The notes beneath the pieces were generated by a model. It was not told the DNA's origin. It saw only the letters and a program-made list of their open reading frames with translations, and did not search any database. Shown here in pieces: positions 1 through 64,000 of a stretch of DNA of 64,000 bases. The position numbers and the translations under genes are program-made. The DNA lies in NCBI GenBank assembly GCA_965250285.1, contig OZ252299.1, forward strand, positions 4,544,001 through 4,608,000. The letters are read 5' to 3'. Every line of letters starts with the position of its first letter. Position 1 is the stretch's first letter. This DNA comes from Myxococcota bacterium (GTDB lineage: Bacteria > Myxococcota_A > UBA9160 > UBA4427).

Positions 1-993
1 GGTCAGGACGTCTGCCTGCGCGAGCGCTTCGCGATTGCGCCGAGCGGCGGCGGCTTCGAGGTCGAGCGCCTCGAGAGCGAGCCGGACGTGGGCTCCCCGG
101 CGCCGGAGCTCGACCCGCCCGTCGGCGTGCGCGCCCGTTGGCTCGACGAGACGATTGGCCGTCACGCCTTCACCGTCTTGCTCTTCTACCGAGGCTTCTG
201 GTGACCGCCTTGTCGCCGCGAGTTGCGCGGCTACGCAGGTCAAGGTGTCCTCAAGGCGATCCGTGAGGCCGGGGGAGAAATCTACGCGATTACGAGCGAG
301 CCCCAGACCGTGGCGCGCATGGCCCAGGACGGGTGGGAGACCGACATGGAGCACGTCGGCGATCCCCACCAGGAGATCGCCGACGAGTGCGCCGGGCGCG
401 GCTGGATGTCGCTCTTCAAGTGGGACTTGCTCGAGGGGGCCGGGAGTCCCGAGGCGAGCTATCTCGGCAACGCTACGCCGGAGGAGTGGATTTCGCACCC
501 AAAGGGTGCCTTCCAGCCCGGCGTGCTGGTGCTCGATCGCGAAGGTCGCGTGCTGTACCGCTGGCGTTGCCGGCCGACGCGCAACAATGTCGGCGGGGCG
601 ATCTCGCGGCCGACACCGCAGTATGTCTGGCGGCGCACCCAGGCCGCGCGGCTCGAGCCGACGGGCGCTCCCGACGCGCCGATGGACACCGACCCGGAGC
701 TCGACATCCCCGAGGTCCCGTGGCCCATGTTCGTCGCCTTGCTCCTCGCGAACGGATGGTTCTTGCGGCCCAAGTTCTTCATGCAGCGCGAGGGTAATGA
801 CCTTGACGGCATGTCGCGCGCGGCGATCGCGCGATTCCCGCTCTTCATCGCGGCATGGGCGGCAGCGATCTGGCTCCTGCCGGTCTGGGCCGTCGCTCTG
901 GCTTTGGCGATGTGGCTGGCAATGGTCGTGCCGGGCATCCGGATCGTGAATCGCCGCTTCCAGCACTTCGGCCCCGACGAAGAGCCCACATGA
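1..993 (+). CDS. Peroxiredoxin-like (AhpC/TSA, redoxin) protein with C-terminal membrane helices; probable selenoprotein, 5' end outside window
   Basis: Frame 1 is open from base 1 and reads ...FTVLLFYRGFW-TGA(202-204)-PPCRREL..., then continues in frame into ORF 223..993. This matches the redoxin YRGxWCPxC motif with TGA at the first Cys. Later PGVLVLDREGRVLYRW is a typical redoxin strand. Confidence 0.8.
202..242 (+). promoter_or_regulatory. Candidate bacterial SECIS stem-loop
   Basis: GCCGCG(215-220)-AGTTG-CGCGGC(226-231) hairpin starting 11 nt after the TGA, extendable by TGT/ACG and by CCT/AGG or TGACC/GGTCA pairing. Confidence 0.55.
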
Positions 994-1147
994 AGGTGGC
1001 CGCGTCGCGTTGCGACCGGGCGATCGATGCCAATCTGGTCTCCATCGGCGCACTCGCTGCGCCCACTCGACAAGGGCTTGCTGGCCGTCGCGAACGACCA
1101 AGCCGGGCTTGCCGGAGCTTCGGATCATCGACCTGAAGGGAGGAAGC

Positions 1148-2809
1148 ATGCATCGGTGGCTCATCCGAATCTCGATCGGACTCGTCGTCCTGCTCGCTCC
1201 CGTCGTGGTGTATCGCGCGGAGATCGCGTTGGCCCTGGTTTCGTGGCTGGGCGAGTGGGCGCGGCGCGACGTCGGTCCGAACCGGCCCGTTCCCTGGGAG
1301 CAGGGCCCGGATACGGCCGCCCTCCCCGCCTCCGAGCGGCCGCCCAACGTCGTGCTCATCCTCGCCGACGACATGGGGTGGAACGACGTGTCGACGAACG
1401 GCGGGGGCGCGGGGAAGGGCTCGGTCAGGACGCCAAACATCGACAGGGTCGCCCGCGACGGCGTGAACTTCACCTGGGGCTACGCTGCGAACGGCAGCTG
1501 CGCGCCGTCTCGCGCCGCGATCCTGTCGGGCCGCTACGGCACGCGCTTCGGCTTCGAGTTCACGCCGACGCCCGGCGCAATGATGCCGGCCATGGCCGCG
1601 GTGATGAGCGCCGACCAAACGCCACGGCGCCCCGGGCTCGCCAACTTCGACGCGCGATCGACTCCCTGGGAAGAGATGGGGATGCCGTCGAGCGAGATCT
1701 CGCTGGCCGAGACGCTGAAGAAGGCGGGCTACCACACCGTGCACATCGGCAAGTGGCACGTGGGCGAGACGAATGGCATGGCCGCCAACGACCAGGGCTT
1801 CGACGAGAGCCTGAACATGGGGGGCGCGCTCTTCCTGCCCGAGGACCACCCCGACGTCGTGAACTCGAAACAGGCATTCGATCCGATCGACCGCTTTCTG
1901 TGGGCGATGGGCGGCTACGCCGTGCAGTTCAACAAGGGCCCCGGCTTCGAGCCTCGGGGCCACGTCACCGACTACTACACGGACCAGGCCGTGGAGGTGA
2001 TCCGAGCGAATCGCAATCGACCCTTCTTTCTCTATCTCGCCCACTGGGCCATCCACACGCCGCTCCAGGCGACGCGTGCGGACTACGACGCCTACCCCGA
2101 CATCGAGAGCCACACCGAGCGCACCTATGCGGGCATGATCCGCGCCCTCGACCGGGGCGTCGGACGCGTGCTGGACGAGCTGCGCGCGCAGGGCCTCGAG
2201 GAGAACACGCTCGTGATCTTCACATCCGACAACGGCGGGGCCGGCTACCTCGGTCTCCCGGACGTGAACGCGCCGTTCCGCGGGTGGAAGCTGACCTTCT
2301 TCGAGGGCGGCGTGCATGTGCCCTACATGATGCGCTGGCCGGCGCGGATCGAGCCCGGGCAGACGTTCGACCGGCCCGTCCACCACTTCGACGTGTACGC
2401 CACCGCGGCAGCGGCGGCCGGCGCGCCAATGCCCGACGATCGCAAGATGGACGGGGTCGATCTCATCCCCTTCGTCGAGGGCGCGGCGGAGGGCGTGCCC
2501 CACGAGACGCTCTTCTGGACCCAGGACCACTACCGCGTCGTGCTCCACCAGGGCTGGAAGCTCACGCGCAACGGCCCGAACGACGAGTTCGTCTGGCTCT
2601 TCGATCTCAATGAGGATCCCACCGAGCAACGCAACCTCGCCGACGCTCGCAAGGACAAGGTGAGCGAGCTCGACGCGCTGCTAGCCGCCCACATCGCCGA
2701 GCAAGTGCCCCCGCGCTGGGACTCGCGCGGGGCCGCAGCGATCACGATCGACAAGCACCGAAACCAACCCGAGTCACCCGACGACGAGTTCGTGTACTAC
2801 CCGAACTGA
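1148..2809 (+). CDS. Arylsulfatase-family sulfatase with N-terminal membrane anchor
   Basis: PNVVLILADDMG, CAPSRAAILSGRY (CxPSR formylglycine motif), GKWH, FTSDNG. ATG 1148 follows GGAGG. Confidence 0.93.
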   Translation: MHRWLIRISIGLVVLLAPVVVYRAEIALALVSWLGEWARRDVGPNRPVPWEQGPDTAALPASERPPNVVLILADDMGWNDVSTNGGGAGKGSVRTPNIDRVARDGVNFTWGYAANGSCAPSRAAILSGRYGTRFGFEFTPTPGAMMPAMAAVMSADQTPRRPGLANFDARSTPWEEMGMPSSEISLAETLKKAGYHTVHIGKWHVGETNGMAANDQGFDESLNMGGALFLPEDHPDVVNSKQAFDPIDRFLWAMGGYAVQFNKGPGFEPRGHVTDYYTDQAVEVIRANRNRPFFLYLAHWAIHTPLQATRADYDAYPDIESHTERTYAGMIRALDRGVGRVLDELRAQGLEENTLVIFTSDNGGAGYLGLPDVNAPFRGWKLTFFEGGVHVPYMMRWPARIEPGQTFDRPVHHFDVYATAAAAAGAPMPDDRKMDGVDLIPFVEGAAEGVPHETLFWTQDHYRVVLHQGWKLTRNGPNDEFVWLFDLNEDPTEQRNLADARKDKVSELDALLAAHIAEQVPPRWDSRGAAAITIDKHRNQPESPDDEFVYYPN

Positions 2810-2858
2810 GCGGAGATGCTCTTCGAGTCATGCCACTTTCTCGAGAGAAGGCCAACCC

Positions 2859-3833
2859 TTGGAATCGATCCGCACCCCGGATGAACGCTTCGCCAACCTG
2901 CCCGACTACGGCTTCGAGCCCCACTACATCGAGGTCGACGATCTCGAGGGCGGCCAGCTGCGCATGCACTATGTGGACGAGGGGCCAAGGGATGCACCGC
3001 CCGTCTTCCTCCTTCACGGGGAGCCGACCTGGGCCTATCTCTACCGCAAGATGATTCCCGGTCTGCTGGACGCAGGACATCGCGTGATCGTGCCCGACCA
3101 GATCGGTTTCGGTCGCAGCGACAAGCCCACCCGGAAGGCCGACTACAGCGTCGCGCGCCACGTCCATTGGGTGCGCTCCGCGATGCAGCAGATCGACATC
3201 CAGGACGGCACCTTCTTCGGGCAGGATTGGGGTAGCGTGATCGGCTTCACTGCGGCGTTGCACGAGGCGCCTCGTTGGCGCGCGATGGTCGCGGCGAACG
3301 CCGCCCTGCCCGATCCGCGGAACATGGAGCGCGTCCAGCAGGCCCAGGCGAATTCGAGCGACGAAACGGCCTTCGAACGCTGGCAGGCCTACGCGGCCTC
3401 GGTCGACGAGCTAGACGTCGGCGGGATGATGGTCAACGGCCCTCCAGGCCTCGAGGCGGCCCATGGAGGCCTCGCCCTCTCTGATGCCGAACGCGCTGCG
3501 TACGAAGCCCCCTTTCCCGACGCGCGCTATCAGGCCGGCGTCCTCGTCTTCCCAGCCTTGATCGGAGCTGAGAGACTCGGCATCGAGGGCATCGGACTCT
3601 TCGATGCTGCCTGGCGCGTGCTCGAGAAGTGGGAGAAGCCCTTCCTCACCGCCTATGGCAAGGCCGATCCGGTCCTCGGCTGGTTCGACACGGTCTTCCA
3701 GCAGCACGTTCCCGGCGCCCAGGGGCAGCCCCATCGAAGCTTTCCGGAGGGAGGCCACTTCATTCAAGAGGAGGAGCCGGTCGCCCTCGTCGAGGTAATC
3801 GTCGAGGCGGCTCGACGCGGCGCCGGCGCTTGA
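2859..3833 (+). CDS. Haloalkane dehalogenase (alpha/beta hydrolase)
   Basis: IRTPDERF N-terminus, LHGEPTW, PDQIGFGRSDKP, GQDWG nucleophile, GHFIQE. TTG start. Confidence 0.9.
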   Translation: MESIRTPDERFANLPDYGFEPHYIEVDDLEGGQLRMHYVDEGPRDAPPVFLLHGEPTWAYLYRKMIPGLLDAGHRVIVPDQIGFGRSDKPTRKADYSVARHVHWVRSAMQQIDIQDGTFFGQDWGSVIGFTAALHEAPRWRAMVAANAALPDPRNMERVQQAQANSSDETAFERWQAYAASVDELDVGGMMVNGPPGLEAAHGGLALSDAERAAYEAPFPDARYQAGVLVFPALIGAERLGIEGIGLFDAAWRVLEKWEKPFLTAYGKADPVLGWFDTVFQQHVPGAQGQPHRSFPEGGHFIQEEEPVALVEVIVEAARRGAGA

Positions 3834-3840
3834 TTCGGCG

Positions 3841-4956
3841 ATGAGCAGCGATCCCTCGGACGACGCGATCGACGTATACGGTTCGGCCATCTCCTACTAC
3901 ACAGGCAAGCTCGAAGGCTATCTCCGCTACAAGGAGATCCCCTACCGCTTCATTCCACTCTCACCGAGCCATCAGCGTCGCCTGCACCGGGAGACGGGGG
4001 CCGCTCAGGTCCCCGCCGTGAAGCTGCCCGACGGTCGTTGGATGACGGATACGACGCCGATGATCGATTGGTTCGAGGCGGAGTCTCCACAGCCCACAGT
4101 GATTCCCGCGGACCCGGTGCAGAGCTTCTTCTGTCGCCTGATCGAAGACTACGCCGAGGAATGGCTCTGGCGCCCGGCGATGCACTATCGCTGGAGCTAT
4201 CGCGGCGACGCTCTGCTCTCGAGTCGACGCATCGCAGAGGAGATCCTGGTCGAGGTCCCGGCGCCCGGCTTCCTCAAGCGCTTCGTCATCCGGCAGCGGC
4301 AATTCCGCGGCTGGGTGAAGGGCGACGGCGTGACCCGTGAGACCCGGGATCATGTCGAAGGCTGCTATCTGAAGATGCTCGACCAGTTGAGCGCCATCTT
4401 CGCACGGCGTCCCTTCCTCTTCGGCCAGCGGCCCAGCCTCGCCGATTTCGGCTTCTTCGCTCCCATCTTCCGCCACTACAGCCAGGATCCGACGCCCGCC
4501 GAGATCATGCGCCAGCGGGGGCCAGCGGTATTCGAGTGGCAGGCACGGCTCTGGAACGCGCGGGCCAGCGAGAGCGAAGGCGGTTGGGTGGAAGGCATCC
4601 CCGACGATCTGGGTCCGATCCTCGACGAGATCGGCAGCGCCTATCTCCCCTATCTCTGCGCCAATGCCGAGGGCTGGAAAGCTGGCCAGCGCCGACACGA
4701 TGCGCTGATCCAGGGTGTGCCCTATTGCAACCTGCCGGTCTCGCAGTACAGGGTGTGGTGCCTCGAGCGCCTCCGCGAGCACTTCGAAGGCCTGCCGGGA
4801 GCGGCGAAGCAAGACGCCCGGAAATTGCTCGAAGCGCACGACTGCTGGGAGCCGCTCTGGCGGATCGAATCGCCCGATTCGGGCTATGCCAGTGAGTCCG
4901 TCCCCTTTCGGGGGCACAAGGTGCACTATCAGAACGCGCGGGCGCCCGCGTCCTGA
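3841..4956 (+). CDS. Glutathione S-transferase family protein
   Basis: SYYTGKLEGYLRYKEIPY, QVPAV, DTTPMI, FLFGQRPSLADF. Confidence 0.85.
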   Translation: MSSDPSDDAIDVYGSAISYYTGKLEGYLRYKEIPYRFIPLSPSHQRRLHRETGAAQVPAVKLPDGRWMTDTTPMIDWFEAESPQPTVIPADPVQSFFCRLIEDYAEEWLWRPAMHYRWSYRGDALLSSRRIAEEILVEVPAPGFLKRFVIRQRQFRGWVKGDGVTRETRDHVEGCYLKMLDQLSAIFARRPFLFGQRPSLADFGFFAPIFRHYSQDPTPAEIMRQRGPAVFEWQARLWNARASESEGGWVEGIPDDLGPILDEIGSAYLPYLCANAEGWKAGQRRHDALIQGVPYCNLPVSQYRVWCLERLREHFEGLPGAAKQDARKLLEAHDCWEPLWRIESPDSGYASESVPFRGHKVHYQNARAPAS

Positions 4957-5108
4957 AGTCGCGATCCACCCGGGTGATCGGCACGCGCGTCCCGACGCAG
5001 GCTAGAGCTCGAGCGGCTTGCTCGGCGAGGCCGAAACCCGCGCTTGGTCATCGCCGATCTTCGTGAACCACGCCGGCTCGTGAGCCGAATCTGGAGGACC
5101 GAACCACC

Positions 5109-5807
5109 ATGTCTACCGAAGACTTCCTACCCGACGAGACCACGCTCGAAGCCCTGGGCGCACTGCCGGACGACGAGCCGGTCGTGATGCTCAACCTGCT
5201 GAAGTACTCGGATGACGGCGGCGAGGCCTACGCGAAGTACGGCCGCATCGCGTGGCAGCAGATCAAGAAGCGCGGAGGCCGCATCCTCTACGACGGCGCG
5301 CCGCTCGTCACCGATCCGGCGGCGGGAGACTGGGATCGGGTGATCTTCGTCCAGTACCCCAGCCGCGCCGCGTTCATCGACATGATGCGGGACCAGGACT
5401 ATCGCGAGGGTCTCCCTCATCGCAGGGCCGGGCTCGAGCGCACGGTCCTGTATGCGTTCGAGCGCGCTCCCGGGGGACCGCCCTTGGAAGCCGTGAAGCC
5501 CCGCTCCGACGAGGAGATCTTCGTCCTCAACCTGCTGCGCTTCGAGCCGGAGGGCGGCCGCGAGGAGTACCAGAAGTACGGCGACGTGGTGCTCCCGATG
5601 ATCCTCGAGCGCGGAGGCGGGCCCGCGCTCCTCCTCGACGCGCAGCTGCCGCTGGTCTCGGAGGAGACCTGGGAGGATCTCTACCTGGTCCGCTATCCGG
5701 ACCTCGGCAGCTTGCAGGAGATGGTCGCTACCGAGGCGTGGCAGACGGCGAACCAGGATCGAACTCGCGGTCTCGACCTCACCTGGGCGTTCCCGACGCG
5801 ACCCTGA
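5109..5807 (+). CDS. Tandem DUF1330-like domain protein
   Basis: Two repeats of (V/M)LNLL(K/R)...Y.KYG...(RG)G...W(D/E)...V.YP. GGAGG RBS. Confidence 0.75.
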   Translation: MSTEDFLPDETTLEALGALPDDEPVVMLNLLKYSDDGGEAYAKYGRIAWQQIKKRGGRILYDGAPLVTDPAAGDWDRVIFVQYPSRAAFIDMMRDQDYREGLPHRRAGLERTVLYAFERAPGGPPLEAVKPRSDEEIFVLNLLRFEPEGGREEYQKYGDVVLPMILERGGGPALLLDAQLPLVSEETWEDLYLVRYPDLGSLQEMVATEAWQTANQDRTRGLDLTWAFPTRP

Positions 5808-5841
5808 GTCCCGCAGCGCACCCGATGCAGCAGGAGGCCCG

Positions 5842-5919
5842 ATGACGGACTTCATCCGTACGCCGGACGAGAACTTCGACGATCTCGCCGACCTGCACTG
5901 CATCCGGGGCGAGGCGTGA
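5842..5919 (+). pseudogene. 25-codon remnant of a haloalkane dehalogenase N-terminus
   Basis: MTDFIRTPDENFDDLAD... with GGAGG RBS, resembling MESIRTPDERFANLPD of 2859..3833. Stops at TGA 5917-5919, overlapping the next GTG. Confidence 0.6.
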
Positions 5920-6809
5920 GAGTCGTGGCCATCGTCCTGCTCGTCCTCGTGCTGGTGATGTGCTCCGCGATGCTCTGGCAGCACGCGCGCTACGTGGGCA
6001 TCCGGCGGGACCTTCTCCACGATCGCCAGGCCACTTTCTACTCGTCGGACGTCTTCCATACGCTGGTGTTCCTCCGAACGGCGCCGGAGAAGGACGTGAT
6101 CGAGGAGGTGCGGGCGTTCAAGCAAGCGACCGAGGGCTCGGAGGCGTCGTGGATCTACGCAGGGAAGTCCGCTTTGGCGGCTCTCTCGTCGTCGCAGATG
6201 GGCGAGAACGACTGGACCGCCGTCGTGCTCCTGCAGTACCCATCACGCGATGCGTATGCTCGACACGCCGAGTCGACGTCGATGAAGGCGGCGCTCGCGC
6301 GGTTCGAGGAGACGTACACTCAGGGTTTTCGTCGCGGGGCCCTCAGCAACGCCATGATTCCGCAGGGCCTGCTCGCGTACCGACTCTTCCAGCTCGTCAC
6401 GTTCCGTCCTTCGTACTTCCCCTTCGCGAAGGCCAAGGACTACGAGCGATTTCCCGAGGCGGAGGAGTTCGCCCGCCAGCTCCTCGAGGAGAAGGACCTC
6501 GGCCGCGAGGCCCTCCTCATCGTGAACCTGACGAAGGCCGGTACGCCCGAGGAGCAGGCCGCCGATCGCGCGTACGGGGCGTCGATGCTCGGCGCCATGG
6601 CCGAGGCCGGCTACGGCCCCATCCATGCGGGGCGACCGGTTCGACTCGAACGCGACTACGACTTCGACCTGGTCCTGCTCGTCTTCTACCCCGGCGTCGA
6701 GTTCTTCGCCGAGATGATGAAGAGCGAGTTCTATCAGTCGATCTTCGGCGACAAGCAGGTCGGCGATACCCAGGCCAACATGACGGTTCCGATCCTGAAT
6801 CGGCTCTAG
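5916..6809 (+). CDS. Membrane-anchored DUF1330-like protein
   Basis: N-terminal hydrophobic helix, W..VVLLQYPSR and LVFYPG motifs. Clear paralog of 7750..8664. Confidence 0.7.
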   Translation: MRVVAIVLLVLVLVMCSAMLWQHARYVGIRRDLLHDRQATFYSSDVFHTLVFLRTAPEKDVIEEVRAFKQATEGSEASWIYAGKSALAALSSSQMGENDWTAVVLLQYPSRDAYARHAESTSMKAALARFEETYTQGFRRGALSNAMIPQGLLAYRLFQLVTFRPSYFPFAKAKDYERFPEAEEFARQLLEEKDLGREALLIVNLTKAGTPEEQAADRAYGASMLGAMAEAGYGPIHAGRPVRLERDYDFDLVLLVFYPGVEFFAEMMKSEFYQSIFGDKQVGDTQANMTVPILNRL

Positions 6810-6844
6810 AGGCGACGGGCGTTCGCTCGAAACCGGAGGTGTCC

Positions 6845-7708
6845 ATGGCCGAGACGGACGTCGGCGTCCCGAATCCCAGCACCGTGTCGGTGTACGGTGT
6901 GGACCACTCACCGTGGGTCCAGGCCGTGTTGCTCGGCCTCCAGGAGCGTGGGATCGAGTACCGGACGAGGACCATCCCGCCGCTCGCGGTCTTCCTGCGT
7001 TCCGGGATCCTGATGCCCGCTGCCAGCATCAACGGCGGCTCGTGGATGCTCGACTCCGAACGGATCCTCGTCGCCCTGGGGTTCTCGGAGGTTCCGCGCG
7101 AAGTCCGTCGGGAGCTGACGGTGGCCTTCACGCGGTGCGCCGCGCACCGCCGTGACGACATCCCGGATTTCTGGCGACGGTTCGGCCTCGTGCGCGACGA
7201 GGAGCCCTCCTGGGCGCGGCGCCACTGGAACTTCTTCTGGCGGGCCTTCGCTGCCTTCTACTTCTTCTGTGTCCTCACCGTCGCCCGACGCGCGTTGGGT
7301 CCGTCGACTCCCGAGCAGACCGTTCAGCACTTCTCCACTCTCCAGAAGCGGCTCGACCCCGAGGCGGGGTACTTCGGGGGCGAGCGTCCGGACACCGTCG
7401 ACCTGCAGCTGTTCGGCATCGTGCAGATGTTGGGCAGCATCCCGGGCCCGCCTCTCGGCGTGCTGCGCGAGAAACCGGCGCTCGAGCCGCTCCGCAGCTG
7501 GATCGCACGGATGCAGCAGCGGTTCGAGCACCACCCGGGCCTCTACAGTGGGCCCTACTTCGAGCCCCTGCTGCCGGCGCCCGAGACCGCTCGCACCTCG
7601 GAGCGCGTCGCCTTCGGGTGCGGCGCCGCCCTGATGTGGCTGGCGTTCCCGCTCACCTTCCCCACGGCGCTTGTCTACTTCGTCAGCAACCGGCTGCGTG
7701 GCCTCTAG
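6845..7708 (+). CDS. GST-fold protein with C-terminal hydrophobic helix
   Basis: HSPWVQAVLLGL, LMPA...LDSERI, YFGGERPDTVDLQLFG. ATG 6845 follows GGAGG. Confidence 0.7.
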   Translation: MAETDVGVPNPSTVSVYGVDHSPWVQAVLLGLQERGIEYRTRTIPPLAVFLRSGILMPAASINGGSWMLDSERILVALGFSEVPREVRRELTVAFTRCAAHRRDDIPDFWRRFGLVRDEEPSWARRHWNFFWRAFAAFYFFCVLTVARRALGPSTPEQTVQHFSTLQKRLDPEAGYFGGERPDTVDLQLFGIVQMLGSIPGPPLGVLREKPALEPLRSWIARMQQRFEHHPGLYSGPYFEPLLPAPETARTSERVAFGCGAALMWLAFPLTFPTALVYFVSNRLRGL

Positions 7709-7749
7709 CGCACGGGAATCGGTGACTTCAGCTCTAGCTCCACAGCCTC

Positions 7750-8664
7750 CTAGAGCTTCGAGAGCACCGGGATCGTCGCGAACGCCAGCGTGTCGCCGAG
7801 CTGCTTGCCGGAGGCGATCCGGTTCATGAAGGTGCTGCTCAGCATCGCCTGCATGTGGTCGATCCCCGGGTAGTAGACCGCGGCGAACGACGAAAACCGG
7901 CTGTCGCCCTCGACCGTGACGGCCCGTCCCATGTGCATCGGACCGTATGCCCCTTCGGCCATGCCGCGCACCATCTGGTAGCTGTAGGCGCGGTCGGCCG
8001 CCCGCTGATCGGACGTGCCCGGTAGGAGCAGGTTGAAGATCACGACCGCGTCCTCGCGCACGTCCCGGTACGCATCGAATCTCCCGAGCATTTCTTTCCC
8101 CCGTTCCCGGAACTCGGGGAGGGCGTCTTCTTCGCTCACCGGCTGGAAGGGGAGGATGTTGTCCCGGCGCCGAGCGATGTCGAGCAGTCGCACGCCTCCG
8201 AGACCGAGTGGGATCAAGAGGTTGGTGAGCGCCGATCGCTCGAACCCATGGACGTGGCTGTGCTCGCACTGCTGCAACGCATGCTTCAGCTCGGGGCCAT
8301 TGTGACTTCGGTCGAAAGCCTTGCGCGACGGCCAGTGGGCGAGGATGGCCGCACTCCAGTCGTTCTCGAGCTGGGTCGAAGGCACCATGGTCTGCACGAC
8401 GAGACCGGCGTAGACGAGCTGCCCGCCGCCTGCCTCGATCGCGTCGCGCACGGCGCGGAGAGCTGCGAGCTCACCATCACGCCCCGCTTCATCGTTCACC
8501 CTCAGCAGCAAGACGCCGTGGAAGGTGTGGCCGCCATGCAGAAGAGGCTGGCGGTCGTCGACGCGCTCGCGTCGGATCTCGAGGTATCGGAAGTGCTGCC
8601 ACAGCGCGGCCAAGACCAGGCCGACCACGGCGAGGGCAAGAAGCAGGAACGCGATCTTCAGCAC
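7750..8664 (-). CDS. Membrane-anchored DUF1330-like protein (paralog of 5916..6809)
   Basis: Shares LWQH.RY..IRR, ENDW.A, GT..Q.AADRAY, MAE..YGP.H.GR.V, YPG and KQ.GDT with 5916..6809. Confidence 0.7.
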   Translation of the reverse strand: MLKIAFLLLALAVVGLVLAALWQHFRYLEIRRERVDDRQPLLHGGHTFHGVLLLRVNDEAGRDGELAALRAVRDAIEAGGGQLVYAGLVVQTMVPSTQLENDWSAAILAHWPSRKAFDRSHNGPELKHALQQCEHSHVHGFERSALTNLLIPLGLGGVRLLDIARRRDNILPFQPVSEEDALPEFRERGKEMLGRFDAYRDVREDAVVIFNLLLPGTSDQRAADRAYSYQMVRGMAEGAYGPMHMGRAVTVEGDSRFSSFAAVYYPGIDHMQAMLSSTFMNRIASGKQLGDTLAFATIPVLSKL

Positions 8665-8713
8665 TGGACGAGTCTCCGGGGCGTGTTTCGTCGGACCGAG
8701 CGACAGAGAAGCG

Positions 8714-9019
8714 CTAGGGCTGCTTCTTCACGTGGATGTCGTTCACCTTCCACGCCCCGCCGATCTCGCGCCAGACCGTTCCGATGATGCCCTCCTGTTC
8801 GTCATTGCCGAGGATGAGATCCACCGGATGGTCGTCGCCCTCCGCGGGCAGAAGCACGGCCTCCTTGCGGGTGGGCGTTCCACCCTGCGGCTGCGGCCCC
8901 TGACCGAGGGCCATTGCCTTGGACATGCCTTCGGACGTGAACGTGGCCATCAGCCCGCCCATGTTCTGGGCGATCAAGTCTTCGATGAACTGATTCGCGG
9001 CTTCTTGCAGGTCGGCCAT
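8714..9019 (-). CDS. Hypothetical protein (101 aa, possibly NTF2-like)
   Basis: ATG 9019 follows AAGGAG. C-terminal WREIGGAWKVNDI strand. Confidence 0.6.
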   Translation of the reverse strand: MADLQEAANQFIEDLIAQNMGGLMATFTSEGMSKAMALGQGPQPQGGTPTRKEAVLLPAEGDDHPVDLILGNDEQEGIIGTVWREIGGAWKVNDIHVKKQP

Positions 9020-9339
9020 GGCGGCTCCTTCTCGATCGGGCGCAGGGGGTGCGCCGGTGTGTGTTCGGGGTCGGAGCGAGCGGCGGAATGGCCGCGACGC
9101 ACGCACGACATCGGTGAGATCAGGCGGGCTCCTCGTCCGGGCCTCCTGCCGTGCAGCGCTCCAGCCGTGATTCTAGTGAGTCGAACCAAAATATGAAAGA
9201 ACTTCCGATTGACAGTACTATCTATTTTTGAGAGGTTGCGGTGGGCCGAAGCAAGATCCCCACACCTGCAACACACCCCGTGGAGGTTCTTCGCAGCCAG
9301 ACCCAGAGTCCCGCCACCCTCACGACTGGGAGCCTCCCG

Positions 9340-10074
9340 ATGAAGCAGATCCTGATCGCGGCCCTCGTGCTCGTCCTTCCCGGCACCTCGACTGCGCAGG
9401 ACGTAGGTCACGAGCTGCTCGACGCCTCGGCCGGTTTTCCGATCGTGGTCTGGGGAAACCAGGAGATCACGACCCCGGAGTACGACGCGCTGGTGCTCCC
9501 GCCAGGATGGCTCCGCAACGAGCCGCGTGAGGGTGTCGGTCAGGCAGGCCAGTTCCTCCGCTCCCCGGGTCTTCCCGCCGACGGCCAGTTCACGACCCAG
9601 GAGCTGTACGGCTTCACCTGGCTGCATCAGGCGTCGGTCGTGGGCGTGGGCGGCAACCTCGACCCGGGCGGCCTTCTGACGGCGAACACCGTCGAGAAGC
9701 ACCACGAACTCGTGTGGCCAGCCGGCAGCAACGCGACCGTGCTGACGGCACCTGGCGGAGAGCAGTACATCCTCGTCTCTCGCGACGCGCAGCGCACGTC
9801 CGACACGCCGACCCTGCCGCCCGGCTGGACCCTGGATGTCAGGCTCGTTGCGTCGGACATCCTCGTCCAACTGCCCCTCCAGACCACGGTCATTCGGGCG
9901 GACAACGAGGACTCGTTCCAAGGCCCCGTCCCCGCCAGCGTCCTTCCGGTCCCCGCGCCCGTCCCCGTTCTGCCGACGCCCGGATGGGTCGTGATCGGCG
10001 CTTGTCTTCTCGCGAGCGGCGTGGCGCTCGCAAGCACAGCCGCCACGCCTCCGGGACTCATGAAGGACGGTTGA
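9340..10074 (+). CDS. Secreted protein with IPTL-CTERM-like sorting tail
   Basis: Signal peptide MKQILIAALVLVLPG. C-terminal VPVLPTPGWVVIGACLLASGVAL. Confidence 0.7.
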   Translation: MKQILIAALVLVLPGTSTAQDVGHELLDASAGFPIVVWGNQEITTPEYDALVLPPGWLRNEPREGVGQAGQFLRSPGLPADGQFTTQELYGFTWLHQASVVGVGGNLDPGGLLTANTVEKHHELVWPAGSNATVLTAPGGEQYILVSRDAQRTSDTPTLPPGWTLDVRLVASDILVQLPLQTTVIRADNEDSFQGPVPASVLPVPAPVPVLPTPGWVVIGACLLASGVALASTAATPPGLMKDG

Positions 10075-10092
10075 CCCGGCGCTCGGACGCGG

Positions 10093-10437
10093 GTAGCTGC
10101 TTCATTGAGCGTCGGCGCCGCCAACACGAGCGAGGCACTATGGATCTCGGCCGAGATCTCCGCCCAGGCCTGGCTCGAGAGCTCGCCCTGGGCCACGGCC
10201 TCCTGACCAGCCTGCTCCGCCTGTGCAATGAGCTCGCCGATCTGCGTCACGTCGGCTGCGACCGAGTCGGGGCAGACGTTGCGGAAGACGAAGGCGTTCG
10301 CCGCGCGATCCGATGCGGCACCAACCGCGTCGCGCGACAGCAGATCGTGCCGCTGCACGGCGTACTTCGTGATCCCACCGACGAGGGGGCCAGGCGTGAG
10401 GTTCAAAGCGATCGAGAATGCACGCCGCACCGGCGAG
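10093..10437 (-). pseudogene. Orphan 3' fragment paralogous to the C-terminal region of 19967..22000
   Basis: RRAFSIALNLTPGPLVGGITKYAVQRHDLLSRDAV...EQAGQEAVAQGE aligns almost residue for residue with about 20105..20450. An in-frame TAG lies shortly upstream and the N-terminal part is absent. Confidence 0.75.
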
Positions 10438-10843
10438 GTGGAGCAGGTCGCCGCGCGAACGAGCGAGGCGCCCGCCGAGTCGGGCGTTCGCTAGGCGCTT
10501 CGCGCACACAGACGTCGCCCCAGCGCTGGCTCGATGCCATCGGCGGCGTGGCGTCTGCTCTGCTCCCTGAGGCGTGCGCTGATTGCGCCCAACGGGTGGC
10601 CAGGACCGTCTCGGGCGAACTCTGCTCTGCGGAGAGTCCCTGATTCACAGGGGGGATGTGCCGATCGGCCCATGTCCCGGCTCTCGGCCAGCCCATAGGC
10701 TGTCTCCGAGAAGATTCGGATCGAGCGGCCGAAACGAGCCGCGGCGTCCGGACGGCCGGGCCCGGAGAAGATGAGAGACGTCGCGTCGGGGTCGGGCACA
10801 GCGGGGATGCAAGGCGGCAAGCCGACCCCGGGAGAGCCTGTTC

Positions 10844-11920
10844 ATGTCATGGCCTGATCGAGACTGCGGCGAGAGGCGTCGAACGCTGGGGCGGGCCGTC
10901 GCCCTACTCATGGCGACATTCGGCGCCCTCGCATGTGACGGCGAGAACTCGCCGCTGATCGTCGACGAGACGGCGATCATTGCGAACGCCGGCCTCAACG
11001 AGGTCGTGGCCTACGACGAGCCGAGCACGCTCTCGAACCCGGCGACGCCGAGTCGAGCGACCGACGAACCGCTCCTGCAGCCCTACGCCGTCGCGCTCGA
11101 CGAAGACGGTTCGATCTGGGTCGTCGAGAACGTGGGCGATCCCGGGGCGATGCAGCCTGCCGGACACATCCTCCGCTATGCGCCCTTCGATCTCTCCGAG
11201 CCCGAGGACGTCTTCGATGGGGTTCTCAGCTATCCCACCGATCTGGCGATCGGCGACGACGGGCGCATCTGGATCGCGAATTCGGGGCTCGATTGGACTG
11301 GAACCCCTCGCGGTGGCACATCGATCACGACCATCGCTCCAGGCGCCAACGTCGTGTCGGCGGGCTTCACCTTCGACAACACGAGCTTCGGCTACCCGCT
11401 CGGCGTGGCGCTCGATTCGAATGGAGACGTCTGGCTGACGACAACCTATGGCCTGTTGCTGATGTTCGCGTCTCCGGTGGACGAGATCGGCGGCATGGCC
11501 ACACCCGAGGTCATCATCGTCGGTTTCGGCGGCATGACCGACTTCTTCGACGAGCTGCGCGACGTCGTGCTGGATGACGAAGACGACGTCGTGGTTTCAG
11601 CCAGCCTCCGGGGACAGGGGCGCGTCATCGAGATCGCGCGCGACTCATGGGCAACGGGTGGGGCCGTGACGACCCTCGAAGCAGCCGACGTCGTGACCGA
11701 GCTGACGAGCGACCTCTACGGCAACTGGGGGATCGCCTTTGGCGAGAACGGAGACCTCTGGGTGGTGAACTCGACGGACCCAGACGACAACGCCGACAGC
11801 ACCGGCAGCCTGTTGCGATTCGCTTCGGACGTCACGGGGACGACCTTCGAGACCACGCCGACCCTCGAGATCGACCTGGACTCGCGATTCACGCTCAGCG
11901 TCGCCGTCGGGCGGCCTTGA
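10844..11920 (+). CDS. Acidic NHL/Vgb-like beta-propeller lipoprotein
   Basis: Lipobox-like ALAC. Repeated P..(V/L)A(L/I)D.DG.(I/V)W blades. Confidence 0.75.
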   Translation: MSWPDRDCGERRRTLGRAVALLMATFGALACDGENSPLIVDETAIIANAGLNEVVAYDEPSTLSNPATPSRATDEPLLQPYAVALDEDGSIWVVENVGDPGAMQPAGHILRYAPFDLSEPEDVFDGVLSYPTDLAIGDDGRIWIANSGLDWTGTPRGGTSITTIAPGANVVSAGFTFDNTSFGYPLGVALDSNGDVWLTTTYGLLLMFASPVDEIGGMATPEVIIVGFGGMTDFFDELRDVVLDDEDDVVVSASLRGQGRVIEIARDSWATGGAVTTLEAADVVTELTSDLYGNWGIAFGENGDLWVVNSTDPDDNADSTGSLLRFASDVTGTTFETTPTLEIDLDSRFTLSVAVGRP

Positions 11921-11923
11921 GCC

Positions 11924-12190
11924 GTGCGCGCCTGGGAGTGTCCGCGAGGTCGCTTCCTGGTCGGTCGATCCGGGGGGCTGGACAGATGCACCGACGACGG
12001 GGGGCCGGTGCTGATCGATGTCCCCTTCGAGGTGGACGCACCGCTGGCCGACGGCACGACCGATCGACTCGTCGTCTACCTGAGTGCGGTGGTCGGCGCT
12101 TTCGCGACCCCGGAGTCGATCGGATCCTACGAAGCGAGCGCGACCATGACGGGCGAAGCAAGCGTGAGAAAGGTGGGCGAGGGCGAGTAG
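11924..12190 (+). CDS. Possible short hypothetical protein or gene fragment
   Basis: The 3' half has coding-like codon usage. No motif recognised and no clear RBS. Confidence 0.25.
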   Translation: MRAWECPRGRFLVGRSGGLDRCTDDGGPVLIDVPFEVDAPLADGTTDRLVVYLSAVVGAFATPESIGSYEASATMTGEASVRKVGEGE

Positions 12191-12320
12191 CGACACTCGA
12201 GCTGCTCGCTCTTCCGGCCTTCGCACCGTTCGTACGCGATTAGCCCGACGGGCGGTCGGTCCGGTCTGGCGAGAAGGGGTCTCTGCAGCGGATTCGCCGA
12301 TGGGTGGGCGGGTAGCGCAC

Positions 12321-14333
12321 TCAGCTCGCCTGGGCGCTCCAGCCGAGCTCGCGGGCCCGCGCGCGCGCCTGCGCGGGGATGTCGGCGGCCACGAGCTGCG
12401 CATGCATGACCTGCACGCCGATCATGTGGTTGAAGACCGCATCGAGTGTGTTGCGCGTGGCGACGGTCGTCCCCGGTGCATCGTGCTGGGCGAAGAGTCG
12501 GGCGACGCCCTCCGCAGAGAGGAGCCCCGCCGCTTCGATCGCGCCCGGAGAGAGATGGCGGTCGGCGAGAGCCTGCATGGCCTTCCACTTCTCGGGGTCC
12601 GTATGCGCCGGCGGCGCCATGAAGGCGAACTTCTCGCGTTCGTAGAGGACGCGCGGGAGCAGGCCGCGCATCGCCTCGCGCAGCACCCACTTCTCGGTTC
12701 GGCCCTTGATTCGAACGGTGGGCGGAAGCGTGGCCGCGACCTCGGCCAGGTGGTGGTCGAGAAAGGCGGGGCGAGCCTCCATCGAGTTCGCCATGTCGAC
12801 CCGGTCTCCGCCCCAGGTCAAGATCTGGCCCTCGAGCATCGTCTTGATCCACACGTACTGCGCGCGGTCGAGGGGATGGCGGCCCTTCATCGCGTCGGCG
12901 TCGAGCGCCTCTGCAATCGCCCGACCCGGCTCATAGCCGGCCAGGTCGGCTGCGATGTCGGGGTGGAGAATGCCCGGCACATGCGTCGAGGCCGCGAGCC
13001 AGGGCTGAAGGCAGGCGGGCGTGAAGCCCACTCGGTCGACGAGCGCGGCGTCGGTGACCGTGTCCTCGGCCAGCATCGCGCCCTTGAAGAGCGCGTTCTT
13101 CTCGTGGAGCGTCGCCTCCCACTCGCGTCGATCGGCTTCGGGCAGATCGTCGAGCCCGTGCAGAAAGAGGTCGTTTCGAAACGCGGGATAGCCGGCAAAG
13201 AGCTCGTCCGAGCCTTCGCCGGTGACGACGACCTTGTATCCGGCGTCGCGGACGTGCCGGCTCATGAGCAGCTTGGCCACGGCGAGCGTGTTGTAGATCG
13301 ACCGCTCGGTGTGCCAGAGCGTCTCTTCGAAGTGGTCGTAGAGATGCGTGGCATCGAGGCGCAGCACATCTTGATCGGCGCCGACCGCTTCGGCCATCTC
13401 GCGCGCGATGGGCGTCTCGTCGTACTCCGCGCTGTCGAAGCCGATCGTGAAGGCTTTGACCGGCGATTGCTGGGCCGCCGAGGCCAGCCCGAGGATCGAG
13501 CACGAGTCGATGCCGCCGGACAGGTAACAGCCGACGGGGACGTCGGCTTCGAGCCGGAGCTGCACGGCCTCGAGGAGCCCCGCGCGCACCGCCTCCACGC
13601 ATTCGTCGTCCGAGAGCTTCGCGTGGCCGCCCTTCTCGGGGAAGTCGATGTCCCAGTAGCGGCGCTCCTCGACCGTGAGTCTTCCGTCCCGGCGGCGGAC
13701 GCGGACCGCATGGCCGGGTGAGACCTGGCGAACGCCTGCGAAGGCCGTCGTGCCGGGGACGATCGTCTGCATCAGCTGGTGGTAGACGCCCTGCGGATCG
13801 AATCGACGCGGCACGTCGGGGTGGGCGAAGAGCACCTTGAGCTCGGAGCCGAAGACCAGCGCGTCGTCGGTCGCGACGTAGTAGAGCGGCTTGATCCCGA
13901 AGCGGTCGCGCACCAGCGTGAGCTCGTCCTCCTCGCGGTCGTAGACCGCGAAGGCGAACTCGCCGCGCAGGTGTTCGAGGGTGGCGTCGATGCCGAGGCG
14001 CGGCGCCATGTGGAGGACCAGCTCCGAGTCGCTCTTCGTGACGAACCGGGCCCCCCGCGCAGTGAGGTCCGCCCGGAGTCGCTTGTAGTCATAGAACTCG
14101 CCGTTCTGGGCGAGCAGCCAGCGGCCGTCCCGGCTGACGAAGGGCTGGCGGCCACGCTCCTCGTCGAGGTCGATGATCGACAGCCGCGCGTGGCTCATGC
14201 CGACGCCGTCCATCGTCTTCCAGCCGAAGCCATCGGGACCGCGGTGGTATTGGATCGCCGCCATCGCGACCAGGGTGTCGGGGTCGACGGGGCGCGCTCG
14301 GTCGGCGTGGAAGACGCCAGCGATGCCACACAT
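12321..14333 (-). CDS. asnB: Asparagine synthase (glutamine-hydrolysing) family amidotransferase
   Basis: MCGIAG (Ntn Cys), HRGPD, HARLSIID, NGEFY, RDRFGIKPLYY, LSGGIDS, TGEGSDELFAGY, SMEARPAFLD. Confidence 0.93.
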   Translation of the reverse strand: MCGIAGVFHADRARPVDPDTLVAMAAIQYHRGPDGFGWKTMDGVGMSHARLSIIDLDEERGRQPFVSRDGRWLLAQNGEFYDYKRLRADLTARGARFVTKSDSELVLHMAPRLGIDATLEHLRGEFAFAVYDREEDELTLVRDRFGIKPLYYVATDDALVFGSELKVLFAHPDVPRRFDPQGVYHQLMQTIVPGTTAFAGVRQVSPGHAVRVRRRDGRLTVEERRYWDIDFPEKGGHAKLSDDECVEAVRAGLLEAVQLRLEADVPVGCYLSGGIDSCSILGLASAAQQSPVKAFTIGFDSAEYDETPIAREMAEAVGADQDVLRLDATHLYDHFEETLWHTERSIYNTLAVAKLLMSRHVRDAGYKVVVTGEGSDELFAGYPAFRNDLFLHGLDDLPEADRREWEATLHEKNALFKGAMLAEDTVTDAALVDRVGFTPACLQPWLAASTHVPGILHPDIAADLAGYEPGRAIAEALDADAMKGRHPLDRAQYVWIKTMLEGQILTWGGDRVDMANSMEARPAFLDHHLAEVAATLPPTVRIKGRTEKWVLREAMRGLLPRVLYEREKFAFMAPPAHTDPEKWKAMQALADRHLSPGAIEAAGLLSAEGVARLFAQHDAPGTTVATRNTLDAVFNHMIGVQVMHAQLVAADIPAQARARARELGWSAQAS

Positions 14334-14344
14334 GGGACGGACTC

Positions 14345-15418
14345 CTACCGGTAGGTCTTCAGCATGGCCGAGAGCAGCGCCATGCGGATGAAGACCGCGC
14401 CGCGAGCCTGCGCGAAGTACCAGTTGTGAGGGGTGCGGTCGAGATCACGGGCGAGCTCCTCGCCGCGAGCGAGGGGGTGGAGCACGATGGCGCCGGCCTT
14501 GAAGGGAGAGCTCGCGTCGAGCCGGAACCGTGCGCCCATCGACTCGTAGTCGTCGCCCTTCCAGGCGATCGCGTTGATGTAGACGGCGTCGAGCTCGGGC
14601 AGCACGGGCTCCAGCTCGTTGACGACCGAGAAGCGCAGCCCCGCCTTCTCGAGCTCCTCCCGCTGGTCGGACGAGAAGGGCTCGGGCTCGTCGCTGATGA
14701 TGTCGATCTGCTCGATGTTGGCCGCGAACTGCGAGAGCAGGATGAGCAGGCTGCGAACGGTGCGCATCTGCGAGGGGACACCCACGATCCCGATTCGGGG
14801 TGGCGCCTCGACCCCATCTTCCGCGAGGTCCGGACGCCACTTGAGCAGGGCGTAGAGATCGGCCAGTGCCTGGGTGGGATGCTCGTCGATCCCGTTGCCC
14901 GCGTTGATGATCGGAACGCGGAGCGAGTCGAGCATGTCATAGACCGAGTGCTCGTCGCTGTCACGCAGCACGACGACGTCACCATAGTGGTTCAGCATCT
15001 CGGCGATGTCAGAGAGCGACTCGCCCTTGGCGAGCCCGGTGGAGAGCGGGTCGGTGATCGACATGACGTCGCCGCCGAGACGATGCCAGGCGCTCTCGAA
15101 GGAGAGCCGCGTCCGCGTGCTGGGCTCGTAGAAGGCGCTGACCAGGATCTTGCCCGTGAGCGGGCGGCTGATCACCTGGGGCTGTGTCTCGTAACGGGCG
15201 GCGAGCCGCGAGAGCTGCACGATCTGGTCGCGGTCGAACTGGCGGGCCGAGATCACCGGTCGGTCCGAGATCTCGAGCAGCGGCGCGAGATTCTCGGCGA
15301 TCGACTCGATCAGCTCTCGCGGGCGCTCGAAGCCCTGGATATCGAGCTCGTGCTCCTCGCTGGCGAGCCCGTCTTCGAGCGCAAGCTCGAGTGTTCTCCG
15401 TTTCTTCGGGTCTACCAC
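14345..15418 (-). CDS. Aspartate/ornithine carbamoyltransferase family protein (PyrB-like, atypical acceptor site)
   Basis: FYEPSTRTRLSFE, KGESL, NAGNG..EHPTQ, RTVRS, HPLAR. Likely GTG start at 15418 after GGAG (ORF track gives 15448). Confidence 0.88.
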   Translation of the reverse strand: MVDPKKRRTLELALEDGLASEEHELDIQGFERPRELIESIAENLAPLLEISDRPVISARQFDRDQIVQLSRLAARYETQPQVISRPLTGKILVSAFYEPSTRTRLSFESAWHRLGGDVMSITDPLSTGLAKGESLSDIAEMLNHYGDVVVLRDSDEHSVYDMLDSLRVPIINAGNGIDEHPTQALADLYALLKWRPDLAEDGVEAPPRIGIVGVPSQMRTVRSLLILLSQFAANIEQIDIISDEPEPFSSDQREELEKAGLRFSVVNELEPVLPELDAVYINAIAWKGDDYESMGARFRLDASSPFKAGAIVLHPLARGEELARDLDRTPHNWYFAQARGAVFIRMALLSAMLKTYR

Positions 15419-15534
15419 AGGCGTCTCCCGCGGGCGTCGCGGATCCACAGCACCACGAGGATGACGGGCGCGAGGGTCGCTACGACAGTCGCGAGGGTCA
15501 CCAATGCGCTCAGGAATCCGACGGAGGCTGTCAT
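15412..15534 (-). CDS. 40-aa single-pass membrane protein
   Basis: MTASVGFLSALVTLATVVATLAPVILVVLWIRDARGRRLW. AAGGAG RBS; the stop overlaps the next start. Confidence 0.7.
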   Translation of the reverse strand: MTASVGFLSALVTLATVVATLAPVILVVLWIRDARGRRLW

Positions 15535-15547
15535 CGTCGTGTCTCCT

Positions 15548-16978
15548 TCATCCTTCGGTTCCGCCGAGTGAAGACCAATCGAAGGGCTCCGGGGCCACAC
15601 GGACAGCGACGCACACGATGGCCATCGAGACGGCCGCCGAGACCAGTGCGGCCACGTAGAAGCCGATCGTCGAGTAGGCGATCAGTCCCGCCGCCGTCCC
15701 GAGGAACATCGCCGCCGACGCACCGACGGGGCTCGCGTTGCGCCAGTAGAGCCCGGTCGCGATCGGCCAGATCGTGCTGGCGACGAACGCGCCCGTGAAG
15801 TGGAGCAGCTCGGCGAGGGTGGCGAGCCTCGGCATGCAGAGGGCCCAGGTGAGCACGCCGATCCCGAGCACGATCCAGCGCGCCGCACGCGCGAGCTCTG
15901 CGGCGTCGGCATCGGGCCGGAGGTGCCCCTTGTAGAGGTCGGTCAGCACGAGATCGGAGGTGGCGGCGAGCAGCGAGTCGAGGCTCGAAGCGAGCGCAGC
16001 GAAGACGACGATGAAGACGAGGATCGCGCCGCCCTGGCCGAGCAGGTGAGCGGCCACCATCGGCCCGACCATGTCGGCAGACGGCACGTTCAGGCCGAGC
16101 GCGGGCACGGTCAGCGCGACGAACCCCGCGACGATGGGAACCGGGATCCAGAGGGCGCCGGCGATCAGGTAGGCGGGCAGACCCACCCCCTCCCGAAACG
16201 CGAAGGCTCGGCTCCACCAGACATTCGAGTGGAAGATCTCGCCGACACCGAAGAGCAGGTTGTTGAAGAGGAACATGATGGCGGCGGGGAAGAGCAGATT
16301 GAGGAGCTCGGGGCGCTCGGCCAGGGTGGCCTCGTGCATGCGATCGAAGCCGACGCGATCGATCGCGAGCCACGCCAGCACGCTCACGCCGACCAGGATG
16401 ATGACGGTCTGGATGAAGTCGGTTCCGATCACGGCGCGCAGGCCACCGAGCAACGTGTAGGCGACGCAGATTGCCACGATGACGGTCATGCCGAGGCGGT
16501 ACTCGATGCCCGTCAATGCGTGGATCAGGACCCCGCCCGCCGTGCCCATCGAGATCAGCCAGCCCAGGGCGTAGAAGAGCGAGATGGCGAGGAAGATCCG
16601 CCAGGCCGTCTTGCCGTAGCGGAGCCGAATGAAATCGCCGCTCGTGAAGCCGCCGGGCATCAGGCTCCGGATGCGGCGGGCAAGCGGAGCGAAGAGCAGC
16701 AGGCCGACGGCGCCCAGCGAGTAGCCGATCATGCCCCAGACCCCGAGCTGCAGCGCCAGCTGGGGAGCGGCCATGGTCGTGTTGCTCGTGACCCAGGTGG
16801 CCATCGCGGTGGCGACGCCCAGCGCCAGCCCCACGCGACGCCCCGCGAGCATGAAGCCCTCGAGATCCTCGGTCTCCCGCCCGAAGTACCAGCCGAGCGC
16901 GACCCACAAGACACTGAACGCCGCGAGGATGCCCCAGCCGACGTTCGGATCGAGGATGGCGGTCTGGACTTCACTCAT
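15548..16978 (-). CDS. Sodium:solute symporter (SSS; urea/DUR3-like)
   Basis: Many TM helices, FMLAGRRVG, YTLLGGLRAVIGTDFIQ, AALASSLDSLLAA. Confidence 0.9.
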   Translation of the reverse strand: MSEVQTAILDPNVGWGILAAFSVLWVALGWYFGRETEDLEGFMLAGRRVGLALGVATAMATWVTSNTTMAAPQLALQLGVWGMIGYSLGAVGLLLFAPLARRIRSLMPGGFTSGDFIRLRYGKTAWRIFLAISLFYALGWLISMGTAGGVLIHALTGIEYRLGMTVIVAICVAYTLLGGLRAVIGTDFIQTVIILVGVSVLAWLAIDRVGFDRMHEATLAERPELLNLLFPAAIMFLFNNLLFGVGEIFHSNVWWSRAFAFREGVGLPAYLIAGALWIPVPIVAGFVALTVPALGLNVPSADMVGPMVAAHLLGQGGAILVFIVVFAALASSLDSLLAATSDLVLTDLYKGHLRPDADAAELARAARWIVLGIGVLTWALCMPRLATLAELLHFTGAFVASTIWPIATGLYWRNASPVGASAAMFLGTAAGLIAYSTIGFYVAALVSAAVSMAIVCVAVRVAPEPFDWSSLGGTEG

Positions 16979-17747
16979 GCTCGGCCTTTGCGAGTGCCTC
17001 GACCTCGTCGATCGCTTCTGCCGTGGAGAGCACGCGTGCGTAGCGATCCCTCAGCGTGGTGATGGTGGCCTCCTGGAGCTCGGGCGTGACGGTCGCGCAA
17101 CCGTCACCGATCAGTGTCACATAGTAGCCGAGGTCGCAGGCGTCCCGGATCGCGGTCGAGACGCACTCGTTCGAGTACACCCCCGTGACAAAGAGCGCGT
17201 TGACGTCGAGATTGCGCAGGACATAGTTCAGGTTGGTCGAGTTGAAGACGCCGGACGCCGTCTTGCTGATCACGATCTCGTCGGACGCGGGGGCCACGAT
17301 CTCGACGAACTCCGCCTCCTTCGACCCGGGCGGCGCATGGAGACCGAGGCGCTTGTGGCCCGGGCTGCGATCGCGGCCGTTCGCGGTCAGCGAGGCGATG
17401 CGGGTGTGGATGACCTCGAGCCCTGCGCCTCGAAATGCGTCTTGCAGCCGGCGCACGTTCGGCAGCACCACGTTTTCGAGCCTTCCGAAGTAGTACTCCT
17501 GGGCCTCGAGCGGCACCCCCGAGGCCTCGACGCGCGCAAAGACACCGTGGCCGCGAACGGCGTCGAGGTACTGCATGTCGATGCAGAGCAGCGCCGTATG
17601 CGCCCCCCGAAGCGAACGCTGAAGCGCCGGCGTCTCGGTGAAGGCCTCCCGATAGGGGGCCTTCAGCGGGTCGACGTTCAGAAACGACGGGTGATCGAAT
17701 CGGACGGTCGGCTGACCCAGCGGTCCCTCTTCGTCCTCGTCGTTCAT
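16971..17747 (-). CDS. Isochorismatase-family cysteine hydrolase (amidase)
   Basis: ALLCIDMQ (Asp), ISKTASGVFNST (Lys), GVYSNECVSTAIRDACDLGY (Cys). ATG 17747 overlaps the upstream stop. Confidence 0.88.
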   Translation of the reverse strand: MNDEDEEGPLGQPTVRFDHPSFLNVDPLKAPYREAFTETPALQRSLRGAHTALLCIDMQYLDAVRGHGVFARVEASGVPLEAQEYYFGRLENVVLPNVRRLQDAFRGAGLEVIHTRIASLTANGRDRSPGHKRLGLHAPPGSKEAEFVEIVAPASDEIVISKTASGVFNSTNLNYVLRNLDVNALFVTGVYSNECVSTAIRDACDLGYYVTLIGDGCATVTPELQEATITTLRDRYARVLSTAEAIDEVEALAKAEHE

Positions 17748-18985
17748 CGCGCCAGCTCCAGCATCGTATGGAGAAGGACGTTTGCGCCCCGGGCGATGTC
17801 CGCGGGCGAGGTCCACTCTGCGGGCGAGTGGCTGCGGCCCCCCCGGCTTGGGACGAAGATCATGCCGGCGGGTGCAACCCGCGCGATCATCTGCGTGTCG
17901 TGGGCCGCGCCCGAGGGCATGGGCAAGGGTGAGACGTCGAGTCGGTCGCAGGCGCTCTGCACCGCCGAGAGGACGCGTTCGTGACATGCGACAGGCTCGA
18001 TCTCGCTCACGAGCTCGAACTCGAAGCCGAGGTCACGGCGGCGTGCGATCGCCGAGAACGTGCGTCGGAATGCATCCGAAAGGGTGTCGAGCGTCTGCGG
18101 GTCGGTATCCCGCACCTCGAGCGCGAGCCGCGCCTCGCCCGGCACGACGTTCGCCGCGCCCGGAACGAGCTCGATGCGTCCGATCGTCGCGCGACTGCGC
18201 GGGCTGCCGTGCTCTTCGAGGATGCGATCGATCTGGCCTGCGAGCTCGGCGGCGCCCCGGAAGGCGTCCCGCCGCATGTCCATGGGTGTCGTGCCGGCGT
18301 GGTTCGCTTCGCCGATCAACCGCACGTCCCATCGGAAGAGGCCGGTGATCGCGTCGACCATCCCAATCGTCGCGCCGTCGCGTTCCAACACGGGACCCTG
18401 CTCGATGTGCAGCTCGACGAACGCGTGAATCGAGCCCGGCGGCCGCTCTGCGGTGAGGGCATCGCGCGCGTGGTAGCCGCATTCGCCCATCGCAGTCTCG
18501 AGGCTGACCCCGTCGAGATCGCGAGCGAGCGCGATCGACTCGGGCGTGAGCTGCCCGCTCATCGCCTGCGAGCCCAGCATGCCGCCAAAGCGCCCCTCTT
18601 CGTCGGAGAACGCGACGAGCTCGACCGGCCGCTCGAGCGGCACGCCGTTCTCGACCAGCACCCGGAGGACTTCGAGACCGGCCACGACGCCGTACGCGCC
18701 GTCGAGCTGGCCGGCGTCGGGAACCGTGTCGAGATGGGAGCCCGTCATGACGCAGGGCACGTCGTCGAGCTCGGTATCGGGCCAGCGTGCGCCGAGGTTC
18801 GCGGCCCCGTCGACGCGCGTCTTCAGGCCGCACTCATCGAAGCGATCGACGAGCCACCGACGTGCGGCCATGTCGGCGGGGGTGAAGGCGCGCCGATTCA
18901 GGCCGGGCGTGTCGCCCGCCCCGATGCGAGCCAGCGCGGCGAGGTCGGCTTCGAGGCGCGCGGCGTCGATGCAGAGCTCAGCCAT
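17744..18985 (-). CDS. Zn-dependent N-carbamoyl-L-amino-acid hydrolase / allantoate amidohydrolase family (M20)
   Basis: GSHLDTVP..G.LDG.YG, DEEGRFG, ELHIEQGPVLE, GEANHAGTTPM, SGAAHD, GRSHSPAE. Confidence 0.92.
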   Translation of the reverse strand: MAELCIDAARLEADLAALARIGAGDTPGLNRRAFTPADMAARRWLVDRFDECGLKTRVDGAANLGARWPDTELDDVPCVMTGSHLDTVPDAGQLDGAYGVVAGLEVLRVLVENGVPLERPVELVAFSDEEGRFGGMLGSQAMSGQLTPESIALARDLDGVSLETAMGECGYHARDALTAERPPGSIHAFVELHIEQGPVLERDGATIGMVDAITGLFRWDVRLIGEANHAGTTPMDMRRDAFRGAAELAGQIDRILEEHGSPRSRATIGRIELVPGAANVVPGEARLALEVRDTDPQTLDTLSDAFRRTFSAIARRRDLGFEFELVSEIEPVACHERVLSAVQSACDRLDVSPLPMPSGAAHDTQMIARVAPAGMIFVPSRGGRSHSPAEWTSPADIARGANVLLHTMLELAR

Positions 18986-19508
18986 GCGCGGATCCCGTGG
19001 AAGCCCCCACCGCGTCCTTTCCCTCCGAGGCGGCGCCTCGGACGACGACGACGATCGTCCCCGCGAACACGAAGAGCCCGACCGCAAAGAAGGCGAGCGC
19101 GCGCCCAAGGGGATGGTGTTCGACGTCGACCTGCACGGGCTCGCTCGGGATCGACCCGTCGCCCGTACGAAGCCGGTAGGTATAGGTGCCGTCGCTTCGG
19201 CCGGTGAGCGTTGTGGCCTGATCCTGGCCCCGGTACACGACCCGTGCATCGCCGAAATCCGCCGAGCTCGACTCCTCGAGCACGGCGGGACCGCCGAACT
19301 CCCAGGACAGCTGGTAGACGCCATCGCTCGACTGAGAGGTCGAAGCCGTCAGCCTCGGGGCTGCGCCTGCATCCGTCGCGGCGATGAGCGGTGCCACGAG
19401 AAGGAAGGCCGACGCGATCAGGAGAGAGGAGGCGGCTCGCTCGAGCCTTCCGGTCGCGGGGGCTGGCACGACGAGCGAAGCGGCTGTGCTCCTCTGGCCC
19501 AATCTCAC
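18978..19508 (-). CDS. Exported FN3/Ig-like domain protein with C-terminal TM anchor
   Basis: Hydrophobic signal, YQLSW...DGTYTYRLR beta-sandwich pattern, C-terminal TM. Stop overlaps the next gene; start uncertain. Confidence 0.65.
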   Translation of the reverse strand: MRLGQRSTAASLVVPAPATGRLERAASSLLIASAFLLVAPLIAATDAGAAPRLTASTSQSSDGVYQLSWEFGGPAVLEESSSADFGDARVVYRGQDQATTLTGRSDGTYTYRLRTGDGSIPSEPVQVDVEHHPLGRALAFFAVGLFVFAGTIVVVVRGAASEGKDAVGASTGSAHG

Positions 19509-19966
19509 ACCCTTCGCTGCCGCGGCCCACCTGCGGCCGCGCGAAAGCCGAGCAGGCTAGCAGCCCGATCCGGCGAGTGCCGTTCTTCCCGATCGCGGCC
19601 CGTCGGCGGCTTGGCTCGCCGCGCCTCGATGCAGACCGATCGAGAAAGGGGCGTGCTGATTCCGGCCGATCCGGGCAACTCGGTTCGAGACTCCGTGCGT
19701 CCTCGACGCATGTTCAGGGCCGACACGGAGCGACGGGCGGCGGTTTCGGGCTCGGGAGATCTGGTGTCTCCCACGAATTCCGCGATACGCCCGGAGGATA
19801 CAGGGAAGAGGGTCCGACGCGAAATCGCGATCCGGCCGCTCACCGCGCGAAGAGCTGCTCAGACCTGCCTCGTGCGCGAGTTTCCTACACGGTCGAACAC
19901 GGAGCGTTCCGACGGCCAGGTCGGAAGACGCAGCGATCTTCGCCCATGGTGCGCTCGAACGCGCCG

Positions 19967-22000
19967 TCAGCAGATCGACTTCCGGCGTTGGACCGCCCAC
20001 GAGCCGACAGCAAGAAAGCCGCTCACCAAGCAAACGAATCCCGATGCGCCCAGCGCGGGGACCGGCTCTGCGGGTGAGAGGGCCTCGCAGGCGTTCTCGA
20101 GGTGCGTCGCGGCGTCATTCAGCGTCGACACATCGAGCGCGAGCGAGGCGCTCTGGATCTCCGCGGAGATCGCCGTCCAGGCCGCACTCGAGATCTCGCC
20201 CTGGGCCACGGCCTCTTGACCGGCCTGCTCGGCCTGCGAGATCAGCTCGCCGATCTGCGTCACGTCCGCTGCGGCTGAGTCGGGGCACGTTGCGCGGAAG
20301 GCAAAGGCATTCGTCGCGCGATCCGAGGCGGCACAGACCGCGTCACGCGACAGCAGATCGTGTCGGCGCACGGCGTACTTCGTGATCCCGCCGGATAGCG
20401 GACCGGGCGTCAGGCCCAATGCGATGGAGAATGGACGCCGCGCCGGCGAGTTGCCGATATAGAGCGACCCATCCGCACCCGACGTCAAGACTGCGATGCT
20501 CTCTTCGGTGCCGACCGTGAAGGAGCGGACGGCCCCGGTCTCGCGGTCGAGGGTTCCGTAGCCGACCGCCACCGCAAAGGGAATGCCGCTCAGAACAGGG
20601 CCGATCGCGGCCTGGAAGCCCAGCGCGTTTGCACCGATGGAAGGCAGGCTCAGCTTGAACTCGGTGTAGTCGGCTGGGAAGCCCTCGAACAACCCGGCGG
20701 TGCCTGCCTGCCAGCCCTGGACCCCGGTGGCGCCCTCGTCGAACACCTGGGTGATGAAGTCGCGCGAGGGAGCGAAGAGGGCATCGTCGTCGGACGATAC
20801 GCCCACCGATCCCACGATCTGCTGGCCCACGTCCAGCTCCCAGATCGTCGAACAATCCTGAGCCGAGATCGCCAGCAGCTTGCCGGCGTCGTCGCCCACG
20901 TAGATTCGACTCCCGTCGGCCCGCAGCGCGGGCGTCGAGGCCGAGCCTCCCTGGAACGAAGCGTGGCATGCCTCTGTCACCTGGAAGCTGCCGCCGTCCG
21001 GGACGATGTCGAGCCCGTACAGGGCGCCGAGCTCCGAGACTCCGTCGACGGTGCCATCCTCTGCGTCGGGCGCCGTCGCTGCGATCCAGAGGCGACCGGT
21101 GAAGGGGTCGATCGAGAACATGTTGGTCACTTCCCTGCCCGCGCCCTGTGCGCCACTGACGAAGGGGGCGAAGGACCCATCAGGGGCGTTCACGAGCGTC
21201 TGCCACTCGTCTTCCGCGGCGGCCACGAGCGTCGGCGGCAGGCTGCCCCCCGCAGCGGGCGACGCCTCACCGGGAAGCTGGAACGGAGCGGTGAGCAGCT
21301 GGGCTCCGGTCGACCGATCGAGGGCGTAGACGAACCCGTCGACGGTGAGCGCAACGATCGCGTCCAGACCCGGGAGGTAGTTGACCCCGAGGACGCCGGC
21401 CGAGGTCGGTGGGGACCCGAGCGAGAGACCAGTGGGGACGTCCCAGATGATCGTCCCATCCGGGCTCACCGAGAGCGCCCGGTCGTAGAGCGCCAGGTAG
21501 ACACGTTGCTCGCCGGGAGCGCTCGGCTCGTCCAGCACCATCGGTGCCGAGGTACCGGGGACGGCGCCGGTCCCGGTGATGGCCCAGCGTCTCGAGCCGT
21601 CGCTGGGATCGATCGAGATCAGGACGACGTTCTCGTAGGGGCGGTAGGGAGAGATGTAGAGATTCCCCGCGTCGTCGATGGCGGGGCCCGTCAGGTTGTA
21701 GGTGGCGGGCTCTGCGACCCACTCGGCCTCGATCACGGGGGCGATCGCTCGCGAGATCTCATCCGTGTTGATCGCGTCCCCATGGATGTTTCGCCAGGAC
21801 TCTCTAGAGGGAACGACCGGATCGTCGTACGGCACCTGGCGGCAGCCGTCTGGGACCCAACTCGTTCGACCGGGAGGATCGAACGACACGACTCCTTGGG
21901 CAGACGCATCCAGTGATGCAGTTGTGGCGCACATGACCGCGCCAAAGAGAATGATCAGCTGAATCAACGTCGTACGCACGGCTGCCTTGCTCGCCTCCAC
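19967..22000 (-). CDS. Secreted PQQ-like beta-propeller protein with IPTL-CTERM-like tail
   Basis: Signal peptide, repeated DG...W blades, C-terminal VPALGASGFVCLVSGFLAVGSWAVQRRK. Confidence 0.75.
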   Translation of the reverse strand: MEASKAAVRTTLIQLIILFGAVMCATTASLDASAQGVVSFDPPGRTSWVPDGCRQVPYDDPVVPSRESWRNIHGDAINTDEISRAIAPVIEAEWVAEPATYNLTGPAIDDAGNLYISPYRPYENVVLISIDPSDGSRRWAITGTGAVPGTSAPMVLDEPSAPGEQRVYLALYDRALSVSPDGTIIWDVPTGLSLGSPPTSAGVLGVNYLPGLDAIVALTVDGFVYALDRSTGAQLLTAPFQLPGEASPAAGGSLPPTLVAAAEDEWQTLVNAPDGSFAPFVSGAQGAGREVTNMFSIDPFTGRLWIAATAPDAEDGTVDGVSELGALYGLDIVPDGGSFQVTEACHASFQGGSASTPALRADGSRIYVGDDAGKLLAISAQDCSTIWELDVGQQIVGSVGVSSDDDALFAPSRDFITQVFDEGATGVQGWQAGTAGLFEGFPADYTEFKLSLPSIGANALGFQAAIGPVLSGIPFAVAVGYGTLDRETGAVRSFTVGTEESIAVLTSGADGSLYIGNSPARRPFSIALGLTPGPLSGGITKYAVRRHDLLSRDAVCAASDRATNAFAFRATCPDSAAADVTQIGELISQAEQAGQEAVAQGEISSAAWTAISAEIQSASLALDVSTLNDAATHLENACEALSPAEPVPALGASGFVCLVSGFLAVGSWAVQRRKSIC

Positions 22001-22017
22001 GGTTGCTGTGTTCTCTT

Positions 22018-22683
22018 CTAGGACGATCTGCTGGGCGGCTCGATGGAGAGGCTGGTCTTCGGACGTCCGTCCTGGCGACGAGCGTCCGAGAGAGCCGAAG
22101 CCATCAGGGCCCGCACGGCTTCGCGCAACACCCGAGCCGCCGCTTCTTCCGACAGCCTCGAGTGGCGCCGCAGCTCCTCCCAGTAGCTGAACGAGAGCAA
22201 CGCGCGGAGCGCGACGATCAGATCGCTGCGCTGGGGCTCCGACAGCGAATCCAACTCAGGAGCAAGCACGGCCCGTAGCTGCCGACGGGCGGCTGCGCGG
22301 CCGAACGCGTACCGGTCTCGGATGACCTTGGAGAACGGCTCGTAGAGCAGCGCCGCCCGGCGAACCGGAGCAATGAGCTCGTTGCGGCGGACCCAATGCC
22401 GAACGAGAGAATCCATTCGCTCTTCGAGCGAGCCCTCGGTCACGACCGGTTCGAGCTGCCCCTTGACCCGTTCGAACTGCAGCTGGGCGGCCGCCTCGAA
22501 AAGCGCCTCCATGTTCTCGAAGTGCCGGAAGACCGCGCGGGACGACACCCCTGCGCGCTCCGCCACCTGATCCGACGAAGGACGCGCCAGACCGGCTTCG
22601 AGGCAGTCGAGCATGGCCGCGGCAACCGCGGCGCGGGTCCGATGGGAGCGGGCCTTTCGACCGTCCTGTTCTTCTTCGACCAT
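22018..22683 (-). CDS. TetR/AcrR family transcriptional regulator
   Basis: DGRKARSHRTR...VAERAGVSSRAVFRHFENMEAL HTH. Confidence 0.92.
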   Translation of the reverse strand: MVEEEQDGRKARSHRTRAAVAAAMLDCLEAGLARPSSDQVAERAGVSSRAVFRHFENMEALFEAAAQLQFERVKGQLEPVVTEGSLEERMDSLVRHWVRRNELIAPVRRAALLYEPFSKVIRDRYAFGRAAARRQLRAVLAPELDSLSEPQRSDLIVALRALLSFSYWEELRRHSRLSEEAAARVLREAVRALMASALSDARRQDGRPKTSLSIEPPSRSS

Positions 22684-22693
22684 CTCTTGTTCC

Positions 22694-22750
22694 TATTTTG
22701 TCGGCCACTCTGACGATATCATATCTATTGTCTGAGTTACCGACAAAATA
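22694..22750. promoter_or_regulatory. 57-bp inverted repeat containing two TGTC-N9-GAC(A/G) palindromes; likely TetR operator
   Basis: TATTTTGTCGG(22694-22704)...CCGACAAAATA(22740-22750), AT-rich, directly upstream of the TetR ATG. Confidence 0.65.
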
Positions 22751-23272
22751 TACGCTCGGAGCGACGGGAGCCTGCGCGAGTCGGCTTGCCCGATGCGGCG
22801 TGAGGGCGTCGGAGCCCCTCCCGTGGGGCTCAACCGCCCACGCCGCGTCTCGATGGGATCTCGCCGAGGCTGTGCGACATCACCGTCGAAGGACGCTCAC
22901 CCGTCGGGCCGCATCACGAGATCTCCCGGCCGGAATGGGTCGAGCCGGCGGGGCGGGGGCCGCCTCAGTGGCGGGTCGGCTCCGCCAGTAGCGACATCGC
23001 TGCGGTGGGAGTGTCTTCTGCGCCCGCTTGCGAGCGCGTGCGCTCGAGCAAGCAATGGCGGAGCGGGCGGCCGATGGAAAACCGGCGCGACGGGATTCCA
23101 ACCGCCCGAGTTCGCAACAGAGATGGTGCGACCGCACCGGCTCGATTCCAGAGAGAGCCGCGAGTCTCCGGTCGGAGTCGCGAACCGGTACCGGGCAAGA
23201 CCCCGCGAACGCGCGCGCTCTCTCACGCCGCGTCTCGGATTCACTGGAATGTCTCGGAACGACCAGACCGAC

Positions 23273-23360
23273 TGGCGGAGAGAGTGGGATTCGAACCCAC
23301 GGTAGGTTTCCCTACACACGCTTTCCAAGCGTGCGCCTTAAGCCACTCGGCCATCTCTCC
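23273..23360 (-). tRNA. tRNA-Ser(GGA)
   Basis: GGAGAGATGGCCGAGTGG...CACGC-TT-GGA-AA-GCGTG, long variable arm, GGTTCGAATCC, ends GCCA. Confidence 0.97.
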
Positions 23361-23455
23361 GTGGAGTCAGTCTGCCGTCGGGGGCGAGCCCCTCCCGCGC
23401 GCCGGGGTCGGTTCGATCGATCAACCAGAGCCAACGCCGATCCAACGCCGAGAGG

Positions 23456-23580
23456 GAGCCTTCAGCCAAGCGACACGGCTTGGCCGTGTCGCAGATACAG
23501 AGCCTTCAGCCAAGCAACACGGCTTGGCCGTGTTGCAGATACAGAGCCTTCAGCCAAGCGACACGGCCGCGCCATGTCGC
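23456..23580. repeat. About 2.8 tandem copies of a 44-bp hairpin-forming unit
   Basis: GAGCCTTCAGCCAAGCGACACGGCTTGGCCGTGTCGCAGATACA-like units start at 23456, 23500 and 23544. Confidence 0.92.
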
Positions 23581-23583
23581 GAT

Positions 23584-23674
<91 letters not shown>

Positions 23675-23793
23675 GGGGGGCGAGACCATACCACGACTGC
23701 CCGGCGAGGGGCGTTCGACGGGCGCTTTTCCTCGTCGAATCAGGGGCTTGGCGCTTTGTCTGGATCGGGCGGCGGGGCCGTGCCGGGGCGGGT

Positions 23794-24963
23794 TCAGTCG
23801 CTCGGCGTGCGGTCGACGATCTCGGTGACGACGACCTTCGAGCGGCCGCTCGCCGCATCGACGGGCCCCGAGATCGGGCTGCCTTCGACGATGGCGTCGA
23901 GGCGATCCTGCATCTGCTCGGGTACGTCGATGAACTCGAGGCCGAGACCCGTGGTCGCGTCGGCGTGCACGACCACGCCGCGCAGCACGAGCGGCGGCGA
24001 GCCCTTGCCGCCGTAGAGCGCGAGCTTGAGCTCGTCGCCTTCGCCGATCTCGGGGTCGGCGGCGAGGCGCATGCCGCCGGCCGAGATGTCGCGGCTCACG
24101 ACGGCCTGGGCCTGACCGCGCAGCGTGGCGAGCATGCGCTTGTGGAACGTCTTGCGCGCCGCGCGCCGTTGGTTGGCGCTTTTGGGTTCTTCGGCCGCCG
24201 GCGCAGCGTCGTTCGACGGCGTCTCGGCGGGCTTCGGCGAACGGGCGTGTTCGGTCGGGCCACCGACGCGACGCGCACCCGGATGCAGCAAGCTGCCGTG
24301 CGCAGCCTGCCCCTTCATGATCTCACGCAGCCGCTTGCGCGCAGCCATACTGGCGTCGCAGAACTCGAGCGCGACAACCGTGCCGTCGCCGGCGCGCGCA
24401 TGCTGCGAGAGCACCCGCGCGCGCAGGTCGAGCTTGCGACCGCCGGTCCAGCTCGTCGGCAAACGCAGCGTGACCTCGTCGGCTTTGATGCCCTCGTCGA
24501 CGTGCAGACCGCACCCTCGCTCCGACAGCTGAAGCAGCGTGGCACGCCGCGTGAAGAAGCCGGCCTTCAGCTTGACTTCGCCGCCGATCATCGCGCGCAT
24601 GCCCTTGCGGCGTTCGGGCCCGCGATAGAGCGCGTGCTCGATCAGCGCGCGCAGGCTCGACGGATCGATCGGCAGCTCGACGACGAAGTCGCATGGGTGT
24701 CGCTCGAGCTCTTTGCGGAGCATGCGCGAGAGCGTCCTGCCCATCACGACGTGCGTGGCGGCGCCGACGCGTGTGCGCAGGCTGGTATCGGAGAGAGCGG
24801 CCTGAGGTGTGGTGATCAGCAGATCGGCCTGGCCGTCGCCTTCGGGCAGGCCGTCGCACCAGCCGATGCCCAGATCGTTCAGCAGGGTCTGCGTCGACGC
24901 GAGCTCACCCGACGCGTCGATCAGGCACACGCGGGGTTCGACCAGGGGCGGGGCTTCGGCCAT
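23794..24963 (-). CDS. Tandem PilZ domain protein with degenerate receiver-like N-terminus
   Basis: ERRKGMR...QLSERG and QRRAARK...DISAGG (RxxxR-like / DxSxxG motifs). Confidence 0.85.
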   Translation of the reverse strand: MAEAPPLVEPRVCLIDASGELASTQTLLNDLGIGWCDGLPEGDGQADLLITTPQAALSDTSLRTRVGAATHVVMGRTLSRMLRKELERHPCDFVVELPIDPSSLRALIEHALYRGPERRKGMRAMIGGEVKLKAGFFTRRATLLQLSERGCGLHVDEGIKADEVTLRLPTSWTGGRKLDLRARVLSQHARAGDGTVVALEFCDASMAARKRLREIMKGQAAHGSLLHPGARRVGGPTEHARSPKPAETPSNDAAPAAEEPKSANQRRAARKTFHKRMLATLRGQAQAVVSRDISAGGMRLAADPEIGEGDELKLALYGGKGSPPLVLRGVVVHADATTGLGLEFIDVPEQMQDRLDAIVEGSPISGPVDAASGRSKVVVTEIVDRTPSD

Positions 24964-25024
24964 CTCGACTCTCCAACCAGCAACGGCAGCGCGGATGAGC
25001 CCCGGATCGAAGCCCGCTCGGGGG

Positions 25025-25050
25025 ATCGGCGCGCGCCGCCTCGGCCTGTA
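25025..25050 (-). promoter_or_regulatory. Possible sigma28-like promoter for the PilZ gene
   Basis: Minus strand TACA-N16-GCCGAT versus the consensus TAAA-N15-GCCGATAA. Confidence 0.25.
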
Positions 25051-25277
25051 GAGTCAAAATCAAGATTCCTCCCCCTCATTTGGGAGGGCAGAGTGAACCC
25101 GCAGCAGAAGATGCGCAGGTGCGAGGGAAATCGCCGAGGCCTCGGCGCGCCGAATCAGGGAAAACCCCGAACCAGGCCCCACGAACACGCCTGCGTTCCG
25201 AACCCCGCTCGTTCCATACCTGCGCATGGTGGCAGCGCGGCAGTCACCATCCGTCCAGTGCCGCGCGCAGACGCGGT

Positions 25278-25751
25278 TCAGGCGACGCCGGGCTCGCCTT
25301 CATCGCTCGGGATCGTGCGGGCGACCATGGCGTTGCCCTCGCCCCGAAACACCTCGACGCCGTCTTGGTTGCGCAGGATGAAGCGCGTCGTCACGATGCC
25401 GCGATCGGGCTTGCTGCGGCTCACCCGCTTGCTCACGGCCTCGGACTCGAGCGTGAGGACGTCACCGGGATACACCGGGCTCGTCATCATGCACTCGCGA
25501 AAGCCAAGCCCGGCCACGACGTCGAGTCGATCGGGCTGGTCGATGGTGAGCTTCGACATGATCGCGAAGACGTGCGAAAAGCACGCCGAGATGCGCCCGA
25601 AGAACGTCTCGGCCGCCGCCGCGTCGTCGAGGTGCCAGGGCTGCGGATCCCACTGGCGCGCGTACGCGATCACTTCGTCGCGCGGTACGACATAGCCGGC
25701 GCTGCGCGTCGGCACGCCGAGCTTCACGTCTTCATATCGGATGAGGGACAG
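25278..25751 (-). CDS. MaoC-like dehydratase (hotdog fold)
   Basis: YARQWDPQPWHLD, PVYPGDVL, LRNQDG. Probable CTG start at 25751 (GGAG 7 nt upstream) gives LIRYEDVKLG. Confidence 0.85.
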   Translation of the reverse strand: MSLIRYEDVKLGVPTRSAGYVVPRDEVIAYARQWDPQPWHLDDAAAAETFFGRISACFSHVFAIMSKLTIDQPDRLDVVAGLGFRECMMTSPVYPGDVLTLESEAVSKRVSRSKPDRGIVTTRFILRNQDGVEVFRGEGNAMVARTIPSDEGEPGVA

Positions 25752-25795
25752 AGCGAGACTCCGGAGGGCGCCAGCGGGATCGGGTGATGCGTGGC

Positions 25796-26587
25796 TCAGT
25801 TGGAGGGAAGCACGAAACGCAGACTGCCAACGATCTCGTTGGTGCCGGTATCGAACTCGAACTTGCCCTCACGGGTACCGCCGCTGAACACGATGACGTC
25901 GGTCTTGCCGAGGTCGGCATACTGGTACCGCGTGTCGATGACCAGCCAGTCGGTCAGGTGGTAGGCGAGGCCGGCCCCGACCTGCCAGGCGAAGGTCGTG
26001 TTGTCTCGGCTGCCCGACGCGCCCGGGCCACTCGTCGACAGCTTCGCGCGCGAGAACCCCACGCCGCCACCTGCGAAGGGCGCGAGGTTCTTCAAGATCG
26101 GCGTATCGGGCATCAGTCGATCGAGGCCGTACTCGAACCAGAAGTTGCCCTGGATCTGCCAGCTATCGGCCGTGGTGACCCATTCCCCAGACGTGGTGCT
26201 GAACCGGTACGTGTAGCTACGCCCCCCGACGCCCTCGAGCTCGAGGCGCAGATCGCTCCAACCGAGGTCGAGGATCGTGCCGAGCGCCGCACCACCGAAC
26301 GGGTTCTGGTCGTTGATCGTGGTGCTCGGCGCAGCACCGTCGGTGTTCGTCGAGCCCGTGAGGTCGGCGCCGACCCACGTACCACCGACCATCGCGTTGA
26401 GGTAGTAGCGGCGGGGCTTGCGCTTCTTGCCACCCTCGCCAGCGCCGTCGTCGCCGAGCGCGACGCCGCCCGAGAGCACCAGGCTCAGCGACACGAGAAC
26501 GGTGAGCGTGAGGCGGCGCGCGCGGTGGTAGCGCGATCTCGTGCGCTCGGGCACTTCAGTCGAGGGGGCGGGTGTCGCGTCGTACAT
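25796..26587 (-). CDS. Outer-membrane beta-barrel protein (OmpA/opacity-like)
   Basis: Signal peptide, RLELEG, PFAGGGVG, FAWQVGAGLAY, YQYADLG, terminal LRF strand. Confidence 0.82.
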   Translation of the reverse strand: MYDATPAPSTEVPERTRSRYHRARRLTLTVLVSLSLVLSGGVALGDDGAGEGGKKRKPRRYYLNAMVGGTWVGADLTGSTNTDGAAPSTTINDQNPFGGAALGTILDLGWSDLRLELEGVGGRSYTYRFSTTSGEWVTTADSWQIQGNFWFEYGLDRLMPDTPILKNLAPFAGGGVGFSRAKLSTSGPGASGSRDNTTFAWQVGAGLAYHLTDWLVIDTRYQYADLGKTDVIVFSGGTREGKFEFDTGTNEIVGSLRFVLPSN

Positions 26588-26693
26588 GGGCTGGTCCTTC
26601 GCGGTCTGGACGACCTCAGCGAGGCCGGTTCGGCGCGGAGGGTAGCCCATGCAGGAGCGCGGCCGATCAGACGCGGTCGCGTCGAGCGTCCGA

Positions 26694-27080
26694 TCAGCGA
26701 TGTCGCTCGAGCCACGCCTCTTCTTCGCCGGGCTCGGGCAGCAGCTCGCCGCCCTCCATGTTCCACTTGCTCGGCACGTCGACGGTCGTGACGCCGACGT
26801 CGGCTGCGTCACAGCCCAGCGTCTCTGCGATCGTGCGGCTCAGATCGGCGACGATCTCCTGCTTCTGCTCGTCGGTGCGACCCCAGCGGATCGAGCCGAG
26901 CATGAAGGCGGCCTTGCCAGCGGGCATCTCGCCCGCGGGTCGCTCCGAGAAGAACGCATGGACGAACGACGGCGGTGCGCCGGTCACGCCGCAGTGCACA
27001 CGCACGACTTCTTTCGCGATGTGCGCGCGCTGCTCTTCACTGCTCAGACCTTCGCGGATGCTGCATCGGTAGAGCGGCAT
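26694..27080 (-). CDS. Tautomerase superfamily protein (cis-CaaD-like length, Pro1)
   Basis: MPLY start, H..VTGAP..FVH.FF.E, GSIRWGRTDEQK, MEGGELLPEPGEE. Confidence 0.85.
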   Translation of the reverse strand: MPLYRCSIREGLSSEEQRAHIAKEVVRVHCGVTGAPPSFVHAFFSERPAGEMPAGKAAFMLGSIRWGRTDEQKQEIVADLSRTIAETLGCDAADVGVTTVDVPSKWNMEGGELLPEPGEEEAWLERHR

Positions 27081-27097
27081 GGGGCTCTCCTCTCTTC

Positions 27098-27433
27098 TCA
27101 GCCCGGGAGCGGACCATCCCAGGCGGTGATGACGACTTCGTTGATGTGGCAGCCGGTGCGGTTCGACCAGAGGTCGCCGACGCTGCGCAGAAACGCTTCG
27201 CGCTCGTCGGAGGGGTAGTCCACCGGCACGCTGCGAATGATCAGCGACGACGTGCTCGGCTCGCCGGCCGTCCACGCCCAGCCCTTCTTCATGACGACCC
27301 AGTCGACCTCGGTGTCGCTCGGGTCGTCGCCGAAGCGCTCGACGCCGATCGCGCGCAGCTCGGCCTCGAGCGTCGCCTTCTCGCGCTCGGCGGCCTGCCC
27401 TTCCTGAATGATGCACGTGTACTTCTTCGTCAT
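27098..27433 (-). CDS. Hypothetical protein, tautomerase-like partner lacking Pro1
   Basis: MTKKYTCIIQEG parallels MPLYRCSIREG of the adjacent gene. Same strand, 17-bp gap. Confidence 0.65.
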   Translation of the reverse strand: MTKKYTCIIQEGQAAEREKATLEAELRAIGVERFGDDPSDTEVDWVVMKKGWAWTAGEPSTSSLIIRSVPVDYPSDEREAFLRSVGDLWSNRTGCHINEVVITAWDGPLPG

Positions 27434-27486
27434 GGGGCCCTCGGTTCGGTGCCGCAGGGTCACGCGGCGGCCGCGGTGCGGGCCCC

Positions 27487-28608
27487 CTATTCTGCCTCGT
27501 CGACGGCGTCGACACCAACGCGGTGCGGGAGCACGTCGGAGAACGCCCTTCCGTAGATCTCCCATACCGTGATGAACAGCGCCGCGATGATCGGGCCGAT
27601 CACGATGCCGAGCGCCCCGAAGAGCACGAGCCCCCCGAGCGTCGAGAGCAAGATCATCAGGTCGGGCATCTTGGCGTCGCGCCCGACGAGCACCGGGCGC
27701 AGCACGTTGTCGGCGGTGCCCACGACGGCGATGCACCAGAGCGCCAGACCGACGGCGGCGACGACCTTGCCGATGGCGACGAGGTAGATCACTGCCGGTA
27801 CCCAGACGAGGGCCGTGCCGAGGCCGGGGATGATCGAGAGGATCGCCATCAGCGTGCTCCAGAACGCGACGCCCTCGATCCCCACGACCCAGAACGCCGC
27901 ACCGGCCAGCCCGCCCTGCACGATGCCGATCACCAGCGTGCCCTTCAGCGTCGCGCGGGTCACCGAGACGAAGCGCTCGACCAGCAGATCTTCTTCTTCG
28001 TTGCCGAGCGGCACGTAGTAGAGGATCTGATCCATCACCTTCTTGCCGTCCTTCAAGAAGAAGAACATCGCGTAGAGCATGATGAACAGCGTGATGAAGA
28101 AGCTGACCGTGCCCTTCGCCGCCGCGGTCAGCACCGCGACGAAGAACGCACCGATCCGACCGGCCCACTCGCCGATCTTGCTCGCGATCTGACTCTGGTA
28201 GGGCGCGATCTCGCGCTCGATCCACTCGGGCAACGGCAGGCTGTTGAACAGCGCGTTGCGTTCGTGGGGCGCGGCGAGGTTCTCGTTCACCCAGGGCCCG
28301 ACCGACTGGCTGACCTGCAGCGCTTCGCTGGTGACGATCGTGAAGAAGAACGTGACCGGGCCGATGATCACCAGCAGCACGAGCAGGATCGTGACGACCG
28401 ATGCGGCGTTCTCGCGCCCCCCGAGCGCCTTGGCCAGCCGCTTGTAGACGGGCTGGCAGAGACCCGATGCCAACGCGGCGATGAGGATCGCCATCAAGAA
28501 GCTCTGGATCGTCGCGAGAAACGCCAGGCTGATCAGCAACACCAGGGCGATGAGAAAACCCTTCTGGAAGCGTTCACCCTCGCGTCGCGGGGCCGCGCCC
28601 TCCGACAT
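27487..28608 (-). CDS. AI-2E family transporter
   Basis: Multi-TM, FFFLKDG, IPGLGTALVWVP, DNVLRP.LVG, LGGLVLFGALGIVIGP. Confidence 0.93.
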   Translation of the reverse strand: MSEGAAPRREGERFQKGFLIALVLLISLAFLATIQSFLMAILIAALASGLCQPVYKRLAKALGGRENAASVVTILLVLLVIIGPVTFFFTIVTSEALQVSQSVGPWVNENLAAPHERNALFNSLPLPEWIEREIAPYQSQIASKIGEWAGRIGAFFVAVLTAAAKGTVSFFITLFIMLYAMFFFLKDGKKVMDQILYYVPLGNEEEDLLVERFVSVTRATLKGTLVIGIVQGGLAGAAFWVVGIEGVAFWSTLMAILSIIPGLGTALVWVPAVIYLVAIGKVVAAVGLALWCIAVVGTADNVLRPVLVGRDAKMPDLMILLSTLGGLVLFGALGIVIGPIIAALFITVWEIYGRAFSDVLPHRVGVDAVDEAE

Positions 28609-28611
28609 ACC

Positions 28612-29841
28612 TCACTCCTTCTCGGGATCGGCCAGGGTCGTCTCGAACCCGATTGGCTCGTGCTGCCAGGGATAGCCCTCCGCCGCCCGCGACCGCGCGA
28701 ACTCGAAGAGCTCGTTCATGTAGGCGGTGTCGAAGTCTTCGGGGTGCTCGGCGTCGAAGTCGTTCGGGATGTACGCGAGGTTGAAATCCATGCCGAAGCG
28801 CTCGGCCACGGTGTAGATGCGATAGATGTCACCGATGCCACCCGCGGTGAAGAGCATCGAGTTCGAGATGAAGAAGATCGGCAGCGTGCTGCGCGCGACC
28901 TCGGAGCCTTTGTGCTTGAACTGCGCGTTGCGAATCAGATAGACGTGCCGTTCGCGATCCTGCACCAGGTGGCGCTCTTCCATCGCCTCGGCGAACGAGG
29001 GTGGAAAGAGAAAGCTCTGGGCAGCGACGCCCCCGTCGACGTGCAGCTCCTGATAGGGCTGCCCGTCGACCTCGACATCGAAGAGCACGGGCGGGAAGAG
29101 CCCGGGCAGAGACGCGGACGCGAGCAGCACCTTGCGAAAGAGCGCGAGCGCCTCGGGCGATCCGACCCGCGCGATCTCGCCCATGTTCCAGATCACGGGG
29201 CGCCGCGCGTCGAGATCGGCCGTCACCACCATCAGCCAGCGGCCGCGTTCGTACTGCGCGGCCACCTTCTCGAGCAGCGTGTCGTCGACGTGCTCGGCGA
29301 TCAGCGCGGCGAGCGGGGCGCTGTCGGCCATGGCGTCGCCGCGCAGCAGCGACCACATCGATCGCTTCTCGTAGATCTGCTCGGGGCCGATGCCGGTGTA
29401 GACCGCCTTCAGCACGTCGTCGTACTCGTCGCCGACGAACGCGAACGGCGCGATCAGAGAACCTGTGCTCACCCCGGTGACGACGCCGAACTCGGGGCGC
29501 GTCCCCGCCTCGGTCCAGCCGTAGAGCAGGCCCGCGGCGAATGCGCCCTTGTCGCCGCCGCCCGAGATCGCCAGGAAGTGGCGCGGGGCCTCCCCCGTCA
29601 TGCCGCGCGCGGCCCGGTCGGCGGCGCCGCGCTCCTGCGCCGCCGTCGAGTCGGCGATCATGCGTTCGAGGTCTTCGCGCAGGAAGTACCGCGCACCCGG
29701 CACGCCGGGCACGGTCGCCGCAGCCGTGCTGCCCGCCGGCACCGCCGGCCCGCGCTTCGGCTTGGCGCAGCCGACCGAGAGAGTCGTGATCAGCGCCAGG
29801 CTGAGGCCGAGCAGCAGCGCGGTGGCGCGGCGGCAGCTCAT
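28612..29841 (-). CDS. Patatin-like phospholipase, lipoprotein
   Basis: SGGGDKGAF, GVSTG, VDGG motifs and lipobox SVGC. The ORF-track extension over the tRNA is spurious. Confidence 0.9.
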   Translation of the reverse strand: MSCRRATALLLGLSLALITTLSVGCAKPKRGPAVPAGSTAAATVPGVPGARYFLREDLERMIADSTAAQERGAADRAARGMTGEAPRHFLAISGGGDKGAFAAGLLYGWTEAGTRPEFGVVTGVSTGSLIAPFAFVGDEYDDVLKAVYTGIGPEQIYEKRSMWSLLRGDAMADSAPLAALIAEHVDDTLLEKVAAQYERGRWLMVVTADLDARRPVIWNMGEIARVGSPEALALFRKVLLASASLPGLFPPVLFDVEVDGQPYQELHVDGGVAAQSFLFPPSFAEAMEERHLVQDRERHVYLIRNAQFKHKGSEVARSTLPIFFISNSMLFTAGGIGDIYRIYTVAERFGMDFNLAYIPNDFDAEHPEDFDTAYMNELFEFARSRAAEGYPWQHEPIGFETTLADPEKE

Positions 29842-29984
29842 CGTCGAATCGATCACGCGCGCGTCCCCCTCGTCGGGAGACGTGCCTGCCCCCCTGCCGA
29901 GAAAGCGTAGCGCCGCGTTCAGCGATCCGACCGGCGCCGCGACGGGTTCTCTGGCCCGTCTGCGCGGGCGTCGAGTGTGAGGAA

Positions 29985-30072
29985 TGGCGGAGAGGGTGGG
30001 ATTCGAACCCACGAGGGCTTGCACCCTGGCGGTTTTCAAGACCGCTGCCTTCAACCGCTCGGCCACCTCTCC
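29985..30072 (-). tRNA. tRNA-Ser(TGA)
   Basis: GGAGAGGTGGCCGAGCGG...GCGGT-CT-TGA-AA-ACCGC, long variable arm, GGTTCGAATCC, ends GCCA. Confidence 0.97.
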
Positions 30073-30202
30073 GGATCGGGCGGGAGACTAGCGCGACTCG
30101 CCCGGTCGACGGCGAGACACGCAGAGGGAGATGATAGAGTGGCCCCGCCTCGCGGCGAAGCCGGTACCGGCCGCGCGAGACGGCTGGCGGAGATGAGTTC
30201 GA

Positions 30203-31660
30203 ATGAGCGAGGCAGCCTCGAGCCCGGCGCAGGCGATGCTCGGGCGACGCGTCGGCCCGGGCGCATCTCCCACGCGCATCGGGTGGTGGCTCTTCGTGGC
30301 GTTCGCGCTGCTCTACGTGCTCACGATGCACGGCCGCGCCTTCTCGGACAGCCGCTACCACTTCGAACAGATCGAGACGCTCTACGGCACGGGGCACTTC
30401 GTGATGTGGGAGGGGGGCGGCGAGCCGTTGCCCCGCCGCCTCGAAGCGTGGACCGGCCAAGGCGTCGACGGCCACTGGTACTCGCTGCTGCCGCCGGGCC
30501 AGGCACTCACCGCGACACCGCTCGCCGGGCTCGGCCGTGTCGTCGGCTGGCCCGAGCTTCGCACCGGCGCGCCGGGCGTACATGACGCGCCGATGATGTT
30601 CTGGGCGAGTCTGCTCATGCCGCTCGCGATGGCGGCGATGCTGGTCGCCGTGTTCCACGCCGCCGTCTCTGCGACCGGGCTCGTCTCGCGCGGGCTGCAG
30701 GCGGCCTGCGTGCTCGGCCTCGCGACCAACACCTGGTTCTACGCCACGACCTTCTGGACGCGCCCCCTCGCCGCGGCGTGCCTCGTCGGCAGCCTCGCCC
30801 TCGTGCTGCAGGCGCGCGACCGAACCGGTCGTTGGGGGCTCGCCGGCGCGCTGCTCGGCTGGGCCCTCGTCATCCGGCCCGACATGGTCTTCGCGGCCCC
30901 TTGGCTCGTCGGCCTCGCGTGCGTGCGCGGTCGAGGGCAGTGGCGCGCGCTCGTCGCCTATGTCGCGCCGATCGGCCTCTGCGTTCTGGGGCTCATGCTG
31001 TGGAACGAGCACCGCTTCGGCGACGCATTGAGCACCGGCTCACCGCACCAGACTTCGAGCCATTACAAGCTCCAGTACCTGCGCTGGGAGCTACCGCGCA
31101 TCCTCTTCGGCGAGAAGGGCGGGCTGTTCAGGTACGTGCCGGTCCTCGTGCTGACCGCCTTCGCGATCCCGGCAGCGTGGCGACACCAGCGGGCCGTGCT
31201 CATCACGTGCCTCGGTGCATCGGCGACGCTCGCTGTCTTCTATGCCGCGTACGTGTGGGGACGCTCGGCGCCGCCCATTGCGTGGGGCGGGCGCCATCTC
31301 TACCCGATCGTCCCTCTGCTTCTCTTGCCGGCCTTCATGGTGCGCGACCACGCGCCGCTGCGGCCGATTTGGGCGTGGGTGCTCGTGGGCGCGTCGGTGC
31401 CCTGGCAGCTCTATGGCGTCTGGCAGAAAGAGTCGGTTCAGCCCGTGGTGTGGTGGCTCGACGAGCCGCGACACGCAGTCGCGGCAACGCTGCTCGCTGC
31501 CGCGCTCGCGTTCTCGATCCATCGCCTGGTTTCGTCGCTCGACCTGAAGGGGCCGGCGGCGCCGCCGTCGCCGGGTTCCGAACCGAACCGGGCCGACGCA
31601 TCGGAACGAGCCACGGCACTAGATAAAGAAGGCTCTGGCCCTGCGCCGAGTGCCCCGTAG
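30203..31660 (+). CDS. Polytopic membrane protein, probable GT-C fold glycosyltransferase
   Basis: TM1 followed by an acidic loop (SD), GHWYS..PPG, IRP, WNEHRFG, GLFRYVP, WGGRHLYP. Confidence 0.6.
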   Translation: MSEAASSPAQAMLGRRVGPGASPTRIGWWLFVAFALLYVLTMHGRAFSDSRYHFEQIETLYGTGHFVMWEGGGEPLPRRLEAWTGQGVDGHWYSLLPPGQALTATPLAGLGRVVGWPELRTGAPGVHDAPMMFWASLLMPLAMAAMLVAVFHAAVSATGLVSRGLQAACVLGLATNTWFYATTFWTRPLAAACLVGSLALVLQARDRTGRWGLAGALLGWALVIRPDMVFAAPWLVGLACVRGRGQWRALVAYVAPIGLCVLGLMLWNEHRFGDALSTGSPHQTSSHYKLQYLRWELPRILFGEKGGLFRYVPVLVLTAFAIPAAWRHQRAVLITCLGASATLAVFYAAYVWGRSAPPIAWGGRHLYPIVPLLLLPAFMVRDHAPLRPIWAWVLVGASVPWQLYGVWQKESVQPVVWWLDEPRHAVAATLLAAALAFSIHRLVSSLDLKGPAAPPSPGSEPNRADASERATALDKEGSGPAPSAP

Positions 31661-31992
31661 GGGGGGGCGCGGTTTTGGGATGCGTGCGCGCGTGGGTATC
31701 GGCGGCCCGCGGCGAGGCCCACGCCATGGCGCGCGAACGCGCGGCGATGCGTGCGCATCGAAACGCCCTTGCTTGAGAGTTGCGTGCTTGCGAATGCCGA
31801 AGTGCCGCCGCGTGCGTGCCCAGGTGGGATTGCCGAGGCGTCGATCTGATATGATCGGCCCGCTCGAGGGCCCGGTGCGCGGCACACCCAGCCCAGAGCC
31901 AAAGCGCCGGCGTCGGCGCACCTCGCACCGCGGCCAGGCGTCGATCGCACCGGGCCGCCCGTCTGCTGCGCCGAGGTCAGAGGTCTCCGAAG

Positions 31993-33123
31993 ATGGCACT
32001 GGTGAGGCGCGAGCACCGACGGCGCATTGCGCTGATGTCGATGCTGATGCTCGTGCTCGCCTTTTCGTTCTGGAGCGGCTCGCGGTATCCGGTTCTGAAC
32101 GAGAAGGCCATCATGGGCGGTGAGACCGCCGCCGAAGACCCGCTCACCTTCATGGCCTACATCCAGAACCAGCGCGGCGACCCGCTGCCGAAGCGGATCG
32201 TCGTCTCGGCGATCAACTGGGGCATGGAGAACCGCAAGGGCATGACGTTCGGCTTCTTGCTGGGCGCCGGCTTCCTCACGATCTTCAGCCTGCTCGATCG
32301 ACGTGGCTCGCAGAACCCGTTCGTCAACTCGATCATCGGCGTCGTGAGCGGCGCGCCACTGGGGGTCTGCGTCAACTGCGCGGCCCCCATTGCGCGCGGG
32401 CTCCATTCGTCGGGCGCCCGAATCGAGACGACCCTGGCGGCGATGTTCAGCTCGCCGACGCTCAACATCATCGTGGTGACGATGGTCTTCTCGGTGTTCC
32501 CCACCTATCTGGTCGCGATCAAGCTCGGGCTCACCCTCTTCTTTCTGATCGTCGTCGTGCCCATCCTCTCGCGCACGGTCTTCAGCCACGAACGCATCGA
32601 GACCTACGACGACGGTTCGTGCCCGATCGAGGTTCCGATCGTCGTCGGCGAAGAATCGTGGCCCGATGCGATTCGGGGCGCAGGCAAGCAGTACCTCGCG
32701 AATCTGTGGTTCATCCTCAAGACGACGCTCCCCCTGATGGTCGCCGCCGGTTTTCTCGCAGCCACCGTCGTGCACATCGTGCCGCTCGAAGAAGTGGCCA
32801 ACCTGCCGGTCTCGGTGCCGGCCGTGCTGGCCGTCGCCGCATTCGGTCTCTTCCTGCCGCTGCCGATCGCCCTCGACATCGTGATCGCCTCGACGCTGCT
32901 CGCCGCGGGGGTCCCGATGATCTACGTCGGCACGCTGCTGTTCACCCTCGGCATCTACAGCATCTACTCGTTCTCGATCATCTGGACGACGATGTCGCCT
33001 CGCGTCGCGAGCACACTCGCGGTGGCGCTGCTCGCGCTCGGCGTTGCGGGCGGCGTGATCGCGAGTCAGGTGCACCAGCACGAGATGGACGTCATGCTCG
33101 AGACCCTGGACGAGTTCAATTGA
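31993..33123 (+). CDS. DUF318/ArsP-like permease
   Basis: GAPLGVCVNCAAPIA, AAMFSSPTLN, two hydrophobic halves. Confidence 0.8.
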   Translation: MALVRREHRRRIALMSMLMLVLAFSFWSGSRYPVLNEKAIMGGETAAEDPLTFMAYIQNQRGDPLPKRIVVSAINWGMENRKGMTFGFLLGAGFLTIFSLLDRRGSQNPFVNSIIGVVSGAPLGVCVNCAAPIARGLHSSGARIETTLAAMFSSPTLNIIVVTMVFSVFPTYLVAIKLGLTLFFLIVVVPILSRTVFSHERIETYDDGSCPIEVPIVVGEESWPDAIRGAGKQYLANLWFILKTTLPLMVAAGFLAATVVHIVPLEEVANLPVSVPAVLAVAAFGLFLPLPIALDIVIASTLLAAGVPMIYVGTLLFTLGIYSIYSFSIIWTTMSPRVASTLAVALLALGVAGGVIASQVHQHEMDVMLETLDEFN

Positions 33124-35123
33124 TCCATCGCCTGACCCCGATCCTTCTCGGTCTCCTGATCCTCGCCGCGCCCGCTCGGGCCCAGGTGACGCCGCCGACG
33201 AACGCGGTGCTGACCGCGCGCGCCGAAGCGGCCAAGATCGATACGCCCGACGTGACCCTCGAGGCTGCGCCGCACCAGAAGCGGTCAGCGGCGGGCGAGC
33301 AGGCGTACACCCGGCGCCAGGGCAACGAGCTCGGGGTCGATCACATCGACCACATGACGCCGAACCACTTCTTCCCCCCGTTCTGGAACGGCCGAGGCCT
33401 GGGTGCCGGTGACGTCAACCGCGACGGCTACCAGGATCTGCTGGTCGCCACCGAGTTCGGCCCGCGCCTGTACATCAACCAGCAGGGCCTGATCTTCACT
33501 GAGCAGAAGATCGAGTACCCGGGCAAGGAAGATCACGCCGTGCACTCGGCGGCGCTCGTCGACGTCGACAACGACGGCTGGCTCGACGTCTTTTTCACGA
33601 CGTACGCGAACGGCAACCACTACATCCGCAGCGACGAGGGCCAGTTCCCAGCCGCGAACCTGGTCGCCGTCGCGGGCTCGCCGCACGTGCTGACGATGGC
33701 GCTGTCGTTCGGCGACATCGACGAAGACGGCGATCTCGACGCGATTCTCGGCAACTGGTTCTTCGGCTACGCGAAGCAGGAGCCCGCGGCCGAGGCGGCG
33801 AACCGCCTGCTCTTCAACGAGGGCGGGCACTTTCGCGTGCAGACGCTCGACGAGATCCCGGGCGATACCTTGAGCGTGCTGCTCACCGATTTGAACCTCG
33901 ACGATCACCTCGACCTGATCGTCGGCAACGACTTCAAGCCGCCGGACTACTTCTACTACGGCGACGGCCAGGGCGGCTTCGAGATGATCCGGCGCAGCGA
34001 CGGCATCATCCCCGCCAGCACCGATACGACCATGAGCGTCGACACCGGCGACTTCGACAACGACCTGCGCCCCGACATCTACATCGTTCAGATCGCTTCA
34101 GCGGGTACGGGCGAAGCGGCTCGCGTGAAGCGTCAGCCCTTTCGTGAGTACTGCCAGGATCTGAACCGCGAGGCCGATCGCCGGCGCTGTGAAGAGAGCG
34201 TCGCGCAGTCGTACTACTTCGAGTACGGCTCACAGCATCAGCCGAGCAACATCACCAAGTGCAAGCAGATCCCCGACCCGAAGACGCGCAGCCAGTGCGC
34301 GGCCCTGATGGTGCTCCTGACCGCCGTTCAGTCGAACGAGCCGTCGCTGTGTGACCGCATGCCGAAGGGCCAGGAAGAAGCGGCCTTCATCTGCCGCAAC
34401 TACTTCAAGCCGTCGGTGAAGGGCACCGATGCACAGTACGCCGAGACGGTCGAGATCTTGATGAACCAGAACCTGCTGCTGCACGGGCAGGCCGACGGCA
34501 CCTACGAGAACGTCGGCGAGGCGCTCGGCGTCGCCGTGACCGCCTGGGGCTGGAACGCGCGCTTCTTCGACTTCGACAACGACGAGTGGCAGGATCTCTA
34601 CGTCGTCAACGGCACGTGGATGACCGACCGGGGCACGCCACAGAAGTTCGCCTTCCGCAACATCGAGGGGAAGCGCTTCGAAGACGTGACCGACGAATCG
34701 GGTTTGCAGAACTACCAGCTGCAGAACAGCTACGTCACGGTCGACGTCGACAACGACGGCGACCTCGATCTCTTCGTCGAGACGGCGCACGGACCGGTCT
34801 GGTTCTACAAGAACAACGAGGTCGATCGACACGCCGTGACGTTCGAGCTGCGAGACGAGCAGGCGAACCGGTACTGCATCGGCTGCAAGGTGCGCATCCG
34901 CTACGGCGACGGCGCGAGCCGCGCTCAGCTGCGCGAGATCAAGGCCGGCGGCGGGTTCCTCTCGTTCGATCCCAGCGTCGCGCACTTCGGGCTCGGTGCG
35001 AACGATGCAGTTCGTGACATCGAGGTGACATGGTCCACCGGCGAGAAGACACGCATTGAGGGTCCGCTCCCGGCCGACGCGCGCTATACGATCACGCGTG
35101 GGGCCGCGCCCGACGCGCGCTAG
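33120..35123 (+). CDS. CRTAC1-family protein (FG-GAP repeats plus ASPIC/UnbV C-terminal domain)
   Basis: Repeated D.(D/N).DG..D motifs and C-terminal GGGFLSFD....HFGLG...EVTW. TTG start overlaps the permease stop; signal peptide present. Confidence 0.88.
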   Translation: MIHRLTPILLGLLILAAPARAQVTPPTNAVLTARAEAAKIDTPDVTLEAAPHQKRSAAGEQAYTRRQGNELGVDHIDHMTPNHFFPPFWNGRGLGAGDVNRDGYQDLLVATEFGPRLYINQQGLIFTEQKIEYPGKEDHAVHSAALVDVDNDGWLDVFFTTYANGNHYIRSDEGQFPAANLVAVAGSPHVLTMALSFGDIDEDGDLDAILGNWFFGYAKQEPAAEAANRLLFNEGGHFRVQTLDEIPGDTLSVLLTDLNLDDHLDLIVGNDFKPPDYFYYGDGQGGFEMIRRSDGIIPASTDTTMSVDTGDFDNDLRPDIYIVQIASAGTGEAARVKRQPFREYCQDLNREADRRRCEESVAQSYYFEYGSQHQPSNITKCKQIPDPKTRSQCAALMVLLTAVQSNEPSLCDRMPKGQEEAAFICRNYFKPSVKGTDAQYAETVEILMNQNLLLHGQADGTYENVGEALGVAVTAWGWNARFFDFDNDEWQDLYVVNGTWMTDRGTPQKFAFRNIEGKRFEDVTDESGLQNYQLQNSYVTVDVDNDGDLDLFVETAHGPVWFYKNNEVDRHAVTFELRDEQANRYCIGCKVRIRYGDGASRAQLREIKAGGGFLSFDPSVAHFGLGANDAVRDIEVTWSTGEKTRIEGPLPADARYTITRGAAPDAR

Positions 35124-35178
35124 TCGAGACGGCCTCGCTCGACCGAACGCGCCACCGCCCGCCCGAGAGGCCCGCCCC

Positions 35179-35940
35179 ATGAACACCCTGCAGGCCCTGC
35201 CCTCGTTTCCTGGCGCCGTCGGCGTCTCGCATCTGCGGGTCTACGACAGCCGGGCCCCCGATGGGCTCCGAGGCGGCACCCCGCACGTGCACTCGGTGTG
35301 CACCGAGGCCTACTACGTGATCGCGGGCCGAGGCACCGTGCAGACGATCGATGGAGATGGCTACCGCGAGACGCCGCTCACACCGGGCGCGTTCGTCTGG
35401 TTCACGCCGGGCACGATCCATCGGTTGGTCAACGAGGATGGCGCGCTCGAGATCCTCGTGGTGATGGCCAACGCGGGGCTGCCCGAGGCTGGCGACATGA
35501 TCATCACCTTCGAGCCCGACGTGCTCGACGATCCCGAAGCCTACGCGCGAGCCCATACCCTGCCCGAAGGCGAGCAGACGACGTGCGGCAGCGGCGAGGC
35601 CGCGCGCGTGCGACGCGACGCCGGTGTGCGCGGCTTCGGCGCCTTGCGCGACGCGTGCCTGCGCGGCGACGACACGCTGCTCGCCCGCTTCCATGCGCAG
35701 GCGGCTCGCTTGCTCGCGCCCCGGGCCGATGCCTGGCGGGCGATCTACGAGCACGGGCCACTTGCGGCCGTCGAGCAGACGGCGTTGCAGATCGAGTCGG
35801 TCGCCCGCGGCGATGGCACGCACCTCGGCGACGCCTCGCTGCATCAGCTGGCACCGCCGACGGGCGAGCGGCGCATGGGCTGCTGCGGGACACTCGGTGT
35901 GTACGTGGCCGAAGCGGCGGCCCACGAAACGGCCCGATGA
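35179..35940 (+). CDS. Cupin domain protein
   Basis: PHVH...EAYYVIAG and PGTIHR cupin motifs. Confidence 0.85.
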   Translation: MNTLQALPSFPGAVGVSHLRVYDSRAPDGLRGGTPHVHSVCTEAYYVIAGRGTVQTIDGDGYRETPLTPGAFVWFTPGTIHRLVNEDGALEILVVMANAGLPEAGDMIITFEPDVLDDPEAYARAHTLPEGEQTTCGSGEAARVRRDAGVRGFGALRDACLRGDDTLLARFHAQAARLLAPRADAWRAIYEHGPLAAVEQTALQIESVARGDGTHLGDASLHQLAPPTGERRMGCCGTLGVYVAEAAAHETAR

Positions 35941-35956
35941 CGCACCGGAGCCCATC

Positions 35957-36985
35957 ATGAGCACGCTGCGCTTCGCGGCGATCGGTCTCGATCACCCTCA
36001 CATCTTCGGACAGGTCTCGGCGCTGCTCGCCGCCGGCGGCGAGCTGGTCGCATTCCACGCGAGCCTGCCCGACCAGGTCGCGGGGTTCGCTCGCGCGTTC
36101 CGCAACGCACGTCAAGCCGAGAGCGAGCAGGAGATTCTCGACGACGAGTCGATCCAGGTCGTGACATCGGCCGCGATCCCCGGCGACCGCGCCGCCCTGG
36201 CCCTGCGCGCGATGCGGCACGGCAAGGACGTGCTGATGGACAAGCCCGGCGCGACGACCCTCGACCAGGTGGCCGAGCTGCGGCGCGTGCAGGCCGAGAC
36301 CGGTCGCATCTTCAGCGTCTTCTTCTCGGAGCGCCACGAGAACCGCGCCACGGTCAAGGCGTGCGAGCTGGTGCGGGGCGGCGCCATTGGCGACGTGGTG
36401 CAGATCGTCGGGCTCGGCCCGCACCGCGCCAACCTGCCCGCGAGACCGCCCTGGTTTCTCGAGCGCGAGCGCTATGGCGGCATCCTCTGCGACATCGCGT
36501 CGCATCAAGTCGACCAGTTCTTGTGGCTCGCTCAGGCCGACGACGCCGAGATCACGCACTCGCTCGTCGCCAACTACAAGCACCCCGAGCACCCCGGCCT
36601 CGAGGACTACGGCGAGATCCATCTGAGGGCCGGACACGTACACGGCCTGGCGCGCGTCGACTGGTACACGCCCGACGGGCTGCCGACCTGGGGCGACGGT
36701 CGGCTCTTCGTGCTCGGCACCGAGGGCTACGTCGAAGCGCGCAAGTACTGCGACGTCGGCGGTCGCACGGGCGAGAACCACCTGATCCACGTCGATGGCC
36801 GCGAAACGCGGCGCCTCGACTGCTCGCAGGTCGCCCTGCCCTTTGCCCCGCGCTTCGTCGCCGACGTGCGGGACCGCACCGAGACAGCGATGCCGCAGGC
36901 GCATACGTTCCGGGTGTGCGAGATCGCGATCGAGGCCGAAGCGAAAGCCGAGCGCCTCGGTCATCTGACGGGGGACGCGTCGTGA
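35957..36985 (+). CDS. Gfo/Idh/MocA family oxidoreductase
   Basis: GKDVLMDKP, GGILCDIASHQVD. Confidence 0.9.
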   Translation: MSTLRFAAIGLDHPHIFGQVSALLAAGGELVAFHASLPDQVAGFARAFRNARQAESEQEILDDESIQVVTSAAIPGDRAALALRAMRHGKDVLMDKPGATTLDQVAELRRVQAETGRIFSVFFSERHENRATVKACELVRGGAIGDVVQIVGLGPHRANLPARPPWFLERERYGGILCDIASHQVDQFLWLAQADDAEITHSLVANYKHPEHPGLEDYGEIHLRAGHVHGLARVDWYTPDGLPTWGDGRLFVLGTEGYVEARKYCDVGGRTGENHLIHVDGRETRRLDCSQVALPFAPRFVADVRDRTETAMPQAHTFRVCEIAIEAEAKAERLGHLTGDAS

Positions 36986-38049
36986 GCCGCAAGCTGCGCG
37001 TCGCCGTGGTCGGCCTCGGCGTCGGCTTTCAGCATCTCTCGGCGTATCGCACGCTGCCCGACCTCTACGAGCTGGCCGCTGTCTGCGACCCGGTCGAGTC
37101 GAAGCGCGATCTCGCGGTGAACGTGCTTGGCGTCGAACAGGGCTTCGACGACTTCGAGGCGCTGCTGGCGATGGACGATCTCGACGTCGTCGACATCTGC
37201 ACGCCGCCCGACCTCCACCGGCCCATGGTCGAGGCCGCCCTCGCACGCGGCCTCGACGTCATCTGTGAGAAGCCCCTCGCCGGCTCGCTCGCCGACGTCG
37301 ACGCGATCGCGGCGTGTGAGCGAGAGAGTCGCGGCCGCCTGATGCCGATCTTCCAGTACCGCTTCGGTCGGGGCATCGAGCGCATGCGGCGGCTGATCGC
37401 ATCGGATGTGGTCGGCAAGCCGTACGTCGCCAGCGTCGAGACCTACTGGCGACGCGATGCGAGTTACTACGCCGTCGAGTGGCGCGGCCGCTTCGACACC
37501 GAGCTCGGCGGTGTCTGTGTTTCACACGCGATCCACTCACACGACCTGATCATGAGCCTGCTCGGCCCGGTGCGCCGCGTCTTCGCCCATGTCGATACGC
37601 GGGTGAACGACATCGAGACCGAAGACTGCGCGGTCGCCACGCTGCAGTTCGAGAACGGCGCGCTCGCGACCTTGAGCGCCACGCTCGGCTCGGCACGCGA
37701 GTTCTCGCGGCTGCGCCTCGCGTTCGAGCATCTCTCGGCCGAGTCGTCGACGCGCCCCTACCAGCCGGGCAGCGAGCCGTGGACGTTCGAGCCCGGCACC
37801 GAGGCCGATGGGGCGGCGATCGACAGCGCCCTCGACGGCTTCGAGCCCGGCCCCGAGCTGTATGCCGGTCAGTTCACGGCGTTTCACCGGGCGATCACCG
37901 AAGGCGCCACGCCACCCGTCACCGTCGCCGACGCGCGCGCCGCCATCGAGCTGGTCACGGCGATCTATCACGCATCGCGCAGCGGGCAGCCGGTCGACCT
38001 GCCGATCGACGCGTCGCATCCGCTCTACGCCGGGTGGATCCCGGGCTAG
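36982..38049 (+). CDS. Gfo/Idh/MocA family oxidoreductase
   Basis: VAVVGLGVG, ICTPPDLH, VICEKP. GTGA overlap with the previous gene. Confidence 0.9.
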   Translation: MSRKLRVAVVGLGVGFQHLSAYRTLPDLYELAAVCDPVESKRDLAVNVLGVEQGFDDFEALLAMDDLDVVDICTPPDLHRPMVEAALARGLDVICEKPLAGSLADVDAIAACERESRGRLMPIFQYRFGRGIERMRRLIASDVVGKPYVASVETYWRRDASYYAVEWRGRFDTELGGVCVSHAIHSHDLIMSLLGPVRRVFAHVDTRVNDIETEDCAVATLQFENGALATLSATLGSAREFSRLRLAFEHLSAESSTRPYQPGSEPWTFEPGTEADGAAIDSALDGFEPGPELYAGQFTAFHRAITEGATPPVTVADARAAIELVTAIYHASRSGQPVDLPIDASHPLYAGWIPG

Positions 38050-39407
38050 TCGGTCGCGGCCGACCCAGCCCGCTTCGGCAGCTCGACGATCAGCACGCTC
38101 CCGCCGCTGTCTCGCGCTTCACAGCGCGCGCGGCCGCCATGATGCGCCGCAATCTCGGCCACGAGCGCGAGCCCCAGGCCCACGCCGCCATGCTCCGTCT
38201 CGGAATGATCGACCCTGCGAAAGAACGGCTCGAAGATGCGTTCGCGATCCTCGGGCGGTACGCCGGGGCCGGCATCGGTGACGCACAGCCGGACCATCCC
38301 CGAAGCGTCGTCGCACACCACGTCGACCTCGATCGGTGGGGCGCCGTGCCGGTCGGCGTTCTCGAGCAGATTGCGAATCAGCCGTCTCAGCATACGCGGG
38401 TCGCCCGCGACCTCGGCCGGTCCACCGGTGACGCGCGCCGCGACGCGCTCGGCTTCGTCGCGGGCGAGTGCGGTCAGATCGACGGGGGCCGATGCATCGC
38501 CGCCGGCCGGCCCCGAATCGAGGCGCGCCGCGAGGAGCAGATCGTCGATCAGCGCGTCGAGCTCGGCGATGTCGCGCTCGGCCTCGGCCAGCAGATCGGG
38601 GCGGCCGGTCGCGAGCAGCTCGACCGCCGCGCGCAGCCGACCGAGCGGTGAACGAAGCTCGTGCGATGCGCTCGCGAGCATGCGGCTCTGCGACTCGACG
38701 GCGTGCTGAATCTTCTCGGCCGCCTGGTTGAAGGCGCGCGCCACGTCGGCGACCTCGTTGCGCCCCTCGACCTCGACGCGCGTCGAGAGATCGCCCTCGC
38801 CGAGCTCCGACACACCCGTGCGCAGCCGTTCGAGGCCGCGCGTGATGCGGCGCGACACCGGGTAGGCCGCCACCGCGATCGCAGCGGCGAAGAGCAGCAT
38901 GAAGAGCCAAGGCTGTAGGGCCGGCGGACGCCGCGGGCCCCTCGACACCAGCTCGAGGAGCCCGCCGCCTGGCAGATCGATCGCGACGCGGGCGAGCGGG
39001 GGCGGCCGGCGATGCCCGCCGGCCCAAGGCGGACCGCGGTGATCGGCCGGCGACGCGTCTTCGCGCATGGGCCCTGCGCCGTCGTCCGGCACGCTCGCTT
39101 CGGTGGCTTCGGCGCGTCGACGGGCGCCCCGACCCGCCGTGGCCACCACGTCGCCCCGCGCGTTCCAGAGCACGGCCGTCACCCGGTGCGTCCGCGCGAG
39201 CGCGCGCAGCGCCTCGCGCGTGGCCTCGGGCTCGCCGCTCGGCGGCAACGCTTCGATGATCTCGACGCCCACCTCGCGCAGGCGCAGCTCTTCGGCCTCG
39301 AGCCGGCCCTGGAAGTACCAGACGCCGAACGCGCCGACGCCGAGCATCGCGACGAGGGCCGAAGCGATCACGCTCAGGTAGATCTCGACGTAGATCCGCC
39401 GCATCAC
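38046..39407 (-). CDS. HAMP-domain sensor histidine kinase (CpxA-like)
   Basis: Two TMs, HAMP, ASHELRSPL H-box, NLLENA, D.GPG, GVGLGL. Confidence 0.93.
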   Translation of the reverse strand: MMRRIYVEIYLSVIASALVAMLGVGAFGVWYFQGRLEAEELRLREVGVEIIEALPPSGEPEATREALRALARTHRVTAVLWNARGDVVATAGRGARRRAEATEASVPDDGAGPMREDASPADHRGPPWAGGHRRPPPLARVAIDLPGGGLLELVSRGPRRPPALQPWLFMLLFAAAIAVAAYPVSRRITRGLERLRTGVSELGEGDLSTRVEVEGRNEVADVARAFNQAAEKIQHAVESQSRMLASASHELRSPLGRLRAAVELLATGRPDLLAEAERDIAELDALIDDLLLAARLDSGPAGGDASAPVDLTALARDEAERVAARVTGGPAEVAGDPRMLRRLIRNLLENADRHGAPPIEVDVVCDDASGMVRLCVTDAGPGVPPEDRERIFEPFFRRVDHSETEHGGVGLGLALVAEIAAHHGGRARCEARDSGGSVLIVELPKRAGSAATD

Positions 39408-40129
39408 GACGACGTCGTCTCGCTCGCGCTCGCGTCATCGGCGGCGACGAACCGGTAGCCCACCCCGCGCACCGTCAGAATGCGACGGGGATGGCGCGGG
39501 TCGTCTTCGATCACCGCACGAATGCGAGAGATGTGCACGTCGATGCTGCGATCGAACGCGCCGTGAACCTCACCGCTCGTGGCCTCCATCAGCGCATCGC
39601 GCGAGACCACTCGCCCCGCGCGCTCGGCGAGCAGCAGCAGCAGATCGAACTGGCGCGTCGTGAGATCGCACGCCGCCCCGTCGAGCCGCGCCGCCCGGGC
39701 ACCGCGGTCGAGCTCGAGACGCCCGAAGCGCAACACGTCGGCGGCACGCGTCGGGCTGCCGACCGAACGCGGCCGACGCAGCACGGCGCGAATTCGAGCG
39801 AGCAGCTCGCGCAAGGAGAAGGGCTTCGGCAGGTAGTCGTCGGCACCGAGCTCGAGACCGACCACACGATCGGTCTCGTCGCCTCGGGCCGTCAGCATGA
39901 TGATGGGGACGTCGCTCTCGGCGCGAATCTGCCGACAGAGATCGAAGCCATCGGCGTCGGGCAGCATGACGTCGAGCAGCACGGCGTCGAAGTCGTCGCG
40001 TTCGAGCGCTGCGAGCCCGGCCTCACCGCGCTCGTAGTGATCGAGCGCAAAGCCGTGCTCGCCGAGATAGTCACGGACCATCCCGGCGAGCCGACTGTCG
40101 TCTTCGATCATCAAGAGCCGTGCGCTCAT
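39404..40129 (-). CDS. OmpR/CpxR-family response regulator
   Basis: IEDD, LDVMLP, GADDYLPKPF, DRSIDVHISRIR, TVRGVGY. Confidence 0.95.
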   Translation of the reverse strand: MSARLLMIEDDSRLAGMVRDYLGEHGFALDHYERGEAGLAALERDDFDAVLLDVMLPDADGFDLCRQIRAESDVPIIMLTARGDETDRVVGLELGADDYLPKPFSLRELLARIRAVLRRPRSVGSPTRAADVLRFGRLELDRGARAARLDGAACDLTTRQFDLLLLLAERAGRVVSRDALMEATSGEVHGAFDRSIDVHISRIRAVIEDDPRHPRRILTVRGVGYRFVAADDASASETTSS

Positions 40130-40176
40130 CTCGCCTCGTCTCGGGCGCATCTCGCGCCGGCCTCGACGTCGTTTCG

Positions 40177-40674
40177 CTACTCGTCCGGCGTGTGACCGCC
40201 TCGCCGACCATGCCGTTCGAGACGCTCGCTCATCGCCGACGCGATCGCGACTCGCTGCTCCTGGCTCAGCAGGCTCGCCGACTCGACGAGCGCATCGAGC
40301 ATGACCGCCTTCGACGCGGCCCTCACCTGCTCGTGCTCGAAGCGCAGCGCGTTGATCGCCGTCGCGTCGACCGTCTCGGCGGTGAGCAGCTCGAGCATCT
40401 GCTCGCGGAAGCCGCGGCGCGAGTACCCGTCGCGCAGCGCCTCGGCTTCGGCCTGGGCTTCATCGATGATCGCAACGATCTGCACGCGCTGTTCGTCGGT
40501 GGCCTCGGCCTGATCGAGCGCCTTGTTCAGCATGAACTCGCGAAACTCGGCCGAGCCATGGCGCCCGTGGCGCGGGCCCATGGCGAAGGCGCCGTACGTC
40601 GCGAAGACCAGAAGGGTGACGACACTGCCGGCCGCGATCCAGCGGCGCGAAGATCGATTCGGGGTTCGGGGCAT
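40177..40674 (-). CDS. Spy/CpxP family periplasmic protein
   Basis: Signal peptide, ATDEQR and LLSQEQR (LTxxQ-like) motifs, directly upstream of the RR/HK pair. Confidence 0.8.
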   Translation of the reverse strand: MPRTPNRSSRRWIAAGSVVTLLVFATYGAFAMGPRHGRHGSAEFREFMLNKALDQAEATDEQRVQIVAIIDEAQAEAEALRDGYSRRGFREQMLELLTAETVDATAINALRFEHEQVRAASKAVMLDALVESASLLSQEQRVAIASAMSERLERHGRRGGHTPDE

Positions 40675-40799
40675 GGTGGACTCTCCTCTTCTCTCATTCT
40701 CTCGGGCCGCGAGGCCCGTGCTCGGGGCGCGTCGATCGGGCCTTCCCGATCGTCGAGTCGAAGAGTCGTCCCCTCCCCTTGCTCGCGTTTCTCTCGAAC

Positions 40800-40814
40800 G
40801 TAAAGAAGTGTAAA
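40800..40814. promoter_or_regulatory. CpxR-type binding box GTAAA-N5-GTAAA
   Basis: GTAAAgaagtGTAAA, about 125 bp upstream of the cpxP-like start. Confidence 0.7.
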
Positions 40815-40839
40815 GACGCGATGCCCGGCGGGGCCGGGG

Positions 40840-41370
40840 TCAGTTGCGGTCGACGAGGACCCGCCCCGATCGCGCGAAGGACACCCCGTGCGTCCCGATC
40901 TTGCCGATCATGATCGCCTCGAGCATCGGCTCGTGCACCGAACGCTCGGCGACCCACTCGACCAGAAAGTTGGCGCCGACGCCGCCCTCGACGTCGCGCG
41001 TCGCGACCACGAACGAGGTGCTCTCGAGCGGGCCGAGGCTGAGGGGGCGCTCGAGGTAGGCCTGGACCAGCTCACCGGCGCTGTCGAAGTAGTCGACGCG
41101 ATTGATCGTGATCGAGAAGGCGGGGTCGGTGTTGCGGACGCTCAGGGTCGCTTCGAGCGAGTAGGGCTGACCGCCGAGATGGTAGACGTGGCTGTAGATC
41201 GGGACGTAGACGAGCTGCCCGGCCGCGGCGCGGTCGAGGGGCACGCGGTCGGCCTCAGCGACGTTGGGGGTCGGGGGCGCGTAGTCGCGCGTCACCGGCG
41301 GCCGCGGCCGGTCGTCCGAGCAGGCGAGCATTCCCAGCGTGGCGATCACGAGCAAGATTCGAACGGCCAT
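40840..41370 (-). CDS. DUF3124 family lipoprotein
   Basis: YVPIYSHVY, TLSVRNTD, GG.GANFLVEW, P..EAIMIG; lipobox LAC. Confidence 0.88.
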   Translation of the reverse strand: MAVRILLVIATLGMLACSDDRPRPPVTRDYAPPTPNVAEADRVPLDRAAAGQLVYVPIYSHVYHLGGQPYSLEATLSVRNTDPAFSITINRVDYFDSAGELVQAYLERPLSLGPLESTSFVVATRDVEGGVGANFLVEWVAERSVHEPMLEAIMIGKIGTHGVSFARSGRVLVDRN

Positions 41371-41464
41371 CCACCGACCTCCCAGCCTCGGAGGGTATCC
41401 CACGGGACGCCCCGACCGCGCGGGTGGCCCCGCGATCGTGTCCCGGCGCCCGGCACCCGCCGTC

Positions 41465-41470
41465 TATAAT
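41465..41470 (+). promoter_or_regulatory. Candidate sigma70 -10 element
   Basis: Perfect TATAAT 33 bp before ATG 41504 in GC-rich DNA. Confidence 0.5.
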
Positions 41471-41503
41471 ACGGCTCCACCCGACACGGAGAGAAGCCGA
41501 GCC

Positions 41504-43183
41504 ATGCCTCATGACATCGTGATCCGAAACGGCGAGCTGGTCGACGGAACCGGCAGCGAACCCACCCGCGGCGACCTGGCCATCGAAGGCGGCGTCATCA
41601 CCGAGATGGGCGAGGTGAGTGGGCGCGGCGCTCAAGAGATCGACGCCGAGGGACACGTCGTCACACCCGGCTTCGTCGACATCCATACCCACCTCGACGC
41701 CCAGATCGGCTGGGATCCGGGCTGCACACCCGTCAGCTGGCACGGCGTGACCACCGTGCTGCTCGGCAACTGCGGCGTGACGTTCGCCCCGTGCAAGCCC
41801 GACGATCGCGAGCTGCTCGCGGGCATGATGGAGACGGTCGAGGACATCCCGAAGGATGCGATCCTCGGCGGCCTGCCCTGGGATTGGGAGGACTACGGTG
41901 GCTACCTCGACGCGCTCGAGCGGCTCGAGCCCGGTCTCAACGTGGCGGGTTTGATCGGTCACTGCGCGCTGCGCTTCTACGTCATGGGCGAGCGCGGCGT
42001 CGAGGAGCAGGCGACCCAGGACGAGAAGCGCGAGATGGCCGCGCTCGTCGGCGCAGCCATCGACGCGGGCGCCGTCGGCTTCTCGACCAATCGATTCCCG
42101 CCCCATGTGCTGCCCGACGGCCGCTCGATCCCCGGCACGTTCGCCGACCCGTCCGAGCTGATGGAGATCGCGAAGGAGGTCGGCGCCCGCGACGCGCTGA
42201 TGCAGAACGTGCTCGATTGGGGGGGCGACCCGGGCACGTTCGAGATGGTGCGCGAGATGGCGCGCACGTCGGGCGGTCGGGTGCTGTTCAGCTTTGGCGT
42301 CGGCGAATCGCCCGACGGGGCCGGCGCGGTGAGCGTGATGGATCAGATCGTCGACGGCGGCCTCGACATCAGCGCCGTCACCCAGCCGCGCGGCTCGGGC
42401 TGGGTGATGGGTCTGCAGGGCCTGCTGCCCGTGGGTGGGAGCGTGTGGCGGGAGTTCAGGCAGAAGGGCTTCGACGATCGGCTCGCGGCCATCAGCGACC
42501 CCGACTACCGACATCGCCTCATCGAGGCGGCGAAGACCGAGAAGCGGGTGATCGACGCCACCGCCTTCTACTACATGGGCGACGGCGAGTCGCCGCAGTA
42601 TGCGGGCCTGTCGGAGCGCGACAGCCTCGCGGCGCTGGCCGAGCAGGTGGGGGAGCACTGGAGCGAGACGTTCCTGCGCCTCTCGCTCGAAACCCGGGGC
42701 AAGGCGCTCTTCACCTACCGCATGTTCAACGTGCACATGGATGCGCTCGAGCGCCTGCTGCAGCGCCCCAACGTGTTCCCGATCCTCGGCGACGCCGGCG
42801 CCCACGTGTCGCAGATCATGGATGCCGGCTGGTCGAGCTTCGTGCTCTCGCACTGGGTGCGCGACAAGGGTCTCTTCACGATGGGCGACGCGATCCGGCG
42901 CATGACCTCGGCGCCGGCGCGCATCATCGGGCTGGCGGATCGAGGCACGCTGGCGCCGGGCATGCGCGCCGACGTGAACGTGATCGATCCGGCGACCGTG
43001 GCCGAGCTGCATCCCGAGATCGTGCACGACTTCCCGGGTGAAGCGCCGCGCTACATCCAGCGATCGAAGGGGTACAAGGCAACACTGGTCAATGGTCGCG
43101 TCAACGTGCGCGACGGCGAGCTCACCGGCGAGCGCGCTGGCGGGGTCCTTCGCCACCAGTCGAGGTCGCCGCGCTCGGCCTGA
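41504..43183 (+). CDS. N-acyl-D-amino-acid deacylase family amidohydrolase
   Basis: VDGTG, PGFVDIHTHLD, GNCG, DAGAH, RGTLAPGMRAD. Confidence 0.9.
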   Translation: MPHDIVIRNGELVDGTGSEPTRGDLAIEGGVITEMGEVSGRGAQEIDAEGHVVTPGFVDIHTHLDAQIGWDPGCTPVSWHGVTTVLLGNCGVTFAPCKPDDRELLAGMMETVEDIPKDAILGGLPWDWEDYGGYLDALERLEPGLNVAGLIGHCALRFYVMGERGVEEQATQDEKREMAALVGAAIDAGAVGFSTNRFPPHVLPDGRSIPGTFADPSELMEIAKEVGARDALMQNVLDWGGDPGTFEMVREMARTSGGRVLFSFGVGESPDGAGAVSVMDQIVDGGLDISAVTQPRGSGWVMGLQGLLPVGGSVWREFRQKGFDDRLAAISDPDYRHRLIEAAKTEKRVIDATAFYYMGDGESPQYAGLSERDSLAALAEQVGEHWSETFLRLSLETRGKALFTYRMFNVHMDALERLLQRPNVFPILGDAGAHVSQIMDAGWSSFVLSHWVRDKGLFTMGDAIRRMTSAPARIIGLADRGTLAPGMRADVNVIDPATVAELHPEIVHDFPGEAPRYIQRSKGYKATLVNGRVNVRDGELTGERAGGVLRHQSRSPRSA

Positions 43184-43267
43184 CTCGAGGTCGTCGCCCG
43201 CTCCTCTTTTTGATTGCGCGAGGACGTGCCAGGGGGCACGCTCCCGTCGACTCAGGAGGAGCGCCCC

Positions 43268-44419
43268 ATGGCCCCGCATCACCCCATTCGCCTCGCCGCC
43301 TCGGTCGCCTGCGGGCTGCTCATCTTGGCCGGTGCCGGCTGCCGAGAGGCCGAGCCGCCGGCCGAGCTGCCGCCGCGGGCGATTCGTTGGACGGAGGTCA
43401 CGAGCGACCTTCCCGCCGAGCAGCGCACGATCTCGGGCATCGTCATGGCCGTCGACGAGACGGCGCTCGCCTTCGAAGTGGGCGGCACGGTGCTCGACGT
43501 CGAGGTGAACCTCGGCGACCACGTCGAGCGCGACCAGGTGCTCGCGCGGCTCGACCCCGAGCCCTTCGAGCTGACCGTGCGTGACGCCGAGGCCGAGCTG
43601 ACCGCATCGGTCGCCCGCAACGAGGCCGCGCAGGCCAACTACGAGCGCACCCAGGCGCTGTTCAACGAGAACGTGGCGAGCGAGCAAGAGCTCGACCGCG
43701 ACATCGCTCAGCGCGACTCGACCTCGAGCCGCGTCGATGCCGCTCGTGCGCGGCTGAATCTCGCTCGCCGCGACTTGCGCCGTTCGGTGCTGCGGGCCCC
43801 CTTCGACGGCGCCATCTCGGTGCGCAACGTCGACCCGGCGATGAAGCTCGCAAGCGGTGAAGTCGCCTTCGAGATGGACAGCGAAGAGAGCGGCCTGCGG
43901 GTCGAGGTGCAGATGCCCGAGACGCTGATCGCGCGGATCGAGCGCGGCATGGTGGCCGAGGCGTCGTTCCCCTCCGTCGGCGCGGTGAACGATCAGGCCG
44001 CAGCGCCGGTCGAGGCGAAGGTCACTGAGGTCGGTACGCGCGCCGGCACCGGCAACGCCTTTCCCGTCCGGGCCGATCTGGTCGAGACACCTCCGGGGAT
44101 TCGCTCGGGGATGACCGCCGAGGTCACCTTCTCGCTGCCCCGGGTCGACGCCGATGAGCTCGGCTTCGACGGGTTCCTGGTGCCCTTTGCGGCGATCCGC
44201 ATCGAGGAGGACGGTGGTTTCTCGACGTTCGTCTTCGACGAGGCCAGCTCGACGGTGAGCATCACGCCGGTCGTGACCGGCGGGGTCCGCGACAACGAGA
44301 TCGCCGTGCTCTCGGGGCTGAGCGAAGGCGACGTGATCGCAACCGCGGGCGTGTCCTTCTTGCGGGACGGTCAAACCGTCACGCTCCTCGAACAGCTCTG
44401 GGGTACGGGCGAACGATGA
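43268..44419 (+). CDS. RND efflux periplasmic adaptor subunit
   Basis: Lipobox AGC, LAFEVGG, LRAPFDG, SGLSEGD.I..AG. Confidence 0.93.
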   Translation: MAPHHPIRLAASVACGLLILAGAGCREAEPPAELPPRAIRWTEVTSDLPAEQRTISGIVMAVDETALAFEVGGTVLDVEVNLGDHVERDQVLARLDPEPFELTVRDAEAELTASVARNEAAQANYERTQALFNENVASEQELDRDIAQRDSTSSRVDAARARLNLARRDLRRSVLRAPFDGAISVRNVDPAMKLASGEVAFEMDSEESGLRVEVQMPETLIARIERGMVAEASFPSVGAVNDQAAAPVEAKVTEVGTRAGTGNAFPVRADLVETPPGIRSGMTAEVTFSLPRVDADELGFDGFLVPFAAIRIEEDGGFSTFVFDEASSTVSITPVVTGGVRDNEIAVLSGLSEGDVIATAGVSFLRDGQTVTLLEQLWGTGER

Positions 44420-47400
44420 ATCTCACCGGGTTCGCGCTTCGAAACCAACCGCTCGTCGCCACGATCGTCGTCGCGCTCGTGATCTTCGCAGGCATGGCCC
44501 TGCAGAACTTTCCGAGCCAAGAGGATCCGCCGATCACCGTGCGCGAGGCGGTGGTCACGACGTTCGTGCCCGGCATGGAGGCCGAAGACATCGAGCTGCT
44601 GGTGACGAGGCAGCTCGAGAAGGCGCTCGCCCGCATCCCCGAGCGCGACTACATCTACTCGTGGTCGCGTGACGGCATCTCGATCATCAACATCAAGGTG
44701 CTCGACTCGTACGTTCAGGACGACCTCGACATCATCTGGAAGGACGTCCGCAACAAGGTCAACGACGCCCGCGGAGATCTGCCCGACAACGCGATCGGCC
44801 CCTTCGTCAACGACGACTTCGGCGACGTGACGGTGGTGAGCGCCGCGCTCACGGCCGAGGGCTTCTCGATGGCCGAGCTCAACGAGGTCGGCAAGCGGCT
44901 GGTCGATGCGCTCTACCTGGTCGACGGCGTCAAGCGGGTCGATCTCTATGGGGTCCAGTCGGAGACGTTCTGGGTCGAGTTCTCGACGTCGCGGATCGCC
45001 CAGCTGGGCTTCTCGGTCTCACAGATCGGCCAGGCACTGGTGAACGAGAACGTCGTGCTGCCCGGTGGCACGATCGACACGGGCCAGCGCGAGATCATCG
45101 TCGTTCCGCGCGCCGATCTGCAGAGCGTCGAAGACATCGAGAGCGTGGCGATCGAGATCCCGGGCTCGGGGCAGATCATCCGGCTGCGCGACATCGCGAG
45201 CGTGCACCGCGACTACGTCGACCCGCCCGAGGCGCCCTTCTACTTCGACGGTGAGGAGGCGGTGCTGATCGGCGTCTCGATGGCCGATGGTCAGAACGTG
45301 CTCGACGTCGGCCCCCGCATCGTCGAGCGTCTCGAAGAGCTCGAGCAGCTGCTGCCCATCGGGTTTCAGATTCGCGTCGGCAACTACCAGCCGACCCACG
45401 TCGAGCGGGCCGTCGAAGGTGTGCGCTCGAACCTGATGCAGACGATCGCGATCGTGCTCGTCGTGATCATCGCGTTCCTGGGCCTGCGCACCGGCGCCAT
45501 CGTGGGGCTGCACGTGCCGCTCACGATGATCGTCACCATCGTCGTGATGTATCTGCTGGGCATCGCGATGCACCGCATCTCGCTCGCGACGCTCATCATC
45601 TCGCTCGGCCTGCTCGTCGACAACGGCATCGTGGTGGCGGAGGAGATCGGCAAGCGGCTCTTCGAGGGCGAGGATCACGAATCGGCGGCGATCAACACCG
45701 GCAAGACCCTGTCGATGCCGCTGCTCACGTCTTCGATCACCACCGTCTTGATGTTCGTCCCGCTCGCCCTCGCACCCCACGCGGCCGGCGAGTACCTGCG
45801 GTCGATGTCGACCGTGATCCTGATCTCGCTCGGCGTGTCGTGGCTACTCGCGATGACCGTCACGCCGATCTTGTGCAGCCGCTTCTTGAAGCGGACCGAA
45901 GTCAGCCAGGAGGAGATCGACGCGCAGTACGACAAGCCCACGTACGTCGCCTACCGCAAGCTGCTCGTGGGCGTACTCGGCCAGCGCACGCTCTTTCTCG
46001 GCTCGATGGTGGGCGTGCTCGCCCTCGGCGTCTTCCTGTTCGGGCTGATCCCCGTCCAGTTCATGCCCGAGTCCGATCGCCCTCAGGTGCTGATCGACGT
46101 CAAGCTGCCGGCGGGCTACGGCATTCGCGAGACCGAGCGCCAGCTGACCGAGCTGTCGACCTGGCTCGACGACCCGAGCGACAACCCCGAGGTGCAGCAG
46201 GTGTTGACGTACGTCGGCAACGGCGGCGTGCGCTTCTTCGTCACCCTGAGCCCCGACCCGGCCGCACCGAACATGGGCTTCATCCTGGTGACGGTCGACT
46301 CGCTCGACGCGGTCGAGCCGCTGATGGCGCGCATTCGCAAGCACGCGCTCGAGACGTATCCGGCGCTCGATCTCATCGTGAAGCGCATGTTCATGGGGTC
46401 GGTCGAGACCGGACTCGTCGAGGCCCGCATCTCGGCGCTCGGCCTGCCGGGCCAACGCGACACGCTCTTCGAGGCGAGCCGTGAGGTCGCCGATGCGTTC
46501 GCCGATACGCCCCATACGCTCAACATCTACAACGACTGGGAGGACCGGATCGTCAAGGCCAATGTGCATGTCGATCAGGCCCGCGCCCAGCGGGCCCGGG
46601 TGACCAACGAAGAGATCGCAAACTCGCTCGAGGCGATCCTCACGGGCGGCACGGCGACGTCTCTGCGGGAGCGCGACGAGAACATCCCGATCACGGCCCG
46701 AGCCCTGCCCGCCGAGCGCCTGAGTTCCGACCGGCTGTTCACGGCCACGGTCTTCTCGAACGAGACGGGGTCGGCGGTTCCGCTCACCCAGATCGCGACG
46801 ATCGAACCCCAGAACAGCTTCTCGGTGATCAAGCGCCGCGACTACGCGCCGACGGTCACCGTACAGGCCAAGAGCCTCACGCAGACGGCGACCGAGCTCG
46901 AGGCGACGGTGGCGCCGAAGATCGACGAGATCGTCGACGAGCTCGGCCCCGGCTTCAGCTGGGAGTGGGGCGGTGAGAGCGAGTCGTCGACCGATGCGCA
47001 GCAGGCGCTCTTCGCCTTCGTGCCTCTGTGCCTGCTCGGCGTGTTGGTGTGTCTGGTCGGTCAGTTCAACTCGTTCCGCAAGCCGATCGTCGTGCTGCTC
47101 ACGATCCCCGTGGCGTTTACGGGCGTGGCCATCGGTCTGCTCGTCGGTGGCAGCTTTTACAGCTTCATGGCGCTGCTCGGCATGCTGAGCCTCGTTGGGA
47201 TCGTGGTGAACAACGCCATCGTCATGCTCGAGCAGATTGACATCGAGTACCGCGCCGGCGCCGAGCACTACGATGCGATCATCAAGGCGTGCCTCGGCCG
47301 CATGCGGCCGATTCTGATGACGACGCTCACGACGATCCTCGGCATGCTGCCGCTGATCATCTCGCGCGATCCGCTCTTCTACGACATGGCGATCACGATC

Positions 47401-47493
47401 GCGTTCGGTCTCGCCTTCGCGACCGTGATGACCCTCGGCCTCGCGCCTGTGCTCTACGCGACGATCATGCGCGTGCCTTCGCCGCGCGACTGA
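44416..47493 (+). CDS. RND efflux permease subunit
   Basis: 1025 aa, GLLVDNGIVV, GIVVNNAI, RMRPILMTTLTT. Confidence 0.95.
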   Translation: MNLTGFALRNQPLVATIVVALVIFAGMALQNFPSQEDPPITVREAVVTTFVPGMEAEDIELLVTRQLEKALARIPERDYIYSWSRDGISIINIKVLDSYVQDDLDIIWKDVRNKVNDARGDLPDNAIGPFVNDDFGDVTVVSAALTAEGFSMAELNEVGKRLVDALYLVDGVKRVDLYGVQSETFWVEFSTSRIAQLGFSVSQIGQALVNENVVLPGGTIDTGQREIIVVPRADLQSVEDIESVAIEIPGSGQIIRLRDIASVHRDYVDPPEAPFYFDGEEAVLIGVSMADGQNVLDVGPRIVERLEELEQLLPIGFQIRVGNYQPTHVERAVEGVRSNLMQTIAIVLVVIIAFLGLRTGAIVGLHVPLTMIVTIVVMYLLGIAMHRISLATLIISLGLLVDNGIVVAEEIGKRLFEGEDHESAAINTGKTLSMPLLTSSITTVLMFVPLALAPHAAGEYLRSMSTVILISLGVSWLLAMTVTPILCSRFLKRTEVSQEEIDAQYDKPTYVAYRKLLVGVLGQRTLFLGSMVGVLALGVFLFGLIPVQFMPESDRPQVLIDVKLPAGYGIRETERQLTELSTWLDDPSDNPEVQQVLTYVGNGGVRFFVTLSPDPAAPNMGFILVTVDSLDAVEPLMARIRKHALETYPALDLIVKRMFMGSVETGLVEARISALGLPGQRDTLFEASREVADAFADTPHTLNIYNDWEDRIVKANVHVDQARAQRARVTNEEIANSLEAILTGGTATSLRERDENIPITARALPAERLSSDRLFTATVFSNETGSAVPLTQIATIEPQNSFSVIKRRDYAPTVTVQAKSLTQTATELEATVAPKIDEIVDELGPGFSWEWGGESESSTDAQQALFAFVPLCLLGVLVCLVGQFNSFRKPIVVLLTIPVAFTGVAIGLLVGGSFYSFMALLGMLSLVGIVVNNAIVMLEQIDIEYRAGAEHYDAIIKACLGRMRPILMTTLTTILGMLPLIISRDPLFYDMAITIAFGLAFATVMTLGLAPVLYATIMRVPSPRD

Positions 47494-47508
47494 TCGAACC
47501 GCCGCGCG

Positions 47509-48096
47509 TCAATCGTGCTTGCCGGCGCTCCAGCCACCGCCGGCGAGCACCTTCTCGCCGAAGCTGCGCGGCGACGACTCGAGGGTCGTCGCCATCGTGT
47601 CGTTCCACCGGTTGAGGAAGCCGAAGAGCGCGATCACCGAGACGATCTCGACGATCTCGTCGTCGTCGAAGTGCTGCCTGAGTGCGGCGAAGTGCTCGTC
47701 CTCGACCGCGTTGGGGACGAGACCGGCAAACTGGGCCACGCGGAGCGCCGCGCGCTCCTTGTCGGTGAAGAGCGGGCTCGTCTCGTACTCGAACGCAGCC
47801 TCGATCTTCGCCTCGTCGACCCCGTTGCGATGCGCGGTATGGCTCGTATGCGCCTGACAGTACTGGCAGCCCGCCGCGCGGCTCGTGACGTAGCTGATGA
47901 GCGACTTGAGACCCGGCTCGAGCCGCCCCCCCGCGAGCACCGTCCCGGAGAGACCGGCGAAGGCCTGGAGCAGCGCCGGGCTGCGCCCCATGGTGAGCAT
48001 GCTCTCGGGCACGAAGCCCATGCCCTGCTCGACCATCTCGAAGAAGGGCTCGAAGTCGGAGAGGGTGTCGCGAGAGAGGGCGGGGACGCGCGGCAT
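47509..48096 (-). CDS. Carboxymuconolactone decarboxylase/AhpD-like peroxidase
   Basis: GCQYCQAH, FTDKERAAL, LFGFLNRWND. Confidence 0.88.
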   Translation of the reverse strand: MPRVPALSRDTLSDFEPFFEMVEQGMGFVPESMLTMGRSPALLQAFAGLSGTVLAGGRLEPGLKSLISYVTSRAAGCQYCQAHTSHTAHRNGVDEAKIEAAFEYETSPLFTDKERAALRVAQFAGLVPNAVEDEHFAALRQHFDDDEIVEIVSVIALFGFLNRWNDTMATTLESSPRSFGEKVLAGGGWSAGKHD

Positions 48097-48127
48097 GGCA
48101 GGGGCTCCTGGCGGGTGGACCCCGAGC

Positions 48128-49528
48128 CTAGAGCTTCTGCGCGCCGATCTCCCGCGCGCGGCCGTAGCGCTCGAGGGCGAGCTTGCGTCGCTCGGCGTGG
48201 TCGACGATCGGCGCCGCGTAGTCGGCGAGCAGCGGCGCCTTCCACGGTGTGTGGACGAGCTCATCGGGGAGCGGCGCGAGCTCGGGCACCCAGCGCTTCA
48301 CGTACGCGCCGTCGGGGTCGAAGCGCTGCCCTTGGCTCGTCGGATTGAAGATGCGGAAGTAGGGCTGCGCATCGGTGCCGGTCGAAGCGGCCCACTGCCA
48401 GCCGCCGTTGTTCTGCGCCGGGTCGCCATCGACCAGGCGATCGAAGAAGTATCGCTCGCCCTGGCGCCAGTCGATCAGCAGATCCTTCACGAGAAAGCTC
48501 GCAACGATCATGCGCACGCGGTTGTGCATCCATCCCGTCTCGCGAAGCTGACGCATGCCGGCGTCGACGATCGGATAGCCCGTCCGCCCCTCGCACCAGG
48601 CCTCGAAGCCGGCGGGGTCATCGTTCCACTCGAGAAAGTCGTATTCCTTTCGGTGGTTCTCCCGCAGCACGCGGGGATGAGTCTCGAGCACCGAAGCCAG
48701 AAACTCGCGCCAGATGAGCTCGTCGAGCCACTTGCCGATGCCCTCGCGGGCGCGCGCATCGGCGGCGGCCGCCTCGGCGCCGCGATCGAAGCACGTTCGG
48801 ATCGAGATCACGCCGAAGCGCAGATACGGCGAGATGCGCGATGTGCCATCGAGATCGGGGCGGTCGCGCCCGACGTGGTATTGACCGGCCGGTCCATCGA
48901 GAAACGCGTCGAGGCGGCGACGCGCCGCCGCTTCGCCCCCGGTCGGCAGCTTCGTCGCCTCGTCGGCGTCGGGTGCGACCGGAATCGGGTCGGCCTTGAA
49001 GCCGGGGATCGGGGGGGCCGTCCGCGGCATTCGAATCGGGCGGCGCGGGTCTTCTCGCCAGCACGCCCACCAACGGTTTCGATACGGGGTGTAGACCGCG
49101 AAGGGGCCGCCCGCCTGGGTGCGCACTTCGTCGGCGGTGTACACGACGTGGTCGACGCACGAGACGATGGCGTGCCCCGCCTGCTCGACGGCCCGCCGCA
49201 CGTCGTTGTCGCGCGCGGTGGCGAACGGCGTGGTGTCTTCATTGAACGACAGGATCTGCGCGCCGGTTTCGTGCATGAGCCGCGGCAAGACGTCGTCGGG
49301 GCGACCGGCTCGAACGAGCAGCGGGACACCCTTGCGTTCGAGATCGGCCGAGAGCCGACCGAGGCAGTCGAAGAGGAAGCGGCGCCGCGGGCCGCCGGCT
49401 TCGTTCGTGAGACGCGGATCGAGTACGAAGACCGGCAGCCACTCGTCACAGCGTTCGAGCAGGGCCGCGAGGGCCGTGTTGTCTTGCAGGCGAAGGTCGT
49501 TGCGAAACCAGTGCAGACCTCGGGTCAT
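48128..49528 (-). CDS. phrB: Deoxyribodipyrimidine photolyase (class I CPD-type)
   Basis: WFRNDLRLQDN, TSRISPYLRFG, WREF, GRTGYPIVDAGMR, MHNRVRM, NNGGWQW, RIFNP. Confidence 0.95.
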   Translation of the reverse strand: MTRGLHWFRNDLRLQDNTALAALLERCDEWLPVFVLDPRLTNEAGGPRRRFLFDCLGRLSADLERKGVPLLVRAGRPDDVLPRLMHETGAQILSFNEDTTPFATARDNDVRRAVEQAGHAIVSCVDHVVYTADEVRTQAGGPFAVYTPYRNRWWACWREDPRRPIRMPRTAPPIPGFKADPIPVAPDADEATKLPTGGEAAARRRLDAFLDGPAGQYHVGRDRPDLDGTSRISPYLRFGVISIRTCFDRGAEAAAADARAREGIGKWLDELIWREFLASVLETHPRVLRENHRKEYDFLEWNDDPAGFEAWCEGRTGYPIVDAGMRQLRETGWMHNRVRMIVASFLVKDLLIDWRQGERYFFDRLVDGDPAQNNGGWQWAASTGTDAQPYFRIFNPTSQGQRFDPDGAYVKRWVPELAPLPDELVHTPWKAPLLADYAAPIVDHAERRKLALERYGRAREIGAQKL

Positions 49529-49700
49529 GGATCGGCTCGCATTCGGGCGGGGAGGAACGGTGGGCGACCGCGTGCGTCGGAGAAGTGGTGGAGCCTCCGC
49601 TGGCTCTCAACAGCGGGTGGGCGGCTCCAAACTACGCACGCGGTCGCCGTTGCTCGCAAGGTGGGAAGGGGACCAGGGGCCACCTCACGAGCCAGATCGG

Positions 49701-49862
49701 CTAGTACGTCGGGCGAATGCCCGGCTCGGCTCCTTCGGTTCGGGCCTTGGCCTTCGCCTCGCGCATCGATTCGTCCCAGCGCTCGCGGAGGTAGACCCAG
49801 ACGCCTGCGATCGCGATGAGACTCACCGCGGTCCCGAACGTCAAGAACTGCACGTCATTCAT
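49701..49862 (-). CDS. 53-aa single-pass membrane microprotein (absent from the ORF track)
   Basis: MNDVQFLTFGTAVSLIAIAGVWVYLRERWDESMREAKAKARTEGAEPGIRPTY. GAGGA RBS; start overlaps the stop of 49855..50091. Confidence 0.65.
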   Translation of the reverse strand: MNDVQFLTFGTAVSLIAIAGVWVYLRERWDESMREAKAKARTEGAEPGIRPTY

Positions 49863-50091
49863 GACCGTTCCTCGAGTGAAGCAGCGTGCCGGCTGCGAGG
49901 ATCGAAGGCACCCAGAGACCTACGAAGAGACCCTGCTCGCGGTCACCACTGATGAAGAGGTGGATCGACATCGCGAACGAGAGGAGCGCGGCCAGAAAGA
50001 AGAGGGCCTTGGGCATCCCGATGCCGGGCACGACTTCGGGGGCCGGGGCACGTTCGCGCTCGGCGCGCACGTCGGTCACTTCGATTCTCAT
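49855..50091 (-). CDS. Small two-helix membrane protein
   Basis: Two hydrophobic segments ending GLFVGLWVPSIL. ATGA overlap with the upstream gene and GGAGG RBS. Confidence 0.7.
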   Translation of the reverse strand: MRIEVTDVRAERERAPAPEVVPGIGMPKALFFLAALLSFAMSIHLFISGDREQGLFVGLWVPSILAAGTLLHSRNGHE

Positions 50092-50699
50092 GACAGCGCC
50101 TCCCGTGCGACGGGCTCGCCGTTGCGCTTTCGATCAGACTTCGGCTGGCTCTTCGCTGCGGCCGCGCTCTGACCGCCCCGCGAGGCCGCGGTGCGCTTGC
50201 TCTGCACGGTCGCCTTCGGGCGCGCCTTGGCCTTGCGCGGTCGCTGCGAGGCTCGGTCGCGCAGGGCCAGGGTGCGCGTGTATCGCCGCAGCCCCTCGGC
50301 CGCGCGCGACGCGATGCGGGGCAGAACGAGGTCGATCAGGGGATCGGCGATGCGCCCCAGACCGGCGAGATCGCAGCGCAGCTCCCAGGTGATCCGCGTG
50401 CCGCGCCCGCGCGAAACGAGCGTGATCTCGTCGACCAGCAGCATGCGGCCGTCGCCCCCGTGGAGCACGACGCGGCTCGGCGGCTCGAAGTCGGTGATCG
50501 CGTAGCCGTAGGTCGCCGTGCGGCCGAGCAGGCTGACCTCGACGCGAAAGCGGCTGCCGGCGCGGAGCGGCGCTCGGGTCGTGGCCTTCGCCGAAACGAC
50601 GCCGGGGTCCCACTCGGAGGTGCGAGCGAAGTCGGCCACGAGCTCGAAGGCCTGCTCGATGGGCAGCGCGATGTCGATGACTTCGATGTGTCGGGCCAT
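50088..50699 (-). CDS. SRPBCC (polyketide cyclase-like) family protein
   Basis: AFELVADF....EWDPGV, ITDFEPPSRVV, basic C-terminal tail. Confidence 0.85.
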   Translation of the reverse strand: MARHIEVIDIALPIEQAFELVADFARTSEWDPGVVSAKATTRAPLRAGSRFRVEVSLLGRTATYGYAITDFEPPSRVVLHGGDGRMLLVDEITLVSRGRGTRITWELRCDLAGLGRIADPLIDLVLPRIASRAAEGLRRYTRTLALRDRASQRPRKAKARPKATVQSKRTAASRGGQSAAAAKSQPKSDRKRNGEPVAREALS

Positions 50700-50726
50700 G
50701 TTGCCCTCCTCTGTCGCTCGGTCTCT

Positions 50727-50781
50727 AGGATGCCGCCCAGACCTGGACGTGTCAAGATATTTTCAGTACAAATCCTGTACG
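50727..50781 (-). promoter_or_regulatory. sigma70-type promoter with an adjacent palindromic operator
   Basis: Minus strand TTGACA(50755-50750)-N17-CATCCT, plus GTACA-N5-TGTAC at 50766-50780. Confidence 0.5.
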
Positions 50782-50910
50782 CAAGCTTATCGAAACGCAA
50801 CAGGTGCGACTTGAGCAGCTCAAGTGGTGTCTGAATCTGGACGAAGAGCTACGCTGTCCAGATCGATCTGAGGCCGACCTCGCAGAGCGGCCGCACCTCG
50901 AGGTGATGTC

Positions 50911-51357
50911 ATGACCCCCAAGGGCCCCTGGAAGCTCTCCGAGATCGACGCCTTTCTGGGCGACGCGCGCGTGCCCGTGCGCGTGGCCGTGAACGGCGCG
51001 AGCGGCCACCCGGTACTCGCCTCACTCTGGTTCACCCGTCGCGAGGGGCGGCTGTGGTGCGCGACGCGACGCGACGCCCACATCCATCAGCTGCTCGAGA
51101 AGGATCCGCGCTGCGGCTTCGAGGTCTCTGTCGAGGCGCCGCCCTACCGGGGCGTGCGCGGCACAGCGGTCGCCACGCTCGACCCGTCTCGGGGCGAGCT
51201 CGTGCTGCGCGAGCTGATCGACCGCTACCTGGGCGACGCGACGTCGAAGCTCGCGCGCCAGCTGCTCGCGCGCGCCGAGGACGAGGTCGCCATCGGCCTC
51301 GAGCCCCGCACGCTCGTCAGCTGGGACTTCACCGAGCGGATGCGCGGGATCGAGTAG
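50911..51357 (+). CDS. Pyridoxamine 5'-phosphate oxidase-like (split-barrel flavin-binding) protein
   Basis: G.P.LASLWF, DPRCGFEV, PYRGVRG, SWDF. Confidence 0.82.
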   Translation: MTPKGPWKLSEIDAFLGDARVPVRVAVNGASGHPVLASLWFTRREGRLWCATRRDAHIHQLLEKDPRCGFEVSVEAPPYRGVRGTAVATLDPSRGELVLRELIDRYLGDATSKLARQLLARAEDEVAIGLEPRTLVSWDFTERMRGIE

Positions 51358-51466
51358 CCCCGACCTACGAGGCGCCGCCCTTCCGCGCGACGCGGTCGCC
51401 GGACCAGACCGAGCGGCGTGTTCCAGCGAATCGTCGCCGTCGAAGACGGAGTGCTACCCCTCCGCT

Positions 51467-52822
51467 ATGCGCCCCGACTTTCCGTTCCGCCCGGCGGCGT
51501 TTCCCTTCTTCTATGGCTGGGTCGTCCTCGCGGCGTCGACCCTCGGCATCGTGATGAGCGTGCCGGGGCAGACGATGGGAGTGTCGGTCTTCGCCGACCA
51601 CATCCTCGACGCAACCGGTCTCTCTCGCCTCGAGCTCAGCAACGCGTACCTCGTGGGCACGATCGCAAGCGGCCTGGCTCTGCCCTGGGGCGGCACGCTG
51701 GTCGATCGCTTCGGTGTGCGGCGCATGATCGTGATCTCGTCGATCGGGCTCGCGGCCACCCTCTTGTTTCTCGCCCGCGGCGACGCGCTGATCGAGGCGC
51801 TCACGTCACGAATCACCTTCGCACCCGCCGGCTGGGTCGCGATGGCGGTCTTCGCGCTCGGCTTCACCGGCCTGCGGTTCACCGGCCAGGGCATGCTGAC
51901 GCTGACGTCACGCACGATGGTGGGCCGCTGGTTCGAGAAGAAGCGTGGCTTCGTCGCGGCGATCTCGGGGCCCTTCGTCAGCTTCTCGTTCGCCGGCGCG
52001 CCGCTGCTGCTCTCGTGGTGGATCGGCCGTGCGGGCTGGCGCGGGGCCTGGGTCGAGATGGCCGTGGTCGTCGCCGTTGTGATGGGCGGCCTCGGCTGGC
52101 TGCTGTTTCGCGAGACCCCCGAGTCGTGCGGACTGCACGTCGACGGTGCTTCGACCGGGCCCGACGCCCTTGCACTCACGGCGAGGGAGACGGTCGAAGA
52201 AGCGGCGGGGCCCCGCGGCGACGAAGCGGTCGAAGACGACTTCACTCGACCCGAGGCGCTGCGCACGGCGGCGTTCTGGCTCGTGACGCTCGCCATCGGC
52301 AGTCAGGCGATGGTGGGCACCGGCATCACGTTCCACATCGTCGACCTCGGTGCCGAGATGGGTCTCGCCGAGCAGCAGGCCGTCGCGATCTTTCTGCCGA
52401 TCGCCGTCGTCAGCGCGCTGGTCGGCTTTCTCGCCGGCGCAGCCGTCGACCGCTATCCGATTCGGCACCTCATCATGGTCATGATGGCCGCACAGTGCGT
52501 CATGTTCTCGGCGATGGCCCACTTCGCCGAGCCGGGCTGGCGCTTGGCCGCGACGCTGGGCTGGGGGATCGCGAGCGGGTTCTATGGCCCGCTCACGGTG
52601 GCGGCGATCCCCAACTTCTTCGGCCGTACGCACCTCGGTGCGATCCAGGGCGCCATGATGAGCGCGATCGTGATCGCGAGCGCGCTCGGCCCGTCGGCCC
52701 TCGCGGCCCTGCGCGACGGCTTCGACTCGTACGTGCCGGGCCTCTATCTGATGGTCGCCCTACCGGCGCTGGTCTTCTTCGGGGCGCCGCTCACGCCGGA
52801 TCCGAAGCGACCGACCGCCTGA
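51467..52822 (+). CDS. MFS transporter
   Basis: FFYGW, PGQT.GVSVF, GTLVDRFGVR, FFGRTHLGAI. Confidence 0.92.
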   Translation: MRPDFPFRPAAFPFFYGWVVLAASTLGIVMSVPGQTMGVSVFADHILDATGLSRLELSNAYLVGTIASGLALPWGGTLVDRFGVRRMIVISSIGLAATLLFLARGDALIEALTSRITFAPAGWVAMAVFALGFTGLRFTGQGMLTLTSRTMVGRWFEKKRGFVAAISGPFVSFSFAGAPLLLSWWIGRAGWRGAWVEMAVVVAVVMGGLGWLLFRETPESCGLHVDGASTGPDALALTARETVEEAAGPRGDEAVEDDFTRPEALRTAAFWLVTLAIGSQAMVGTGITFHIVDLGAEMGLAEQQAVAIFLPIAVVSALVGFLAGAAVDRYPIRHLIMVMMAAQCVMFSAMAHFAEPGWRLAATLGWGIASGFYGPLTVAAIPNFFGRTHLGAIQGAMMSAIVIASALGPSALAALRDGFDSYVPGLYLMVALPALVFFGAPLTPDPKRPTA

Positions 52823-52853
52823 AGGCGGAAGGCCCGCACGACCTGAGCCCGCG

Positions 52854-53741
52854 CTACCAGAAGCTCTTCAGGATCAGATGATCGGGGATATCGTCTTTGA
52901 TCTCTTCGTGCAGCTGCGGGAGCAGCGACCAGTGCACGCCCGGGCGCTTGTGGTGCGCCGTGTGGAGGCCGAGGTTGCACGTCACGAAGTTGTAGATGCG
53001 GTTCTCGCGGTTCACGCTGCCGACCAGATGATCGTGGGTCTCGCAGCCCGCGTGGTGCTCGTAGGTCGCCCAGATCGTGTGCGTCAGCGCGATGAACCCG
53101 GGCACGAGAAACACGATGACGGTGTTGAGCGGATTCAGCCAGAGCAGGAGGCCGAGCACCGCGTACACCGGCAGCTTCATGGCCAGCCAGTAGCGCATGT
53201 ACCGCGGGTAGCGCAGGCCGACCTGATAGATGTCGGACTGATGCCGCAGCAGCATGTCGATCGTGTACTCGACGCGCGACATCTGCGCACCGTCGCGGCG
53301 CGTCCAGGCCGACTCGTCGGGCGACGCGTGCGGGTGCTGATTGAGATAGTTGACGTGGTGCCCGAGGTTGTGATGGAGCACCCAGCTGTACGGCCCCACA
53401 CCCGTCTGCAGCGACAGCATGACGTCGTAGATGCGGTTCAGCGCCGGCGAACGGAACGTGTTGATGTGCTGATGGTGGTGGTTGATCGCCGCGACGAACA
53501 TGCTGAGCACCGTCAACGGCACCGCGCACGCCAACGCGACCCACGGCCCGGCGAAGGCCCAGACCGCGAGATGCGCCGCGAACTTGGTGATGACGAACGC
53601 CACCGGCAGGCGGTCGGCCTTGTACTTGAGCACGCTGCCGCGGCGGGCCTCCTCCACGCTGATGCGCGAGCGGCGGCGCGACCCTGCGCCCGCGGTCAGC
53701 TCATCGAGTACGGGCGGCACGAGATCGGTGCTGGCTGTCAT
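52854..53741 (-). CDS. Membrane fatty acid desaturase family protein
   Basis: His boxes HHHQH, HHNLGHH, HTAHH. Confidence 0.88.
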   Translation of the reverse strand: MTASTDLVPPVLDELTAGAGSRRRSRISVEEARRGSVLKYKADRLPVAFVITKFAAHLAVWAFAGPWVALACAVPLTVLSMFVAAINHHHQHINTFRSPALNRIYDVMLSLQTGVGPYSWVLHHNLGHHVNYLNQHPHASPDESAWTRRDGAQMSRVEYTIDMLLRHQSDIYQVGLRYPRYMRYWLAMKLPVYAVLGLLLWLNPLNTVIVFLVPGFIALTHTIWATYEHHAGCETHDHLVGSVNRENRIYNFVTCNLGLHTAHHKRPGVHWSLLPQLHEEIKDDIPDHLILKSFW

Positions 53742-54025
53742 GATACGAGTCGACTCTCCGTCTTTCGGTCAGCGGGCGCGGGGTACCGGATGCAGATCGG
53801 CCAGTCGCGGCCGTCACACGAGCGCATGCGACGGGGCAACGGGCGTCCGGCGGTCGCAGATCCGTCCGCCGTTCATCGGGAGGCGGCGCGCAGTGTATGG
53901 GAGTCATCGACACGCCGGATCGTTCAGCGTGTGAAAGCTCGGTCAAATCGGGGCGGGCGGGCAGCCGAGGGCATAGGGTGATCACCCGAGCGAGCCACGT
54001 CCGAGGGGCGGCGGAGGCGCCGCGC

Positions 54026-54439
54026 TCAGCCCGGGTTGCGCTCGTGGGCCGGGATGTCCGGATTCGCGGGGCACCACGGCTGCGCCGAAGACGACCAGAA
54101 CGAAGACGCCGGCTCGACCCACGACGCGTCATCGAGCGCACCCGTCTTCACGAAGAAGGCGCCGGGCATGACCTCGACCTGGCTGAACAGCTGTGAGCCG
54201 CAGGTGGCGCAGAAGCTCCGCTCGACCCCGCCACCGCTCTCCCCGCTGACGCGCCAGACGGCCGGCGTGCCCTCGAGCTCGAAGGCCGGCGCCGGCACGA
54301 TGCAGAACGTGGCGAAGGCGCTCCCGGTCGCGCGCTGGCAATCGAGACAGTGACAATGGTGGGCCGACGGCGACGCACCTCGGTCGAACCGAAACCGGAT
54401 CGCGCCGCACGCACAGCCGCCCGCGACCTGCTCGCCCAT
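54026..54439 (-). CDS. GFA/CENP-V family Zn protein
   Basis: GGCACGAIR, CHCLDCQR, FCATCGS. Confidence 0.92.
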   Translation of the reverse strand: MGEQVAGGCACGAIRFRFDRGASPSAHHCHCLDCQRATGSAFATFCIVPAPAFELEGTPAVWRVSGESGGGVERSFCATCGSQLFSQVEVMPGAFFVKTGALDDASWVEPASSFWSSSAQPWCPANPDIPAHERNPG

Positions 54440-54509
54440 GATCGATCCCCTCTCGGTTCGGCCCGGCTGGAGCGCGGCGGCCCCAAGGGCCGGCTCGCGC
54501 AGCGTCGGC

Positions 54510-55241
54510 TCACTCGTAGTTGTTGAAGAAGAACGTCGCGAGCGCGAGGTGCTCGAGTACGTTCGTGCCCCCGCGCTTGTCGATGTACCGATTCTGGTAG
54601 CCGATCTCGACCGTCCCGCCGATGCGCTTCGAGTAGGTCCAGGCGACGCCGAGGAAGAACCGGTTCTCGTCGAACCCGGCTTCCTGGCCCCAGTCGGTGC
54701 TCTTGAGATGAAAGAACACCTCGTCGAAGGCCGCGATGCTGACCGGCGAGCCCTTGCGGATCGGCAGCGTCGTCTTGAAGAGCTGCCGAAGGCGCAGACC
54801 CACATCCGCCGAGTCGTCTCGCCATCGCTGCTCGAGGCGGGTGCGCCAGAGTCGCGTGAAGCGACCCGAGGGCTCCGACCAGCTGAACTGCTGCCAGAGC
54901 TGGTGCTCGTTGGTCTTCGGCGCGTTCTCCGGGACCGACCCGACCCACGTGTAGCCGAGCCACAGGCTGCCGCTGTCGAAGATGCGCCAACCGAGCGCAG
55001 GGCGAAGGATCGTCTGGCTGAACCCGTCGTTGCTCTCGAGAAAGCGCACCTGGTGATCGAACCAGTAGAGCAGGCGGTCGAGCTTGGGCGTGGCGCGGCC
55101 GAAGTCGCCCTGGGCGACGAGCACCAGCCAGCCACCGCCATCCTGATCGAGGTCGGCATGGGCCGGTGAGCCGGCCATGAGCAGGCCTGCGAGCACCGCC
55201 ACGAGCATCGCGACGCGCTTCGTTCCCACCGTGTTCCCCAC
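54510..55241 (-). CDS. DUF2490 family outer-membrane protein
   Basis: Signal peptide, NEHQLWQQ, RTRLEQRW, DEVFF, FDENRFF.G. Confidence 0.85.
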   Translation of the reverse strand: MGNTVGTKRVAMLVAVLAGLLMAGSPAHADLDQDGGGWLVLVAQGDFGRATPKLDRLLYWFDHQVRFLESNDGFSQTILRPALGWRIFDSGSLWLGYTWVGSVPENAPKTNEHQLWQQFSWSEPSGRFTRLWRTRLEQRWRDDSADVGLRLRQLFKTTLPIRKGSPVSIAAFDEVFFHLKSTDWGQEAGFDENRFFLGVAWTYSKRIGGTVEIGYQNRYIDKRGGTNVLEHLALATFFFNNYE

Positions 55242-55569
55242 TGCCCGTCTCCCGTGCGAGGTCGTCCGGACATCCCCACCTGGGCCGCTCTCGGCTCGAC
55301 GGACGGTCTCGGTTTCGCCGGGAGTACAGGTAGCCTGTGCAGCTGCAGATCACACCCAGGGTCGGCGCAGCTGCGCCGGCCGACCGTGCTCTGCGGGGTT
55401 CACCACCCGGGTGCCGAGTGCCCAGCGAGCAAGCGCCTCGCATGTCCGGATTCGAGATGAAGCGCGCAGCGTCCGAGTCGAGAAGCCGACTCGAGCGAGC
55501 CCACGGCGCGCGATCGGGCGTGTACCCTCGGACGTTCCCGATCCGACCATGTTCATGCAGGAGGACCCC

Positions 55570-56412
55570 ATGGATCCCAACGACCTCTCCCAGCTTCAGG
55601 AGAAGTATCTCGACCCGCTCGTCGAGCAGGCCGTCGTCTTCGGCCCCAAGCTGCTGCTCGCGCTCGCCACGCTGGTGATCGGCCTCTGGCTGATCGGTCG
55701 CGTCGCCAAGGCGCTCGACAGCGCGATGGCGCGCAACAACGTCGAGGTGACCCTGCGCGGGTTCCTCCACAACCTGATCTCGATCGGTCTGAAGATCGTG
55801 CTCGGCGTCGTGGTGATCACGATGGTCGGCGTCGAGACCACCTCGATCGTCGCGATCTTCGGTGCCGCCGGTCTCGCCGTCGGTCTGGCGCTGCAGGGCA
55901 GTCTCTCGAACTTCGCCGGCGGCGTGCTGATCCTCTTCTTCAAGCCCTTCAAGGTCGGTGACGTCATCGACGCCCAGGGCTTCCTGGGCAAGGTCGAGCA
56001 GATCCAGATCTTCAACACGATCCTGCTGAGCCTCGACAACAAGCGCATCGTCATGCCCAATGGGCAGCTCTCGAACGGGCCGATCACCAACCTCTTCCAC
56101 GAGCCGATCCGGCGCGTCGATCTCAAGTTCGGTGTCAGCTACGGCGACGACGTGGCGAAGGTGAAGCAGGTGATCAACTCGGTGATCGACGAGACGGACG
56201 GCATTCTGGCCGACCCGCCGCGGGAGATCTGGCTCGCAGAGCACGCCGACAGCTCGATCAACTTCGTCGTCCGCGTCTGGGCGAACAGCGAGGACTACTG
56301 GCCCGTGCACTTCAACATGATGGAGAACACGAAGCTCGCGTTCGATCGAGAGGGCATCTCGATCCCGTTCCCGCAGCGCGACGTGCACATGATCCCGCCC
56401 TCGGCCGCCTAG
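55570..56412 (+). CDS. mscS: Small-conductance mechanosensitive channel
   Basis: GAAGLAVGLALQGSLSNFAGG, KPFKVGD, SIPFPQRDVH. Confidence 0.93.
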   Translation: MDPNDLSQLQEKYLDPLVEQAVVFGPKLLLALATLVIGLWLIGRVAKALDSAMARNNVEVTLRGFLHNLISIGLKIVLGVVVITMVGVETTSIVAIFGAAGLAVGLALQGSLSNFAGGVLILFFKPFKVGDVIDAQGFLGKVEQIQIFNTILLSLDNKRIVMPNGQLSNGPITNLFHEPIRRVDLKFGVSYGDDVAKVKQVINSVIDETDGILADPPREIWLAEHADSSINFVVRVWANSEDYWPVHFNMMENTKLAFDREGISIPFPQRDVHMIPPSAA

Positions 56413-56456
56413 GCCGGCCTCGACCCGCCCAGGCCGAGACGCGAGCCACGAAACGA

Positions 56457-56490
56457 AGAGCGCCCGGTTCGAGATCGAACCGGGCGCTCT
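56457..56490. terminator. Intrinsic terminator hairpin between convergent genes
   Basis: AGAGCGCCCGGTTCGA / TCGAACCGGGCGCTCT perfect inverted repeat with short T tracts on both strands. Confidence 0.75.
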
Positions 56491-56513
56491 GGTTTCGGTG
56501 GCTCAGTCGGTCG

Positions 56514-57221
56514 TCAGTCGTTGCGACCGCCCAGCAGACCGAGCTGCATCGCCCAGTACAGCAGCGTCATGAGCGAGGTCGCGAACGCGGCGACGTAGGT
56601 CATCGCGGCGGCGTTCAGCACCTTCTTCGCGCCGGTGTACTCTTCGTCGGTGACGTAGCGACCGCGCAGGCACGCCAGGGCACGGCTGCTCGCGTCGAAC
56701 TCGACGGGCAGCGTGACGAGCGTGAAGATCGTCGTCGTCGCGAAGAGACCGACGCCGATGTAGGCGGCCAGCGAGCCCCACGCGGTCGCGGTGCCGCCGA
56801 GGAAGACGGCTGCGATGATGACGATCATCGACAAGCCACTGCCGGTGCTCGCGACCGGCACCCAGGCCGATCGGAACTTCAACGGGGCATAGCCCTGCGC
56901 ATCCTGAATCGCGTGCCCCACCTCGTGGGCGGCGACGCCAAAGGCGGCCATGCTGTTGCTGCCGTAGACCGGCTCGGATAGACGCAGGGTCTTCGTCGAC
57001 GGGTCGTAGTGGTCGGTCATCGAGCCACGGATCGGCTCGATCGTGACGTCGGAGATGCCGTTCTCATTCAGGATCGCCTGCGCGACCTGAGCGCCGGTCA
57101 TGCCCGAGCGCGTCGGAATCTGGCTGTACTTGCGAAAGCGACTCTTCACCGTCGCCGAAGCCCAGAGGCTGAGCACCATGCCGGCGCCGATGACGAGCCA
57201 ATAGAGCGGGTCGAACAACAT
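56514..57221 (-). CDS. Putative neutral zinc metallopeptidase (YugP-like)
   Basis: TDHYDP, VAAHEVGHAIQ, TLPVEFDASSRA, AAAMTYVA. Confidence 0.92.
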   Translation of the reverse strand: MLFDPLYWLVIGAGMVLSLWASATVKSRFRKYSQIPTRSGMTGAQVAQAILNENGISDVTIEPIRGSMTDHYDPSTKTLRLSEPVYGSNSMAAFGVAAHEVGHAIQDAQGYAPLKFRSAWVPVASTGSGLSMIVIIAAVFLGGTATAWGSLAAYIGVGLFATTTIFTLVTLPVEFDASSRALACLRGRYVTDEEYTGAKKVLNAAAMTYVAAFATSLMTLLYWAMQLGLLGGRND

Positions 57222-57572
57222 GTGGGGTGAACCTCCAATCAATCTGTCACCGAGGAGCGTGCGCGCGGCGGCGGCCCCGGCAAGGGCCGAGGCGACCGAG
57301 GGTAGCTCTGGGTCCTCTTCGGCCGAGGCGATCCTCCCGCTTTGGACGACCCAGACCCCGACGACGTTGCATCGAATCCCCCGGGGCAAGTGATCTGGCT
57401 CATCCTTGGGCCGCCTGTGGCCCGAGAATCGAAGGTTTTTCACCCCGATGTGGCTTCACTGGGGCCTGCGGAAAGCCGATTCAGAAACGAGCCCTGTGCG
57501 TTCCCCCCGGCGTGCACCGCGCCCACGCGGCCGGCGACGCCCGACGCGAGCCCCCTGACCGGAGTGCCCCCC

Positions 57573-58457
57573 ATGGAAGCCATCCTGCGCCGCGTGACCG
57601 ACCCGAGCGACCTCGCCCACGTGGCCCAGCCCGACATCCCGTACCGCTTCGACCAGATCTTCAGCGCCGAGGGCTTCGGCGCGAAGCGGCTCGAGAAGAA
57701 GCGGCTGAAGCTGATGAAGGCGATCGACGAGCGCGTCCGCACCTTCCTGGCCGAGGGCGAGACCGTCGAGTTCGTGACCTGGGGCGTCGATTACTCGTTC
57801 GCCGAGCACTACTTCATGGGCGTCTGGGCGCAGCTCATGAATCGACGCGCCGTGATCCTGACGAACAAGCGCATCCTCTTGATCCAGATCAACTCGCGCA
57901 ACAAGGTCCTGCAGCTCAAGAGCCAGGTTCGCTACACGGCGATCACGAAGTTCTCGAAGGGCACGTTCGGCTATCTCGGGCTCGTGCTGCGCGACAAGAA
58001 GACCCTCACGTTGACCAGCGTGCCGCGCAAGGACCGCAAGCAGCTGCGCGAGCGCATTGCGGCCAACATGGAAGCGACGCGCATGGAAGCACCGGCGCCG
58101 GGCATGGAGAACCTTTGCCCCCACTGCGGCCACCGCGTGCTCGGCTTGCCCGAGCGCTGCAGTCAGTGTGCGAGAGATTTCAAGTCGGGGGCGAAGGCAG
58201 GCTGGCTCAGCCTGATCCTCCCCGGTCTCGGCGACATGTATCTCGGGCACAAGGGCCTCGGCACCATGGAGATGATCGGGGCGCTCTTCGCATGGGGCTT
58301 CATCGGCTTTGCGTTCCTCGGAGCGGAGGGCGGCGAGATCGACCCCATGACGATCGGCGTCGTGGCGACGATCGTCTTCTGCTTCGTGCATCTGCCCGAC
58401 GCCTGGATCACCCGCCGCATGGGCCTGAAGGGCATCTACCCCGCCGATCCCGACTGA
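57573..58457 (+). CDS. Hypothetical membrane protein with PH-like domain and zinc ribbon
   Basis: VILTNKRILL, CPHC...CSQC, SLILPGLGDMYLG plus two TMs. Confidence 0.7.
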   Translation: MEAILRRVTDPSDLAHVAQPDIPYRFDQIFSAEGFGAKRLEKKRLKLMKAIDERVRTFLAEGETVEFVTWGVDYSFAEHYFMGVWAQLMNRRAVILTNKRILLIQINSRNKVLQLKSQVRYTAITKFSKGTFGYLGLVLRDKKTLTLTSVPRKDRKQLRERIAANMEATRMEAPAPGMENLCPHCGHRVLGLPERCSQCARDFKSGAKAGWLSLILPGLGDMYLGHKGLGTMEMIGALFAWGFIGFAFLGAEGGEIDPMTIGVVATIVFCFVHLPDAWITRRMGLKGIYPADPD

Positions 58458-58509
58458 CCCGGCCGCCCCAGGGCCGCGGTCTCACCCGCACCGGGGCGCA
58501 GAACCTTCG

Positions 58510-58515
58510 TATAAT
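58510..58515 (+). promoter_or_regulatory. Candidate sigma70 -10 element
   Basis: Perfect TATAAT upstream of ATG 58560. Confidence 0.45.
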
Positions 58516-58559
58516 GGGCGCTCCCGGTCCGAACGCCTCGGCCGGCCGCGGGAGGCTCC

Positions 58560-59498
58560 ATGCCCTTCGACAATCGAATCACGAATCTGCTCGGCGTCGA
58601 GGTACCGATCGTACAGGCGCCGATGGGCTGGATCGCACGATCGCAGCTCGCGTCGGCGGTCTCGAACGCCGGCGCCCTCGGCATCATCGAGACGAGCTCG
58701 GGTGAGCTCGACGCGATCCGCGGCGAGATCGCCAAGATGCGCGAGCTCACCGACAAGCCCTTCGGCGTCAACATCGCCCAGGCCTTCGTACGCGACCCCG
58801 ACATCGTCGACTTCGTCGTCGACCAGGGCGTCCGCTTCGTGACGACGTCCGCCGGCGATCCTCGCCAGTACACCGAGAAGCTGAAGGCCGCCGGGCTCAC
58901 CGTCTTTCATGTGGTGCCGACGCTCAAGGCCGCGCTGCGCGCGGTCGAAGCCGGTGTCGACGGCCTGGTCGTCGAAGGCGGCGAGGGCGGCGGCTTCAAG
59001 AACCCGCGCGAGGTCGCGAGCTTCGTGCTGCTGCCGCTCGTGCGCGAACACACCGACGTGCCGATCATCGCCGCCGGCGGCATCTGCGACGGACCGACCA
59101 TGGCCGCCGCGTTTGCGCTCGGCGCGGAGGGCGTGCAGATGGGCACGCGCATGGTGAGCGCGGCCGAGTCGCCCGTGCACACGGGCTGGAAGGACGCCAT
59201 CGTCGCGGCGGCCGAAACCGACACCGTGCTCCTGAAACAGCCGAAGGGCCCGGCCCTGCGCGCGCTGCGCACCGAAACGAGCACCGCGCTCGAAGCCGGT
59301 GAAGGCAACCCGATGGCCGTGCTGGGCGGGGGCGTGAAGGGCGTGTACTTCGAGGGCAACATGGAGGCGGGCCTCGCGCTGACCGGTCAGGTCGCCGGAC
59401 GCATCGAAGCCGTCGAGCCGGTCGCGCGCATCATCGCCGACACGGTCGCGGGCTTCGAAAAGACGGTGAAGGCGCTGGCATCCGGCGCGACGGGCTAG
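58560..59498 (+). CDS. Nitronate monooxygenase / FabK-like FMN oxidoreductase
   Basis: PIVQAPM, KPFGVN, EGGEGGG, IAAGGI.DG, GAEGVQMGTR. Confidence 0.9.
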   Translation: MPFDNRITNLLGVEVPIVQAPMGWIARSQLASAVSNAGALGIIETSSGELDAIRGEIAKMRELTDKPFGVNIAQAFVRDPDIVDFVVDQGVRFVTTSAGDPRQYTEKLKAAGLTVFHVVPTLKAALRAVEAGVDGLVVEGGEGGGFKNPREVASFVLLPLVREHTDVPIIAAGGICDGPTMAAAFALGAEGVQMGTRMVSAAESPVHTGWKDAIVAAAETDTVLLKQPKGPALRALRTETSTALEAGEGNPMAVLGGGVKGVYFEGNMEAGLALTGQVAGRIEAVEPVARIIADTVAGFEKTVKALASGATG

Positions 59499-59574
59499 CG
59501 CCCCGGCGTCGAGCAGGGTCGGAGCGAACGCGGTGAAGGCGGCGCCTCTCGTGGCGCCGCGTCGGAGGATCGAC

Positions 59575-60228
59575 ATGGGTTCCGACGACGAGAGCGCCCG
59601 GGTGGGGACCGAGCCGATCGGGCGACCGACGGCCGACCGCATCCTCGATGCGGCCGAAGCGCTCTTTGCGGCGCGCGGCTTCGCGGGCACCAGTGTGCGC
59701 GACATCGCCAACGCCGTCGGGCTCAACCCGGCGAGCCTGTACAACCACTTCGCGAACAAAGAAGCCCTGTACGAGGCCGTCCTCGCGCGGGGTGTGCGTC
59801 CGCTCGTCGAGCTGCTCGAGCAGGCGGCAAAGTCGGAGACCGTCGAAGCCGAGACGATCATCACGCGCGTGATGGAGCATCTCGCGCGCACGCCCCAGCT
59901 GCCGCGCCTGATCCAGCACGAGGCGCTCTCGGGCGGCGAACATCTGACCGAGGTGGTTCGCAACTGGGTGCATCCGCTGCTGGTGCCGGCCATGGCGGCG
60001 GCTTCGCGGCGCAGCGAGGGCTCGGGCTGGGACGAAGACGAGCTCGCGCCGATGATCGCGGCCTGGCTGCACATGGTGTTCGGACACTTCGCGCTGGCAC
60101 CCATGCTCGGCGAGCTCTTCGGCGGCGATCCCCTGTCGCCCGAGAACCTCGAACGCCAGACCCGATTTCTGCGCAAGGCCAGCGTGCGGCTCATGGGCGA
60201 CGGCGAGGACGCAGACGGGTCGGATTGA
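59575..60228 (+). CDS. TetR/AcrR family transcriptional regulator
   Basis: ILDAAEALFAARGF.GTSVRDIA...LYNHFANKEALY. Confidence 0.93.
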   Translation: MGSDDESARVGTEPIGRPTADRILDAAEALFAARGFAGTSVRDIANAVGLNPASLYNHFANKEALYEAVLARGVRPLVELLEQAAKSETVEAETIITRVMEHLARTPQLPRLIQHEALSGGEHLTEVVRNWVHPLLVPAMAAASRRSEGSGWDEDELAPMIAAWLHMVFGHFALAPMLGELFGGDPLSPENLERQTRFLRKASVRLMGDGEDADGSD

Positions 60229-60270
60229 TTCGGCTGCGCGCCGGAACGTCGTCGACGACCGGCCTCGCTC

Positions 60271-61470
60271 TCAGAGGCAGGCGTAGACCGTCTCGATGAG
60301 ACGCTGGGTGCGGGGCGTCTGCCACCGGTCGCCCGGCAGGTTCATCACGTAGCCGAAAGCGACATCGTTCTCGACGTCGGCGAAGCCGAGCGCACCGCCA
60401 TAGCCGTAGTGGCCGAACGCCGTCGCACTCGGACCGAGCGGTCGCGAGGGGATCGGCAGCTGGAACCCGATCCCGAAGCGCGAAGGCCGACCGAGGATCA
60501 CGTCGTCGCCATCGACCTCGCCCCGCGTCGCCTCATCGCGCAGTGAATCGCTCGGCGGCGTCGCGAGCTCGACGCCCGACCGCAGGAACCCGGCGTAGAG
60601 CGTCGCCACCGCGCGCGCGGTGGCGTGACCGCTCGTCGACGGAATCACCGAGCGCTTCCACTCGGGCGTGTGCGACGTGCCGGTGCCACTGATCCCGGGT
60701 GGATTGAAGTACGTGTGCCAGCGCATGAGGTCGTATGCGCGGTCGCCCGTGGGCGGAAACGCGAGGGCCCACTGCGCTTCGTTCTCGAGCAGCACGCTTG
60801 GGCCGAGCCAATCGGCGCAGCGCGATAGGAGCGCGTCGGGCACGCCGAAGAAGAAGTCGGCGCCGGCCGGCCGCGTCAGGTAGCGCGCGAGGGCAGCGGG
60901 CACCGACAGGCCCGTCGCCCGCTGAATCACCTCACCGACCAGAAAGCCGTAGGTGTTCACGTGATACCCGTGCGCCGAGCCGGGTCGCCAATAGGGCCGC
61001 TCGGCGCCGAGTCGGGCGCAGAGCCCGGCCCAGTCGTAGACGTGGCTCGGGTCGAGCTTCTCGCGAATTGCGGGGAGCCCCACCTGGTGGCTCGCGAGCA
61101 TGCGCACCGTCACGTCGTGCTTGCCGTGGGCGCCGAACTCGGGCCAGTGGTCGACGACCCGATCGTCGAACGAGAGCTTCCCATCCTCGGCCACGCACAG
61201 GAGCAGACCGGCGAGCACACCCTTCCCCACCGAGTAGACGCTCGCGAGCGTGTCGCGCTGCCACACGCGCGTGCGCGCGGCGTCCTGCCAGCCGCCCCAG
61301 AGATCGACGACGACCTCACCGCCCACGCGCAGGCTGAAGGCGGCCCCGACCTCACCGAGGTCGTCGAAGCTTCGCGTGAAGGCGTCGCGCACCGGCGCAA
61401 AGCGGGCAGCGCACTCGCCGTCGATGGTGGGCGCAGGGGCGGGCGGGTCGGATCGGGGCGCATCGCTCAT
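60271..61470 (-). CDS. Beta-lactamase-fold serine hydrolase (family VIII esterase-like)
   Basis: VDLWGG, YSVGK (SxxK), [11 protein letters not shown]. Confidence 0.9.
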
Positions 61471-61612
61471 GTGCGGTCGGTCCAGGGCGCGGCTCGTGGA
61501 ATCGGGCCCGGGCGGGAGGCCTCGTCCCGCCGAGACCGGCATCTTATCATCCGCTGCTCGGGCTGCGGCCCGCCGCCTCGTCCCCCCACCCCGACCCAGA
61601 GGATCGCATTCG

Positions 61613-62296
61613 ATGATCGAGCTGTTCACCGCCGGCACCCCCAATGGCTGGAAGGCCTCCATCACGCTCGAAGAGCTCGAGCTGCCCTACGAAGTGCGCG
61701 CGATCGACCTCGGATCGGGCGACCAGAAGAAGCCCGAGTATCTGGCGATCAATCCGAACGGACGCATCCCGGCGATCATCGACCACGATCTAGACGGTCT
61801 GCGCGTCTTCGAGTCGGGCGCGATCATGATCCACCTCTGCGAGAAGACCGGCAGCGACCTGCTGCCGACCGACGCCGCGCGGCGCGCCGAGGTGATGAGC
61901 TGGCTGATGTTCCAGATGGGCGGGGTCGGTCCCATGATGGGCCAGGCGAACGTCTTCTTTCGCTACTTCCCCGAGAAGATCCAGCCGGCGATCGATCGCT
62001 ACCAGAACGAGTCGCGCCGCCTCTTCGAGGTGCTCGACGGCCAGCTGCAGAAGACCGAGTGGCTCGCGGGCGAGTACTCGATCGCCGACATCGCGAACTG
62101 GTCGTGGGTGCGCATTCACGGTTGGTCGGGCGTGCCGGTCGACGGGCTCGACGCCCTCGCGAAGTGGATGGAGACGATGCAGGCGCGCCCGGCGGTGCAG
62201 CGCGGCGTCGCCGTCCCCGAGCAGCCCCGCGACACCGACAACGCCGAGACGGCCGAGCGCCTCAAGAAGGCCGGCGCTTCGATGATCGTCCGCTGA
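61613..62296 (+). CDS. Glutathione S-transferase (YfcG/YghU-like)
   Basis: [37 protein letters not shown]. Confidence 0.93.
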
Positions 62297-62369
62297 GGCC
62301 CCTGCGCACCCGGGCACGGCGCCCGCCGCGCGTCCATTCGGCTCGACTCTCTCGGAGAACCTGCTCGTC

Positions 62370-63452
62370 ATGACCCATCGCGTCGTCGTCTGGGGCACCG
62401 GAAACGTGGGCATCCCCGCGATCCGCACGGTGCTCGCCAATCCCACCCTCGAGCTCGCCGACGTCATCGTGCACGCCGAAGCGAAGGAAGGCGCCGACGC
62501 GGGCCAGCTCGCCGGAACCGAAGCTTGCGGTGTCGCGGCTACCCGCGACGTCGACGCCGTGCTCTCGAAGAAGCCCGATGCCGTCGTGTACGCCGTGAAC
62601 CAGGATTTTCGGCCGGTCGAGGCGGCCGAAGAGATGCAGCGCTGTCTGCGGGCCGGCGTCAACGTCGTGACGTCGGGCCACTACGGCTTGCTGCATCCGG
62701 CCACGGCACCACCCGACGTGAAGGCCGCCTTCGAGGCGGCGTGCGCCGAAGGCGACGCCACGATCCTCTCCTCGGGCATCGACCCGGGCTTCGCCATGGA
62801 TCTGATCCCGGTCGTGCTCTCGGGCGTGACCGCGGGCGCGCACGAGATTCGCATCATCGAGAACTTCAACTACGCCACCTACGACGTGCCCGACGCGGTG
62901 CGCGCGATGATCGGTTTCGGTTCGCCGATGGATCAGACGCCCCCGATGATCCTGCCGACGGTGCCGACCCGCGTGTGGGGCGGCGCGATTCGCTCGCTGG
63001 CCGACGCGCTCGACATCGAGCTCGATGACGTCGTCGAGGTCACTGAGAAGCACGCACTCGAACGCGACGTCGAGGTGCTCGGCCGCGCGTATGCGAAGGG
63101 CAGCCTCGGCGCGTTCCGCTTCGAGGTGCAGGGGTTGGTCGACGGCCACCCGCTGCTCGTGGTCGAACACATCACGCGCATCGTCGACGACACCGCCCCG
63201 CAGTGGGAGAGCGCGCGCGGCATGGGCTACCACGCGGTGCGCATCTCGGGCACGCCCAACGTGTCGCTCACGCTCGAGAGCGAAGACGAACATGGCGATC
63301 ACGTCGCCGGCGGCAACACGACCGCCGCTGCACGCATCACGAACGCGATCCCCTGGGTCTGCGACGCTCCGGCCGGCTTGATGGCCGCGGCCGATCTGCC
63401 GCTCATCGCCGGGCGCGGCCTGGTGCGTCCGCCGGGCGCGGCCCGCGACTGA
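62370..63452 (+). CDS. Dihydrodipicolinate-reductase-like / NAD(P)H-dependent amine dehydrogenase family protein
   Basis: VVWGTGNVG, G.DAG, SGIDPGFAMD, NAIPWVCDAPAG. Confidence 0.85.
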   Translation: MTHRVVVWGTGNVGIPAIRTVLANPTLELADVIVHAEAKEGADAGQLAGTEACGVAATRDVDAVLSKKPDAVVYAVNQDFRPVEAAEEMQRCLRAGVNVVTSGHYGLLHPATAPPDVKAAFEAACAEGDATILSSGIDPGFAMDLIPVVLSGVTAGAHEIRIIENFNYATYDVPDAVRAMIGFGSPMDQTPPMILPTVPTRVWGGAIRSLADALDIELDDVVEVTEKHALERDVEVLGRAYAKGSLGAFRFEVQGLVDGHPLLVVEHITRIVDDTAPQWESARGMGYHAVRISGTPNVSLTLESEDEHGDHVAGGNTTAAARITNAIPWVCDAPAGLMAAADLPLIAGRGLVRPPGAARD

Positions 63453-63641
63453 TCGTCCGGCGGGGGCCGATCCCCCCGAGCGAGCCCGCCCCGAGGAACG
63501 TTCCGGCCAGAAATATCCAATCTGGGCGGATTTCGGATCGAAGGGGCCTCGGTGTCGGACGATCGGGCCTCGACTTCCTGCGAAACGCGGCGACTCACGG
63601 GTACGATGAACCGATCCCCTCGAGACCGGAGGTGCACGCCC

Positions 63642-64000
63642 GTGCAGCCCAGTCGCCGCCACCGCCTCAGCCAGACCGCCCGCCGCCTCTCGGCCGGCGC
63701 GATCGCGCTGGTGTGCGTGCTCGGCGTCGCGGGTCACGGCCTGGCGATCGAGCCGCCGGCCCCCGAGTCGCAATTCACCCCCGAGCCCGAGCGCTGGCAG
63801 GTGCTCGAGTCGCTCGCCGAGGGCTTCCGCGGGCTGCTGCCCCAGAACGAGACCTGGGAGGAGAGCGGCCTGCGCGAGACGATCGCCGGCACGGTGAAAG
63901 AAAAGAAGTACTTCGGCCGGGCCAATGGGCGCACGTTCAGCATCGGCCTGCACCGCCTGCCCGACCTCGGGCGCTTCTTCGCGCCGACCGGCCTCGTGCT
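63642..64000 (+). CDS. Secreted hypothetical protein, truncated by window end
   Basis: GTG after GGAGG, basic plus hydrophobic signal peptide, frame open to the last base. Confidence 0.6.
   Translation, partial: MQPSRRHRLSQTARRLSAGAIALVCVLGVAGHGLAIEPPAPESQFTPEPERWQVLESLAEGFRGLLPQNETWEESGLRETIAGTVKEKKYFGRANGRTFSIGLHRLPDLGRFFAPTGLV

What the first reader, a model, noticed from the sequence alone, without database searches (positions are those of the whole stretch)
12321..19508. Seven-gene operon: candidate pathway to make, import and recycle an N-carbamoylated amino-acid amide (osmolyte-like)
Seen: seven minus-strand genes with overlapping or 11-13 bp junctions: FN3-like membrane protein, M20 carbamoylase, cysteine amidase, SSS symporter, 40-aa peptide, transcarbamylase, AsnB-type amidotransferase. 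No pyrC, pyrR or carAB is nearby. Established: transcarbamylases add N-carbamoyl groups; AsnB homologs amidate carboxylates (AsnO does this in NAGGN osmolyte synthesis); M20 carbamoylases and isochorismatase-family amidases remove these group types; N-alpha-carbamoyl-L-glutamine 1-amide is a known compatible solute of Ectothiorhodospira marismortui. Inference: two forward enzymes, two mirror-image hydrolases and a Na+ symporter form a complete system for this compound or a relative such as carbamoyl-asparagine. I know of no established gene set for it, but cannot check the literature here.
Basis: partly seen in the sequence, partly recalled or inferred. Interest (0 to 1): 0.9.

Follow-up and report, generated by a model that had tools for sequence, protein, structure and literature searches.

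The report
Candidate carbamoyl-glutamine-amide osmolyte operon
These seven tightly packed genes are conserved in many marine and salt-lake bacteria, including the only species known to make the salt-protective solute N-carbamoyl-glutamine amide, and they likely make, import and break down that solute, for which no genes were found in the papers searched; no product has been measured.

Summary
In detail: seven intact minus-strand genes with junctions of -8, -4, -8, +13, -7 and +11 bp. The transcarbamylase keeps its carbamoyl-phosphate and alpha-carboxylate residues but lacks the aspartate-binding R229 and Q231 in 79 of 79 sequences. The host has a separate pyrB-pyrC-carAB. The AsnB gene follows the transcarbamylase directly in 75 of 76 loci, and the full order holds in 33 of 49. 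Ectothiorhodospira mobilis DSM 4180 (the E. marismortui type-strain number) carries all seven genes, and this enzyme is its only carbamoyltransferase besides PyrB and ArgF. In the host's class, 10 of 11 carriers also encode betaine synthesis, against 12 of 214 non-carriers. The link survives an NqrB control. Best reading: synthesis, uptake and recycling of N-carbamoyl-L-glutamine amide (0.6); a related product is the main rival. Against it: nothing is assayed, R. baltica extracts showed no such solute, and the AsnB passes the generic asparagine-synthase cut-off. Barba et al. 2013 described the family and part of the synteny without a function. This scan found the same system earlier in other genomes (8 notes shown).

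The parts
18978..19508 (-). Small membrane-anchored beta-sandwich (FN3/Ig-like) protein with a likely N-terminal signal region and a C-terminal hydrophobic helix; start codon uncertain; travels with the symporter
   Evidence: present with SSS in 50 loci, both absent in 10, of 60; beside SSS in the separate transport trio of DSM 4180
17744..18985 (-). M20 amidohydrolase of the N-carbamoyl-L-amino-acid hydrolase type; likely decarbamoylase
   Evidence: TIGR01879 390 bits over cut-off 204; NF006771 500 over 399; ErtE model 417 below 520; best PDB match 3n5f, E 4e-85; motifs conserved in 62 sequences
16971..17747 (-). Isochorismatase-family cysteine hydrolase (motifs around D57, K162, C195); likely amidase
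   Evidence: PF00857; biuret hydrolase model 73 bits below cut-off 370; PDB matches are weak, E 2.5e-13 at best; motifs conserved in 56 sequences; catalytic triad assignment recalled
15548..16978 (-). Sodium:solute symporter (SSF); likely importer of the product
   Evidence: PF00474; below the cut-off of every named SSS model; mostly 69-87% identical across loci
15412..15534 (-). 40-aa hydrophobic peptide ending in D-x3-G-x-L-W; likely small partner subunit of the symporter
   Evidence: same length and end motif across loci; found in 57 of 57 loci with an adjacent SSS among 69 examined, and in 2 without
14345..15418 (-). ATCase-derived transcarbamylase ('pseudo-ATCase'): STRT, K84, R105, H134 and R167 kept; R229 and Q231 lost; likely carbamoylates glutamine
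   Evidence: motifs compared with Table 1 of PMC4016543
12321..14333 (-). Long AsnB-type glutamine-dependent amidotransferase with a family-specific TWGGDR segment; likely amidates the 1-carboxylate
   Evidence: TIGR01536 417 over 267, AsnO model TIGR03104 310 below 570; glutaminase and ATP-site residues kept in 62-63 of 63; TWGGDR in 62 of 62

Best explanation
[quoted passage not shown] Synthesis (inferred): the transcarbamylase transfers a carbamoyl group from carbamoyl phosphate, supplied by the distant carAB, to the alpha-amino group of L-glutamine. Keeping R167, K84 and R105 while losing R229 and Q231 fits a substrate with a free alpha-carboxylate and a side chain other than aspartate's. 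The AsnB enzyme then uses ATP and glutamine to amidate the 1-carboxylate. Uptake (inferred): the SSS symporter with its 40-aa peptide and the FN3-like protein. Breakdown (inferred): the cysteine hydrolase removes the amide and the M20 enzyme removes the carbamoyl group. Shown here: gene content, order, modular co-occurrence, residue changes, presence in strain DSM 4180, and co-occurrence with osmolyte genes. Not shown: any substrate, product, salt induction or direction of flux.
For: (1) E. mobilis DSM 4180, the strain number of E. marismortui in PMC7824335 (passage), has MarR-M20-cysH-TC-AsnB between a sucrose synthase and a PfkB kinase. It has FN3-SSS-peptide as a separate trio. PMC1224877 and PMC3857566 (passages) name E. 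marismortui as the producer. (2) That genome holds three OTCace-family genes: ArgF, PyrB and this one. No CmcH/NodU match was found, so this is the only spare carbamoyltransferase seen. (3) R229 is present in 0 of 79 and Q231 in 0 of 79; R167, K84, R105 and STRT in 79 of 79. (4) TC is followed directly by AsnB in 75 of 76 loci. (5) No carbamate kinase over cut-off in 5 of 5 genomes. (6) In the host's class, 10 of 11 TC carriers have glycine/sarcosine methyltransferase against 12 of 214 non-carriers; by genus, 6 of 7 against 6 of 83. The link persists among the 99 NqrB-positive genomes (7 of 7 against 8 of 92) and the 126 NqrB-negative ones (3 of 4 against 4 of 122). TC is not linked to NqrB itself (7 of 11 against 92 of 214, p 0.22). 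(7) 16 of 40 loci of 17 kb or more have betaine-synthesis, BCCT, OpuC/OsmF-type or sucrose-synthase-like neighbours, against 68 of 6228 windows (1.1%) in the host genome. (8) TC is in 49 of 55 genomes of the order of DSM 4180.
Against: No assay exists. The compound was reported from one organism only, as a minor solute (PMC3857566), while related genes are in 394 stretches of the GTDB set. R. baltica carries a pseudo-ATCase (RB13301, PMC4016543). Its NMR solute paper names sucrose, glutamate, trehalose and MGG, with 0 occurrences of 'carbamoyl', 'unknown' or 'unidentified' in the main text (PMC3694870). RB13301 is absent from that species' differential-expression supplements (PMC2754498). The AsnB passes NCBI's asparagine-synthase cut-off, and the host shows no short canonical AsnB, so an Asn-related role is open. 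DSM 4180 also has a true AsnO over cut-off, which could supply the amidation. The neighbour test used queries drawn from the same loci and one control genome. Kin are not independent, so the p-values overstate. Among the loci with room, the hydrolases are missing or unpaired in 11 of 60, and T. sibirica has TC, SSS and AsnB scattered.
Confidence: 0.6

Rival explanations
1. The logic is the same but the product differs: an N-carbamoyl amide of another amino acid, for example from asparagine or a small amino acid such as glycine or sarcosine, still serving as a compatible solute or nitrogen store.
For: Loss of R229 and Q231 only excludes aspartate. The invariant W286 may reshape the pocket, and the model is unreliable in exactly those loops. 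The cysteine hydrolase is related to N-carbamoylsarcosine amidohydrolase (1nba, E 3e-11), and the operon co-occurs with glycine/sarcosine methyltransferase. R. baltica extracts showed no CGA.
Against: The known producer has this enzyme as its only spare carbamoyltransferase, at 65% identity with the same motifs. The M20's second-best NCBIfam score is the N-carbamyl-glutamate hydrolase model, though below cut-off.
Confidence: 0.22
2. The operon is catabolic. The symporter imports an environmental ureido compound, the transcarbamylase runs backwards (phosphorolysis) like the related Rubrobacter UGTCase, the hydrolases release ammonia, and AsnB stores the nitrogen.
For: The only characterised pseudo-ATCase is catabolic (PMC4016543). 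An importer and two hydrolases are typical of catabolic operons.
Against: No carbamate kinase over cut-off in 5 of 5 genomes. The fixed pair is TC-AsnB (75 of 76 loci), while the importer is absent from 10 of 60 loci and both hydrolases from 4 of 60. A decarbamoylase would be redundant with a phosphorolytic TC. The osmolyte co-occurrence is not explained.
Confidence: 0.1
3. AsnB is an ordinary asparagine synthetase and the transcarbamylase is a second or relaxed ATCase; the cluster serves Asn/Asp nitrogen cycling.
For: TIGR01536 is passed. No short AsnB is seen in the host. Databases label these proteins ATCase.
Against: The RXQ motif is absent in 79 of 79 and a canonical PyrB is present in both the host and DSM 4180. 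The E. coli DCARANK segment is replaced by TWGGDR in 62 of 62. Only 11 of 225 genomes of the class carry TC.
Confidence: 0.05

Closest known systems
Marine pseudo-ATCase subgroup (Barba, Dutoit, Legrain, Labedan 2013, PMC4016543; Table 1 and the subgroup section read)
   Same: STRT, HPTQ, HPLA and AIA motifs; block with a Na+ symporter on one side, an Asn-related gene on the other, and an N-carbamoyl-amino-acid hydrolase nearby; a separate true PyrB in the same genome.
   Different: The paper gives the subgroup no function and calls the AsnB neighbour a putative asparaginase. In the passages read it does not mention the cysteine hydrolase, peptide or FN3 protein, and 'osmo' occurs 0 times. Its Table 1 lists HPLA/AIA under subgroup 1, while the text calls the marine group subgroup 3.
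NAGGN (N-acetylglutaminylglutamine amide) system, asnO-ngg with a peptidase (TIGR03104 model; pathway details recalled)
   Same: Works alike: cap the alpha-amino group, amidate the alpha-carboxylate with an AsnB homologue, and keep a hydrolase alongside.
   Different: The cap is a carbamoyl group from a transcarbamylase rather than an acetyl group from Ngg. The AsnB scores 310 against the AsnO cut-off of 570. A true AsnO exists separately in DSM 4180. There is a dedicated SSS importer.
[quoted passage not shown]
   Same: The compound needs exactly these two chemical steps from glutamine, and strain DSM 4180 has all seven genes.
   Different: No genes or enzymes were found assigned in the searches made, so the link is inferred.
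Ureidoglycine carbamoyltransferase Rxyl_2847 of Rubrobacter xylanophilus (PMC4016543)
   Same: A pseudo-ATCase that lacks the RXQ motif.
   Different: It is catabolic and sits beside carbamate kinase and purine-degradation genes; no carbamate kinase is found here.

Membership tests
Aspartate carbamoyltransferase (PyrB) | RXQ motif (E. coli R229-Q231) binding the aspartate side chain | tested here: not met
   A283-I-A285 in the query; R in 0 of 79 and Q in 0 of 79
Aspartate carbamoyltransferase (PyrB) | Score over the NCBIfam ATCase cut-off | tested here: not met
   189 bits against 237 (TIGR00670); 183 against 263
Aspartate carbamoyltransferase (PyrB) | Carbamoyl-phosphate motifs STRT, R105, HPTQ | tested here: met
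   78-79 of 79
Marine pseudo-ATCase subgroup (Barba 2013) | Paralogue of a genuine PyrB in the same genome | tested here: met
   host PyrB at 1.224 Mb; PyrB in DSM 4180
Marine pseudo-ATCase subgroup (Barba 2013) | Gene block: Na+ symporter, Asn-related gene, N-carbamoyl-amino-acid hydrolase | tested here: met
Marine pseudo-ATCase subgroup (Barba 2013) | Subgroup motifs of Table 1 | tested here: inconclusive
   HPLA and AIA match the row labelled 1, not the row labelled 3 (HSLP, VXP), whereas the text calls the marine group 3; the numbering appears swapped
Marine pseudo-ATCase subgroup (Barba 2013) | Clusters with the named members (RB13301 and others) in a tree | not tested
   the named sequences were not fetched
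NAGGN system (asnO-ngg) | AsnO orthologue over the TIGR03104 cut-off | tested here: not met
   310 against 570; no match in G000 at E 1e-100
NAGGN system (asnO-ngg) | Adjacent Ngg acetyltransferase/ligase | tested here: not met
   none of the seven proteins hits such a family
Catabolic pseudo-ATCase (UGTCase) | Carbamate kinase partner | tested here: not met
   0 of 5 genomes over cut-off
Asparagine synthase B | TIGR01536 cut-off; Ntn glutaminase and ATP-site residues | tested here: met
   417 against 267; C1, R49, N74, G75, D98, E348, D351, K449 kept
Asparagine synthase B | D384/R387 segment of the aspartate site (role recalled) | tested here: not met
   DCARANK replaced by TWGGDR in 62 of 62 when anchored on the following EAR-FLD motif; the automatic alignment mis-threads this region
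CGA biosynthesis | Makes N-carbamoyl-L-glutamine 1-amide | not testable with these tools
   needs an enzyme assay or a knockout

The most novel reading that the evidence does not exclude
This is the unassigned pathway for N-carbamoyl-glutamine amide. The solute, reported from one bacterium since 1991, is in fact a common, overlooked nitrogen-rich osmolyte that is made and exchanged by hundreds of marine and soda-lake species, including lucinid symbionts, Woeseiaceae and sulfur oxidisers. It uses a new transcarbamylase specificity and a three-part SSS importer (symporter, 40-aa peptide, FN3 protein).
Probability: 0.45. Interest if true: 0.85.

Novelty: new variant of a known kind. Interest (0 to 1): 0.72.

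Why it matters
It would give genes to an orphan compatible solute and a function to a mis-annotated transcarbamylase family (2371 protein clusters at E <= 1e-60 among 8000 scored; labelled ATCase where named). It would also point to a four-nitrogen metabolite that may be widespread in coastal sediments, soda lakes and chemosynthetic symbioses. A two-gene expression test or a knockout in a cultured type strain decides it.

Tried and rejected
The ErtE lead (NCBIfam N-carbamyl-glutamate hydrolase) gave no relevant paper among the 20 of 58 listed. The protein is below that model's cut-off; I recall ErtE as an ergothioneine-degradation enzyme.

Literature searches for an assigned pathway found none. 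'pseudo-ATCase' occurs in one paper. The 1991 paper is not held, and subscription journals and theses are not covered.

R. baltica microarray supplements: RB13294 and RB13300 are in the salinity-up sheet, but I could not show that they belong to the operon, so they are not counted.

Plasmids: no TC match at E 1e-50. The best AsnB plasmid hits are 33-40% identical. The S. meliloti locus fetched as a possible asnO was another AsnB beside a likely AMP-binding enzyme.

No Rfam family other than tRNA in 8000-26000. Promoter and terminator scans were at shuffle level. No RNA holder listed. An empty-site test in the same-genus genome G112 (83% complete, no TC match) failed because its contig ends too near.

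The TC model has low confidence in the active-site loops and does not inform on substrate. Fold searches did not run because the machine was busy. The M20 tree shows a long-branch clade of 8, mostly Woeseiaceae, lacking the cysteine hydrolase nearby; without an outgroup I cannot call it a separate recruitment. TC against GSMT in the order of DSM 4180 (41 both, 8 TC only, 2 GSMT only, 4 neither) adds little, because the double negatives are small and probably incomplete genomes.
Full report
Observation. Seven intact minus-strand ORFs fill 12321-19508, with junction gaps of -8, -4, -8, +13, -7 and +11 bp. Profile searches name five of them: an M20 carbamoylase-family hydrolase, an isochorismatase-family cysteine hydrolase, an SSF symporter, an ATCase/OTCase-family transcarbamylase (TC) and a long AsnB-type amidotransferase. 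The first gene models as a seven-strand beta domain with one C-terminal helix and resembles unnamed or FN3-labelled Atlas clusters. The 40-aa ORF is real by conservation of length and end motif. The host is one 6.25-Mb contig of 68.6% GC. Close TC relatives that carry a name include 'Myxococcales bacterium'; I did not determine the host's taxonomy further.

The transcarbamylase is not PyrB. It scores below all ATCase and OTCase cut-offs. I aligned it with E. coli PyrB (fetched) and 78 locus homologues. It keeps S52-T55, K84, R105, H134 and R167 in 79 of 79 and Q137 in 78 of 79. It has no R229 and no Q231 in any, and has S80G and P268A in all. From established ATCase structure (recalled), R167, K84 and R105 hold the alpha-carboxylate and R229/Q231 the aspartate side chain. 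The host has its own pyrB-pyrC-carA-carB and argB-argF elsewhere. It defines pseudo-ATCases, lists the HPLA and AIA motifs, and describes a marine subgroup beside a Na+ symporter, a 'putative asparaginase' and a HyuC-like gene, with no function. Its subgroup numbers differ between table and text.

The AsnB has an intact glutaminase site (C1 in 62 of 63; R49, N74, G75, D98 in 63 of 63) and synthetase residues. It passes the generic asparagine-synthase cut-off but not the AsnO cut-off. Where E. coli AsnB has DCARANK it has TWGGDR, in 62 of 62 homologues. This marks a distinct acceptor site but does not name the acceptor.

Synteny. A GTDB scan found 394 related stretches and kept the best 80, so these loci are the closest relatives, not a random sample. 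TC is followed directly by AsnB in 75 of 76 loci with room. The full seven-gene order holds in 33 of 49. The genes fall into modules. FN3 and SSS occur together in 50 loci and are both absent in 10, of 60. The peptide is present in all 57 loci with an adjacent SSS, of 69 examined. M20 and the cysteine hydrolase occur together in 49 of 60, M20 alone in 7, neither in 4. A MarR gene related to the L062 copy lies in 25 of 80 loci. In the host, its 44% homologue sits instead directly before the betaine-synthesis genes GSMT-SDMT-BCCT.

The known producer. L077 is Ectothiorhodospira mobilis DSM 4180. PMC7824335 lists DSM 4180T as E. marismortui. [quoted passage not shown] That the 1991 isolate is this strain is recalled. 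Its genome has MarR-M20-cysH-TC-AsnB between sucrose synthase and a PfkB kinase, and FN3-SSS-peptide at another place. It holds three OTCace-family genes, two of them ArgF and PyrB by their motifs, and no CmcH/NodU match; its completeness is not given. It also has a true AsnO.

Link to osmotic stress. 16 of 40 loci of at least 17 kb have neighbours for betaine synthesis, BCCT or OpuC/OsmF-type uptake, or sucrose synthesis, in about five different arrangements. Some of these are weak hits near 30% identity. The same queries hit 68 of 6228 windows of the host genome. Among 225 genomes of the host's class, TC is in 11 and GSMT in 22, with 10 shared. NqrB, used as a rough marker of sodium-based or marine life, is in 99. 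The TC-GSMT link holds in both NqrB strata, while TC and NqrB are not linked. Kin are not independent and many genomes are incomplete, so the p-values overstate. TC is in 49 of 55 genomes of the order of DSM 4180.

Against. Nothing is assayed. R. baltica, a named pseudo-ATCase carrier, showed no such solute in an NMR study (passages). Its TC gene is not in the stress-response supplements. The compound is reported from one species while the genes are in hundreds. The host has no short canonical AsnB. A catabolic reading has a precedent in the Rubrobacter enzyme, but no carbamate kinase was found in 5 of 5 genomes, and the fixed core is the biosynthetic pair.

Verdict. The best-supported reading is a synthesis, uptake and recycling system for N-carbamoyl-glutamine amide (0.6), or for a related carbamoyl amide (0.22). 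It works like the NAGGN system but is not a member of it. No assignment was found in print in the searches made, which miss most subscription journals. This scan had reached the same reading on other genomes. I wrote my reading and found the DSM 4180 locus before that look-up, and I do not count those notes as support. Class: new variant of a known kind; interest 0.72.

Noticed in passing
window 10093-10440 and 20106-20453: A 350-nt direct repeat (82.6% identical) brackets the operon and the NHL-repeat gene at 10844-11920. The left copy is a fragment matching residues 517-635 of the beta-propeller-like gene at 19967-22000. It may mark an old duplication or insertion of the 10-kb block.
   Followed up: partly
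window 23273-23674 and 29985-30072: Three tRNA-Ser genes; three tandem 44-nt repeats (23446-23577) lie between the first two.
   Followed up: no
G000:C1:3548388-3552326: MarR-GSMT-SDMT-BCCT betaine cluster of the host. Its MarR is 44% identical to the MarR that flanks the operon in 25 of 80 loci, and in L019, L023, L029, L031 and L035 the GSMT-SDMT genes follow asnB directly. This suggests one regulator type for both osmolyte systems.
   Followed up: partly
L075 (Thiorhodospira sibirica) 9882-11077: The peptide and TC stand alone; SSS (72%), AsnB (69%) and an AsnO are elsewhere in the genome. [quoted passage not shown]
   Followed up: partly
L009, L016, L027: The symporter is missing while the peptide or a remnant of it (and in L027 a piece of the FN3 gene) remains, which looks like recent loss of SSS.
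   Followed up: no
L021, L039, L044, L049, L054, L069, L071, L072: These loci, mostly Woeseiaceae, carry a divergent M20 (about 50% identical, long branch) at varying positions and no cysteine hydrolase nearby.
   Followed up: partly
G000:C1:4406010-4407944: A second, stand-alone long AsnB-like gene, 35% identical to the operon's and lacking the TWGGDR segment.
   Followed up: no
window 7750-8664: A 304-aa membrane-anchored protein without a Pfam hit that has three paralogues in the genome, one about 1 kb away.
   Followed up: no
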